A DNA stretch of 64,000 bases from Rhizophagus irregularis (taxonomy: Eukaryota). A model generated the notes under the pieces. That model was not told where the DNA came from. It saw nothing but the letters and a program-made list of their open reading frames with translations, and made no database searches. Both the position numbers and the translations under genes were made by a program. Of the stretch, positions 1 to 64,000 are shown piece by piece. Each line of letters starts with the position of its first letter. Within the stretch, counting starts at the first letter, position 1. The stretch is taken from contig NC_089433.1 of the NCBI RefSeq assembly GCF_026210795.1, positions 5,518,001-5,582,000 on the forward strand, read 5' to 3'.

Positions 1-428
1 TTTTTTGCTACTTGAAATCAAATAATTATTACAAAAAAGTAAAATTTTATACTAAGATTGAATGAAGTTGTGGATGATCTTTATATAGAAATCAGTTATC
101 ATTGTAACACAATCTTAGATCTACACTTGGGTCGGATATCTTTCATAATGTAAGTAAACTGGTTTAAAACTTATTGCTATAGTGATTACTAGTTTTGTTT
201 TTTTTAGAACACTCATATGGATTATTATCAAGCAAAAAAATCTTTAAATAAAAGGGTAAATTTTGAACTTTAATAGTATAAAAATTATTAATGCAATTTA
301 TTGATTTGTTCCTAGTAAATAATAAATAAAAGGGGTATTGTTTACATATATAATACATTGTATATATATAAAAGTTTATCCCGTATGTAATTTGTAAAAT
401 TTAACTAGCTGTTAATACATAAATTACT

Positions 429-1249
429 TTAAACAATGACCTGTCTTTCTGATAATGCCGAAGCAATTATATCTGTGACTTCTTTTAGTTCATTTCCAAG
501 ATCCAATAATACTCCTTAATATGATTATAGTCCGTTCGAAACAGAATTTAATTTAATTTTATTAAAATATTTTTTTTTTAAAAAAAAACAAAAAAGAATT
601 TTATATACAAAACAATCTTCTCACCAGTATTAGACCCCGAATCAGCTACCAAAGTAGTTATCAAAGGCGTATGATTAAATTGTACAATTTGAAAAAGGCC
701 AAATAAACTCACTATTGATTTATTCTTCTTCAAACCTAATTTTGATGCCTTAAAGATAATTAAGAAAAAGTAAATTAAATTTGCTTCTGACTTATTAAAG
801 AATATGCTATAATAAATAAATCCTTACCTGATCACTTACTACAGAAAATGTTGTTGATAACGCTGGTTCAAGAACTCTCGGTGATACATCATTTGATACA
901 GCTATTTAAATTTTAAAAAAAAGGTTATTTGTTATAGTTTTGTAAGAAAAAATAATAGAGGAAAGGAACAACAAGCACATTTTATTAATATAACGCCATC
1001 TCCGTCCGTGACGGTTACAGCTTTCAAACCGTCTATTCTATTGAAATAAGAGAATAATTTTGTTAAAAAAATTTTCAAATGGAAAAAATAAAGATAATAC
1101 GAGAAAAACTTGCCTAGTTAATAACTTATTAAAATAAGTTTGTAATTCCTTTAAGACAATATATATATTTATTTAAAAGCGTCAAGTATTATAAAAGAAA
1201 CCACAAATTACACGATATTCACAATAAAAATTGTAAATACCTCACCCAT
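429..1249 (-). CDS. LAMTOR3: Ragulator subunit LAMTOR3/MP1 (roadblock fold), 6 exons; missed by the ORF track
   Basis: Manual splicing gives MGE-ELQTYFNKLLTR-IDGLKAVTVTDGDGVILIK-SVSNDVSPRVLEPALSTTFSVVSDQ-ASKLGLKKNKSIVSLFGLFQIVQFNHTPLITTLVADSGSNTG-...ELKEVTDIIASALSERQVIV*. This matches the MP1 pattern GL.AI.V.D.DGV / DQ.SKLGL.KNKSI / Q.VQFN..PL / NTG. Confidence 0.9.
1038..1113 (-). other. GC-AG intron in LAMTOR3
   Basis: Donor AG|GCAAGT and acceptor TTTCAATAG|; removal gives in-frame LLTR-IDGLK. Confidence 0.8.
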
Positions 1250-1565
1250 TCTTTCGTTTCTTCTTTGGAATTAAAACGTGTAAATTTTATTTAATGTATT
1301 GAATATCGTAATTGAGGATGGTGAAGAATAATTTTTATAATTTTTAAAATGCTATGAAAGAACGCCAACTTCGTAAAAAATTGATCAAATATTACATAAT
1401 GTACATAATGTTGAACGTCATTACCATAAATCGAAACTAAAAAATCGAACACGTTTTTATCTAATCTAATCATATTACACAATACAGTAAGTATAAAAAT
1501 CTGGATAAAAATCTGGATCTGAAAAAAAAATCCATCTCAAATTGAATTTTCCTTCTTTAATAATT

Positions 1566-2868
1566 ATGTCTTCTCCAAGTAAAATATTACAAATAAGAGT
1601 TCCTTGTTCCTCGTCAAATATAGGACCAGGTTTTGATGTACTTGGAGTTACATTGTCATTATATTTAACCTTAACCGTTAAAATTCTACCAAAACATTCG
1701 AATTTACCGAATTTTAATGAACATATAGTATTAGCTTATAGTGGAGAAGGTAGCTCACATGTGCCATTATCAATTAACCAAAATTTAATCACTAAAACAG
1801 CGTTATTCGTACTAGCTTCACATAATATAAATGGATTTCCTTCGCCAATGATCATAAATATTAATAATGAAATTCCATTTGGTAGAGGTTTAGGTAGTAG
1901 TGGAGCAGCTGTAGTTGCTGGTGTGATTTTAGGAGATATAGCAGGAGATCTCAAATTAACTAAAGATAGATTATTAGATCATTGTTTAATGATTGAAAGA
2001 CATCCCGATAATGTTACTGCTGCTTTAATGGGTGGGTTTGTTGCATCTTATTTACGCGAATTGGATTCTAAAGACATCGAAGCTCCTGCTATTCCTCATT
2101 CGGAAACTCTTGAAGATGGAATAACTGCTAATGAGCAAGCAGTTAAACAAAAAGAACTAACAGTACCGAATGGGATAGGTCATTATATTAGATTAAAATG
2201 GGCTAAAGAAATTAAAGCTATTACTATTATTCCTCAATTCGAAGTTGCTACTGCTACTGCTAGAAGTGTATTGCCAAATACTTACGAAAGACAAGATGTG
2301 GTATGCTTTAATCTCTTTATATTGATAATTAAAGTATGATCTGTATGATCTTTTACTAAAAACTTTTCATTATAATCCTTTTTAGGTATTTAATTTACAG
2401 CGATTAGCTGTTTTAACAACTGCTCTTTCGCAGTCACCTCCAGATGCTGATTTGATATTTCAAGCGATGCAAGATAAAATACATCAACCATACCGTATGG
2501 AATTGGTAAGTAATTATATTAATTTTATATTTCAGCTTATATTAAGTTAATAATATGCAAAATATAATATATATCGAGACTTAATTTTGTACTGATTTGA
2601 TCTTTTTTTTTCAATGTATTTTTTAAAGATTCCTGGATTATCAGAAATTTTATCGAGTGTAAATCCAAAAACAGTTCCAGGATTTTTAGGCATATGTTTA
2701 AGTGGGGCAGGACCAACGATTTTAGCTTTAGCAGTTAATAATTTTGATTTAATTGCTGATAGAATAACAGAAGTTTTAAAAAGAAAAAAAGACACTCAAG
2801 TGATTGTAAAAACGTTAGATATCGTTGATGAAGGTGCTCAAGTTATTGAATTGACCGAAAGTAGTTAA
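1566..2868 (+). CDS. THR1: Homoserine kinase (GHMP family); exons about 1566-2300, 2386-2505, 2629-2868
   Basis: Motifs RVPCSSSNIGPGFDVLG, IPFGRGLGSSGAAVVAG, ERHPDNV, MQDKIHQPYR and LSGAGPT; GT-AG introns keep the frame. Confidence 0.96.
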
Positions 2869-3083
2869 AGTGATTGATTAAAAAATCATTATAGGTAGGA
2901 AGAATGTATTTTTTTATATTAAAAGTATTAGATTTAATAGAGAATTTTTTTTATAAAATATGCATATCATACCAAGGAATTATTATTATTAGAATATTTC
3001 ATTATAGAAAAATTGTAATTTTCATATTAGAGATATTTTAAGATATATATTTAAATAAAATTTTTATATACAGTTTAATTAAT

Positions 3084-4116
3084 TTACAAATCAGATCTAA
3101 CAAATTCACCAGGGCCATATGGTTTACTTGTTAAGGTAGTAAGACCAGATTTAGGTTCACAAGTAATACGACCAGACTGTGGTCCATGTTTTGGTATTTC
3201 ACCTTGTTTTAATGATTCTAATATTCTTATAGTTGTATCTGGTGTTAAATCCTCCTAAATTTACGATTAAAACATTTAATATATAATTTATATATGATTT
3301 AAAACAAAAAAAAATTGCTTTAATAGAACAGTAGTACTTACATAATAATCATCGTTAATAGTCAATACGGGAGCATTAACACAGGCACCAGCACATTCAA
3401 CTTCTACTAAAGTAAATAATTTGTCGGGAGTTGTTTCGCCCGGTTTAATTTTTAAATGATTTTTAATTGTTTCTAAAATTTCTGTTGACCCACATAATTG
3501 ACATGGTGTCGTTGTACAAAGTTGTAAAAAATATTTTCCGACTGGACTTCTATTTAAGATAAATTTAGAATTTAGTTTTAATAAAATTAATAGAAATATA
3601 TATATATTTATATACATACCGATTAAACATAGTATAAAAAGTGGCAACTTCATAAACACGCATAGGAGGCATTTCTAATAATTTAGCTACAGCATTCATA
3701 ACAGAGATACTCGTCCAACCTAATTGACGTTGACCTAAATCTAATAAAGGTATAACAGCAGCTTTTTTATATTGTGGTGGATAACGTGATATAATATCTT
3801 TCGCTCTTTTTAAACTATCTTCTGTAAATTCGAATGGAATCGACAAGTTATTTTCCGATGTATCTCGGTGCTATTTAAAATCAGGAATGGTGAACCGATA
3901 TTAATATTATTTTAAAAAAAAACTTTAAATTGTTAAAAATCTTACCAGAAATAATTGATCGGAAGTAGTAAAAGCACTGGCATGAAAAGGTCTTTTCGTT
4001 AACGCAACAGGAAAAGGTATTTTTACACCTTTTATAAATGATGTACTAGTTTTCAATACAGAACTAGTATTCAGATACCTTCTAGCAAGTATCCTAGAAG
4101 CAATCGCAAAATTCAT
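3084..4116 (-). CDS. NDUFV2: Complex I 24 kDa subunit ([2Fe-2S]) with mitochondrial presequence, 4 exons
   Basis: [46 protein letters not shown] and [11 protein letters not shown]. Confidence 0.96.
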
Positions 4117-4365
4117 TATTAAAATTAATTAAATATCTTTAATCTTTTCGAATAATCTTTTTTAATAAAAAAAAAAATGTATGATGATGCACCGTTACAT
4201 GATCAGAATGTAGGAATGTAGATCTCATCATAAACAAACATATATAAATATAACCTATCAGTATCATATTGGCAAAAAACAAAATGGGTCCGATATCATG
4301 TTCGTAATATATATATATATTTTTTTTAAACACATTTTTTTTTTACTTAATTGAATTTTTGATTT

Positions 4366-4934
4366 ATGATAGATATTCCAGTAGCAGATTTAAAACCAGA
4401 TCAACATCAAGTAAATTTAAAAGTAAAAGTAATAGCACAAATTATAATAGGAGAAGTAGATGATTATCCCAGTTAGTGTTAAGAAAGAAATGAAAGAAAT
4501 TCTTTTATTGTTAAAAAATTATGTTAATATTTTTTTTAATTTTACGTAGCTTGGACTAAAATTAAAGTAGCAGAAATTTTAATTGGAGATTCGACAGGAT
4601 GTATAATCATGAAAGCAATGAACGGTAGTTATATAAAAAAATCATACTTGAATAGTTTCAAACATCCAAATATTATATTTATGTTTATTTTTTTTTTATC
4701 AAAATATAAATAGATCAAATAAATTTATTGCAACCAAATACTACAGTAAATATTCATAATGCAAGAGTAGAAATGTATCGTGGATTTATGAGAATAGTAG
4801 TTGATCAAAATACCAGTGCAGAAATTACAATTGAAAATAATAACGAGAATAGTATTAATAATATTAATTTAGAAAAAAATCTATCCTTAGTAGAATATCA
4901 ATACGTTCCTCATGTTGTCTTAAACGGGGATTAA
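4366..4934 (+). CDS. Small single OB-fold nucleic-acid-binding protein (SSB-like), 3 exons
   Basis: Spliced MIDIPVADLKPDQHQVNLKVKV...KVAEILIGDSTGCIIMKA...LLQPNTTVNIHNARVEMYRGFMRIVVD; GD.TG.I and NA.V.M..G.MR are typical of stand-alone OB-fold SSB-like proteins. Confidence 0.8.
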
Positions 4935-4945
4935 ATAGGATATAA

Positions 4946-5099
4946 AATGAGTGGGATATTAAATAATGGGAATATTAAATGGGAATATAATATTAGATGG
5001 GAATATCAATCGGGAATATTAAATGGGAATATTAAATGGGAATATTAAATGGGAATATTAAATAGGAATATTAAATAGGAATATTAAATGAGAATATTA
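4946..5099. repeat. Minisatellite of the 13-bp unit AAATGGGAATATT (about 11 degenerate copies) between convergent 3' ends
   Basis: Directly visible tandem aaatgggaatatt/aaataggaatatt units. Confidence 0.9.
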
Positions 5100-5137
5100 C
5101 GGTAGAAGTTCACTAAATTAATCATGTAATAATATAT

Positions 5138-6262
5138 TTATGAATAAATAAAGTACCAACCAATGAAAATACCAGTTGATGCAACAATTATTTTTGTCCA
5201 TTTTGTCCAAAATAACATCCATAATGATCCAAATATTTTAATAACAAAATTTCCAACTACTTTTTTCATAAATCTCCATTTATCAATCTTAAAATTATAG
5301 TTAGTAAAAAAATTAATTTTATTATTATTATTATAATAATCAAGAGATTCGTAATTAATCGTGAATAAAGCAGAAACTGGTTTATGATCTGATGTAATAT
5401 AATCATTATTAGATGTATAATGATTCAATTTAATTGATTCGATACGGCTAGAAAAATATAATATTCTATCGCACCATCCAGGAATCCTTTTTGAAGAATT
5501 AAACTCTGTACTACCAACATAATATTTGTAAGTAGGAGGAAATTTTATTTCACCTTCTTGAAATCCATTAAACGCCTGCCCTTTTCTTTTTTCAATATTT
5601 AATTGGTCACGTTTTATTACCGTTTGATATTCATTTGTATTTAATAGATTCATTAAATGTTCTTTTTTTTCTGCTTTTATCTCTATACGATAGTTTAAAT
5701 CTCCAAAAAGAAATACGTAATCATTATCATATATTGTACTTTTATCAATAAATATTACTCTCTCAATAATACTCTTAAAATTCTTATTCCTTTCCACTAC
5801 ATTATGTGAATGTGGTGCTAAATGTGCACATATAAAACAGACTGATATTGTATCATTTATATTTAATCGAGCTACAATCGCTCCCTTGTTACCAGCCCAA
5901 ATTGGTCCAACTCCAACCTGTTCTACTTCTATACTCTTTATCTCATTTTTAATTTCTTCATTTCTTACATAAATTACTAATGCTAACCCATTGAATATAC
6001 TACTACTTATTTTAAAATATTGTTCATTTGTATAATTAAGTATTGCTTTTTCAATCATTTCCTCACAATGTTTTATTCTATTTTTATTATTAATATTTAA
6101 AAATGCATTTGGATATTCGTTAAATTCTTGAAATCCTATTGCAATTATATCGGGTTTTTCTGGTAGGGATTGTGATGTTGGAGGGAACAACCATGTTGTT
6201 AGATCTTTTTCTAATAATCTTTGATTTAAATTATATGTCCCTACTAATACAGTAAGTGACAT
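5138..6262 (-). CDS. Inositol polyphosphate 5-phosphatase, INP54-like, with hydrophobic C-terminal anchor; intronless
   Basis: GTYNL, IAIGFQE, GNKGAI, CAHLAPH, FLFGDLNYRI, FPPTYKY, PGWCDRIL and SDHKPV. Confidence 0.93.
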   Translation of the reverse strand: MSLTVLVGTYNLNQRLLEKDLTTWLFPPTSQSLPEKPDIIAIGFQEFNEYPNAFLNINNKNRIKHCEEMIEKAILNYTNEQYFKISSSIFNGLALVIYVRNEEIKNEIKSIEVEQVGVGPIWAGNKGAIVARLNINDTISVCFICAHLAPHSHNVVERNKNFKSIIERVIFIDKSTIYDNDYVFLFGDLNYRIEIKAEKKEHLMNLLNTNEYQTVIKRDQLNIEKRKGQAFNGFQEGEIKFPPTYKYYVGSTEFNSSKRIPGWCDRILYFSSRIESIKLNHYTSNNDYITSDHKPVSALFTINYESLDYYNNNNKINFFTNYNFKIDKWRFMKKVVGNFVIKIFGSLWMLFWTKWTKIIVASTGIFIGWYFIYS

Positions 6263-6445
6263 TTTTAAATTTAGTAGTAAAAAAGGGAATTCAGCAGCAA
6301 TCAGTTATCAGCATAACAGGATTTATAAAATCATATGAATATCACATGATTTAACTATCTTCTCTGGCCGGCGCGAAAATTACAAAAAGAATTATTTGGT
6401 CATAAATTTTGGTTTGTTCTTTTTTATTATTTAAAATTTTATAAA

Positions 6446-7690
6446 ATGAAAAGAAAAAGTGAAATAGTTAAAACTGAAACTAAAAGTCCTTATTTTAATA
6501 GTTCCATAAGTTCCATAAATGGAGAAAATAAGAATAACGCGCCATTCAAGGACGCGTTAAATAAAGATATAACCAAAGATATATTTGATACTTTACTGAC
6601 AAATAAATCAGAAACAAAGTCAAAAATTCGAGATATTACATCGATCAAACGAACAGGAAAAATATCCAAATATTTTAGATCAATCAAAAAGGGATTTACA
6701 AAAAATGCTAGTACTTACTCCGCTAAACATATCAAATTTTCTGAAGAAGAAGCTTTTCTTTTCATGAATAACTTATCCAATATAGACATTGATTTAAAAG
6801 TAGACTCAGAAGCAACAGAAGGATCTATTTCAGAGATTGAATATCCTTCAGAAAAAGATTTAAACTTCAATTTTGAAGAATCTAAAAGTGGTGGCGGTTC
6901 AAGACTTCCAACTATGGAAGAAGCTAAAAAAGCTGCATCAATCGAAATTAATTATGTTCCAAAATTTATTCCTATGCCATCTCCTTTTAATCTTGTACAA
7001 GAAACTTTATATTATGATCCATGGAAGGTAACGTTATCATTTTATTATAACTATTATTTATTCTTATCTTAATATTATAACTGACGCGATTTACACATAA
7101 AAGTTATTAATAGCAACAATGTTTTTAAATCGTACAAGAGGTTCACAAGCATTACCAATAATGTGGAAATTTTTAGAAGAATATCCAACTCCACAAAAAG
7201 CTGTTTTAGCTGATGTTCATACATTAGCTGATTTATTACGTCCATTAGGACTACAGTTAAGTATCTTTATTGAACTATTTATTTTGAAATAAGTGTTATT
7301 CAATAATAATGATTATTATTGATATTTAGAAATTCAAGAGCCGAAAGAATAATAAAATTTTCATATGCTTACTTGCTGAATTCAAATTTCAAAACTCCAA
7401 AAAATTTATTTGGTATGGGTAAATATGCAGAAGATAGTTGGAAATTATTCTGTGAAAAAGATGATAATTGGATGGAAGAATATGGTCTTGAACCCGAAGA
7501 TAAAATTTTACAATTGTATGTTAATTGGCGTAGACATCAATATAAAATTTCTAGAGTAAAGGAAGAAGAAAGAGATTTAGGATTGAATTCACCTAATAAT
7601 ATAGTAAAAAAATATGTAAGTGAAAACGAAAATTATCTTTCTTTACAGGAATTAAACAAGTTAGATACATTACCAACAACTGACTTATAA
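6446..7690 (+). CDS. MBD4: MBD4-like HhH-GPD mismatch (G:T/G:U) DNA glycosylase, 3 exons
   Basis: PSPFNLVQETLYYDPWK|LLIATMFLNRTRG...FLEEYPTP...LLRPLGLQ|..RAERI...LFGMGKYAEDSWKLF...PEDK matches the MBD4 catalytic domain. Confidence 0.9.
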
Positions 7691-8376
7691 GGATTCTTTA
7701 TTGGACGATACTTAGTATCATTTTTTGCGTAAGAGTAACAATACGCAATAGTATAATTCGCCATTTATGTGGAATATGCAAGACTTATATATACTGTTCA
7801 ATGAGGTTGAAAACTTAATATTTTCATTTTTGAATGTACATTTTTTTTTTTGCCATATGAATAAAATAGTAATATTATTAATTGGATTTTGTCAAATAAA
7901 GTTGCATTTATCATGTAATTGAGAGGACAGTGATTTGCTGTATAAAGAAAGCAGAGAATGTATTTAATTTCACATTAATTACTTAATATATTCTTAAAAT
8001 TTGATAATATTTGTAATATTCGCATGATTAATTGAATTGACTGAAGTTATTATTGATGCGGAGCAAATAATTCTCAGAACAAAAGTTTTAATATATGAGA
8101 TCGTAAATTTCAGATGAACAACAACAAAACTGGTTCTTAAGAATTCGATCTAGACCTGAGCCTACTGTTTTTCTGTTTTCTAACTTCATATAATAATTCT
8201 TGATAAGAACTTATTCTGAAAACCACATCGATGATCTACTTAAAAACACATTTCGATTTTTAAAGTTTACAATAAAATTATCATTGTTCTTTACAAGTAT
8301 GTAAATAGAGAATAATCATAATCTTTATTTTAGATTCAATGTATAAAAAATTAATTTATATTAATATCATGAATGA

Positions 8377-8807
8377 TTATTGATCTACTTGCATCTGTGA
8401 AGTTGTATCTTCTTATAAAAAAATTAACAAAATCAATTAAATTAACTGTTAAGAATTTAAAATAAATTAATTTTATTTTATTTAATTAATTTTGTTCACC
8501 TGTACGGATTTTCTCAATTATCATTTCTGCTCCTTCCATTCGGTGTTTTTGTTGCTGAAATACGATAAAAATAATAAATCATAATGTTCAATTTTTTTTT
8601 TTTCCAAGATAAAAATTATAGACTTACAAATTTAATTCGTCTATCAATTTTTTGTTGTTTCTTTTTAGATATACGTTTTCCATGAATCATAATTTCACTG
8701 GGTCGTAATTTGCCTGATGATTTTAAATTATTTATTTGTACTTTTCTACTTATTCGGTGTTTTTTTGTCAATTTATGAACTTTTCTTGGTGCATTGGTAT
8801 TACCCAT
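8377..8807 (-). CDS. Small Lys/Arg-rich protein of unknown function (about 90 aa, 3 exons), possibly nucleolar
   Basis: MGNTNAPRKVHKLTKKHRISRK..., then GTAAGT and GTGAAC donors with AG acceptors, ending ...QMQVDQ*; divergent from the polo kinase. Confidence 0.6.
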
Positions 8808-9098
8808 GGTTATGACTTTATTTATAATATTGGCGACGTTTGAAAAAGTTGAAAAACTTTTTTATATACACGTGAACATTTTCCAAAAATGGTATAAGAA
8901 TCCTGAAAAGTCATGAACCGCAGCTGATCAATTGATATTCGATCTATGGAATTTTTTGATTGGCTGCAATTTCTAGATTTGAAACGTATGACGTCAGTCT
9001 TTTTGTTTACATATCAATCATTCCCTTCGATTTGTTGTTGAGCAGCTCTTAAATTCTTCTCGTAGGAACTCTCCATGATAATTATATAATATATTATT

Positions 9099-12011
<2,913 letters not shown>

Positions 12012-12325
12012 ATTTGTAATTAATTTTTTATAATTTAAAATATAATTTAAATACATTTATGTGGAAAGTCGAATATTGGAATAATATGGTCTTTTAAACA
12101 ATGTATAATTCTTACAACCTCAAAATAAAGGAACTCAAGCAAGGCTTAGTGGGTAGAGAGTGGCTTTTTCCTTTTTGATTTCTCTAATAGCAATAAACTT
12201 TAAATCCTGTAACCTGCATAACGTTTTTGTAATACATAGATATCCAATAAATGCATAGCACGTAACTACTGAGAATAATAAAATATATATGATTGCTTTT
12301 TTTTTACTTTTTTATCTGACAGATA

Positions 12326-13237
12326 ATGGGGCAGATATTAGAAGAAACTGAAGCTAAACCATTAGTTCCTTCAACTGAGGGTACTTTAGAAATCCCTTTC
12401 AAAAGTATTTGTTTTATCATTATTTCTTTGTTTTAACATTCAGCTCTTTTTTTCTCGTAAAACATTAGAGGAAAACTCAAAAACAGAAGAAAAACCTACC
12501 GAAAAGGAAGAGCCAATTATTGTTAATAATTCAAACTTGATAGATTTGAAAAATGCATGTGACGATTATATTCAAAAGGTTTATATATATATTATTAACG
12601 AACTGGTTAAAATTTTAAATTAATTAGTAATAACAAATGCACATATATTTTTAACACGATTAGTTTTTCGTAAGTAAAGCTAACTTTCGTCAGAACAACA
12701 CTCATACTGATGTTAAGTTAGTGTTGGGATATTTAGCATGTGCTTTTGCCTTATCTGGCGGATATTATGGACATATAACACCATTCAATGAAGCAAAAGA
12801 AGTAACATTTATATGTATAATTGCGTATCCTTTATTTAATCTGAATTTTTGTCTTAATACAAAATCATATTCCCTTTAACTTAATAATTTAATAATTTAG
12901 ATATTTTGTATTGAATACACTACTTATTTTGTATTCTTTTATATATGAAAAGGAAATTATATTTGTAGGAAGCTGTGTGGAAAATGACAACAAATATACA
13001 ATTACAATTCAAACAAATACAAAAAGATATTCTGATATTTATAATATTATTTTTGAATATGTTGAAAAAGAAAAACAAGATTCATCTATTAAATTAAAAG
13101 ATTCTAAATATACAATTTCTAAATCTTTTGGAAATTGGTTTGATGTTAAAGGTGTAATGGATATTGAAAAGTTTGAAAGGGATTTATCTGAAGGATTAGA
13201 AATTGTTAAAACTGGAAATAAACCACATGAACAATGA
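12326..13237 (+). CDS. SPC2: Signal peptidase complex subunit 2, 4 exons
   Basis: NNSNLIDLKNACDDYI, HTDVKLVLGYLAC, two TM segments, EKEIIFVG and SKSFGNWFDVKG. Confidence 0.9.
12825..12900 (+). other. U12-type (minor spliceosome) GT-AG intron in SPC2
   Basis: 5' site GTATCCTTT; branch-like TCCCTTTAAC at 12871-12880; AG at 12899-12900; removal restores the frame (I-I-A-Y-F-V-L-N). Confidence 0.88.
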
Positions 13238-14053
13238 TGATGATTATTTTTTTTTTTTTAGAAAAAAAAAAGATTATTCGTGCCTTCGATTTTTACTTAT
13301 AAATTCTAATAAATATTATTCATCACCTAAAACTACACACATTTCATTTAATTTATTTCTAATATTTCTGAAATAGCCATTTTATTGGTTAAAATTATTC
13401 TTAAAGGAGGAAAAAGAAGAATAATAATTATGAATCTAAGAATGAAATATTGTTTTGTAAAAATTCTTCTACCAATTATTACAATTTAATGAAAAAAAAA
13501 GATATTTGGAAATTGAAGCAAATAATCTGGTTTTATTGATTTTTTTCTAAACTTGCAAAATTAATTAATTAATAAATACATACACAATATTTTTAACAAT
13601 TATCAAGGTTACAGGTAGTTTAACTTTCGTAGAAATTTATCTTCCATGATCAAAGTTCTCGTAATAGTTATTATATAATTTTTTGTGATAGATTTCTTTC
13701 AAATATTATCAGTTATAGAATTAGTTTTAAAGCAACTGAACCCAGTTTATTTTTTGAAATTAACTTATAAGAAATGTAACAATATTCCTAACCCTGAACC
13801 CTATAAATCTTAACTCTATTCTCTAATTTTAACCTCAGCTAAAAATTAATTAATAGCCACGATAAAATGCATATGCGCAAAAGATAAATTATCAAATTTT
13901 AAATTTAAACTAATAAATACGTATTTGGTATTTTACACCAAGAAACTTTGAATTATAACCAAACCAATCATCTATTGGAGTGATCGGGAAAATCGATCAA
14001 TATATTAAGAATAAATAATTATTTATTATCTTTAGTGTGATAGTGTCTATAAT

Positions 14054-15927
14054 TTATTTTAATTCTAATTTACTTTTAGTTTTATCATAAACCATATATG
14101 TAATCGCTGCTGCAGGCACAACCTATTAGCAGTAAAATTGTTAATACCATTATCAACCAAGAAAATCTATTCAGATAATATTAATTGTTAATTATTTACC
14201 TTCACTAATGCTGGTACCAACCCTTTGTAAAAACCACGTAATCTTTCATTACTATAAGTTTTTTTAATTACATCAAATGCTCCGGTATAAGTTTGTGGAT
14301 GTCCAGGGGTTCCTTGTGCTTGTAACCTAACAAAGAAAATAAAATAAAATCAAAATTTGATATCTTTGAATGTAAAAGAGTAATGATGTGTAAATTGATT
14401 ATTATACCGTGTTCTCACAAGCGCTAAAGGATATACAATAGACGCGCCAATAGATCCTGAAATCATACCGCAACCTAAAGAAACAAAAACACTCGATGCC
14501 TTTTCATTATGAAGAGTTTTTTCATGATTAATATAAGCCAATTTAAGACCTTCATAAACACTCATGTCCACTGCAGCATAAGGAAAAACACCAATTAAGG
14601 CCGGTAATAATCCTTTATAAAATGAACGAAGTCCTTGTGTTTTCCACATCTCACTCGCTGTTTTTAGAAAAACACTTCCACCAGGTGAGGTATTTAATGA
14701 TAAACCTGATGAACTCATAATACGAGTTTTCATTGTTTCTAAAGGATATATAACAAACTGCGATATAACACCACCAAGACCACCTGAAAGGAAACGTCCA
14801 GACATTCCTATCGAATCAGTATCCTTTGCTCCCATTAGGTTTGCAACAGCAACCTTAGATTGTTCATAAGCAAAGAATTTTATTGCACTTTCTGGTGCAA
14901 TTTTTGCAACATTTAATCCATTACCACGAAAAAAATTAACTAATCCCCCACTTAAATATATGCTTTTTATAGCATTAGTAATACTATTAGATGCGGGGGA
15001 CACTAATCTTTTTGATGCTTGCGTTTCACTTTGAACAATCATGTTTTTGACTGTATTCGTAAGAAGTTGAGGCGATATGGTTTGAATTTGAAGATAAACT
15101 TTAAGTCTATCAAATGGAGCTGTTGCAGTACGACTTACTGCACCAGCTATCGCACCAGCGAGAAGATATTTTGGATCAGTTGGTGGTATTATTACTTCGC
15201 CATCCATACTAACTTGGGCTATGACTTTATAGTATTCGAAAATTTCTGACATTGTTGTTTCCCGAGGAAGAAGCTGTAATTCCATAGAAATATGAATCTG
15301 GTAGTATCACCTGACGAATTGTATAAAAGAAAAGTTCTTACCAAAAGAAAATCTCTCCATTCAGAGAAATCAATAACACCATTTTGATCTTTATCCATAG
15401 TATTAATGAATCTCTTTAGTTCAGCCTGTGTACAATTAATGCCTTATAAATGATTCAATGGATTAGCAAGCAAATGCTAGATAAGAAAAAAAAAAGTTTG
15501 CGTCAATTTAACGAATTTGACTTTTACCAGATTTTCTTAATGCGATCTCTAATTCTTCAGGTTGTAACTTCATATCATTTGATTTGTCGATTTCTAAAAA
15601 TAATTTGAATAATTCTTTTTCTTTTTCCTCGACGAAAGCTTTAAATTCATTAAAATCCACTACACCATCCGATGATACATCACATCTCTGTAACAATTCT
15701 GAAGCATATTTCTTCTTTGAAGGATGATTTTTCAATCTATTAAGTCCTTTTAAAATATTTTTGCGTTCTAAAACACCAGTTTTATCATAATCCAATTCCT
15801 CAAATAATTTTCTGATACGCGAAATTCTTTCAATTTCGCTTTCTGAATTTTGTGATAAAGCGGATAGTGATGATATTGATGATGAATCACTATTCGCCGC
15901 AATTGTTGAGGCTGAAGTCGTTGACAT
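14054..15927 (-). CDS. SAL1: Ca2+-binding mitochondrial ATP-Mg/Pi carrier (EF hands plus carrier repeats)
   Basis: EF hands (LDYDKTG, DVSSDGVVDFNEF, DKDQNGVIDF); carrier motifs SRTATAPFDRLK, FRGNGLNVAKIAPESAIKF, YPLETMKTR and YPLALVRTR|LQAQGT. Confidence 0.95.
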
Positions 15928-16179
15928 GTATCTACTAGTAATAATGAAAAAAAAGTCCGCATTATGATATGACAAAAAAATGAATTATATATTTATCATC
16001 TAGAAATAGCCTAATTCCAAAAAGGAATGTTCCGCATTTTAAGGAACATTTTTTGTATTAGCCAATCAACATTTGACAGATGAAACTGATGTCAACTTAC
16101 AACCTTGTGTAGCATTTTCACTGATATAAAAAGTTAATTGTTAATATTTTACCTTAATTTTTATATTTATCAACTGAGG

Positions 16180-17137
16180 ATGGTTAAGCATACAGTAATC
16201 GCTCGCGTTTCTGACGGTAAACTTGAGGATTTTTGTATCATACTGAGAGTTTTTTCTTTAGTTTACTTGAAAGAAACGTTTTTATTTTATAGGACTTCCG
16301 TTAGCGGCCTCGGTTGATGATGATCAGGTGTTAATTCCTTCTTTTCTAATACAAACACGATTTGTTTTAATATTGAGAAAGTGTTATTTATTAAATACTT
16401 TCGCTTTTGAAAATAGAATGGAGAAGCAGAACTCGCAGACTATAAGAACAAAGCCAAGCTTCTTTTTAAAAAAATGAATGAGAATTCTGAAGAAAAGTGC
16501 TCTATTGAGTCTGGAAACTATTATTTTCAGTAAGTGAATAAAGTATAATTTGTATCTACTTTTCCATAACACTAAATTGCTTTATTATATAGCTATTTGA
16601 TTCAAAATGGAGTATGTTATATGACAATTTGTGAGCGGTCATATCCACGGCAGTTTGCATTTAGTTATTTGGAAGAGCTCGCAAAAGAATTTTCAATGAG
16701 CTATGGGAATGAAGTAGAAAAGAGAAATTTAAGACCTTACGCTTTTGTAAAATTTGGTAACTAGCATTTAAACTTAAAAAATGTTCTTTACTTAAAAAAT
16801 GTAATTTAATATCTTGTGGGTTTTTTTAGATACTTTTATGCAAAAAACAAAGAAAGTATACCAGAATACACGAACGCAACATAATCTAGATCGACTAAAT
16901 ACAGAATTGAACGAAGTAGCTAATATTATGACAAAAAATTTAGAGAATGTTTTGTGGCGTGGAGAAGGATTAGAAAAGATGAGTTCACTTTCAGATCAAC
17001 TTCGATACGAGTCTCAAAAATACAAGAAATCAGCACGTGATCTTAATTTGCAATTGCTTTTGCGTAAATATGGACCATTAGTATTTATTTTTGTTATAAT
17101 TATATTAGTATTATATTGGCGATTTTGGTGGTATTAA
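16180..17137 (+). CDS. SEC22: ER-Golgi longin R-SNARE
   Basis: MVKHTVIARVSD|GLPLAASVDD, YPRQFAFSYLEEL, RPYAFVKF|DTFMQKTKK, NIMTKNLENVLWRGE and a C-terminal TM. Confidence 0.95.
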
Positions 17138-17228
17138 TAATAATTTATTTCTAAGAACATTTTAAAGATATACTACATTTACTCTTTCATTGTGTACATT
17201 TTATAAATATAATAATTTTAAAGTAGAT

Positions 17229-18098
17229 TTAATTGATTAAAGGAATATGAGTTGGAGTTTTCTTTTTGTATTCGATATATTCCTTACCAAAAAAATTAAT
17301 TAACAAAGGTTCTTCCTCCTCAATTCTATCCTTAAAGAATCGGTGTAATACAAAAAAAAAGCCGGCTAAACAAATAGGATTACAAAGTAATAGTTGAGTT
17401 CCTATAGCCCACCAATAAAAACCGAAATATGAAGGATGTCTCATATAAGCATATATCCCCGTTGTGACTAATACGTGATCTTGTTTTTTACGATATGCTA
17501 TCTTATGAGAAAAATTTGATTTAGCATGCCACATGGCAAGACTCCTTGCTGATTGTCCTATTACCATTATGATGAACCCTATTATAATTATTAAGTCAAA
17601 AGTATATGTTTTTTTTATTTAAAATAGATACTTTTCATACACATAATGATCACTATGATAACTTACCTATATAACGTATAAAACGGATATACTTTAACGT
17701 GGGGAATAAATATAACTCTATCAAGAATTCCGTAATTCCTGCTACGTGTGCAATATTATACTGATTTCCATTATTCAACAGAAAGGCTATTTTTTTTTTA
17801 AAAAAAAAAACCGATAAATATATTATTATATTAAAATATTTAATCCATAATTCGCAATAGGATCATAATACTGACCATCTAAACTTACAATGTCGGGTTT
17901 AAATAGAGCTGTCATCATGTATTCTAATTCATGGAATAAAGCTAAAGCAGAAAGAAATACTCCTAATTGTGGAATTGTTTCTGAATAATAACCTATTGCC
18001 AAACATACTCCAAATACTGCCCCAAAAAAAAAACTATGTGAAGAAATATTTTGCGGTGTATGTCTTCCATCAAATATTAATTTTTCCTGTTGTTGCAT
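17229..18098 (-). CDS. STE14: Isoprenylcysteine carboxyl methyltransferase, 3 exons
   Basis: FHELEY, AFLLNNG, NFSH...HVLVTTGIYAYMRHPSYFGFYWW...RIEEEE..LINFFG.EY..YKK. Confidence 0.95.
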
Positions 18099-18969
18099 TG
18101 TATTATCTTACTTTTTGCAAGGTGAAAATTTTCGGAATGTTGAATTGTAGTTTAATCGATATGATAAAATTTTAGAAAAAATGTGTTATTTATAAGTTAA
18201 TGAACAATTAGCTCTTACCAATTTTGATATTGTGTATAGATACAATATAATCTTTGTAATAAGTTTATGATTTTTTTATTGTACAATACTAACATAACAA
18301 TAATGCGATTTACCTAACAATAATATTCCGAATTGCAATTAATGATTGTTGTTTATAATAATTTCTGCGTTCTGTTCTGTCACATTTTTGATTATTATTA
18401 TTTGTTTTTGCTAAGGGTCTCTCTCGACCGGAATTAGTTTAGTTAAATTTCACCAGAAATTTATTATAATATGTTGCATTTCAAAATTTATTTGTATTTT
18501 TGTCGATCTTGTAAAGGTCAAAAACTACGGCTGGAATTTCATATAATAATATATTTGAGATAAATATAGTATTTCACATGACTTATTTACTTTAGTTAAT
18601 TTAATATTATTAACTTTTTTCCCTTCTTAATCCAAGTTTATGTATTTTGAAAAAAAAACAAAAATTCCATTTGATTATTGAATGTGATATAAAAGAGTGA
18701 TTATTTTCTACATAGACTTTCCATCAACTTTTCATCATACTTTTTTCATATTAAATAATCATTTAATAAATTTTAGTTTTTTGTATAAATAAATAAATAA
18801 TTGCTCTTTTCAGAAAAAATTCTCATTTATTTATAGTTTATAAGGATAATTTCTTCTCCTGGAAAAATAATAATAATAATAAAGTTATTGTTTATTTTAT
18901 ATTTTACAAAAGAAACTTCTATTTTTTTCCCTTCTTTTTATAAAAAAATTTGTCAAGCTGGAGCCAACT

Positions 18970-20513
18970 ATGGATGAAGCACTTACAAAACCAAGAAATG
19001 TTACCCATACTATGTATAAGTTATATAACTGGTTACAAATGGGTATGATTGACTTGAATCCTGAATTTCAAAGAGGTATGTATGAAGTAATATTGACCGG
19101 TTTTAAAAAATATGCGAGATTATTGTTTGTTTTATTCTACATTTCGTTATGTTACTACAAAAAAAAATGCATATATGCATACTTAAAGAATAAGCGAATG
19201 TGGCGCAGTAGAGTAATTAATAAACAAATCTTTATACGCTTAGCTTTACTTATTTTCTTTTGTTCTATTTTATGATAGACATAGTATGGACAGGAATCAA
19301 GCAGTCACACTTGGTTGACTCGGTGCTTAATAACTTCTATGTCCCCCCCATAATCTTCTCTTGTAAAAAACTGGATAGCAAAAGATGGATGCGCGTTTGT
19401 ATTGACGGTAAACAACGCCTTACCGCTATCAGAAAGTAAGTAGTTATCTTAAATCACAATATTTTAGACATGATTAATTTTCTACGCAACAAATACGTTT
19501 ATTAATCTGAATTACAGATTCATGGATAATGAAATCCCTCATCTTAGCCCTTCTGATGGTAATATAACTAAGCGATATTATAGAAATCTTAATAATAGAC
19601 GTTCTTTGACAGAAGCGGAACGTGAAATGTTTGACTGTTCTGAGCTTCTTTGTGGTAAGATTCAAAAAATATTCTGGTGATGGTGATGATGATCGTAATC
19701 ACAAATATCACCTATAAAAGTAATGAGATTTCTTATTATCACTTTAAGAATTTATCATATTATTATTTTATCTTATATTATTTAGTTGAGTATTATGATC
19801 TTACTTTACACCAAGAACAAGAAATCTTCAGTCGTGTACAACTGGGAGTTGCATTAACTCCTGCTGAAAAACTTCAAGCCATTAGCAGTCCAATGGCTGA
19901 TTTCGCTCATACAATTTACAGTCAACATTCCACTCTTTCTTCCATAATGGATAATAAACGCGCTCGGCCTTTTCAACTTATTACTCAATCTTTACACATG
20001 ATTGAAACTGAACCGGAAAAATTCAATGCAACTCCTGCCACAATTACTAAATACTTGAAAGAAGATCGCGAAGTTCCTGAAGGTCTTAAGGCATTGGCTA
20101 AACAAATTTATACGACCATAGAAGAGATGATCGAAGACGATGCTGAATTATTTCATCGTGATCATAGATTGGCTCCAGTGGAATTTGTATTTTTAACTTA
20201 CATGATCGCTAAATTTCCCAAGTTACCGATCTTCCAATACCAAAATCGTCTTTTAGCTATGAAGAAACATGTTCGTGCTAAACATGATGATATTAGATTC
20301 AACAATAAGGTCTTTGACACATTGAAAAAGTTCGTGGATAATATGGAATATGAATTCGTTTCAAATCACCAAACTATTCCTTACGCTCCATCATCTCATC
20401 ACACAAATCATTCAAGCCACTCTAATAACTCGGTAACTTATCCAAATAATATTTATGATACTGCAGCTCCTTCATCTACTCAACGAAGAAAGAAAGCAAA
20501 GACCTCTAATTAA
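18970..20513 (+). CDS. DUF262 (ParB/Srx-fold, GmrS-like) domain protein, 4 exons
   Basis: IDLNPEFQR|DIVW...LVDSVLNNFYVPPIIF...VCIDGKQRLTAIR...EIFSRVQLGVALTPAE carries the DUF262 motifs QR, DG.QRLT and F.R.N/Q.G..L...E. Confidence 0.88.
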
Positions 20514-21304
20514 ATAAGAAACTAAGAACTGAAGAAATTAATACTGAAGAGATTGGAGAAAAAATTAAAAATAAAAAATAATACATTTTATTATACTTTT
20601 TCGTAATTGAATTAGATAGAAATTATCGTTGATTATTATAGTGTGATGGTTAAACGTTATATTGAACGTATTGTGCATTTAAATTTTTCTTTTTCTTGTG
20701 ATTAGTTTTAAAATCCCCTTTATTACATTCCCCTTATATATATTTTCTTTTTTTTATTTCTGTTTCATAAAAAATTAATAAATAAAAAAATTTGAAACTT
20801 AATTAAAATTGTGATTTTTATTATTAATATTTATGTAAAATCGAGGAGATCGGTATTATTTTGTATTATATAAATTTGCATAATAATAAAAGTGATTATT
20901 GAAATTTCATCAATAATAAGATTACGTACTACAAATATGCATTGGTTTAATTGACATTCATGTGAAAAAGATCGACAGTCAGCAGCATTATACAAAATGT
21001 GGCCCGAATTATCATGTTTAATTTCAGCAAGATCTTTTATAACTTTCATGATTTGCAGATCGAGATCTATTTAAATTTTTTTTTTTTATTTTTTTCAATT
21101 TCATCTATCCATCATCGTTCATCATTTTTGCTTTAGGGGAAAAGAGAAAAGTCATCATGTATGTATTTTTTTTTTTATTTTGTATTATCATTTATCTGTT
21201 ATTATTTATTTTAATGATAGTATAATCAATATATTAATTATATCATTTTTAAGTGAGGACGTCTGGATACCCGTTATAAAAAACACTAAAAAAAAATTTA
21301 GAAA

Positions 21305-21926
21305 ATGCCACCCATGGTAGAAGACCGAGATGATGAATCGGAAGTTGAAGATGTAGTTGGAGATGGAGCAAATCAACAGGAAGAAATCCTTGTTAGCTCT
21401 GACACTCCTGCTAAAGGCCAAATGGTAGGAATATCAGATTGATACGATATTATGATTCTATTGATAAATAATCAATTGATTCTTTTTAAATTAAAGACCG
21501 TCGAAGATGCTCTTCAGGACGTTTTAAAGCGTGCTCTTGTCGTTGACGGTCTCGCTCGAGGATTGAGAGAATGCGCCAAGGCTTTGGATAGGTAAGTCAT
21601 AAAATTTTTTTTTTTTAGGTCGTTAATTTCCTAATAATCCCGATCTTTTTTGTAATAACAGGCGTCAAGCTTTCTTATGTGTCCTTGTCGAAACTTGTAC
21701 CGAAAAAGAATATATTAAACTTGTTGAAGCATTATGTAGTGAACATAATATTCAATTAATTAAAGTAAGCGATGCCAAAAAGTTAGGAGAATGGGCCGGA
21801 TTGTGTAAAATTGATAGAGAAGGTAATCCCCGTAAGGTAGTAGCTTGTTCTTGCGTAGTTGTTAAAGATTATGGCGAAGATTCTGAAGCTAGGAACGTAC
21901 TTTTAGAATACTTTAAATCACGTTAA
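21305..21926 (+). CDS. RPS12: 40S ribosomal protein eS12, 3 exons
   Basis: [32 protein letters not shown]...[32 protein letters not shown]. Confidence 0.96.
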
Positions 21927-22370
21927 GACTGGTTCAGAAGAGATATCTTCGTATTTGATATAATATATATGAATTGAATCAATAATAAATTTGTCATTTA
22001 AAAGTATTTACAAAATCACCTCTATATTATTTATATAATATTTATGTTAAACATATTTATATTCTAAATTTTTATTTACAAATTAAGGAGTATCCTTTCT
22101 CCAAATACTAACTGTGCGTGCTCATGTATTGATACATTTATATCTACAAAAAAAAAGAAAAGAGAGAAAAAATCTTATAAATGTTATAGTAATATAAGAA
22201 ATCATTAGAACATATCGTTAGATTTTTCTTAATTAAAAATAAAAAAGAAATTTTTATTTTACCATTCTTATTAATGTTAAACTTCAAACAAATTCATAAA
22301 TAATCACGTGATCGCCCATCACCGTCTCGTTCTTCTCCTTCGCCTATCGTCTTTACTCGGTAACATATAA

Positions 22371-24007
22371 CTAAACAAAATGTATTTCCGGAACAGTCGC
22401 AAACATATAGCGGACGGTGTGATCTTTTGATGCTCCGTTGATCATTTGCAATGAATCTCCGTCTGATAAAAAATGGAATATTTTAAAAACACAAATACTA
22501 GAAAAAGATTAAATTAAATTTAAATTCTTACTAGATTCAATATCTATATTGTTCATAGTTACATCTTCCATTGCCGCTTCCCTCACTTTAGCTTGTTGAC
22601 TTATAGATAATTTCAATTGTGTATATTCCTCATTAGCTGAATCATCGGGGTTAGATGATGATTCCAATATAAAATGATCCAAAATAAGATAACTTATTTC
22701 TATAAATAGTTTGAAAAAATGTGAATTGATGGAAATCCATAATAATACAGTCACTTTTTTTTTACCTTCGATATCTTCAATTTTAACCAAAAAAATCTTA
22801 TACCAAGGCATATTGTGAATTGTGAATGGGAAATTTTCGCGGTGCAATAATTTTGTAGCAAGAAAAATTGAAGCTGTTGCCATAGCAGCAGGAGGAAACC
22901 TAAGGCATACCGTTGTTTTGTAACTAGAAATATTTATTTATTTTTTTTTTAAAGAAAAAAAAAAATTCATTCACTATTGCAAGCTATCTAATAATAACGA
23001 TATAAAAAACTTCTTTTACCATTCGTTAACTATATTATATGCCTTAAGATACAAATATTTGTCACCTATTTTTATAATATGTAAAATATATACGAATTAA
23101 CATTAATTTTAATTATAAAAAATAAAATAAATAAAATAAAATAAAATAATTCAAAAGAAATAAATACCTTTTAGTTTCTTAACGAATTTTACAAGCAATT
23201 TATGAGGAAGCACAAATTGAAAATCGAAACATATAGTTTCGACTATCGTGCGCTCATTCTGTATAACACGACGTCTCTGTTCTTCTAACGTCTAGTTAAA
23301 ATAAACAAATAAATGATATAGTATAATAATTTTCTCATTATTCAAATATGATTACAAATTTCATTAAATGTACCTGACTTTCTGCATTGATTTCAGGCCC
23401 TTCAGGATGCTTAACTTGATATGCTGCCACTAAAATGTCTTTGAGTTTTTTATATGTCTCTTCAATCTTTGTTGAAACAAATAAACATGTGATACATAAA
23501 TCCTATTCGAATTGATATAACAATCAGGAAAAAATATAATCGTCATTAAACACCTAACCAAAAAAAAATGATAAATACAACATTACAGTTTTTTGCTTTG
23601 CAGATGCAAAGTCTTTTGAAGGTTGAAATAAAAAGAATCTATTATAAAGTAATTGTGCTGTGCTTATCGTATTCTGTGGTCTTTAATTTATAAAGAATCT
23701 CGTGAGACAGGACCATCAAATTGAAGAGAGGAAAAATTCAAGCATTTCTCTCTAAACTAATATATTCAACTTACAACCCAAGATTACTTCCTACAGCGTC
23801 TATAAAAGTGCACCATTGCGCTCTTGACATGTTATCCTTAGAATCACCAGAGCCCTGTTTTTCTGCACAACGGGTTACTTCAGCTTTAGTAAAATATGCT
23901 TTTGCTCGACGCTCTATAACGTTACAACGTTCTCCTATTACATCAGGACTCGAATTAGCTGCGAAGTTAAATTCTCCAATTGGAGAATTTACTGTGGGTG
24001 AAGACAT
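22371..24007 (-). CDS. Transcriptional cyclin (Ctk2/cyclin K-like), multi-exon
   Basis: Cyclin box FIDAVGSNLG|.PQNTISTAQLLYNRFFLF, CLFVSTKIEETYKKLKDIL, ERTIVETICFDFQFVLPHK, LRFPPAAMATASI; tail HTVRYMF. Confidence 0.88.
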
Positions 24008-24303
24008 GTTAGGTAGAATTTAACTAATTTAACTACAATCCCGAAGTAATTGGTAGGAGAAATACTCAAATTTGTTGATCCAAAAATCCATTATTTATAA
24101 TTTTTCGAACCACGTGTTTTGTAATTTAACTTAAATAGCACCATATTTTTATATTAAGAAAAAAAAAAAATTTACAAATCCGCAAATACGTATTATTTTA
24201 TATATTATTATTATGGCTAAACACTAATTTCTAATCATAAAAAAATTATTATTTTGTAGTAAAATTTTGCAAAAATATTCCTTAAGTAATAAAGTTCGTT
24301 TCT

Positions 24304-25308
24304 TTAATAACCACCTGCACCAGGGGCCTTTTCGTCTTTTTTCAAGCTCAAAAGCAACTCTTTGAATCTACTCACATCCTTAACATGCTTATTGGTTGTC
24401 TTACTTTGTGCTGTTGAAAGATCAACCTGTTTACAAATACGCTCCCAAGCTGTGCCAGAAGTAAGGTCATCTCGTTCGCGCAAAAACGTTTCTTCATCTT
24501 GTCTTATAAATTTAAACCATATATTAAAACAAAACTACTTCATAATTTAAAATAAATTTCATTGATTAACAATAAATAATAAATGAAAATTACTTGTTTT
24601 GTTCATGGGTACGAGCTTTCTTTTCATTGTATTCTTCATAGAATTTATCAATTGCATCGCGCGCAATAGACAGTGTTTCTCGTTTTTTTTCTTCAGATGC
24701 TTCATCGCGCTTGACGATAATCTCTCTTTGTCGTTCTTTCCATTGTCTATTTTATCAATTACGTTATATTTATATGTATTCAAAACGTCCAAATAATAAA
24801 TCATTAAATTTTAAATGTACCGGATAATTTCCGGATCTTCCTCTTCAACATTATGGATTATATTATTATCTGATGACAATGAAAGCGGAACCTTTCCATT
24901 GCTATTACTGTACAATGCCTGCAGAAAAAAAATATATATTATATATACCAATTGATTTACATATACTAATAATAAAATTCCCACTAAACTTGCCTGACTT
25001 TCAACCTCTACTGGTGGAAACTCTGAATGAAAAGCTGAATAATCAGAAACAGAATTGACAATAGAAGTGTTACTAACAGGAGGACTCAAAACGTTGCTTG
25101 TTGACGGTGAGGTAATGTCCGGGAAGCCTTCAAGCTCATTACTTGTTGATGTAATAGTATGATTTGAATTTGAGAATAAGGCCGCATCGGCTCCTAAGAC
25201 AGCTTGTTCTCTTGCTAAAAAGTCAGATTCCAAGTTTGCATTTTCATTTGTATTTGAAGAAGTGGGAAAATCTTCAAGAGGCGGAAATTCAGAGCTAAAG
25301 TCTGTCAT
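24304..25308 (-). CDS. CLC1: Clathrin light chain
   Basis: DFLAREQAVLG, EPEIIR..W, AIDKFYEEYN, GTAWERICK.VD, DVSRFKELLLSLKKD..APGAGGY*. Confidence 0.92.
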
Positions 25309-25487
25309 CGCAAAACCTTAAGAAAAACGATTAGTTGAAAAATAGATCTATAATAGTTATTTAGACTGCCAAATTCCATATAAAATATCATCCAATTAAA
25401 TGTTCACACGATCAGCACCAAAGATTTAATGACTGCATAAACTGGGCTAGTCAAGTAAAGGCCGCTCAAAGATCTATCGAATTCAAA

Positions 25488-27127
25488 ATGGTTCTCGAAG
25501 CGACTATGCTAGTGTAAGTTTATCTAGCTTTAATTTCAAGATGTACACAACGAGTACTGCCTATTTTTTAACCTTGAAAGCTACCTTTTCATAGTTTGGA
25601 TAATTCGGAATGGATGCGTAATGGAGACTATACGCCAACACGTTTAGAAGCACAAAAAGATGCAGTTAATCTCATTTTTGGTTCAAAAACGAATTCCAAC
25701 CCAGAGAATACTGTAGGTTTACTTACTATGGCTGGCAAAGGGTATGTACAATTTTATCAAAACGGTAATATGAACATTTGACTTATGATTGGTAAATCGT
25801 TTATTTGTTTATAATAGTCCTGAAGTACTCGTTACTTTAACATCGGATATTGGTAAAATTCTTACAGCATTGCATAACATAAAAATTGGTGGGAAGGCAA
25901 ATTTAACGACTGGGATTCAAGTTGCACAGGTTGTATTTTTTATTATTTTGATTCATTAGGTTTAATAACGTTTTTTATATACGATCTAACAAAATATAAC
26001 CGTTTAAAGCTTGCTCTCAAACACAGACAAAACAAAAATCAACGACAAAGAATTATAGTATTTGTAGGTAGTCCTATTGAAGCCGATGAGAAAACATTAG
26101 TGAAGCTAGCTAAAAAGATGAAAAAGAATAGTGTAGCGGTGGATATCATTAATTTTGGAGAGGAAGCCGAAAACACCGCGAAATTGGAAGCTTTTATATC
26201 TGCAGTGAATAATAGTGATAATAGGTAAAGCTTTTCATATGTATTCATATGTAAATTATTCAATCAATTTTTAATTTTTAATTTAATTATGTATTTTAGT
26301 CACCTTGTACCAATACCACCCGGTCCGCATATCCTCAGTGACATATTGATATCATCTCCTATAATAGCAGGAGAAGATGGTGTTCCTGCTGGATTTACGG
26401 CTGGTGGAGGGAGCAATTTTGAATTTGGAGTTGACCCTAACCTTGATCCAGAATTAGCGCTGGTATGCTCGTGTTTTGATATTAAATATTTTATCAACAA
26501 GTAATCTAATAAACCTTTAGGCCCTACGTATATCTCTCGAAGAAGAGAAGGCAAGACAGGAAGCTGAGGCAGCTAAAGCCGCAGGTGCTACGGCCACTCA
26601 AGAGACACAGCCAACTTCAATGGACATTGACAAAACTGTTAGTGATAACCAAAATGATAAAACCGAAGATGATATGTTAGCTCAAGCCTTAGCTATGTCT
26701 TCAGCAGGCGAAACTCGAGTGTGTATTATATATTACAATCTTTTATTATCTATAATTTTTACTTTTTAATTTAAACAACATTTAATTTATTCAGGAAGGA
26801 GATGTTCAAATGGAAGAAGAAACTGAAGATGAACAAATGGCCCGAGCGATTCAAATGTCGATGGAAGGCGGATCTGTAAGAAATTAACAAAAATTATTTT
26901 CATTGCTGTTTATTTATTTATCAGATTTTACTTATTTTTAGGGAATGCATGATCAAGAATTTATGAGTGCAGTTCTGCAAACTTTACCGGGAGTAGATTT
27001 ATCTGATCCGCAGATTCAAAATGCACTTCAAGGATTTCCTGCAGATAATGAAAATAATGAGGAAGATAGTAAAAAGGACAAAGAAAAAAAAATAAGGGAA
27101 AAAACATTCCAAATGAAATTTATATAA
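25488..27127 (+). CDS. RPN10: 26S proteasome ubiquitin receptor (VWA plus UIMs)
   Basis: [49 protein letters not shown] and [21 protein letters not shown]. Confidence 0.97.
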
Positions 27128-28047
27128 ATTGTAGTACAATCTGTTTTAATTTTACTATTCAAGAATTAATGAAAACAATTATGTTAAATGATTCAAATGT
27201 GTAATAAAAAAAGAAAATACTGAACATGAATCAAAATTTTTTGTCAAATTCTCATGGGAAAATTTTTTAAGGGTAAAACATACGATAATCTATCTTTAAG
27301 ATATCAATAACCCGGCAACCCGGCTTTTAATTTTTTTTTTTTTTCAATTTTTAAAAAATTCTCACCCGGCATAGTGATAATATAAAAAAATTTTTTACTT
27401 TGTGTCGCCTTATAATAAGCGCGCAAGAAAATTTTATTTATTACTAAAATACATGTCCTACCCGCTAAAAATGTTTATTTAATAAAAATTAATTTCACTC
27501 TTTGAGAATTTAATACATTTTGCATCCGCCTTGCTTTTAAATTAATTCTATATCAGGACCATTGATTAAAATCATTAAATGTTTATTCAAATTTTCTGTG
27601 CTAAGTTTATTCGAAGCTTTGTTTTAAATTAAATTTTGATGCGAGTGCATCTGATATAGGATGATCTCATCTTTCAATAATATGCGGGCGCCTACTGCGC
27701 CGATCCAATATAAATCGTAGTACAGCGTCCCAAAAGAAAAAAATTGGATTTTAAATTTAATCAAATATACTTCTGATTTAGTTCATGTGATTTATTCTAT
27801 GTTAATTATGTAAAATCCTACATAATAATCACGCTCAAAATTAAAAAATTCACAAACATGATTTGAAAACAAAAATAAAATGAATTTATAAGTAATTTAT
27901 TGAGCCAAAGTTGTATTTTTAATTAGATAATTACATATTAATTTAATTATTAAAGATTTTACGAGAGCAGAAAATTTTTATTATGGTATATATTATCTTT
28001 AGGATTATAGCATAAAGTACACAATTATTCAGCAAAAAGTAATAATA

Positions 28048-31000
28048 CTATTTATATAAATTATTTACCATCGAAGAAAGATAATCAAAGAACTTAGTTA
28101 CTAACCCTTTTCCCTCTGCTTCTTTCATTGTACGTACAGTATTAATGATCATAATCATCATACTGATTATATTCATTACTTCTTCGAAATCACTTCCTAA
28201 TTTAGTTTTTAAATATTCCATTGCTTTTTCATATTTTTCCTTTAATTCTGGTTGAATATGAGTCGTTTTTAGGAAGTTTAAAATTATAGCAGTATGCATT
28301 AACTGTTCATTTCGTAAATATAGGTGCATTTTATCTCCTTCGGATTCGAGACAACTTGTAACGTGAAGTACCAATGACTCAAATTTAAGTTCTTTAGAAA
28401 CAGTATCAGAAAGTTGTAGAGATCCATCATTCCTTTGGCATGATAATGCATCATGTATTACTTCTTTGGTGAATTTAGCTATATCGGTCAATACTTTAGT
28501 TACTAACTCTTTTTCCTCTACTTCTTTCGTTGCAGTATTAATGATTATATTGATTCTATCCGTTACTTTTTTGAAATCACTTTCTAATTCAGTTATTAAA
28601 TATTTCACTGCTTTTTCATATTTTTCCTTTAATTCTGGTGGAATATGTTTCGTTTCTAGGAAGTTAAAAATTATAGCAGTATGTAGTAACTGTTTATTAT
28701 CTCGTAAACATTGGTTCTTTGGCACTTTATCTCCTTCGGATTCGAGACAACGTTCAACATGAGATACCAATGACTCAAATTTAAGTTTTTTAGAAACAGT
28801 ATCAGAAAATTGTAGAGATCCATTAACCCTTTGACATGATAATGCATCACGTATTACTTCTTCGGTGAATTTAGCTGTATCGGTCAATACTTTAGCCTTT
28901 TCCTCTTCTTTCATTGCGCATACAGTATTAATGATCATACTGATATTCATTACTTTTTCGGAATCACTTCCTAATTCAGTTCTTAAATATTCCACTGCTT
29001 TTTCATATTTTTCCTTTAATTCTGGTGGAATATTAGTCGTTTTTAGGAAGTACAAAATTATAGCAGTATGCAGTAACTGTTTATTATCTCGTAAACATTG
29101 GTTCTTTGGCACTTTATCTCCTTCGAATTTGAGACAACGTTCAACATGAGATACCAATGAATCAGTCGAAAGTTCTTTAGAAACAGTATCGGTGGATTTA
29201 GCTGTATCGGTCAATACTCTATTTACTAACCCTTTTTCCTCTGCTTCTTTCATTGCACGTACAATATTAATGATCATACTGATTCTATCCATTACTTTTT
29301 CGGAATTATCACTTTCTAATTCAATTCTTAAATATTTCACTGCTTTTTCATATTTTCCCTTTAATTCTGGTGGAATATGTTTCGTTTTTAGGAAGTATAA
29401 AATTATAGCAGTATGCAGTAACTGTTTATTCTCTCGTAAATATTGGTTCTTTGGCACTTCATCTCCTTCGTATTTGAGACAACGTTCAACATGAGATACC
29501 AATGAATCAGTCGACTCAAATTTAAGTTCTTTAGAAACAGTATCAGAAAGTTGTAGAGATCCATCCTCCCTTTGGCGTGATAATGCATCATGTATTACTT
29601 CTTCGGTGGATTTAGCTGTATCAGATCCCCAACTAGACAAAGAAGACAAAATAGATTCTTTCTTTTTATTAAAAGCTTTCTCAACTACTAATTTCTCACA
29701 GGATTCTAAAATTTCTTTTTCTAATTTTTCATCCTTGATTTGAGTACGCAACCAAGCGAGGGCTCTTTCCTTTTGAGTCGTCATTTTTGATTGATGTTTT
29801 CCTAACATTTTATTGCAATAAGCAATTGTTATAAATGTATCCCATACTTTGGTATCTAAGTTTTTGACACGTTCATCAGTAATACGGACGGAGGATGAAA
29901 TATTTTCAGTTGTGATTTCTCCAAGTTTTTCGGTAATCTGGTCAGATATTTTATCATATGAACCCTCTTCATTTTGAATTTCAATAATTTTTGTGATCTC
30001 TTCTTCAGTTACAGTTTCTTGAATTTCTTGGACAATCGTTTGTTCCGCTTTTTCTTTGATTACTTTCTTGGCTGCATGATCGACAACAACTGTATCGGTT
30101 TTTTCTAATAATTCTTTAATTTTTTCTTCACTTCCTAATTCAGTCTTCAAATATTTTTCTGCTTTTGCAACTTTTTCTTTCAATTCTGGTGAAGCGTCAG
30201 TAGATGATGTTTTTCTGAGGAAGGATAAGGTTATAGCTGTATCTATTACTTTTTTGTTCTCTGGTGCTTTTGTTCCTTTACCGATGAAATAAGTTTTAGT
30301 AGATGAAACTAATGATTCATTAGATTCAACATCAAGCGCCTTAGAAATGGTGTCAGGGAGTTCTAAGGATCCATCTTCTTTTTGGGATGATACTATTTGT
30401 TTTGCTTTTTCGGTTGTGGTAGAGCTTTTGATAGTGGAAACGGCATCTTCCTTTCCTTTTTTGACACTTTGATCAACAATAATCTTTTCCGACGTTGTTA
30501 ATAACTCTTCTACTAATTTTTCATCTTTGAGTTCCTCAATAAGGTACTTCTTGGCTTTTTCAAATTGTTCTTTATGTTGATCTTGAGATTGAGAGGTAAT
30601 ATTTAAGTAACGGAGTGATAAGGCTGTCTCCCATACGTTCTTTGGGAGTGATTTTAATTTATCGCTAACACCATAAGTTTGAATTGAGGATTTTATGTTA
30701 TCAGAAGAGATGTTAATTTGATCGGAAACGGTTTTGTCTAATTTAATAGAACCATCGGGTTTTTGGTTTTCGACGATCGTGGTTTCTGATTTAAGATTAA
30801 TTAGCGTAGAAACTACAGTATCGGTTGTATTTTTACCCAAAGAATCCTTGGTTTGTTCATGCAATGATCCAATAGTAACGTCGACTTTATATGAAACAAG
30901 CTTCTTAGCACTTTCAGGCTTTAATTTAAGCCTAACAAGATCAGTGAATTTAATAACAAATTCTTCAGCAAATTTTACAGCAAATTTTTTGATAAGTTTA

Positions 31001-32099
31001 GATTTTTTAATTTTTGTTGATTGAGATACGTCTATGGTTGCAGATTGTATTGCTTCGCCAACCCAACTGACCCAAGAAGATTCACTGGTTTTAAAGTGTT
31101 TGATGATAAATTTTTTGGCCAAATTATATAATCGTTCTTCAATGTCTTTATCGATTGTTTTCAAATAATTTTCATATATATTATATGAATTCCACATCAC
31201 GTGATTCATATAAGGCACATAATCTTTCTCGTTCCATAATGAAGCTTTAAAGAGTGCTGTAGGAGGTAAAAAGTTACGTAATGTATTCAATACATGAGCA
31301 AAATATCTTATGTAATTAATAAAATTATAATTATTTCAAGTTACCTGCAATTAATATATTATCAGAAATAGTTTTTACTTTTTCATCATTAATAGTATCA
31401 ACAAATGTTTTTATCAATTCCTTTAATTCCTTTTCGGAATTAAAATTAAATAAGATTACTAATTTGTCTAGTTTGACACTATCATTTTGAGTTATCAAAT
31501 TACATAAACTATAAAAGAAAATAATAGTTTTAGAAAATTTTGTTGTTTTTGTTGTAAATTCACGATTAGAAAAGGAATAGAAATCGGCATCAAAACGGAG
31601 ATTTCCTTTATTAGGTCTGGGTAGTATACTATTTTTTGGTTTTATTAAATCATGTTCAAGATCCAATTTCTTTCCTTCAATGAAGTTTTTTGGATTAAAG
31701 ATATAAGATCCCAAACTTATAGACTTAAAGAAAGCAATATCACCACAAACTCGAATCTTTAATTTTTTATCAATATTATAAATTGGAATATAAAAGACTT
31801 GATTCCACTTTGAATTGATGTTTTCGCAGACATGAGTTTTGCTATATTTATTACCACTCTCTAAACAAGTAATTCTTACATCTAAAGTATCACTATTGAG
31901 ATTTTTAACATTTACAATATTAATTCGCGCTACTCCAAGTAAATCTAATTTGATAAAATTCATAACTATTAATAAATGACTCAATAAAACAAAATTTTAA
32001 ATTGATTTTTCACGGACTTGATTCAGAGACATCTTCCTTTGAAAATTCTACAGTATTAGGTTCCGTACTAATAGGATCATTTTCACTTATTGTAGACAT
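28048..32099 (-). CDS. Large protein: N-terminal C2-like domain plus about 7-8 helical Q-x-x-DGS repeats; exons about 32018-32099, 31345-31944, 28048-31256
   Basis: The 217-aa ORF has C2 features (GVARINI, SKTHV..NINSKWNQVFYIPI, LKIRV). Intron 31257-31344 (GTAACT...CTACAG) joins it in frame to the 1080-aa ORF with repeats Q..DGS(L/I).L...TAI.L..L...EKA..YL..EL. Confidence 0.75.
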
Positions 32100-32661
32100 T
32101 GTTCTATAATCAAAACTCAGGCAAGAAAGAGAAGTTTAAATAACCTTTAACATACATGTAATCGTTTACCATAACTGAAAATAAAGATAAGTGTATACAA
32201 CGGCGTATTTGCATAATTGAGCATATAAAATAAATAAAATAAGTGCATTGCTTAATTTATCACCTAAAATAACGAGCAGATAATTACATATAAACAAATT
32301 TAGATTTGATTTTATAATGACCTAATTTATGCATTTTTTACTTGGGTGATATCATTTCTTTATAGGTTTGAACATTTGTAAATAATTTGAATTTAAGACA
32401 TTTCACATCTCATAATTTAATAATATTATTAACAAAAAAATTCTTTTTTGAGTATTCATTTTTTTTAATAATAGATGAAGCGAAATCAAAAAAGATTATT
32501 GGTAATACAAAATGGAAGTTTTTTCATTATTTAAAATTACTTTGTTTGTAAATAAAGATAAACTTGATGAACATTAAAATGGTTAGCGTAAAATATTTTA
32601 TCATTAGCATTGTACGTATTCATTAAAAATTTCTAAGTTAATTTTATTTTTACGAAACTGG

Positions 32662-32842
32662 TTGCATTTTTTTTTTATTTCAACCTTGCATTGCATGAAT
32701 TTCATTGTGATATTCTTTTTTGTATAGACTTAAAATATATTGGGTGATCTCTTGCATTTTTTTTTTATTTCAAATTGTGCATTGCATGAATTTCATTTTG
32801 ATATTCTTTTTTGTATAGACTTAAAATATATTGGGTGATCTC
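32662..32842. repeat. Direct tandem duplication (2 x about 90 bp) upstream of the TRP-like gene
   Basis: ttgcatttt...gcattgcatgaatttcatt.tgatattcttttttgtatagacttaaaatatattgggtgatctc at 32662-32751 and 32752-32842. Confidence 0.9.
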
Positions 32843-32950
32843 AATCAAAATTTGTATTTTACTGCGATAATTTTTTAAGTGATTCGTGTATAAAAGAATA
32901 ATTTCTTTTAGAATTTTTTGTCGCTTTTTCATATTTTATAAGAAAAAGAA

Positions 32951-35900
32951 ATGAATTCTGCTATAGTAAAGAATTACGTAGCCATTAGCCCGGATGGTTC
33001 GATAATAGTAAAGTTTAATCCAGGTACAGATAGTACAGATCCTTATATATTGATCAAAAAGGTGGATACAGATGACAAGATGGTGGATACAGATGACAAG
33101 AAAATAACGAATATATTTGATAAGAATGTCCTTAATGTCCTTAATGTCCTTGAATGGTCTTTAGCAGTTTCGGATATCAATGGAAATTATTTTTTTGTCG
33201 CGATCTCTTACATAATTGGCGAAGACGTGCCTCCGACTACTCCGTCTAAAAGCGATAAAAAGCCAGATAAACCAGTTCTAATAAAGGCATATTTTAGAAA
33301 AATTAATGACATTTTTGGACCTTTTATTTTCTTTCTTCTCATAATCCTTTTTATCATTCCCTTTATCTGCATTCTCCCTTTCGTTTTATATTCTCTCCTT
33401 TACGATCGTCTCTTTCCTCCCTACAATAAAAGAATGTTCAATAATGAAGTATTTGAACAATTTCAATTATTCTTGAAACCTAAAAAATCTGAAAACAAAG
33501 GAATGATAAAGATTTTCAGATTTGACTTGTCCCACTTGAATTCTGAAAAGAAAGACTCGGAGTCCGTGTCCCTCTCAGGAATCACGTACCCTTTTAATGG
33601 AGTTGTTGGTTTTCTACCTTCGAAGAATAGCACGATACTTGTTTGCATGAATTATATAAGAATGCAAAAATTTCGTATAAATAATAAAAATAAAGTCTCA
33701 TTTGAAATGATTGAAAAAGATAGCTTTTTGCTACCTGAGAATTTATTTAATTTATTTAAAGAATTAGAAAGCAGCAAGGATGTAGAACGAAATTGGAAAT
33801 ATCTTTTGAAGTCAAGATATCGGGAATTTTTAATGACTGACAAAGGTTATAATCAACAAATGCAGCATATTGAAATTTATAATATTAATACTTCACAATT
33901 AGTAAACGTTTTTTACATAAATCGTGAAAAAACCAACGAACCTGAGATTTCCATAATATCGAATGATTCAGATTTAATTGGCTTAAATAACGAACCTGGA
34001 ATTTTCGCAATATCGACTGATTCAGATTTATTTGCTTATTCCTATGGAGACAACAATATTATTACGATATATTTAATGGAAAGTGGACTCGAAGTTGTTT
34101 CAAAAAAATTTGATTGTGTTTTAAAAATTAAATTTTTGGAATTTATTGATGAGAATAAAAAATTATTCTTCATCGGAGAAGATACAAATGGTGATATGAA
34201 ATTTCATATTTGGCTGTTAACGGGATGTTTAGATGATCTTTTTATCATTGAACATAATACTTCTATTCTATCGAATTATGATTATAGTTTAACAAAAGCA
34301 AATGGGATGGTAGTTTTTCTTGACGATAAAATAAAAATTAATATTTTACATAATTTAATCGATAACGATTCTGTAAAATCTATGAAATCTAGTTCCGAAA
34401 ATTTATCAAATGAAAATTTTAAAACATTTAAAGATTTATATCTCGAGATAGACGATAAAAGCAACCCTGATTTAGATGACGACGAGACTACTGTTATGAA
34501 TATTGCATGTGGATTACTTGTTTACTCATATAATAACCGTAATGATCGGAAAAAAATTATTGATTCTAAACATGTTAACGAAATTATAAAATTTATTAAA
34601 ACTTTCATTAAAAACCATCCTGATCACTGGAAACTCATGGAGATTCAATATCCTTTAATGGCACTTCTAATTTGTGCTCGATCAATTTCTTTAATCAAAT
34701 TCATTCTATTTGACAAAGACTCAAAAGCCAAAAACTTACATAGACCTCGAAGTCAATATGGTTCTTACCCATATCATCATGAGAGTTTGAAATTATCGAA
34801 ATTGGATAATGATTTGAAATTAGCTTTAAGTTTTTGTAAAGGTTAGCACTTTAAATTATTGTTTTATCAATATTATTTAATTGTATTTTTTATTTTAATT
34901 TTCTTTTTTTATTTAATAGATCGAGATGCTGTTATGTTGGCATATTTATTAGAATATTATTCAGAAAATTCTCTATCTCATATTGGTTGGATGATTAATG
35001 TTACAGAAATTCTTCCGGAATTATCTAAACATAAATATGGTATGCTCATTTATACTATTTTATTTTAATAATATTTTTATTTAAAAAAACTTATCATACT
35101 GTATATTATAGCCAATTATGTGGATTTATTATATTATAAATCTTGTTTTGGAGAGATGAAATATAATTTTCCGAATAAAAGATTTAAAACTGTATCATTT
35201 AAGCAAGATTTATTAGAAGTTTATTTACCGCTCACTCAACTTATACCTACAAATTTTGTTTCTTTGCTTACTTATTCGAAATATAGAAAATTAAGGTAAG
35301 TGTAGTTCTAAATATCGTTTAAAATCAAGTCATATTTTAAATCTGTTATTCATTTTATATTTAATATAGATATGATATGTTGTCTGATATTTGTATGGTT
35401 CCGCTTCCAAATTTTACAACTTGTCCAAATGAAGAAACTGATGAAGAACCCGAAGAAACTGGAGAATTTGAAAAATTTTGGGCGGTTTTGAAAATATTTG
35501 CAAAATTCTTAAGAAAAATCTTTATTCCAATTAATCCGTTTAGGCAGAATGAACAATTTAGTCCGTTTCTTCAAGTTGAAAAAAATAACAGCCCATTTTT
35601 TTATATTCCGGCTATGGAAGCAATTATAAATTCAAGATGGAATCAAACAAAAACTAATTGGATGATTTTTTTGATTAAATATTTTATATTTTTAGTCTTA
35701 TATTCTTATCTTACTCAAATGTTTTTAAATAATCATGAAAATTACAGCAAAACGGCAAATATAGTTATGATCGTAATATTTTATTACCTTGGAATTGATT
35801 TATCCATCGTTGAGTTTATGCGGATGAAAAATAATTTAACCATGTTACACATATTTGATCTATGTAGTACCATTTTTGGTATAACTAATCTTACGTTAAT

Positions 35901-36849
35901 GTTTTTTGTATTTGATGATGAATGGATTATTCTTTTAACATCAGTAACTACTTTAATACTTTGGATTGAAATGGTATGTTTAATACTTTTTTATGTATTA
36001 TAAATTTTTAATTTAATCATATTAAATTGTTATTGTTATTTATTTCCTCAAGCTCTTATGGTTACGATTATTTTCAGGAATAGCAATTAACATCTACATA
36101 TTCGGAAGTATTTTAAAAATCATTATTCCGTTTTTTGCATTCATGATTGTTTTAACAGTTGGATTTGGCCATTCAATGTAAATTTTTTTTATTTTATTCA
36201 TTCTTGTATTAAGTTATTACAAGAAAATAAATTTTTTTTTCTATATTTATAAACAGGTTTATTCTTTTCGGATATCCATCACTTGTTAACTTACATCCTT
36301 CAGTTTCAACTTATACATTAAATAATGGATCTGAAAATTTCACTTTAACTGAAACTGAACCAGATAATCCATTTGATACACCGGTGGATGCCATTCTTTC
36401 TGCATACTATTGGAATACACTTAACTTTGGTAATTATGATTATTGGCCACTAAAATTATTAGCTTTTTTGGCAAATATCATTCTGGTTCTTGTTTTATTA
36501 AATATGATTATCGCATTGATGAAGTAAGTAATATAAATTATATTTATTTATTAAGAAGTATATTATTCATGAATTTTATTTAACCTTTAAAAATATATAT
36601 TACATATATAGTGATGCATTTAATAAAGCTAAAGAAGATGGCAGACATGGACTTTCAATATTCAGATCAGAACTTATTTATGATTATGAAAAACTTTATA
36701 GTGCAGACTCTCATAAACCATTACAAACGTCAAAATATATTTGTTTTCGTCGAGATTCAAATTTAATGAAAGAATGGTTAAGTAAATCTGAAGAAATCAG
36801 AAAGAATAAATTATATTCATGGTTTAATGAAAGTTTATCTAGCAAATGA
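32951..36849 (+). CDS. TRP-like cation channel with N-terminal beta-propeller-like region, about 7 exons
   Basis: Pre-S1 PAMEAIINSRW; S4 LLWLRLF; S5 PFFAFMIVLTVGFGHSMFIL; pore DNPFDT; S6 LVLLNMIIALM.DAF; TRP helix FRSELIYDYE. Confidence 0.88.
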
Positions 36850-37184
36850 TTATAATAATAATGATTAAGAGAATAATAATTTGTCTAGAAAATATTTATT
36901 TTTTTTTTGTAATTTTAATTTGAATAATAAATAGATTGGTTTGTAGCTATCTTTAAATCACAATACCAATTTTAATTTTTTTTTTAAAAAAAAATAATGT
37001 AAAAATGTAATTTCAAATTAAAATTAGACAATTTCTTTAGAGTATACATATAAATTGTACTGTACGGTCAGGTCGGTCAGCTATACTAACTGCAATTGTA
37101 CGTAACAATTGTACAGTACAAGATTTTCATGTGATACTGATTATTTTGATGAAAGTTCAGAAAAAACCTGAATTAAATAATTTA

Positions 37185-37720
37185 ACGAACGTTAGCTAAT
37201 GTTTGTTTTGATCTTTGTAGGTCCAAGACGTTGCCAGATTCCATTTTGAAGGTAAAATTTTTGAAATGATTTTTTTCTTTTTTTTAACGGACGTTATACT
37301 AACGTTCATTTTTCTTTTATTTTTATAGGTCAGGATGCTGCCAGACTCCATTTCAAAGGTATTTTTTTCAAAAGCTTTTTTATTTATTAATTTTATTTAA
37401 CAAACGTTAGCTAACATTTGTTCTTATTTTTTGTAAATCCAGAATACCGAAGGTGTGATCCTGGACTCATTTTGAAGGTAACTTCAATTGTTTTTTTTGA
37501 TTTATTTCAGCGAAGCATTACTATTGTTCCAGTTTTTCTTTTGTAGGTATTTGGCTTTCCAAAACTCTCCTGAATGGAATTTTGAAGTTACTTCTTCGAA
37601 ATCATTTTATTTTTTTATTTTTATTTTTGTTTTATTTTAGCAAAATCGTTTTATGTCTTTTTTTTAGGATCAGGAAGTTGGAGCACTCCTATTTCGAAAG
37701 TAAAACTTTTATTTATTTTT
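37185..37720 (+). repeat. Array of five degenerate intron-plus-micro-exon modules (about 110-120 bp each)
   Basis: Repeated branch (CTAAC/CTAAT) - polypyrimidine - TAG | 30-41 nt ending TTT(G/C)AAG-like | GTA. Confidence 0.7.
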
Positions 37721-37896
37721 TTAAATTTTATTAATGAAACATTTTTATTATGTAAATTTTTGTTCAACTTATTATTTAGTCAAGTGATCATCAATCAGAT
37801 GATTTTTTGGTATTACAAAACAATTTTGAGTAACGAAACTTGTGCAAATCAATTCAATAACTCTTTTTAATGCAGAGTAGACAAATCAGCCCATAT

Positions 37897-38912
37897 ATAG
37901 GGTTGATCACCCTATCTCAGTAGTTGGTTACTGAGACCCTCATTAAGCCTGAGTATGGTGAGGTCGCAGGTTCGATTCCCATGATCACGGAAATAAAAAG
38001 AATTTTACTGCGGACGCTACCACCAATAGCGTGAAGATACAGGAATTAGGTAGTTGGACTGCACCATGGTGAATTAGTGTGTACGGTTAGGCCGCACATT
38101 TCAACAAAGGGTTATGGTGTCCTTCTAACATTCTCTATGAGGTCATTGGGATGTTTGGAGTCCTGTCTGTGAGGTCACTGCTTGCATACCTTGGGGTAAT
38201 TTCCTGTCCAGGTGGTCACTCAAATGATACCGCTTGGGGTCCAATGTAGCTAGATGGTTATTATAGATGGTAAAATCCTGGGTGCAATGACTTTGTGATA
38301 GTTTACCTTCTAATAGGTTTAGGCCAACTAGGATATTCCTGAACAGACAGGTGTACTAGGTGAGGTATGGAATTCAACTCCCTACTAGGCGGGTACTGGG
38401 TGGCAGCTTGGGTGGTAGGGCACCACTGGAAATAATCCCAAACAAGCGAGTCTGTACTATCTCATGTTTTCTCTGTCTCAGTGGTCACTACTATACCATT
38501 GGAGATTCACAACTGTACTGGGGGTGGGCTAAGGAATCGTGAGGCTGTAGTGGCCTGGTGTCGAGCTTTCAGTTCTTCGAAGTGTGAATGTTAGTACAGA
38601 AGGGTTTCTAGATGATTGCCATTACATCTGGCACTGAAAGTCCTCCATTACTAAAACAGGCCAGGGTGGCATAATATAAATTTGAGCTTGTCTTGCCTCT
38701 AGAATGGATAAAGGATGAGTAGAGGGTTATAGCTAGCCAGTTAGTATTCTGTCGATGGATAGGGACTATCCTGAGGTCAAACTAAAATGGCAGTTGTAGT
38801 GATAAAAAATTTGCCTACTAACACCAGTTGGATGGTAGTCGTTGGTAAATGTTGGACTACCATGCTATAAATAGGTTCTTAAATGTGAACCTTTACCTTG
38901 AGTCAAATAACA
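37897..38912 (+). mobile_element. About 1-kb tRNA-headed SINE-like element flanked by an 18-bp direct repeat
   Basis: AGACAAATCAGCCCATAT at 37879-37896 and 38913-38930; head with A-box-like TCTCAGTAGTTGG and B-box GGTTCGATTCCC; body much more GC-rich than flanks. Confidence 0.75.
37904..37988 (+). pseudogene. tRNA-derived head (pseudo-tRNA; AAG at the anticodon position)
   Basis: Hairpin TCTCAGTA/TACTGAGA; CTCA-TTAAGCC-TGAG arm; T-loop GGTTCGATTCC; TGATCA at both ends; non-canonical spacing. Confidence 0.65.
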
Positions 38913-38930
38913 AGACAAATCAGCCCATAT

Positions 38931-39760
38931 GATATATCATTATAGGTTTCAATTTTGCAATCATTTCGGTCTAAAGTTGATCCAACAATACAATCTAAAT
39001 TTGTTGAATATTGCAACCCAGACTTTAAAATTGTACAATCTGTCATGGCTACAACAGGACCTTTATAGTGTAATAAATCTAAGAGCCTTTTAAATTGAGC
39101 AACATTCTTATAACAAAGGTTGAGATTGTTAATAGCGTCTTCAGAAATACTTCTATGATACCTATATAGTACATATAAAAAATTATGCTTAATTATAAAT
39201 ATAATCATGCTAATTAGATAATTTTTAATTGTACTATCATTATCTTATTGTACGAATTGTTATACCAGCTAAATTCTGATAGAACAAATCCAATGCTTTT
39301 AAACTAATACTTCCTAATACTATAAGAAAATTTTAAAATTCAGTTAGATATTTGAGATTTCGTAAACCTTTTTCTTGTTCTTTATGTTCTGCAGCTTGTA
39401 ACATAATATAGTAAAGTCCTTTAAATACTGGTTTTTGGTCAAATGCACCTTGAACAGCTTTATTAGCAAGTTCCATCCAAAATCCTACAAATGAATCCTT
39501 AGTATTAAGAAATTCATTTAATTGTTTAATATGACCATTTTTTAGATATATTAATAACGGATTATTTTCATAATAAAATTTTGGTATAAATTTAGTATTT
39601 TTTGGATTGGAAATTACACAATGCAAATGATTCAAAAAAGTTGAATTAAAATGAATATGGGAACATGGTGAACAAGGTTGCTTATAAGTTTTTTCTCATA
39701 GTTGACTGATTGAACGCACATTCCTAAATTAAACGTCAGTATTAATAAATTGATAAATAA
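38931..39760 (-). pseudogene. Fragmented transposon-associated ORF (possibly P-element/THAP9-like), truncated at the SINE-like element
   Basis: ORFs 39333-39635 and 38903-39208 (GAFDQKPVFKGL...KGLRNLKY; NLCYKNVAQFKRL...GPVVAMTDCT.LKSGLQYS...CIVGSTL) with stops and frameshifts between them. Confidence 0.55.
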
Positions 39761-40040
39761 TCATCATACAGTTAACTAATTTTTCTTACCAAGATGATCA
39801 ATAAACCATTCTGATTCAACGATCATTTACTAATTAAAATCGATTATTTTCTCCTTATTGAACTTTTTAGAATTAAATGGTAGTTTATTTGGAAACTTAT
39901 TTGGAAACATTGTTTTTCCAATTACTTCTCATCGTCATACACCTCTATATGTAGCTAGTGCTCGATTAATATAAGTAACAATTTGTTCAGAATGGAGTTT
40001 AGAACATGGTTTATTTGGAAATAATAGCAGTGATGGTTAA

Positions 40041-40278
40041 GGTTGCTTGTCTAAACCTCTTCAAAATCCTACGATTAGTTTCATCAAAATTTTACTATAG
40101 ATTTATTATAGTTTCGGCAGAGTTTCGGCAGTTTCAGCATTTATAATAAGTTTCGGCAGTTTCGCCTTTCTCCAAAGTTTCGCCAGTTTTTTAATATAAC
40201 TTTAATATAGTTTCGGCAGAATTTCGCTTTTCGGCGAAATGCCATCTTGCCTAAATCCTTAGGTTTCAGCAAGCAACC
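40041..40278. mobile_element. 238-bp MITE (PIF/Harbinger-like), copy 1
   Basis: TIR GGTTGCTTG...CAAGCAACC; TAA at 40038-40040 and 40279-40281; internal GTTTCGGC repeats. Confidence 0.9.
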
Positions 40279-40791
40279 TAAGGACAAGTATGTTAGGCAG
40301 AGATGAAGTCTTCTAAGTCTTCTCTTACTTTTTAGGATTAGGTGTACACAGAAACAAACCAGGTAAACCAAGTTGTCATTTTTAGTTATTTATTTTACAT
40401 CTTGAGTTTCTAGAATGTTAGTTAAGCCTTTTCTCATCATAGTCGTTATTAAAAATAACTTTTTGTTTACATTTGCAAAATACTTTACATTTATTAATAA
40501 TAGTTGCACAAAATTTATTATCACTTAAGCGAGTTCGAGTATGCTTTCACTTCAACATTATAAAAGTAAAGTTTTAGTTTTTGTAAAAAAACGCATATTT
40601 AGTTTCAAATATATACTTTTAATCGTGAAAAAGGGTGAAAAAAAATACCAAAACAGGATAAATTTGCCAAAACAAATAATATGACTATGAGAAAATCCAT
40701 AAAACATATAATATGACTATAAGAAAATTCATACAATTCGCCAAAACTAAAAATTATGACTACCCCTTAATTCGTGATCTGTAAACAAAGT

Positions 40792-42006
40792 TAAAGCTCT
40801 GAACGGTTCGGGCTAAACTGGGGAACCAATCCGAAACCGGCTCAAAATTCGGTTCGGTTAGGTTCGGGCATTAGAACTGAAAACCCGGCGGTTCGGTTCA
40901 GTTTAATCTGATTTTTATAAAAATGCAAAAAATCGAATAGCTGGCCATCTAGTGATCGTACAAAGTCGAGCCATATATCATTGGATTCGTCTCGACGAGA
41001 CGTGTCGAATGGCGGTAAGATCATGTCTCTAGCATTGAAAGATCACACGTTAACCCACGCTAAATAATTTATAAATAATTGGAATTAGCAAGCTATCTAT
41101 CGGAGCTAGAGACATGATCTTAGCATCATTCGACGCGTCTCAGTGAAACGAATCCAATGAATATGAATTCGTTCGTGTATGACCACTGGATGGCGAATAA
41201 TATCAAGTTTCGCATTTTTTTAAAATTTTCGAGCATTAAAAATTAAAAATTCCGATACATGAATTTATTTGTCGTCCAATGGCCGTACAAATATGAATTA
41301 GGACTCATTGGATTCGTCTCGATGAGACGAGTCGAATGGTGGTGAGATTATGTCTCTAGCATCGATAGATAGCTTGCTAATGCCAATTTTTTATAAATCA
41401 TTTAGCGTGAATTAACTTACGATCTATTGATACTAGAGACATGATCTCACCACCATTCGACTCGTCTCATTGAGATGAATGCAATGAGTCTTATTTCATA
41501 TTTGTACGACCATTGAACGACGAATAAATTCATGTATCGGAATTTTTAATTTTTAACGCTCGAAAATTTTAAAAAAATGCGAAACTTGATATTATTCGCC
41601 ATCCAGTGGTCGTACACGAACGAATTCATATTCATTGGATTCGTCTCACTGAGACGCATCGAATGGTGCTAAGATCATGTCTCTAGCACTGATAGATAGC
41701 TTGCTAATTCCAATTATTTATAAATCATTTAGCGTGGGTTAACGTGTGATCTATCGATGCTAGAGACATGATCTTACCACCATTCGACGCGTCTCGTTGA
41801 AACAAATCCAATGTTATATGGCTCGACTTTATATAATCACTAGACTTTGTACGATCACTAGATGGCCGACTATTCGATTTTTCACATTTTTTAAAAATCG
41901 GATTAAACCGAACTGAACTGCCAGTTTTTCGGTTTGGTTCTTACAGATTTCAGCTCTAATCCGAACCATCTATAATCTGGACCAAACCGACCCGTTTGGA
42001 ACTTTA
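40792..42006. mobile_element. 1.2-kb non-autonomous foldback element (hAT-like)
   Basis: Imperfect TIRs TAAAGCTCTGAACGGTTCGG / CCGACCCGTTTGGAACTTTA; 8-bp TSD AACAAAGT at 40784-40791 and 42007-42014; interior is a long inverted repeat. Confidence 0.9.
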
Positions 42007-42339
42007 AACAAAGTAGAGAAAATTACTATTCGAAATCGGGGCACCGATCATATGCTTATATAGTAAATTAGTCCCAATTAGTGGGTTTTAATTGAGCTAG
42101 AGCCATCACTTTGTACAATACAGGCATCATATTAAATATGCTAATAATAGAATACCATATGCATATTTTTTTGTATTTTTCACGCTATATTGTAAATAAA
42201 ACTTTAGACTTTTATTTGATATAACACCAGATTCCCGCCTATAAATATGACAAGCAAATTTGTAATTTCAACATTTTGAACTTTTATTTTGCGAAAATAA
42301 TGCATTTTTACGTTTATTTATCAAATTTTTAGGGCTTTT

Positions 42340-42690
42340 AATACATCATTAACCTGTGCTAAAGCTTGTTGAGCTTGTACTTTACGATGGGCTTGTGCAT
42401 ACTGGGTTATCTAATTACCAATTGTAGAAACTTTTGGAATTTCCTCCGCTTCTAAAATTCCTTCTTCTACTAATTCTTTTAGTTCATTATACATTTCTTG
42501 AGCTGTATATTTTTCACTTTTATTAACATCTCCAGCCAAAAAATACGCTTCAAAATATGGAATCACATATTTGCTTATTCGTTTCTCTCCTCCTTTTTTA
42601 CCAAATTTCTGCCTTTCTTTCAAAGCCCATTCACTCGGCAATATAAAATCTAAAGTACAAGCTGAAACTTGTTTTGAACCCAAATCAGTG
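42340..42690 (-). pseudogene. C-terminal fragment of a transposon-associated protein
   Basis: LPSEWALKERQKFGKKGGEKRISK...YFLAGDVNKSEKYTAQEM...IPKVSTIGN*ITQYAQAHRK with an in-frame TAG. Confidence 0.55.
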
Positions 42691-42974
42691 CTGGCAGTTT
42701 CGGTATTTGATGTGTCTTTGTTCAAAAAGGTAAGTTTTGAGTAAAATGTAGTCACAATTTTATAAGCAAAAAATGCCTACCTTTATTTTGTTCTAATGTT
42801 TCATTTAAAGTTGCTGGGCGAAATTAAGTAGTTTAGACAATTGTTGAAATCGAAACTAGTTGAAACATTTTATTAAAAAATTAAAAATTTGCAAAACTGC
42901 AAAACTGACGAAACTGGTAAAACTGTGAAAGGTTAGTAGTATATAAATCCCAGTTCTGGCTCACTTTCCTCAGA

Positions 42975-43106
42975 GTCCAATCCTAGTTACCTTTTTCTTG
43001 CTACCCCCATTGCTCCCCCCACCAGCTGTGGGTCCAATCCTGGTTACCTTTTTCTTGCTACTCCCGTTGCTCTTCCACCGGCTGTGGACCCAATCCTGGT
43101 TACCTA
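42975..43106. repeat. GC-rich tandem repeat (about 57-bp unit, about 2.3 copies) left of the virus-like cassette
   Basis: (g)tccaatcct(a/g)gttacctttttcttgctac..cc.ttgctc..ccacc.gctgtgg repeated. Confidence 0.8.
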
Positions 43107-43169
43107 TTTATATTTTCACCTACTTATATCACCATTTTTACCTATTTATACCACCTATTTCACCTACTT

Positions 43170-43532
43170 CTTTACTAAAAATGGCCAATTTTTTGAAATG
43201 ATTTTGTAATAATTTTAAAATACTACAAAAATACATTTAATACATCAAAATGTTTTTATTATATTTTTGCTATTATTTTGTAATTATATTGTATCTAGGT
43301 CTATAAAAATAACTCAAAATAATATCACAATAATTTTTTAATGTTTTTGTTATTATTTTATTATTATAATATAATTAACTTTGATATTATTTTAATATTT
43401 TAATCTCAAAAATACCTTAAATATATCTTGATATATTTTAAAAATTTTACAAAATAATTGCACAATTGTTTTGAAAGCCATTGTATCTAGGTCTATAAAA
43501 ATATTTCAAAAAATTGGCCATTTTTAGTAAAG
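43170..43532. mobile_element. 363-bp AT-rich MITE with probable 2-bp TSD (TT)
   Basis: 30-bp TIR CTTTACTAAAAATGGCCAATTTTTTGAAAT and its reverse complement; removal restores the local cacctacttat repeat. Confidence 0.85.
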
Positions 43533-43779
43533 TTATTTCCTTACATCACCTATTTTATCTACTTTTTATTCATCCTACTTATATTTTCACCTACTTACTC
43601 CCAACTGAACAAAAAATAGGATTTCAAAGCCAACGGAGTCAAAAAAAGGTAAGGAAATATTAACCCATCCAGGAAACCAGCCATGGAGTCAATAGAGCAG
43701 AATAGCAAGGCAAGCAATTACCCTTATACCGAGAAAAAATGTAATTGAATAAAAGATTCATATATAAAAGGTTTACAAG

Positions 43780-44424
43780 ATGTCACAATACAGACCATCA
43801 CTAAGACGTGTACTAGGCCAGTTTGAACTCAACATAGAAGAATGGGTAAAGGAAATAATGTGGTATTTAGATATAGCATATTTAAAAGCTTTAGATTCCG
43901 AATTTAGCAAAGAAAGTATGTTAGTATCTGGAATAGGAGAGCTAGTAGAAATATTTGATGAGATGTTAGAAGGTGATGATATATGGATACATCCATCACT
44001 TTTATCACGAGTAAGATATTCTATTCTACCAGATGAAATGGCAATATATGAAAGATTTTCAGATATCATTAAGAACTTCTCAGAGGATAAAAAATTAGCA
44101 TATGCATTATTAGACTTAGTAGAAATATTATCAAAAAAGAAACCTACAACATTCAACATTATAAATTACAATATACAAAGAATATTCACAAATCCTAATG
44201 ATGAATATAGAAATGAATTCAGCATCTACCATATTAAAGAAGATGAAGATATGGATGAAGACACAGATGAAGACATAGATGAAGACATAGATGAAGAAGA
44301 GCAGAATGAATTTAATGAATACTACCAGAATCTTGCACCAACCACCGAGAGTCAACTGGATAAGCTAAAAAATAAGTTGGCTATAACTCTATGTGACGAA
44401 TGTCTTATGCCAACAAGAAGTTAG
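43780..44424 (+). CDS. Intronless hypothetical protein (214 aa) with acidic tract and C-terminal CxxC
   Basis: Long clean ORF; DEDxDEDx tract; LCDECLMP; convergent with the B263R-like ORF. Confidence 0.7.
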   Translation: MSQYRPSLRRVLGQFELNIEEWVKEIMWYLDIAYLKALDSEFSKESMLVSGIGELVEIFDEMLEGDDIWIHPSLLSRVRYSILPDEMAIYERFSDIIKNFSEDKKLAYALLDLVEILSKKKPTTFNIINYNIQRIFTNPNDEYRNEFSIYHIKEDEDMDEDTDEDIDEDIDEEEQNEFNEYYQNLAPTTESQLDKLKNKLAITLCDECLMPTRS

Positions 44425-44482
44425 GAATGCGATTGCTGGATTTTACAAATAGAGGGTTTCTAGTTTTCAGTGAAACCATTTT

Positions 44483-45274
44483 TTACCTCTCGCAATCTGG
44501 AATAGGTGCATCACAAATAAAATCTCCAAAATCATATGGATTAGAAAACAACTTCTGTAAGAACTTATAAACCATATCAGCATCCAATTCAGTCTTAGTG
44601 CCAAATATATTAACCTTACCAGATTTAGGCCAGATATATACCTGAATCTTTGAAGTAAAGATTATAGCAATTTTAGAATGAATATCACCCGCATCATTCT
44701 TAATATATTTTATTGGAAAGGGAAGAATCTCACGAATACCATCTATAGACTCTAAAGCATATGCTAAGGTAGAAAGATTAATAAACTTATCACCTCCAAT
44801 ATTAATTACAAATTTATAATTGCGCAGGAGAGCCTTATTTTCACCCACAAGTTCTACAGAAGAAAACTCAGGTAGGGAACATTCAGAAAGGTAACGTAAG
44901 AAGATAGTAACAGGATTAAAAGATCCAAAAACTTGTATACTATCAGATTTAGGAAAATAACGAATAGTATGTACAGTATCAGCTAAGATGATAACAAACT
45001 CAATGCATGCATTAAAAGTGCTACTATCTCCTGTACGTCGCCATCTATTTAATGGATTGTCAGGTGTACTTCGTCTGCATCGCCTCTCACCTTTTAGTTT
45101 AGACAAGTACTGCTCATAACCCTCAAAAGCTTTATAAATAAAGTTACTATTAATAGCAATAACATCCTTAGTAGGTTTAAGCTTATTACCAAGTATGGCG
45201 TAATCAAGTCCTTCAATATTGATTTTAAATTCAGTAATAGTAAGAGACGGAGTAAGTTCACTAAAAGTAATCAT
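44483..45274 (-). CDS. B263R: Asfarvirus B263R-like TATA-binding-protein homolog (263 aa, intronless)
   Basis: Colinear motifs AINSNF...EGYE, RRTGDSSTFNACIE, FPKSDSIQVFG, NYKFVIN, PFPIKYIK, SGKVNIFG...VYKFLQKL and PIPD, compared with ASFV pB263R as recalled (ALNCNF...PGYE, GDGTCFNSAIE, FPSTGEIQVPG, NFKFQIN, PYPIREIK, KGKINILG...IYTFLKDL, PVPD). Two TBP half-repeats. Confidence 0.88.
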   Translation of the reverse strand: MITFSELTPSLTITEFKINIEGLDYAILGNKLKPTKDVIAINSNFIYKAFEGYEQYLSKLKGERRCRRSTPDNPLNRWRRTGDSSTFNACIEFVIILADTVHTIRYFPKSDSIQVFGSFNPVTIFLRYLSECSLPEFSSVELVGENKALLRNYKFVINIGGDKFINLSTLAYALESIDGIREILPFPIKYIKNDAGDIHSKIAIIFTSKIQVYIWPKSGKVNIFGTKTELDADMVYKFLQKLFSNPYDFGDFICDAPIPDCER

Positions 45275-45378
45275 ATCTAGTTTTTTCTATTGAAAGAAAA
45301 GAAATGTTCAAATTATTTTATCCTAAGAAAAAATCTAATTAAATAAAACTTCTTCATCAATATCTTATACGAGATACC

Positions 45379-45909
45379 ATGACAAATAATAGCTTACCTC
45401 CTGAACTTTTAGAAAAGATATTCAAAACTACATATGAAGGCACTTACTACCGTTGGTATTATCTTCAAAAATATGCATTAGTGTGTCAAAAATGGGCTGT
45501 AGTAGCAAACTCTTTCCTATGGGGTGAAGTAGACCTTTATAACCGCTATAATGTGAAGGAGTTCCAAATGTATAAACATCTTACAAAACCAGGAACAGTA
45601 TGCGGAAAATATATCAGAAAGCTTAATATGGATGAGGTAAAATTATGGCCCATTTGTATTGTAAAAATGCTACAAGCTTGTCCTAATATCCAGGAACTTA
45701 GCATAAAAGATTATCAATACTATGGTGGAAAAGGTGACGTTAGAGATTTGCTAAGTGAAATCCTGCATATATTACCAAACCTTCAAAAGTTAGATATCAG
45801 ATATAGCCAGAGATATTTTAACAAGGAAAATGCTATTGAAAAACTTATAGAAACCCATAAAAACCTAGAAATCAGAGTAACACGTAAATGTGATATTTGC
45901 AAAGGCTAG
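45379..45909 (+). CDS. Intronless F-box/LRR protein (176 aa)
   Basis: F-box SLPPELLEKIF...ALVCQKW...LW; LRRs CPNIQELSI and LPNLQKLDI; terminal CDIC. Confidence 0.85.
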   Translation: MTNNSLPPELLEKIFKTTYEGTYYRWYYLQKYALVCQKWAVVANSFLWGEVDLYNRYNVKEFQMYKHLTKPGTVCGKYIRKLNMDEVKLWPICIVKMLQACPNIQELSIKDYQYYGGKGDVRDLLSEILHILPNLQKLDIRYSQRYFNKENAIEKLIETHKNLEIRVTRKCDICKG

Positions 45910-46140
45910 CCACTACTCATTACTATTCGTTACTGCCAAAAAAAATTTGGGCACTGCCCTGTCACTGCCAAAAAAATTTGAGCACTACCCTGAAACGTAC
46001 GGTTCACACTGGGATATCATGCTGATTACTGCCCATTACTGTCAAAAAAATTTGGGTACTGCCCGTCACTGCCGAAAAAATTTGGGCATTACCCTATCAC
46101 TGCTCGCTACTGCCCAACATTACCGCAGAAGTTTGGGAAA
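45910..46140. repeat. Degenerate tandem array (CACTGCC-An-TTTGGG) right of the virus-like cassette
   Basis: About 5 copies of actgccaaaaaaatttgggcactgccc variants. Confidence 0.8.
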
Positions 46141-46366
46141 TACATGGACTTTTTCTAGCAAGATGACGCTTTAACTTAGAGGGAAAATCAAAATTTGCTC
46201 CACATAGATGACAGGTTAATCTTCCTCGAGAGTGTGAATTTTTTTTAAGTCGATAGTATCCATCTGCAAGGAAGTCACATTAGTTTTTCGTTTATGTAGA
46301 GAAATTGGAATGGTAATTTTCTTACGTGATGATAGAGGGATGGTCAGTTGCCGATTTTGGAAATCT

Positions 46367-46662
46367 AGGACCCCGGATATCTTCAAAACAGGTCATAAGT
46401 CACACTTTCGGCAGATTGGCCCATTTTTCAGGGGCTCAAAAAATCGTTTTTTGTAAATATCTCGGCATCCAGTGGTCCAATTTTGATGAACTTTTTTTTA
46501 AATTGTAGAGCTAAATGAGGGCTACAAAATAAAAAAAGTTCATTAAAATTGAATTACTGGATGCTGAGATATTTACAAAAAACGATTTTTTGAGTTTCAG
46601 CAAAAAGGGGTGTTTTTGGCCAAAAGTCCATTATGACCTTTATATTAGATATCCGGGGTCCT
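46367..46662. mobile_element. Palindromic MITE core
   Basis: AGGACCCCGGATATCT / AGATATCCGGGGTCCT, plus inner arms CTCAAAAAATCGTTTTTTGTAAATATCTC.GCATCCAG and its reverse complement; TSD not resolved. Confidence 0.8.
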
Positions 46663-47200
46663 GCGTATATCCTATTTTCATACCTTGCTTAACAGCTCCA
46701 CTATTTATTTAAAAGCGGCTTTTCTCTCTTTTGTATGTGGGTAGTGGGTACATTTTTCCTTTCTTTTATTCTTTTCTTTCATATATGAATGGCGAAAGAC
46801 ATTTTCTTTTTCTTTATTCTTGCTTTTATTCTTGCTTTTCGTATGTGGATGTCTTACTATGTTGAATATATAAACTAATAAAGTATTGTTAATATTGTAA
46901 AGAGATAATTAAAGTATACTTTAAAAAGAAAAAAGAAGAGACGAACTAAAATATCGTAAAGTGTTAATATAAAAGACAAGAGAAAAGCGTATTTTTGAAA
47001 ATAAACAAAAAAAATCTCATTAATAAACGCGAATTTTAGCTATTTTTAGATATCACATGCATGTAATTAAAGTGATTTTAATTGGTTAATTTTAATTTAT
47101 TATTACATCATGCATATGATTTTATTGGTTAATTTTAACCAAAATTTTATACGATACAAATTAAAATAACTATTTTATTATATTTATATAATTAATATAA

Positions 47201-50200
47201 TTATATGGCTGTAAAATAAAAATTATTTTTTATCCAAATTCTATTTGTAGTATCATGATTTGGTAGTTGGCACCTTTCTGAATTACAATTATGAATAAAG
47301 TGTACTTTTTGAACATTATCTATTACAGTAATTGGAAAAATACGTCTCCATTTATCTCCTGTTGCTTGAAGACGGTAAAGTGGACATTTTAATACTGAAT
47401 GTTCAACCATAGTATCTTCAAACCAATCTACAACAATAAATGCATAATATTTGTTATTATTACCCTTATGTTGAAAGATACCTTTGATTATTGCATAAGA
47501 TTCTTCATGATCTTCTTCATAAATTGTGATAAAATCATCGAGATGTAGGTGAACTTTTGAAAGGATACCATTTTCTTCTTCAATCATATATGATGCAAAT
47601 TTGTACCAACTAATTGAAGAGTTTATAAGTGCCGCCGCCTCAAACTTCATATCCACATAAGATAAAAACAATTCAGTTTTAAAATTATGTAAAGTTAAAA
47701 GAAGTTTATCACGTTCCTGCTTTGACATTCTTTTTTTTAATGAAATATTGGAAATAAAGTTTACTGGAGATATAACTAAATTAAAAGATTAGTAAATATA
47801 AATATCAAACATGTACTACTATATGCAATAAAATACTTACTTTTTGTATTATCATCATCGTCTTGAACTTGTTCAGTTGCTTCAGTTGAATATTTATCTT
47901 CTGTAACATACCAATTTAAAAATAATTGTCCAAAATTTGAATTTGTAAATCCAGTACAAGATCTATTAAATCTTGGATCAATACCACCATCTGCTAAATG
48001 TCGAATTGCAAATAAAGTATTGTAACGCTTTAATAAATCCAAATCTATGTTTTTGCAATTAGTCTTTGGTACCATCCCCTTAAAAATACGATGGACCATT
48101 TCTTTTATACCAACTTGGGTATTAATAAGTGTTCCAAAGGTTTTAGCATGCATCAAAAGATGCATATTAACGTGTATGTTTGGTAAATTAACAAAATTTA
48201 CAAAAACCTATAAAAAGTAAAATATTGTTAATTATTTGAAATTATTCCATATTTCAATATCAAATTTGTAACTATACCTTTGGAAGGATTGAAAACTCTT
48301 CTTCAAGACATTGTTGCAATTCCTCATAGCTATCTGATGTAAATTTCTTGTTAAAAACCGCTTTCATAGTTTTTGCAACATGTATCTAACAAAATATAAT
48401 AATTTTTGAAACTGAACTAACTCAAAATGCATTAATTCTTTGTTGAATCATGGCTGTTTCATTACGTTTGATACTTGATTCTTTTAAAAACTGGTTTAAC
48501 AAAAATGGCATAATCATAACTAATCTAAGTAAATCCGACATCATAAAACTATTGTAGTGAGTAATCGGATTTGGTAAGCGAGACCATCTTTTTGGGATTT
48601 CAAAATTTTTCCAAATTTCGATAAAATTATCTTTTCCTTCTCGTGAAAATAATTCACAAGTTAATTTTAGTAGCCGCCCAATCTTTCCTGCAGTCGCATG
48701 ATAAACATCCTGCGGCGTCTGTAAATGTCTTTTCCTTTTTAATTTATCTAAAATACTAGGTAATGATCGTAAACCATATTCCGTACAAAGTTGATCTCTT
48801 CTTGACATTATAGTCTCATGAGGAAATTTTTAAGATTTCTTCGTCTGTAATATGATGATAACGTAATGTTGTTACAATATCCTGATTGTGAGCACTCAAT
48901 GATTCTTTAGTAGTTTTACAAGTACGACAACCCTTATTTGCATTATGTCTAAATTTATTTTTTAAAAAATTTTAATAGTTGTCATAAAATTATATTATTA
49001 TATTATTAACTAAATTGAAAAAATACCTTAATACTCCTGTCATATCATTACCTTGAGGTAAATCTGCCATAACAACGCCTAAACCAGCAATTATCCATGC
49101 ATCTTGTCCTTGGACAGTCATCACCTTTCCTTTCTCTAATTCCTTCATTTCTGAAATGAATGGTATCATAAATTCGACAAATTTTCCTTCAAATGGGATA
49201 AACCCAATGACAAAATGGTTCTTTATTAGCTTTTTTTGATGTGCTGGCATATTTCCAAACTGTGCATAAACACCACCTAGAAAATGGTATACATTTCTAA
49301 ATGTACCAAAATCATCATAATAAAGATCTAAAAACAGCTTATAAATTGGCATAGATGATAATGGTGGATTTCTAATAGAAATGTAATCAGATGGATGTAG
49401 GTATGAAAGCTTTACATTACGAACGTGCCAACGGTCATTACATTTATAAATTATTTCACTAATCCACAATGAACCATCAGGAATATTTTGATGTTGAAAC
49501 ATTATCAATATAGTTACTTTTTCTAAAATTTGAGAAGTCATTATAATTAAAAATGGTTTGTCTTGTAACCATACTTCACCGGTAATAGAACGACGTTGTC
49601 TTGGTAACCCTTTTAAATTTCTGGGTAAATCTCTATATTCCAAAATTTTTTGAATTCGTAACTGATAATATCCATCATCATTTTTTAAAATTGATCTTAA
49701 TCTTCCAAGTTTTTTTTGACCATTATCATCATGATAGTAAACAAAATCACCAGATCGGTACAATACTATTTATTAAAAATAACTTTAATAAATATTATCA
49801 ATGATAATAAATTATAATTGTATCAAAGTGTATTATTTTATAACCTTCTGATATTAATATTTCGTGTTGTTCAAAAAGTGGGGATTCCCCCATAAATTTC
49901 CATGCCAAAATTCTGATTTTTCTTCAGAATTAATGCCGGGTCCAAAATACATATGCTTCATTAGCATCGGATTATTAAGAACACGTCATATAATTTCACT
50001 GATTGAGAGTTGATACGAAAGTTTTGATCCTCATGAGGTTGATAGAGTTTTTTTTGGTGAAATTTTAATAGACTTTGTTATTATTGGTAGGAGAGCCCTA
50101 TAAAAAAAAATTTTACTTAAAATATATTTAAAATATATTTAATTTTCTTTAAAATATACTTAATTTTCTTATTTTATACTTAAAATATACTGAAAATTGA

Positions 50201-51179
50201 ATTTTCGCAAAATTTGAATTAAATTGTATTTAATATATACTTAAAATATATTTAATTTACATTTAAATTTTGCCCATTTCAGTATATTTTAAGGATATTT
50301 AAAATAAGAATATTTTAAGTATATTATTATATACTTAAATTATACTTAAATAATATTTAATTTTTGCCTATTTCAGTATATTTTAAGTATAAAATAAAAT
50401 TTTAAATATATTTTAAGTATAAAATAAAATTTTAAGTTTATTTTAAGTATATTTTAGCAAAAATATTTTTTATAAGGGAGGAAGACGTTTTCTCCATGAT
50501 TGGAATCTTCAGATATTTTTTACCACATGGGTGGTTCAAATTGAGAATTGTGAATGATATCGATAAGATCTTCATATGCTTTCGTAGAAACATTATGCTT
50601 CTGAAGCCAGCAAAATAATGCCGTAGTTGTATAATTATTAAAGTACGGTGCAAACTCACCATTGCAAAACGGTATCTTGTCTTCATCTAATGCTTCAACA
50701 ATTTGATCTATTTCTTCCTCTTCATTATTACGTTCCTCTTCATCGTTATTACGTTCCTCTTCCACTTGATTATTATAATTATCATTGTTACCTTCCTCCT
50801 CCTCCTCTTCGTCATTGTTTTCATTATTATCTTCCTTCTCTTCCTCCTCTTTATAATTGTATTCGTTATCACTGTCTTCTTTCTCTTCAGTATCAGATGA
50901 ATTGACATTATCTTGCGAAAATATCATCTCATCATTGTAGTCTTGAGGATTAATTGATCCATATGCATTATCGTCATCATTAATGTCTTGAAAACTTAAA
51001 TCATCTTTATGATCATACTGAAAGTCCATGTCATCGTTATCATTATCAGGTGAACGTACAGGCGAACGAATTGCAACTCTCTCGTCAGAATCTGTTGTCT
51101 CATTAGGTTTACTGTAAGAAAACCAATTTCGAATTTGAATTGGCTCTATTGATTTATTGTGACTATATCGTCTTCTCAT
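47201..51179 (-). pseudogene. Disrupted Plavaka/CACTA-like transposase (acidic N-terminus, BAH-like segment, catalytic region)
   Basis: YRSGDFVYY, KLFLDLYYDDFGTFRNVYH.LGGVY, NHFVIGFIP, GVV.ADLPQGND..GVLR|HNANKGCRTC, QTPQDVYHA.AGK, NLPNIH...EMVHRIFK and VHFIHNC; stops, frameshifts and a MITE insertion. Confidence 0.8.
50096..50478. mobile_element. 383-bp CCC...GGG MITE (CACTA/EnSpm-like, 2-bp TSD AG) inside the transposase
   Basis: CCCTATAAAAAA...TTTTTTATAAGGG; AG at 50094-50095 and 50479-50480; excision restores R-L-P-L-L-P-I. Confidence 0.88.
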
Positions 51180-51264
51180 CTTTTAACAATTTAAATCCTT
51201 AACTTAATTTAGAATTTTTATAAAATTCAATAAATCTTTATAAAAATTATTTATTAAATACCTT

Positions 51265-52051
51265 AATTGCTAATTCGGTTAAGATCAGCAGTATCCTACT
51301 ATGTAAAATTGGGGAAATTGGTGCAAATAATAAAAATAATTATCATATGATCTAATAATCCAATTTTGATGAACTTTTTTTTGTTCTGTAAGTCTGGATT
51401 ACCTTTATAAAATAAAAATAATTTCATTGAAATTGGACCATTAGGTTGTGAGATAATCACAAAAACATATTTTACCGACAACGATCAGATTCCATTAATA
51501 ACAAAGCAGACAATTATCTCCTGATTCAGTGATCCAATTTCGATAAACTTTTTTTTGTTATTTGGATCTCAATAATCTCTACATAATAAAAAAATTTTGT
51601 CAAAATTGGGCCTCTAGATCGTGAGATAATTGCGAAAACATATTTTGCCAGACGATTTTTAGATTCATGATATAGCAAAATATATCTTTGTGATTATCTT
51701 CCGATCTAGCAGTCCAATATTGACAAACTTTTTTTTATTGTGAAGAAGAGGTTAAGACCTAAAAGACAAAAAAAAAATTATTGAAATTGGATCACTGAAT
51801 TAGGAATCAATTCTTTTTTTATGATTTACTAAAATTTAGTCATAATAATAATATGAAATACTTTTTCACGATTTTCTTATAATTTAGTATTTCAATTTCA
51901 ATAAATTTTTTATTTTATTGAGGAAATCAAGATCTATAGAACAAAAAAAAGTTCATTGAAATTGGATCATTGGATCAAGAGATAATTATTTTCTTTTTTT
52001 GCCCCGATTTTACATAGTAAGACACTGCCGATCTTAACCGAATTAGCAATT
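51265..52051. mobile_element. 787-bp non-autonomous TIR element with 8-bp TSD
   Basis: About 50-bp TIR AATTGCTAATTCGGTTAAGATC.GCAGT.TC.TACTATGTAAAAT.GGGG; AATACCTT at 51257-51264 and 52052-52059. Confidence 0.9.
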
Positions 52052-52135
52052 AATACCTTTTATATTGTTTAGCGTATCGACAAAAAAACCAAAATCAATT
52101 TGGTTAAAATTATTACCGATTTGCTATAGATTCTG

Positions 52136-52271
52136 ATTGGAGTTTTGAAAGTAACACAATCGTCAAGTTTTAGAACACAATCGTATACAAAATCAAGTAG
52201 CACATTGGAGTTTTAAAAGTAACACAATCGTCAAGTTTTGGAATACAATCGTATACAAAATCAAGTAGTAC
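52136..52271. repeat. 2 x 68-bp tandem duplication
   Basis: attggagtttt.aaagtaacacaatcgtcaagtttt.gaa.acaatcgtatacaaaatcaagtag twice. Confidence 0.9.
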
Positions 52272-52954
52272 ATGCTTTTTTTATCGTTAATCAATACATA
52301 AAAATTCAATTAGTATAAAAAAAATTTATTTCATACTTGCTTAAATCTCACGAATGCGTCAAAAAACTCGAAAATTAAACTAATTGAATTGCAAAGTTTT
52401 TGACCTGTAAATTCATATGCAGGATTATAAAAAATAGTGGTTGAAAATTATACTTAATAAATAGAAAATGCTCTCGCGAAACAATAATTTAGTTAATTTA
52501 GTAGTAGAGTATTAAAGTTTACGATTTAATAAAATAATAGATAAAGTATGATTTAATTTACGATTATATATTTAATTTACGATTATATTTTTTGAACATC
52601 AAAACTAATGAAGCGAATTCGTTAAACACCATGATTGTTATTAGCAGACCAATTAAATCAATTTTCATTAATTAATTTTCGTTAATTTTAAGCCATTGTC
52701 AAAATAAAATAAATGTTGTGGTAAAACTTCCCCGATTGAACCTCTAAATCGACCACCATAGAAGATAATTACGTGTATAAAAACATTTTTATTATTCCAT
52801 AATAAGTCCTCAAATTGACCCGCGACTCACCCACGGTAAATGCTTTAATTTACCATAAAGACACCGCGACACACCTGCGGCATACCCATGGCTTATCCAA
52901 ATTTGTTTAACAAATTTGTTTAAACTATTTATTCCACATCATTGCAATTTCTTA

Positions 52955-53320
52955 TTGTGTTCATAGATTGTAGGCGTAATAATTTGATTTTATTTTTTTA
53001 CAAGGATTTTTTTTTTACACGGATTTTTTTATTTTCCCACTCCTTTTACAAAATTCTTTCATTTCATTAATTCTTTCGTTTTCATTAATATAATTCTTCA
53101 TTTCATTAATTCTTTCGTCTTCATTAATATTTCATTAATTCTTGTGTTCATAGATTGTAGGCGTAATAATTTGATTTTATTTTTTTACACAGATTTTTTT
53201 TTTTACACAGATTTTTTTTTTTACATGGATTTTTTTTTTTTACGGATTTTTTTTTATTTTCCCACTCCTTTTACAAAATTCTTTCTCTTTCATTTTCATT
53301 AATATTTCATTAATTCTTTA
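52955..53320. repeat. 2 x about 185-bp direct duplication upstream of the Myb/SANT ORF
   Basis: ttgtgttcatagattgtaggcgtaataatttgatttt...ttcccactccttttacaaaattctttc twice. Confidence 0.85.
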
Positions 53321-53604
53321 ATAACATGTGACTGATAGATAATTGCGAGTTTTAATTAATGAAAGAAAAAATGAAAACGATAATTTTCACGAACTTAGTG
53401 GTAATATGAAGCATAATTTTTGGAAAGAACTAGTAAGCAAAATAAACCTTGAATTCGAAACCACGTATACTGAGAGGCAATGTAAAGAAAAATTTAACGG
53501 CTTAGTGAGAGCTTATAAAGTATATAAATATTATTTCAGGTTTAACTACTATTTTAGCATATTAAATAGTACTAATATAATTTTATAATTTGAAAAAATG
53601 TATT

Positions 53605-53913
53605 TGTAACAGCCTGTTACATATCTTATTTGTAACATCCTTTTTTATTTTTTTTTAATAATAAATTTAATGTGTTTCACAAATAAAATTTTTATATGCA
53701 AAATTTAATTTGGAAAACTTTTACTTAATGTACTTAAGACAGTTTTATAGACAAAATTTTAAGTTATAAGCAGTTTCTCGAAATTTTTTAAAAAATTCTT
53801 TTGTCTTAGTTATATGACTGATCTTTTGTTTTTGTTTACATTACGCCTGATCTAAATTTTAATTGGATAAAATTGGGGGTTATTACAAATAAGACGCATA
53901 ACAGGCTGTTACA
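53605..53913. mobile_element. 309-bp TGT...ACA MITE in an intron of the Myb/SANT gene
   Basis: TGTAACAGCCTGTTA....TCTTATTTGTAA and its reverse complement; ATT on both flanks. Confidence 0.85.
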
Positions 53914-54321
53914 ATTAGATTTATCCTTATAATTTTATTAGAAAATGCAATTATATATCGAGGGTAAGCCAAAGGAAAGGAAAAGTGCTCTAGGAACGAA
54001 GTACTACAAGAAATTCAGTGAACATTTTTGGGAAAAATGACGTAAATATTAGAAAACTACGTAAATATTTTATTTTTTTTTATTTAATTCATAAATTAAT
54101 CTGATTATTTATTTAGAAACAATTTATGATATTGCTCACGAAATCAACACAACAAGCTATACAACAACTCCGCCATCCTCACCACTACATTCACCAATAT
54201 GCTCACCTATATCACCTCTCCATTCACACTCATCATCATCACCTACGCCTCTCCGTCACTCATCACCTACACCTCTCCTCCGTCACTCATCACCTACACC
54301 TTACCGTTTACGAGGCTCTAA

Positions 54322-54559
54322 AGTTGCTTGCCGAAACCTAGGGGTTTAGGCAAGATGGCATTTCGCCGAAAAGCGAAATTCTGCCGAAACTATATTAAAG
54401 TTATATTAAAAAACTGGCGAAACTTTGGAGAAAGGTGAAACTGCCGAAACTTATTATAAATGCCGAAACTGCCGAAACTCTGCCGAAACTATAATAAATC
54501 TATAGTAAAATTTTGACAAAACTAATCGTAGGATTTTGAAGAGGTTTAGACAAGCAACC
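54322..54559. mobile_element. 238-bp MITE, copy 2 (inverted relative to 40041-40278)
   Basis: Near-identical reverse complement of copy 1; flanks TAA and TTA. Confidence 0.9.
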
Positions 54560-55885
54560 TTACGAGGCTCACCTTCATATTATGAAATCATTAAAATTGA
54601 ATAATTTCACCTCTCCGTTTACGCTCACCTCACTTCATATAAAATTGTAAATCTTTCAAATCATAATTACTATTTTGTTATATTGATGTCTGTACAACAT
54701 TCAATTTTGCTTAATATTATATTGCTGTACAACATTCAATTTTTTTATTTTCCAAACGATGTATCTTTCATTATTTGGAAAAAAATACTATTTACTTTAC
54801 TACATAAAATAATAAAATATGCTAAATCATTAAATAAGCAAATAAGCAGATCGTCACTGTATTATTTCAATTGGAATATTTTAATTATAACCTCCACAAT
54901 TAATCATGAAAATTATTTTGAGAGTATTCTAGCAACCATCAAACTGTACTATGTTTCATCCATTTATCGTTTAAAAATTTCTCTTCCTTTAGCAGTTAAG
55001 TTTATAAATTTCTATTTAATGGTACTATTGAAATGTAAATTCGTTACCAACTCTAAATATTTTTGAATTTTGTAGCTTTACATAATATTCTATAGACTGC
55101 TATTATTGAATCACGACTTTCTTTTCATAATTGTATAAAAATCATATGTTAAGGAGTTGCATTGTCTTTTCGCAAATTTAGTAATCAGTCACATATGAGT
55201 AAAAAGGTTTGATTGGGTTATTTAGATGCAATAATATCTTTAACATTACGTAATTTAATGCTGAACGATAATAGTAGCTATAATGGCTATACTTTTTGAG
55301 TTTGGTGCATATTATTGTATCACATAAAATGATACTTCACATGATTAATTTCTTCTCACTCCTTTCTTCTAATATTTTTCTTCTTACTCCTTATATGGCC
55401 TAAAAAAGTATAATAAAATTTATGAAATTGAATCGTAAATACGCAATAAAATAAAGATTTGGAACTGATTTGAAGTAATCTTCTATATAAAAAAAGTGTC
55501 CAGTATTCACTTTTATTATTAAATGAAATACAAATTATTTATATAAATTAAATTTAATTTTTGATCTTGAAATTATAATTTTTAGTTTTTCCATCTCCTG
55601 ATATTTTTAACTGATCCTGCATTTTACACAATACACAATGATATTGAGATCATATATATTTTCCAATTAAATACTACAATCATAATTACAATAGCTAAAA
55701 TCTCAAAATTATATCATGATAACCTCGCCCTTTTTTTTTGTTCATTCAATGTTTATCACCTACTTTTTTGAGCAAGAAAGTTGCTCCACATTTTTTATTC
55801 ATTCATATTTTCTCAATATATATCATCTACTTTGAAACAAAAAGGTTGTTCCACTTTTTTTTTCGCTCATATTTTTTTTTATATT

Positions 55886-57025
55886 ATGACGACTAAACGT
55901 AAATCACCTAATAAATCGTCTGATGATAATCAAGAAATGGAAGTTGAAGGAGGTATGTAGATATAACTCTTTGTAAATTTATAGTAAATTTTGTTATATA
56001 GTTATATGTAAGAAGAATAATTAATAAATACCAAAAATATGTATAATAGGATCGAAAAGAAAACAAATTACGAAAAAAAGAAGAGATATTGACATTGAGA
56101 AAGCCAATCAGTTGATGAAAAAAAGTAAAAACCATAGTAATAAAAAAGCTGCCAAATCTGCCGATAAAGAAGTTATAGTAGTAAATGAAAAAAGAAGTAA
56201 TGATGATGATGATGATGATGATGCGAGTAAGACGGAAGATCATAAAAAACCCGAAGTATTTCAATCAAAGTCAAATTTAGAAATAGTTGCTTGGCTCGTC
56301 GACCATCTGGAAATTTTAAGATTGGCACTAGAAATGAACAATACAGATGTTGCTATCTCATCATCCAGTAAAATTACGGACGTAAGTATTAAATTAACAT
56401 GATAATATTTATTTATCTAAATCTTTTAAATAATGTATTTTTAATATTTTAGGATAAAATTCATCTATAGGACGAAAGTGTCAAGTGTCTTTTTTTACGT
56501 GTGAGAAGTCCACGTGGTGAAGTTTTTGATGAGTTGATAACAAAAATTTTCAAAATAAAAATACATTCGAACGAAGCTAAAAGCTATCTCAAAAAAACCC
56601 AAAAATTTTTCATCGACTTCAGAAATAAGTTTAACCAAATTATTTTAACTTCTGTAGAAGAATTTAAAGAAATAAGAAAAAATAGGTATTTATTTAATTG
56701 TTTCCTAGCTAACCAAATAGTGCTGTTTGTATTAATTATTAATTTAATTATAGAGCATCTACCGGAAGTTTATCTCAAAAGGAACTTATAGATTACGTTG
56801 ATGAAGAATTTGTTCAAAAGATTTTAAGCTGACAGCTTGTAGCTGTTAATATTTCAGAATTAACAAGAAATGGAGGATTCGATATCTTGGTTGATTTCAT
56901 AAGAGAAACCTTTAAGGTTTCGTAGAACAGAAAAAATTTGTCTGCCGTTAAAGAATTAGATAATATAACCAAAGAATTAACGATCCCTTTTAGAAGCGGA
57001 AACAAGATCGTTGATTCTTTATCGG
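55886..57025 (+). pseudogene. Multi-exon hypothetical gene with several in-frame stops, probably transposon cargo
   Basis: ORF fragments 56112-56402 and 56501-56791 plus downstream pieces linked by GT-AG introns; stops such as HL*DE, LS*QL and VS*NR. Confidence 0.6.
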
Positions 57026-59249
57026 TAAGTTATTTTATTTATACTGATACTTCATATCCTTTAATCATAGTTATTAATAATAATATTAAATTATACATAA
57101 TTATAAATCTTAGCAAACGCTCTAATTTTTTTATAAAATTATGCATTTTATAACGATATTACATTGAATAAATTTAGTAAATTTTACAAGTAAATTATAA
57201 TATGAAACATCATTATTCTAAACATTATATCATAATGTCGAGTGATAATAATATAAAATAAAATGGATGTATAAAACTATAAAATGTTTGTCTAAGATAT
57301 AACACTTTCAAGTTTAAAAAGTAATTGTTGTTTTGTTAAAAATGGAATGGTTATTATGTGACGTTTCTTCTTTAATGTATACAGCCTAAATATCTCTATA
57401 TATTTGACGTTATTATACAGACCAAAAAGAATACATTTATGTAACATTTGCGTAAAGTAAGAACTTTAAAGTTTAAGCCAATTCTGACTGGTAATTTACA
57501 AAATAACAAACACATTTCTTAAAAAAATTCTGAATCAGAATACTTTTCCAGTTTTCATCTTCGATTCTGCAAAAAATTGAAAAATTTAGGTGATAATTCA
57601 AGAAATATCCACCTATAAAAGACTAAACAATTATCAGATTGATCAAGTTCGTATAATACCAAATTTAATAAATTGTCTGATTAAATAATCGCGTATATTA
57701 AATGATCGTGTATATTATAAGGCTATAAGGCCTATTAATTCCTAAAAAGTCAATTTAACCACTATTTTATTTAAGACTATTTATTTTGTACATTTTTTTT
57801 TTAAAAAAAAAACTTTCTTTCTGAAAGTAGAGTCTGCCTCCTATACTGTTTGCCGTCGTGCATAGTGTGTTATAGGAAAAGGTGGACTTGAATTATATAG
57901 GTGTAAGCTTATGTTATATAGGCGTAAAGCTTATATAATTAATGCAACAAAAATCCTTTAATCAAGGGTTAAAATAGGCATGATGGGATATTCTCATATA
58001 TCATGAGCTCTGTCTGTTTGAAGTGTCATTTTATATATAATTAAGTAGGCTTAAGTCGTAAGTAACTTTTTTATAACATTGATTATTGGAGAATTAAGTG
58101 GCAAAAATAATTTTTAGTTTGTAAGACTTTAACTCCATACCAACTTGTGTGTATTTGGCGTATATTTTATTCCCTAACCCTTAGTACCACGTGGGTTGGT
58201 AGAGTTAGCGTTTGCACTTCTTGCAGCCTATCTTTAATGGGTTTTAGGTCCACGTTTGCCCATTTAAAATTTATTAAACAGGATGTCATTCGTCCAAACA
58301 CATTGCAACGTTTGTTGATGAAGCTATGGTTGTCTAATAAAAGTTCGCTTTGCCAGGCAATTTATGGTGGATTTAATGGATCAAATTACAAACAACAATA
58401 ATGCAGTCATATGAGAATTCCAGGCCAAAGAATAAGGGTGAATTGTCAAAGTTGAGAATATATTTGTATTTTTTTTTAAAGCCGTCATTCTCATGAACTT
58501 TTTCATTGTATCCCTAAGTTCAATGATTTTGGTAATGATGAAACTGCAGTTGTTTACAGGGTTTCCTGCCAAACTTCTGAGGTGAATTTATGTCTGGTGT
58601 TTTTGAATATACTTATCCTTTTTGCAATAGAGTCGTAGCGAGTCTTCTTAAAGCGTACCTGTGACACCCCATCCAACTTGGGCAGTGTCGCTGAATCTAA
58701 AGCAAGGTACCTGGTTAATCCTCAACTTTGGGTTGATGAGTTATGATTCTGGAGTATTAAGGCATAATGTTTTGACTTACATCACCAATTTAACTCATAA
58801 TTCTAATTTATTGAATTAGTTTATTATAGATTTATTGATATTTTTTTTTATCTGTTATATAATATTTAAATTAAAATTGTTATTGTAATAAATAACCGGT
58901 AACTTAAATCTATTGAAATTAACTTTTAAATTAGATTACAAATTATTAAAATATTATAAAATTGAATTTAACGATATTTGATTGATTTGATATTTTTAAA
59001 GGTAAATTCAATATTTATAGATAATATCATTTTGATATTATTTTGATACTGAATTAATCATATGGGCCGATCCTTGGAATCTAATTTTTTTACACAAAAA
59101 TAATTTTATTAAAGCAAATATAAATTATCATTTATATAAGAATAATAAATTTATACCAGATAATGCAAAAAAAACTAATTAATTATATAATTTTTAATTT
59201 TTTTTTAATATAAGATATCATTAAAATTTAAAAGATCAAATATAACTCT

Positions 59250-59880
59250 CATGACAAAATCATTGATAATTCTTCGTAGAAATAAGCTATACAAATAAAT
59301 TTACATTCATTTGAAAGAGAAAATCGAGATCTATCTAATGAATCTAAAATCAAGTGAATTGAATCACTAGTTGTTCAGTAATCACGTTCAGTATATTATT
59401 GAATTTTATCTAAATTTGATCATTAATTACTTCACATATAGTGATTCAATTTGAATGATCTTTGCTCCCTAAGGTGATGCCAACTTTTATCTTTAAAATA
59501 AATTTAAAATAATTCGTTTAATATATGTAGATGTTTAGGAATCATCAATTATATTATTAATATAAAATTTTATAAGTTTGATAAAATCTGATATAAAAAA
59601 ATTTATTAAATACCTGTAGATGCAAGCTACACGAATGAAATTATATTCATTTGAAAGAGAAAATTAAGGTCTATATAATAAGCCTAAAATCGAATGAATT
59701 GAATCACTGGATTGTGAATAATTACGTCTAATATATTTATTTTTAATTTTTAAATTTGATTTGACTTTGATCGTTAATTACGCCTCATCCAGTGATCCAA
59801 TTTTCCTGATCTTTGATTCTTACGATAGAGCAAATTCTCAGCTTTCAAATGAATGTAAAATGATGACGTTAGCATATCTC
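59250..59880. repeat. Degenerate palindromic modules (old foldback element remnant)
   Basis: Direct and inverted copies of ttcatttgaaagagaaaat...atcta...ctaaaatc.a.tgaattgaatcact.g. Confidence 0.6.
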
Positions 59881-60579
59881 CAGGAATAATAATGCACGAT
59901 TTTGTCACCTGCATAAAGTCCGATCTGAAAATTTTATTTCTTACCAAAAAATGCTTTCATAAGAGAATCCCAAATTCTTTTACTTTATTTAAAAGATTTT
60001 ATTTGCCATTTAAGGATTTTAGTAGAATAAATCTAATAAAATAATTTTAAAAGATAAAAAACAAATATATAATTAGTTATTTTGAAAAAAAAAGAATATC
60101 TTATTATTCATTTTACAACTATTTTACATCATAATTATTTTTTATTTGCATGTATTTTTTACAAAGAAAAAACAATAAATTAAAGCTAAAAATTATGAAA
60201 AAATATGTCTTATCTATGTATATAAAATATTAAGTTTTTTCTTTTACTTACCACTTAAAAATAACTGCTATATTTGCTTATAAACTTTTTTGTCATATTT
60301 AATAAAAGTGAATAGAAAAATGATGGAAAAGTGATGGGAGTGATGGGGAAAAAGAAGTGGTTATTACCGTTATTTTTGAATATTGATTAAAAAAATTTTT
60401 TTTATTTTTTATTAAATCTGAGTTACGTAAATATGTAACACATATTTAATTTAGATTTGTGTAATGTTAATCTTACTAAAATATTAAATTTTTATAAAAA
60501 TCTTAATTTAGACTAATTCCAAAAATCGGCACATATGTATTAAAATAATATTATATTGATATTGCATTTATTAAAAAAA

Positions 60580-61296
60580 AATCATTATTGTTATAACAAT
60601 ATCAAAATGATATCATTTCATTATATCAAAACGATATCATATTAATATCGTATTTACTTTTTATTTTTCATTATTGTTATAACAATATCGAAATGATATC
60701 GATTTGATGTTTCGTCAATATCGTTATGATGTCGATTAGATAATTATAAAGTGTTATCTTTACGATATCATATTGATATTGAATTAATGTTGGAACGATA
60801 TCATATTAATATTGTATTTACTTTCTATTTTTCATTATTGTTATAATAATATCGAAATGATATCAATTTGATGTTTCGTCAATATCGTTATGATGTCGAT
60901 TAGATAATTATAAAGTGATATCTTTACGATATCATATTGATATTGAATTAATGTTGGAACAATATCATATTAATATTGTATTTACTTTCTATTTTTCATT
61001 ATTGTTATAACAATATCGAAATATCGAAATGATATCGATTTGATGTTTCGTCAATATCATTATGATGTCGATTAGATAATTATAAAGTGATATCTTTACG
61101 ATATTATATTGATATTAAATTAATGTTGAAACGATATCATATTAATATCGTATTTACTTCCCATTTTTCAAAAAATTCATTATTGTTATAACAATATCGA
61201 AATGATATCGATCTGATATTTTTTCAAACAAATATCTTTACGATATCATTTCGATATATTGAATTAATATTGAAATGATATCATTGCGATATCATT
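60580..61296. repeat. GATATC-rich tandem repeat, 164-bp unit, 3 full plus partial copies
   Basis: Units start at ttcattattgttataacaatatc near 60667, 60831, 60995 and 61176. Confidence 0.9.
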
Positions 61297-61298
61297 AA

Positions 61299-61490
61299 GG
61301 TTGCTTGCCGAAACTAAAGGGTTTCGGCAGAATGGCGTACGCGAAACTGCCGAAACTAGTTTCGCGAAATCATCAAGAAATGCCGAAACTGCGAAACCTA
61401 TCAAAATCGCAAAACTGCCGTAACTTGCCAAAACTGTTTCGGCGTTTCGGCAATACTTTCTATATGATTTAATTAGAGTTTCAGCATTTA
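61299..61490. mobile_element. Single terminus of an element related to the 238-bp MITE family
   Basis: TAA|GGTTGCTTGCCGAAAC...GGGTTTCGGCAG followed by GCCGAAAC repeats; no partner TIR found in the window. Confidence 0.7.
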
Positions 61491-61615
61491 AACAATTTAT
61501 AAGAATAAAGACAATATGATTTTTTGTATGTAAATATTTATTTTATAATATTTAATATTAAACTAATAAAATATACGATTAAAAATATAATAAAAATTAA
61601 AATTTAATAATATCT

Positions 61616-63035
61616 TTATCTTCTATGTGGGACCTGCTTCTACCTCTTCTTCTATCTCTACTTCTGTCCCGTCTTCTATCTCTACTTCTATCTCGTCTTC
61701 TATCTCTACTTCTTGATCTACTTCTTGATCGAGACCTAGATCGCGACCTTCTTCTTTCCCTTCACAATCTATATTCATATTGACGTTGATCATGCACAGC
61801 ATGCCGCCGTCGATACTCTCGTCTAAACAGATCTAAAATCCAATAAAAATATTAATGAATTGAATGAATTGCCTAAATAAAATTAATTTAAAATAATAAT
61901 TAATAATAATTACCGGTTTGTAACCAGAATTCATCGTTCATATCAGCAAAACACGCTCTATCGAAACTATTTGGGCTTATAATAGGAATGTCGTCATCAT
62001 TATTATTTATTATCCTACTGAGGTTTTCATAACCTCGTTTGAGGGCATTCCATTTTGTTTGGCATTGCCTAGGTGTCGCTGCAAATCCCGTTGTAACGAA
62101 TATACTTGTGTCCGAAATTATTTTAGTATTACGGAAATACATAATTACGTAATTCTGTAATTATTAAGTAATTCATTAGAAAAACTCCGTATTCCGTAAT
62201 TAATTTCGGACTCCGTAATTAATTTCGTATTACGAAAATATTTGGCCAGAATTAGCCTTAATTTTTGCCGATTTATATATAAAAACTTTAATAAATAATA
62301 ACTCGGCACTCAGGCGATCCGTTTTGGATGATCTTACTACCATTTGATTCGTCTCGATAAGGCGATTCTAATGGTAGTAAGATCATTTAAATCCAATCAC
62401 TAGATCGCGCTCCGATACCAATAACTTTTAAATATTTATAGCATAATAGCTCCGTCAATTTCAATGCTAGAAAGATGATCTTACCGTACCGCCATTAGAA
62501 TCGTCTCGTCATAACGAATCGAATGGTGGTAAATTCATTCAAATCTAATCACTAGATCGTGCTCCGACACCAAAATTCATTAAATGTTTATAGTAAATTA
62601 ACTCCATCAATATCGGTGCTATAGAAATGAAACACATATCATTAGATTCGTCTCGATGAGACGAATCGAATGTAGTAAGATCATCGAAATCGGATCACTA
62701 GATCCTGAGATATTCGCAATTTCGCACTATTATGCAAATTTCGGAATTTTGGAATACGTAATTAATTTCGTAACACGTAATTAATTACGTAATTACGTAA
62801 TTAATTACGATTTCGTAATTTCGGATTTCGGATTTGCCAATTGAATTTCGGAAACAACTATAGTAACGAACACCCTATTTGCTATTATTGTTCATGCATT
62901 TACATGATGACAGTTTGCAATTCTTTCGAATTGCTGATGTAAGTTTCTTCATTCCGCGATTGATTGCCTAGCTGCGTTAATCGTCTATTGGAATACTGGT
63001 GGTGGCGGTGGGACAAAAGGTACTAATGCTGCCAT
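61616..63035 (-). pseudogene. Myb/SANT-like protein with Arg/Ser/Asp-rich tail, with stops and split by a hAT-like MITE
   Basis: MAALVPFVPPPPVFQ*T...IIANRVFVT[insertion]TGFAATPRQCQTKWNALKRGYENL...RSRSRSRSRDRRRDR. Confidence 0.78.
62101..62862. mobile_element. 762-bp hAT-like non-autonomous element
   Basis: TIR TATACTTGTGTCCGAAATT / AATTTCGGAAACAACTATA; 8-bp TSD GTAACGAA at 62093-62100 and 62863-62870. Confidence 0.92.
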
Positions 63036-63646
63036 TTTTTATTTTTATGATTTTTTCGTAACTTGAAAATTAAATACAATTTGAAAATTAAAATACAATT
63101 TAGTTTTGAATTGCGAAAAAAAATTCAAATTTCATAATATTTATAATAATTTTAAAATTCATTATAATGTTTAAAACATGAACTGATGAACATAATAACA
63201 TTCTACATAATTAAAGTATTTGTAACAAAATAAACACAGTTTTGATTCTAATGTAATAAATTTAATTAACGCAGTTCTAAATTTTTTTTGTAACGCAGTT
63301 CTTAAAATTTATTGATCTAATGTAATAAATTTAATTAACGAAGTCCTTAAAACTTATTGATTCTAATATAATATGCTTATCCTTATTCCTTAATTAAATT
63401 GCACTATTTTTAAAATATAATATGCTTATCCTTATTCCTTAATTAAATTGCAATGTTTTAAAATATAATATAAAATTACAATTGCCTGCATTGCCTGCAT
63501 AATTATATGTTAACTGGACTTTGATCGCGAATATTTTGCCCTGCATAATTACATTATTTATTTCCTAAATAGTATCATTATTTAAATCACATGATATTAG
63601 AATTAATTCTCATTGGATTAACTATTGTAATTATTTCTTATTATTA

Positions 63647-64000
63647 TTATTTCTCATTATCATCATAATTATCGTCATTATTATCACCGTCATCCATACC
63701 TAATACATCATCTATATCATAATCATAGTCACCTTCTCCGGGTCTCTTGTTATTACCACTATCATCAACTTCATCATTTTCCGCATTATTTTCATCTGAA
63801 TCATCCAATATCATATCTCTTGGAATATCGCCGATTTCACTAGTAATTGAATCATGCGATAAATTAACAAATTGATCAATCCATAGACTTTCGATTACTA
63901 CACGGCAATTGTCTTCGGGTATTATTTCGCCGCTTGTAGTTAATCTCTGAGTAGAAGTTTGCTCCTCATTATATTCCTCATCGTCATCTTCTGCAAAAGC
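63647..64000 (-). CDS. Acidic C-terminal end of an ORF entering from beyond the window, possibly a hAT-type transposase tail
   Basis: Open frame FAEDDDEE...GEIIPEDNCRVVIESLWIDQFVNLS...GEGDYDYDIDD...EK*; the family assignment is an inference. Confidence 0.5.
   Translation of the reverse strand, partial: AFAEDDDEEYNEEQTSTQRLTTSGEIIPEDNCRVVIESLWIDQFVNLSHDSITSEIGDIPRDMILDDSDENNAENDEVDDSGNNKRPGEGDYDYDIDDVLGMDDGDNNDDNYDDNEK

Follow-up and report, generated by a model that had tools for sequence, protein, structure and literature searches.

We conclude with high confidence that the locus at about 42935-46368 is a truncated and decaying left end (~3.4 kb) that belongs to a Polinton/Maverick-type element present in many copies. 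This element is likely the one known from Rhizophagus irregularis, and its full form carries genes for a retropepsin, a Gag-like protein, an rve integrase and a putative PolB. All positions refer to the window, the whole 64,000-nucleotide stretch that was analyzed. The three ORFs at this locus are not a self-contained cassette but part of a larger virus-like transposon, and the window copy is unable to move by itself.

Organization of the locus

The fragment and its borders contain the following features.

42810..42934, + strand: left half of a GTTGCT-ended MITE, cut at the start of the element; 40042-40277 and 54323-54556 are members of the same MITE family
42935..42945, + strand: putative left terminus with an AGTAGT start; this 11-mer occurs nowhere else in the window and directly adjoins the cut MITE
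42975..43109, + strand: subterminal 57-bp GC-rich tandem array (TRF, 2.4 copies; 52% GC)
43168..43533, unstranded: AT-rich MITE with 39-nt inverted ends (inverted repeat I23), inserted into the element end
43780..44424, + strand: ORF1, an acidic protein of 214 aa with a C-terminal Cys4 motif and no named relative
44483..45274, - strand: ORF2, a two-lobed TBP-fold protein of the asfarvirus B263R type, 263 aa, with a basic loop at residues 59-83
45379..45909, + strand: ORF3, an F-box-like protein of 176 aa with a short putative LRR region and a C-terminal CxxC
45910..46140, + strand: CACTGCC tandem array, an internal spacer and not an end, between the convergent F-box and retropepsin genes
46216..46368, - strand: last 50 codons of a retropepsin gene, a stub cut by a MITE
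46367..46662, unstranded: MITE with inverted ends at the break point; the window lacks the remainder of the element

A preliminary description of this DNA reported three tightly packed ORFs between a GC-rich array on the left and a CACTGCC array on the right. Both arrays are present, and we confirmed the ORF coordinates and the gaps of 58 and 104 bp. The retropepsin stub, the two MITE insertions, the cut left MITE and a premature stop in ORF1 are absent from that description. The ORFs had also been called less AT-rich than their flanks, which is not borne out: the GC content of the cassette is 31.9%, compared with 33.3% in the left 3 kb and 28.5% in the right 3 kb, and six other ORFs in the window range from 26 to 35%.

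At the left border, the MITE at 42810..42934 aligned to the two other copies with local scores of 73 and 69, compared with a maximum of 43 in 300 shuffles, and this cut MITE was likely the insertion target of the element. Polintons have ends of AG or AGT repeats, and the putative terminus at 42935 is placed from one copy and this motif. The neighboring 57-bp array, at which depth exceeds that of the unique left flank in 4/4 runs, likely lies within the terminal inverted repeat. The element end also exists without the AT-rich MITE, as the joined form (43167 to 43533) was found in three of four runs. We also asked whether a 245-nt inverted pair (40038-40282 and 54318-54562) delimits an element of 14.5 kb. 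We rejected this, since both arms carry inverted ends of their own and are therefore two MITE copies.

The arrays had been thought to bracket the unit, yet the element extends past the right one into the retropepsin gene. Because the stub of that gene, cut by a MITE, is kept in the window beyond the array, the array is internal. The stub is 68-78% identical to the retropepsins of the relatives L004, L006 and L008 (E 1e-17 to 1e-19), and other copies continue beyond 46368 in three of four runs, one of them as a 2,208-nt contig. The array is built of ~31-bp repeats at 45932-46103, and its spacer holds short tandem repeats of other sequence in all four relatives tested. A three-gene cassette that stands alone between the two arrays, possibly a self-moving non-autonomous unit, would fit the tight packing, the conserved order and a depth well above that of the unique flank. 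It is nonetheless barely credible: the element passes the right array in the window and in other copies, that array is an internal spacer in relatives, the two arrays have no similarity to each other, and no cassette-skipping joint occurred among 15 of 27 joints. Among the joints listed, none represented an empty site for the whole element.

Gene content and order of the element family

The criteria used for Polinton/Maverick elements were an rve integrase, terminal inverted repeats of 100-1500 bp, target site duplications of 5-8 bp, a length of 13-25 kb and multiple copies. The family is multicopy, with 56- and 62-member clusters and at least 19 TBP tags in one strain, and relatives give an element length of at least 8.2 kb. 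An rve integrase is encoded in the soil contig L008 (Pfam rve E 3e-10), and the window copy has none. The right end and its flank are missing from the window, and no complete element, terminal inverted repeat pair or target site duplication was obtained; elsewhere in the 64 kb there were no further matches to element proteins.

In soil relatives, ORF1, the TBP gene and the F-box gene are followed by genes for retropepsin, a Gag-like protein, rve integrase and PolB. The preliminary description had found no transposase, and in full-length relatives the rve integrase, PolB, Gag-like and retropepsin genes lie beyond the F-box gene. Among 32 soil loci with a TBP gene, an ORF1 homolog was present at 13, an F-box ortholog at 11 and all three genes at 5; the same loci carried retropepsin (12), Gag-like (3), integrase (2) and PolB (1) genes, most of the contigs being 1.1-8.2 kb and too short for more genes. 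In strain DAOM 197198, 9 of 19 TBP tags fall within five tags of one of 22 integrase tags, among the tags listed, compared with a chance mean of 0.11 and a maximum of 3 in 20,000 random draws. One 45-kb contig encodes integrase CAB4408612, TBP ...616 and ORF1 ...617.

PolB comes from the single contig L008, whose F-box and TBP proteins are 38% and 52% identical to those of the window. Its C-terminal 363 aa show PolB motifs and a weak PHROG DNA-polymerase match (E 0.001), with no match in Pfam or PDB, and the protein-priming region was not recovered. The Gag-like assignment is weak, with matches to Retrotrans_gag at E 0.03 and to zf-CCHC at E 0.05. Within the 8.2 kb of L008, up to PolB, we found no double-jelly-roll capsid, penton, packaging ATPase or adenain protease, the genes that mark virion-forming polintoviruses and adintoviruses. 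We also considered whether this element corresponds to the multicopy polB genes (15-33) of Zhao et al.; we claim no such link because the N-terminal parts seen resemble long RNA-primed polymerases by eye.

Substitution ratios indicate purifying selection on each of the three genes across the family, with dN/dS of 0.22-0.48 for ORF1 (5 pairs), 0.08-0.28 for TBP (12 pairs) and 0.18-0.37 for the F-box gene (5 pairs). The genes had been viewed as cargo; strong purifying selection, together with an order conserved down to ~40% identity, argues that they are working parts of the element rather than passive cargo. The proposal of a mobile, virus-derived, multicopy unit stands, and its gene order is kept in distant relatives. 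The TBP encoded in the window shares 88.6-93.5% identity with nine other copies, whereas identity among those nine is 92-99%. The window copy is itself decaying: a premature stop in ORF1 (44422-44424; the family stop is at 44461-44463) costs two of the four cysteines.

The three encoded proteins

ORF2 adopts the two-lobed TBP saddle fold, as found by both structure comparison and Foldseek, and its affinity is with asfarviruses. Its predicted structure (pLDDT 86.6) aligned to archaeal TBP with Z 13.5 and rmsd 3.0 over 178 residues, and the first chain not of TBP type scored Z 7.6. The closest named relative is the B263R homolog of Abalone asfa-like virus (profile E 5.2e-22); unnamed environmental proteins score higher. 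Compared with TM 0.72 and E 1e-15 for the asfarvirus homolog, cellular TBPs reached TM of at most about 0.5 and E 6e-7 or weaker, and ORF2 is thus closer to B263R than to cellular TBPs. Sequence searches of PDB and Pfam with ORF2 returned nothing, and 3 of 42 relatives matched Pfam TBP weakly. A basic, NLS-like loop with 5-11 K/R is present in 42/42 aligned TBPs. The preliminary description was right to place a TBP of giant-virus type, by fold and profile, next to an F-box gene.

This affinity raises the alternative that the locus is a piece of the genome of an endogenous giant virus, asfarvirus-like in type, and not of a Polinton, and an asfarvirus-like 1.5-Mb insert is indeed known in one R. 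irregularis strain. We regard this as very improbable, since the neighboring genes encode integrase, Gag-like protein, retropepsin and Polinton-type PolB rather than NCLDV core proteins, and many dispersed copies are 98-99% identical. Moreover, viral_contigs contained no relative of the TBP. Searches of the same set with the integrase, the terminal motif and an outgroup TBP also gave none, and no relatives were found in prokaryotic genomes. A Polinton that carries an asfarvirus-type TBP remains our reading of the locus.

An SCF adaptor of the F-box/LRR class would have an F-box motif, an LRR substrate domain and Skp1 binding, and for ORF3 the sequence gives partial support to this assignment. 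The F-box-like start gave Pfam E 7.9e-5 and 22.8 bits, just below the 24.3 cut-off, which two ORF3 relatives (L002 and L008) passed; the LRR part is weak and consists of four short LxxLxL-type motifs only.

ORF1 is acidic as described, with 23% D+E compared with 10% K+R. Its N-terminal region is predicted to form a four-helix bundle, and the best VIA Z was 7.3, to generic four-helix bundles. ORF1 had no match in Atlas, no viral match by Foldseek under E 0.4 and nothing significant in a profile search against PDB. TFIIB was considered as an identity for ORF1 and is unsupported. A 120-aa ORF at the same place in a distant subfamily aligned by hhalign with E 0.04 and a probability of 1.3%, which is only suggestive of homology.

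A shared upstream motif

The three genes have a common motif upstream, AWTTGAAYA followed by an A at +24, at these sites.

43744..43768, + strand: upstream motif of ORF1 (WTTGAAYA, A at +24), putative promoter
45288..45313, - strand: upstream motif of the TBP gene, putative promoter
45337..45362, + strand: variant upstream motif (G to A) of the F-box gene, a site separate from that of the TBP gene

The motif lies ~25 nt before the putative start, with predicted leaders of 2-18 nt, and its core matches the published early motif of asfarviruses and mimiviruses, AAAATTGA. We found no earlier description of such a common motif. Judged from sequence, this signal may be a giant-virus-type promoter.

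An unlikely explanation is that the motif results from the AT-richness of the spacers together with shared ancestry, and that no promoter is common to the module. The motif was picked after inspection, rows within a gene share ancestry, and it occurs at only 3/16 other element gene starts, with none before integrase or Gag. Against this, the motif is present in 14 of 19 rows, compared with 2.3 by dinucleotide shuffling (maximum 8), in 9.7% of AT-rich background and at 2/27 other ORF starts in the window; TTGAA is the top 5-mer in an unbiased ranking over four gene groups, and the A at +24 is found in 19/20 rows (permutation P about 1.5e-4).

As regards transcription, we consider it quite possible, if a little short of probable, that the element is nuclear and autonomous, where host Pol II would read the genes and the element's own TBP would bind AWTTGAAYA in place of host TBP, with positive feedback. 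The TBP-like distance of the motif from the start, the NLS-like loop and the recent expansion of the family in the genome are consistent with this model, as is the count in the 1.5-Mb endogenous giant virus of R. irregularis. There, in bulk counts on both strands and not by position, the motif was not enriched: AATTGAATA occurred 43 times compared with 42 and 111 for two same-dinucleotide controls, and ATTTGAATA 27 times compared with 37. The short leaders and the match to the viral early motif speak against the nuclear model.

The resemblance of the motif to giant-virus early promoters hints at transcription by a helper virus, although the endogenous giant virus showed no enrichment. In this more speculative and rather improbable proposal, the Rhizophagus Polinton would lack a capsid, would be packaged by Gag and would live as a satellite of an asfarvirus-like giant virus of mycorrhizal fungi. 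A virophage-like satellite would share promoters with its helper and depend on co-infection. The terminal genes would stand behind giant-virus early promoters (AWTTGAAYA, start A at +24) and would therefore be silent in the chromosome until a helper virus supplied RNA polymerase and early factor. The TBP, captured from the helper's virus lineage, would redirect late transcription, and the F-box protein would disarm host or helper. If true, fungi would have a system of virophage type, and the element would act as a reporter for a not-yet-isolated dsDNA virus of AM fungi.

For the Polinton/Maverick element itself, we propose that the integrase of an intact copy would insert it into host DNA, that PolB would copy the linear form, likely protein-primed from the AGT-repeat ends, and that the Gag-like protein and protease would package it instead of a jelly-roll capsid. 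The three terminal genes would likely be an early accessory module co-activated through the shared promoter-like motif: the TBP would act on AT-rich promoters, the F-box protein would couple the SCF ligase of the host to one of the host's own targets, with ORF1 as a zinc-binding helper. What remains at the locus is a dead fragment; the element family from which it comes is known and accounts for dozens of 'hypothetical proteins' in R. irregularis annotations. Should the motif prove to be a giant-virus early promoter, the element would be tied to a still unisolated asfarvirus-like virus of AM fungi, and how capsid-less fungal Polintons are expressed and spread would become testable.

Comparison with known systems

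Mavericks have expanded in Glomerales, and in R. irregularis this expansion is recent. A Polinton/Maverick of Glomus intraradices was reportedly described by Kapitonov and Jurka (2006) and by Pritham (2007). This host is R. irregularis, and the element is cited in passages of PMC7805220, PMC11296320 and PMC11952901, the first of which describes it as without a capsid gene. Our family shares with it the host, multiple copies, an rve integrase with a putative PolB, and no capsid gene seen; the window holds 3.4 kb of one end, and identity with that exact family is inferred. The preliminary description raised the possibility of an undescribed element, which this one probably is not, because Polintons/Mavericks of R. 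irregularis are known and proteins near-identical to ORF1 and TBP exist under the consecutive accessions DAC81702.1 and DAC81703.1.

The Fig. 5 legend of Starrett et al. 2021 (PMC8502044) gives a MELD-virus-related element with TBP and Matrix/Capsid/NC/Pro, the Fig. 3 legend names a Rhizophagus PolB, and the corresponding passage of the preprint (10.1101/697771) also lists Fbox. This is the same unusual gene set as in the family at this locus, whose TBP, F-box and Gag/protease genes were probably mapped in 2021, and we infer that DAC81702 and DAC81703 are linked to that paper. Which element carries TBP is not specified in the legend, and the passages concerned call TBP and F-box homologs of host proteins, with no mention of asfarvirus affinity or a promoter motif.

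The TBP resembles asfarvirus B263R in its length (both within 262-272 aa), in the TM score above and in a profile match that is full-length. B263R is an early gene in ASFV (PMC7458399). The differences are an identity of ~20% and a location on an integrating element, on which neither RNA polymerase nor TFIIB was seen. Some virophages, Polinton-like viruses and transpovirons use giant-virus promoters, for example the pacmanvirus transpoviron (PMC11788076). Like them, our element is small and linear, and it has short predicted leaders and, ahead of some of its genes, a motif resembling an early promoter. In contrast, the element described here has a Gag-like/retropepsin module, no jelly-roll capsid seen, a TBP of its own and a helper virus that is hypothetical. 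The family is unusual as a Polinton that combines Gag and protease genes of retrovirus-like type with a TBP of asfarvirus type.

A probable truncated Polinton copy

ORF calls bore out the positions of three closely spaced genes, for an acidic protein (ORF1), a TBP (ORF2) and an F-box protein (ORF3), and their gaps of 58 bp (ORF1/ORF2) and 104 bp (ORF2/ORF3). Both repeat arrays described around them, a left 57-bp GC-rich array (42975-43109) and a right array of ~31-bp CACTGCC repeats downstream of ORF3, are also present. The unit is not less AT-rich than its flanks, as had been claimed, with a GC content of 31.9% against 33.3% in the left 3 kb and 28.5% in the right 3 kb; six other window ORFs have 26-35%. 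The nearest named proteins are from Rhizophagus irregularis, at 90-94% identity.

Element genes in the window
43780-44424, plus strand, ORF1 (ORF call)
44483-45274, minus strand, ORF2, TBP (ORF call)
45379-45909, plus strand, ORF3, F-box (ORF call)
46216-46368, retropepsin remnant, final 50 codons, cut by a MITE

Gene order was compared at 32 soil metagenome loci carrying the TBP gene. An ORF1 homolog occurs at 13 and an F-box ortholog at 11, and five hold the full trio in the order and orientation of the window. Retropepsin was found at 12/32, a Gag-like gene at 3/32, rve integrase at 2/32 and a PolB fragment at 1/32, and locus L008 reads PolB, integrase, Gag-like, retropepsin, F-box, small ORF, TBP, ORF1. 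In three of four public runs, a contig departs from the window sequence at 46368 and, judged by eye, the protease reading continues. Because the element runs on past the right array into retropepsin, that array is an internal spacer; other short repeats fill it in all four relatives tested. In strain DAOM 197198, 9 of 19 listed TBP locus tags lie within five tags of one of 22 listed integrase tags, where random draws gave 0.11 and at most 3 (partial tag lists, 41,500 genes assumed). Summed gene depth, which is not copy number, exceeds that of the unique left flank several-fold to several-hundred-fold.

The preliminary description had proposed a new mobile, virus-derived cassette. A mobile, virus-like unit stands, but the novelty does not, as what the window holds is very probably one member, cut short, of an already known Polinton family. 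No further element genes were found in the 64-kb window beyond the trio and the retropepsin remnant, and this copy has lost all mobility genes. Polintons integrate via rve integrase and replicate via PolB, as established in the available text of 10.1101/2023.08.22.554363. In an intact element, the integrase would insert it and PolB would copy it, the Gag-like protein and retropepsin may serve packaging, and the terminal genes would likely form a co-regulated early module in which the TBP serves AT-rich promoters and the other two act as SCF adaptor and zinc-binding helper.

The soil loci also vary in content. At L008:2249-5357, a 743-aa coiled-coil/Gag-like protein with a zinc knuckle precedes a separate retropepsin ORF, a retrovirus-like module between integrase and F-box within a Polinton. 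One lineage (L005-L009, L011, L022, L024, L028-L031) has an extra ~83-aa ORF, with no family match, in the F-box/TBP gap. A distant subfamily (L014, L016-L021, L025-L027; TBP identity about 42%) has retropepsin directly before TBP; an ORF of 120 aa follows TBP, and then come a gene with ankyrin repeats and a number of small F-box genes. The accessory end is changeable, TBP constant. One of its copies, at L026:5984-7038, lies in host-like DNA with hAT-like transposase remnants upstream, and MITE-like, repeat-rich sequence interrupts its retropepsin gene near the window copy's break site.

Putative left terminus and surrounding repeats

One MITE breaks off at 42934, directly before the start of AGTAGTATATA, and because it is broken precisely there we place the left terminus at AGTAGTATATA, a putative end seen in one copy. 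Polinton ends carry AGT repeats. The window copy retains this one putative end; no TIR pair or TSD was obtained, nor an empty site from public-run joints. Another MITE (43168-43533) is missing from other alleles or copies in 3/4 runs.

The cut MITE (42810-42934) is the third member of a family whose other two (40042-40277 and 54323-54556) are 96% identical and oppositely oriented. A large nested palindrome at 40800-41950 (434-nt arms, 92% complementary, 327-nt internal period) is probably a foldback MITE family, and a similar unit lies near 62340-62700. About 1 kb of 42% GC at 37890-38935 is probably a SINE-like insertion; it has a tRNA-like stretch close to the left end, and, judged by eye, each end carries the short direct repeat GACAAATCAGCCCATA. 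Broken minus-strand ORFs at 47200-51300, with related inverted repeats at 51250-52060, gave no Pfam match and resemble a degraded CACTA/Plavaka-type transposon. A 1053-aa ORF (28048-31209) contains internal repeats of about 129 aa (387-bp period).

The encoded proteins and their decay

The predicted ORF2 structure (pLDDT 86.6) has a TBP fold (VIA Z 13.5, rmsd 3.0, 178 residues aligned), and all 42 PDB entries among the matches listed at E <=0.001 contain TBP. Of the viral models with a name, the B263R homolog of Abalone asfa-like virus matches best (TM 0.72, E 1.2e-15); cellular TBPs reach TM about 0.5 or less. Profile searching matched the B263R homolog cluster end to end (E 5.2e-22), the only cluster with a viral name among the 10 of 150 matches looked up. 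The Atlas links ORF2 to Nucleocytoviricota TBP clusters, and a basic loop is kept in 42/42 aligned relatives. ORF1, for which no named relative was found, is a predicted helical bundle that has an acidic linker and, at its C-terminus, a Cys4 motif. The ORF3 N-terminus is F-box-like and its LRR part weak.

Across 22 pairs in all, dN/dS ranged over 0.08-0.28 (TBP), 0.22-0.48 (ORF1) and 0.18-0.37 (F-box gene); these low values argue that the genes serve the element. The window copy itself is worn. Its ORF1 stops 13 codons early, losing two conserved cysteines, and its TBP has 17 departures from family-conserved residues, some common to the R. irregularis clade. In a quick tree, no other R. irregularis-type copy has so long an end branch.

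Relation to described elements

Available portions of earlier work mention a capsid-less Polinton in G. intraradices (PMC7805220, PMC11296320), Maverick expansion in Glomerales (PMC11952901) and, recently, in R. irregularis (PMC8647823), Polinton-type ATPases in Rhizophagus (10.64898/2026.06.19.733378) and an asfarvirus-like insert of R. irregularis (PMC10640383); those of PMC4028283, PMC3671162 and PMC10120064 hold no relevant text. Map legends of Starrett et al. 2021, in the text available, include TBP, Fbox and Matrix/Capsid/NC/Pro (PMC8502044; preprint 10.1101/697771). Near-identical ORF1 and TBP proteins have consecutive accessions (DAC81702.1, DAC81703.1), which we infer to be third-party records of that study, whose figure and supplement may say more. 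A search reaching few subscription journals found nothing on an asfarvirus affinity of the TBP or on the promoter motif, and the value of the locus lies mainly in its asfarvirus-type TBP and promoter hint.

A common motif before the gene starts

For TBP, ORF1, the F-box gene and the ORF replacing ORF1 in the distant subfamily, 19 gene-by-lineage regions were compared, and 14 of them have WTTGAA upstream of the start codon, at 12-41 nt and mostly at 27-41, against 2.3 (max 8) in dinucleotide shuffles, for a motif chosen after inspection and rows that share ancestry. AT-rich background gave 9.7% and other window ORF starts 2/27, and TTGAA came first in an unbiased 5-mer ranking. That the terminal genes have no common promoter is improbable. 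Once G-to-A variants are counted in, the consensus becomes AWTTGAAYA. An A follows 24 nt beyond it in 19/20 rows, in many of them as TA (permutation P about 1.5e-4, with one motif-less row left out and two genes added because they bear the motif). The motif's G falls at -21, as in vaccinia early promoters.

As a reader of the terminal genes, host Pol II acting together with the TBP of the element itself is quite plausible, falling a little short of an even chance. Reading by a helper giant virus seems rather unlikely, though less so than the lack of a common promoter. Against the motif as a promoter, it shows no enrichment in the endogenous giant virus (1.5 Mb) of R. irregularis, and it precedes only 3 of 16 other element gene starts, with integrase and Gag lacking it. 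The helper model stays alive because host TFIIB is reported, in the available text of PMC7221094, to be an unlikely partner of viral TBPs, and the search of the element for a TFIIB of its own gave none. Mixed cases take the small remainder. The motif is similar to AAAATTGA, an early promoter in mimivirus, pacmanvirus and ASFV, and the +24 TA is similar to the TA initiator at early genes of ASFV, as described in the accessible parts of PMC11788076 and PMC7458399, respectively.
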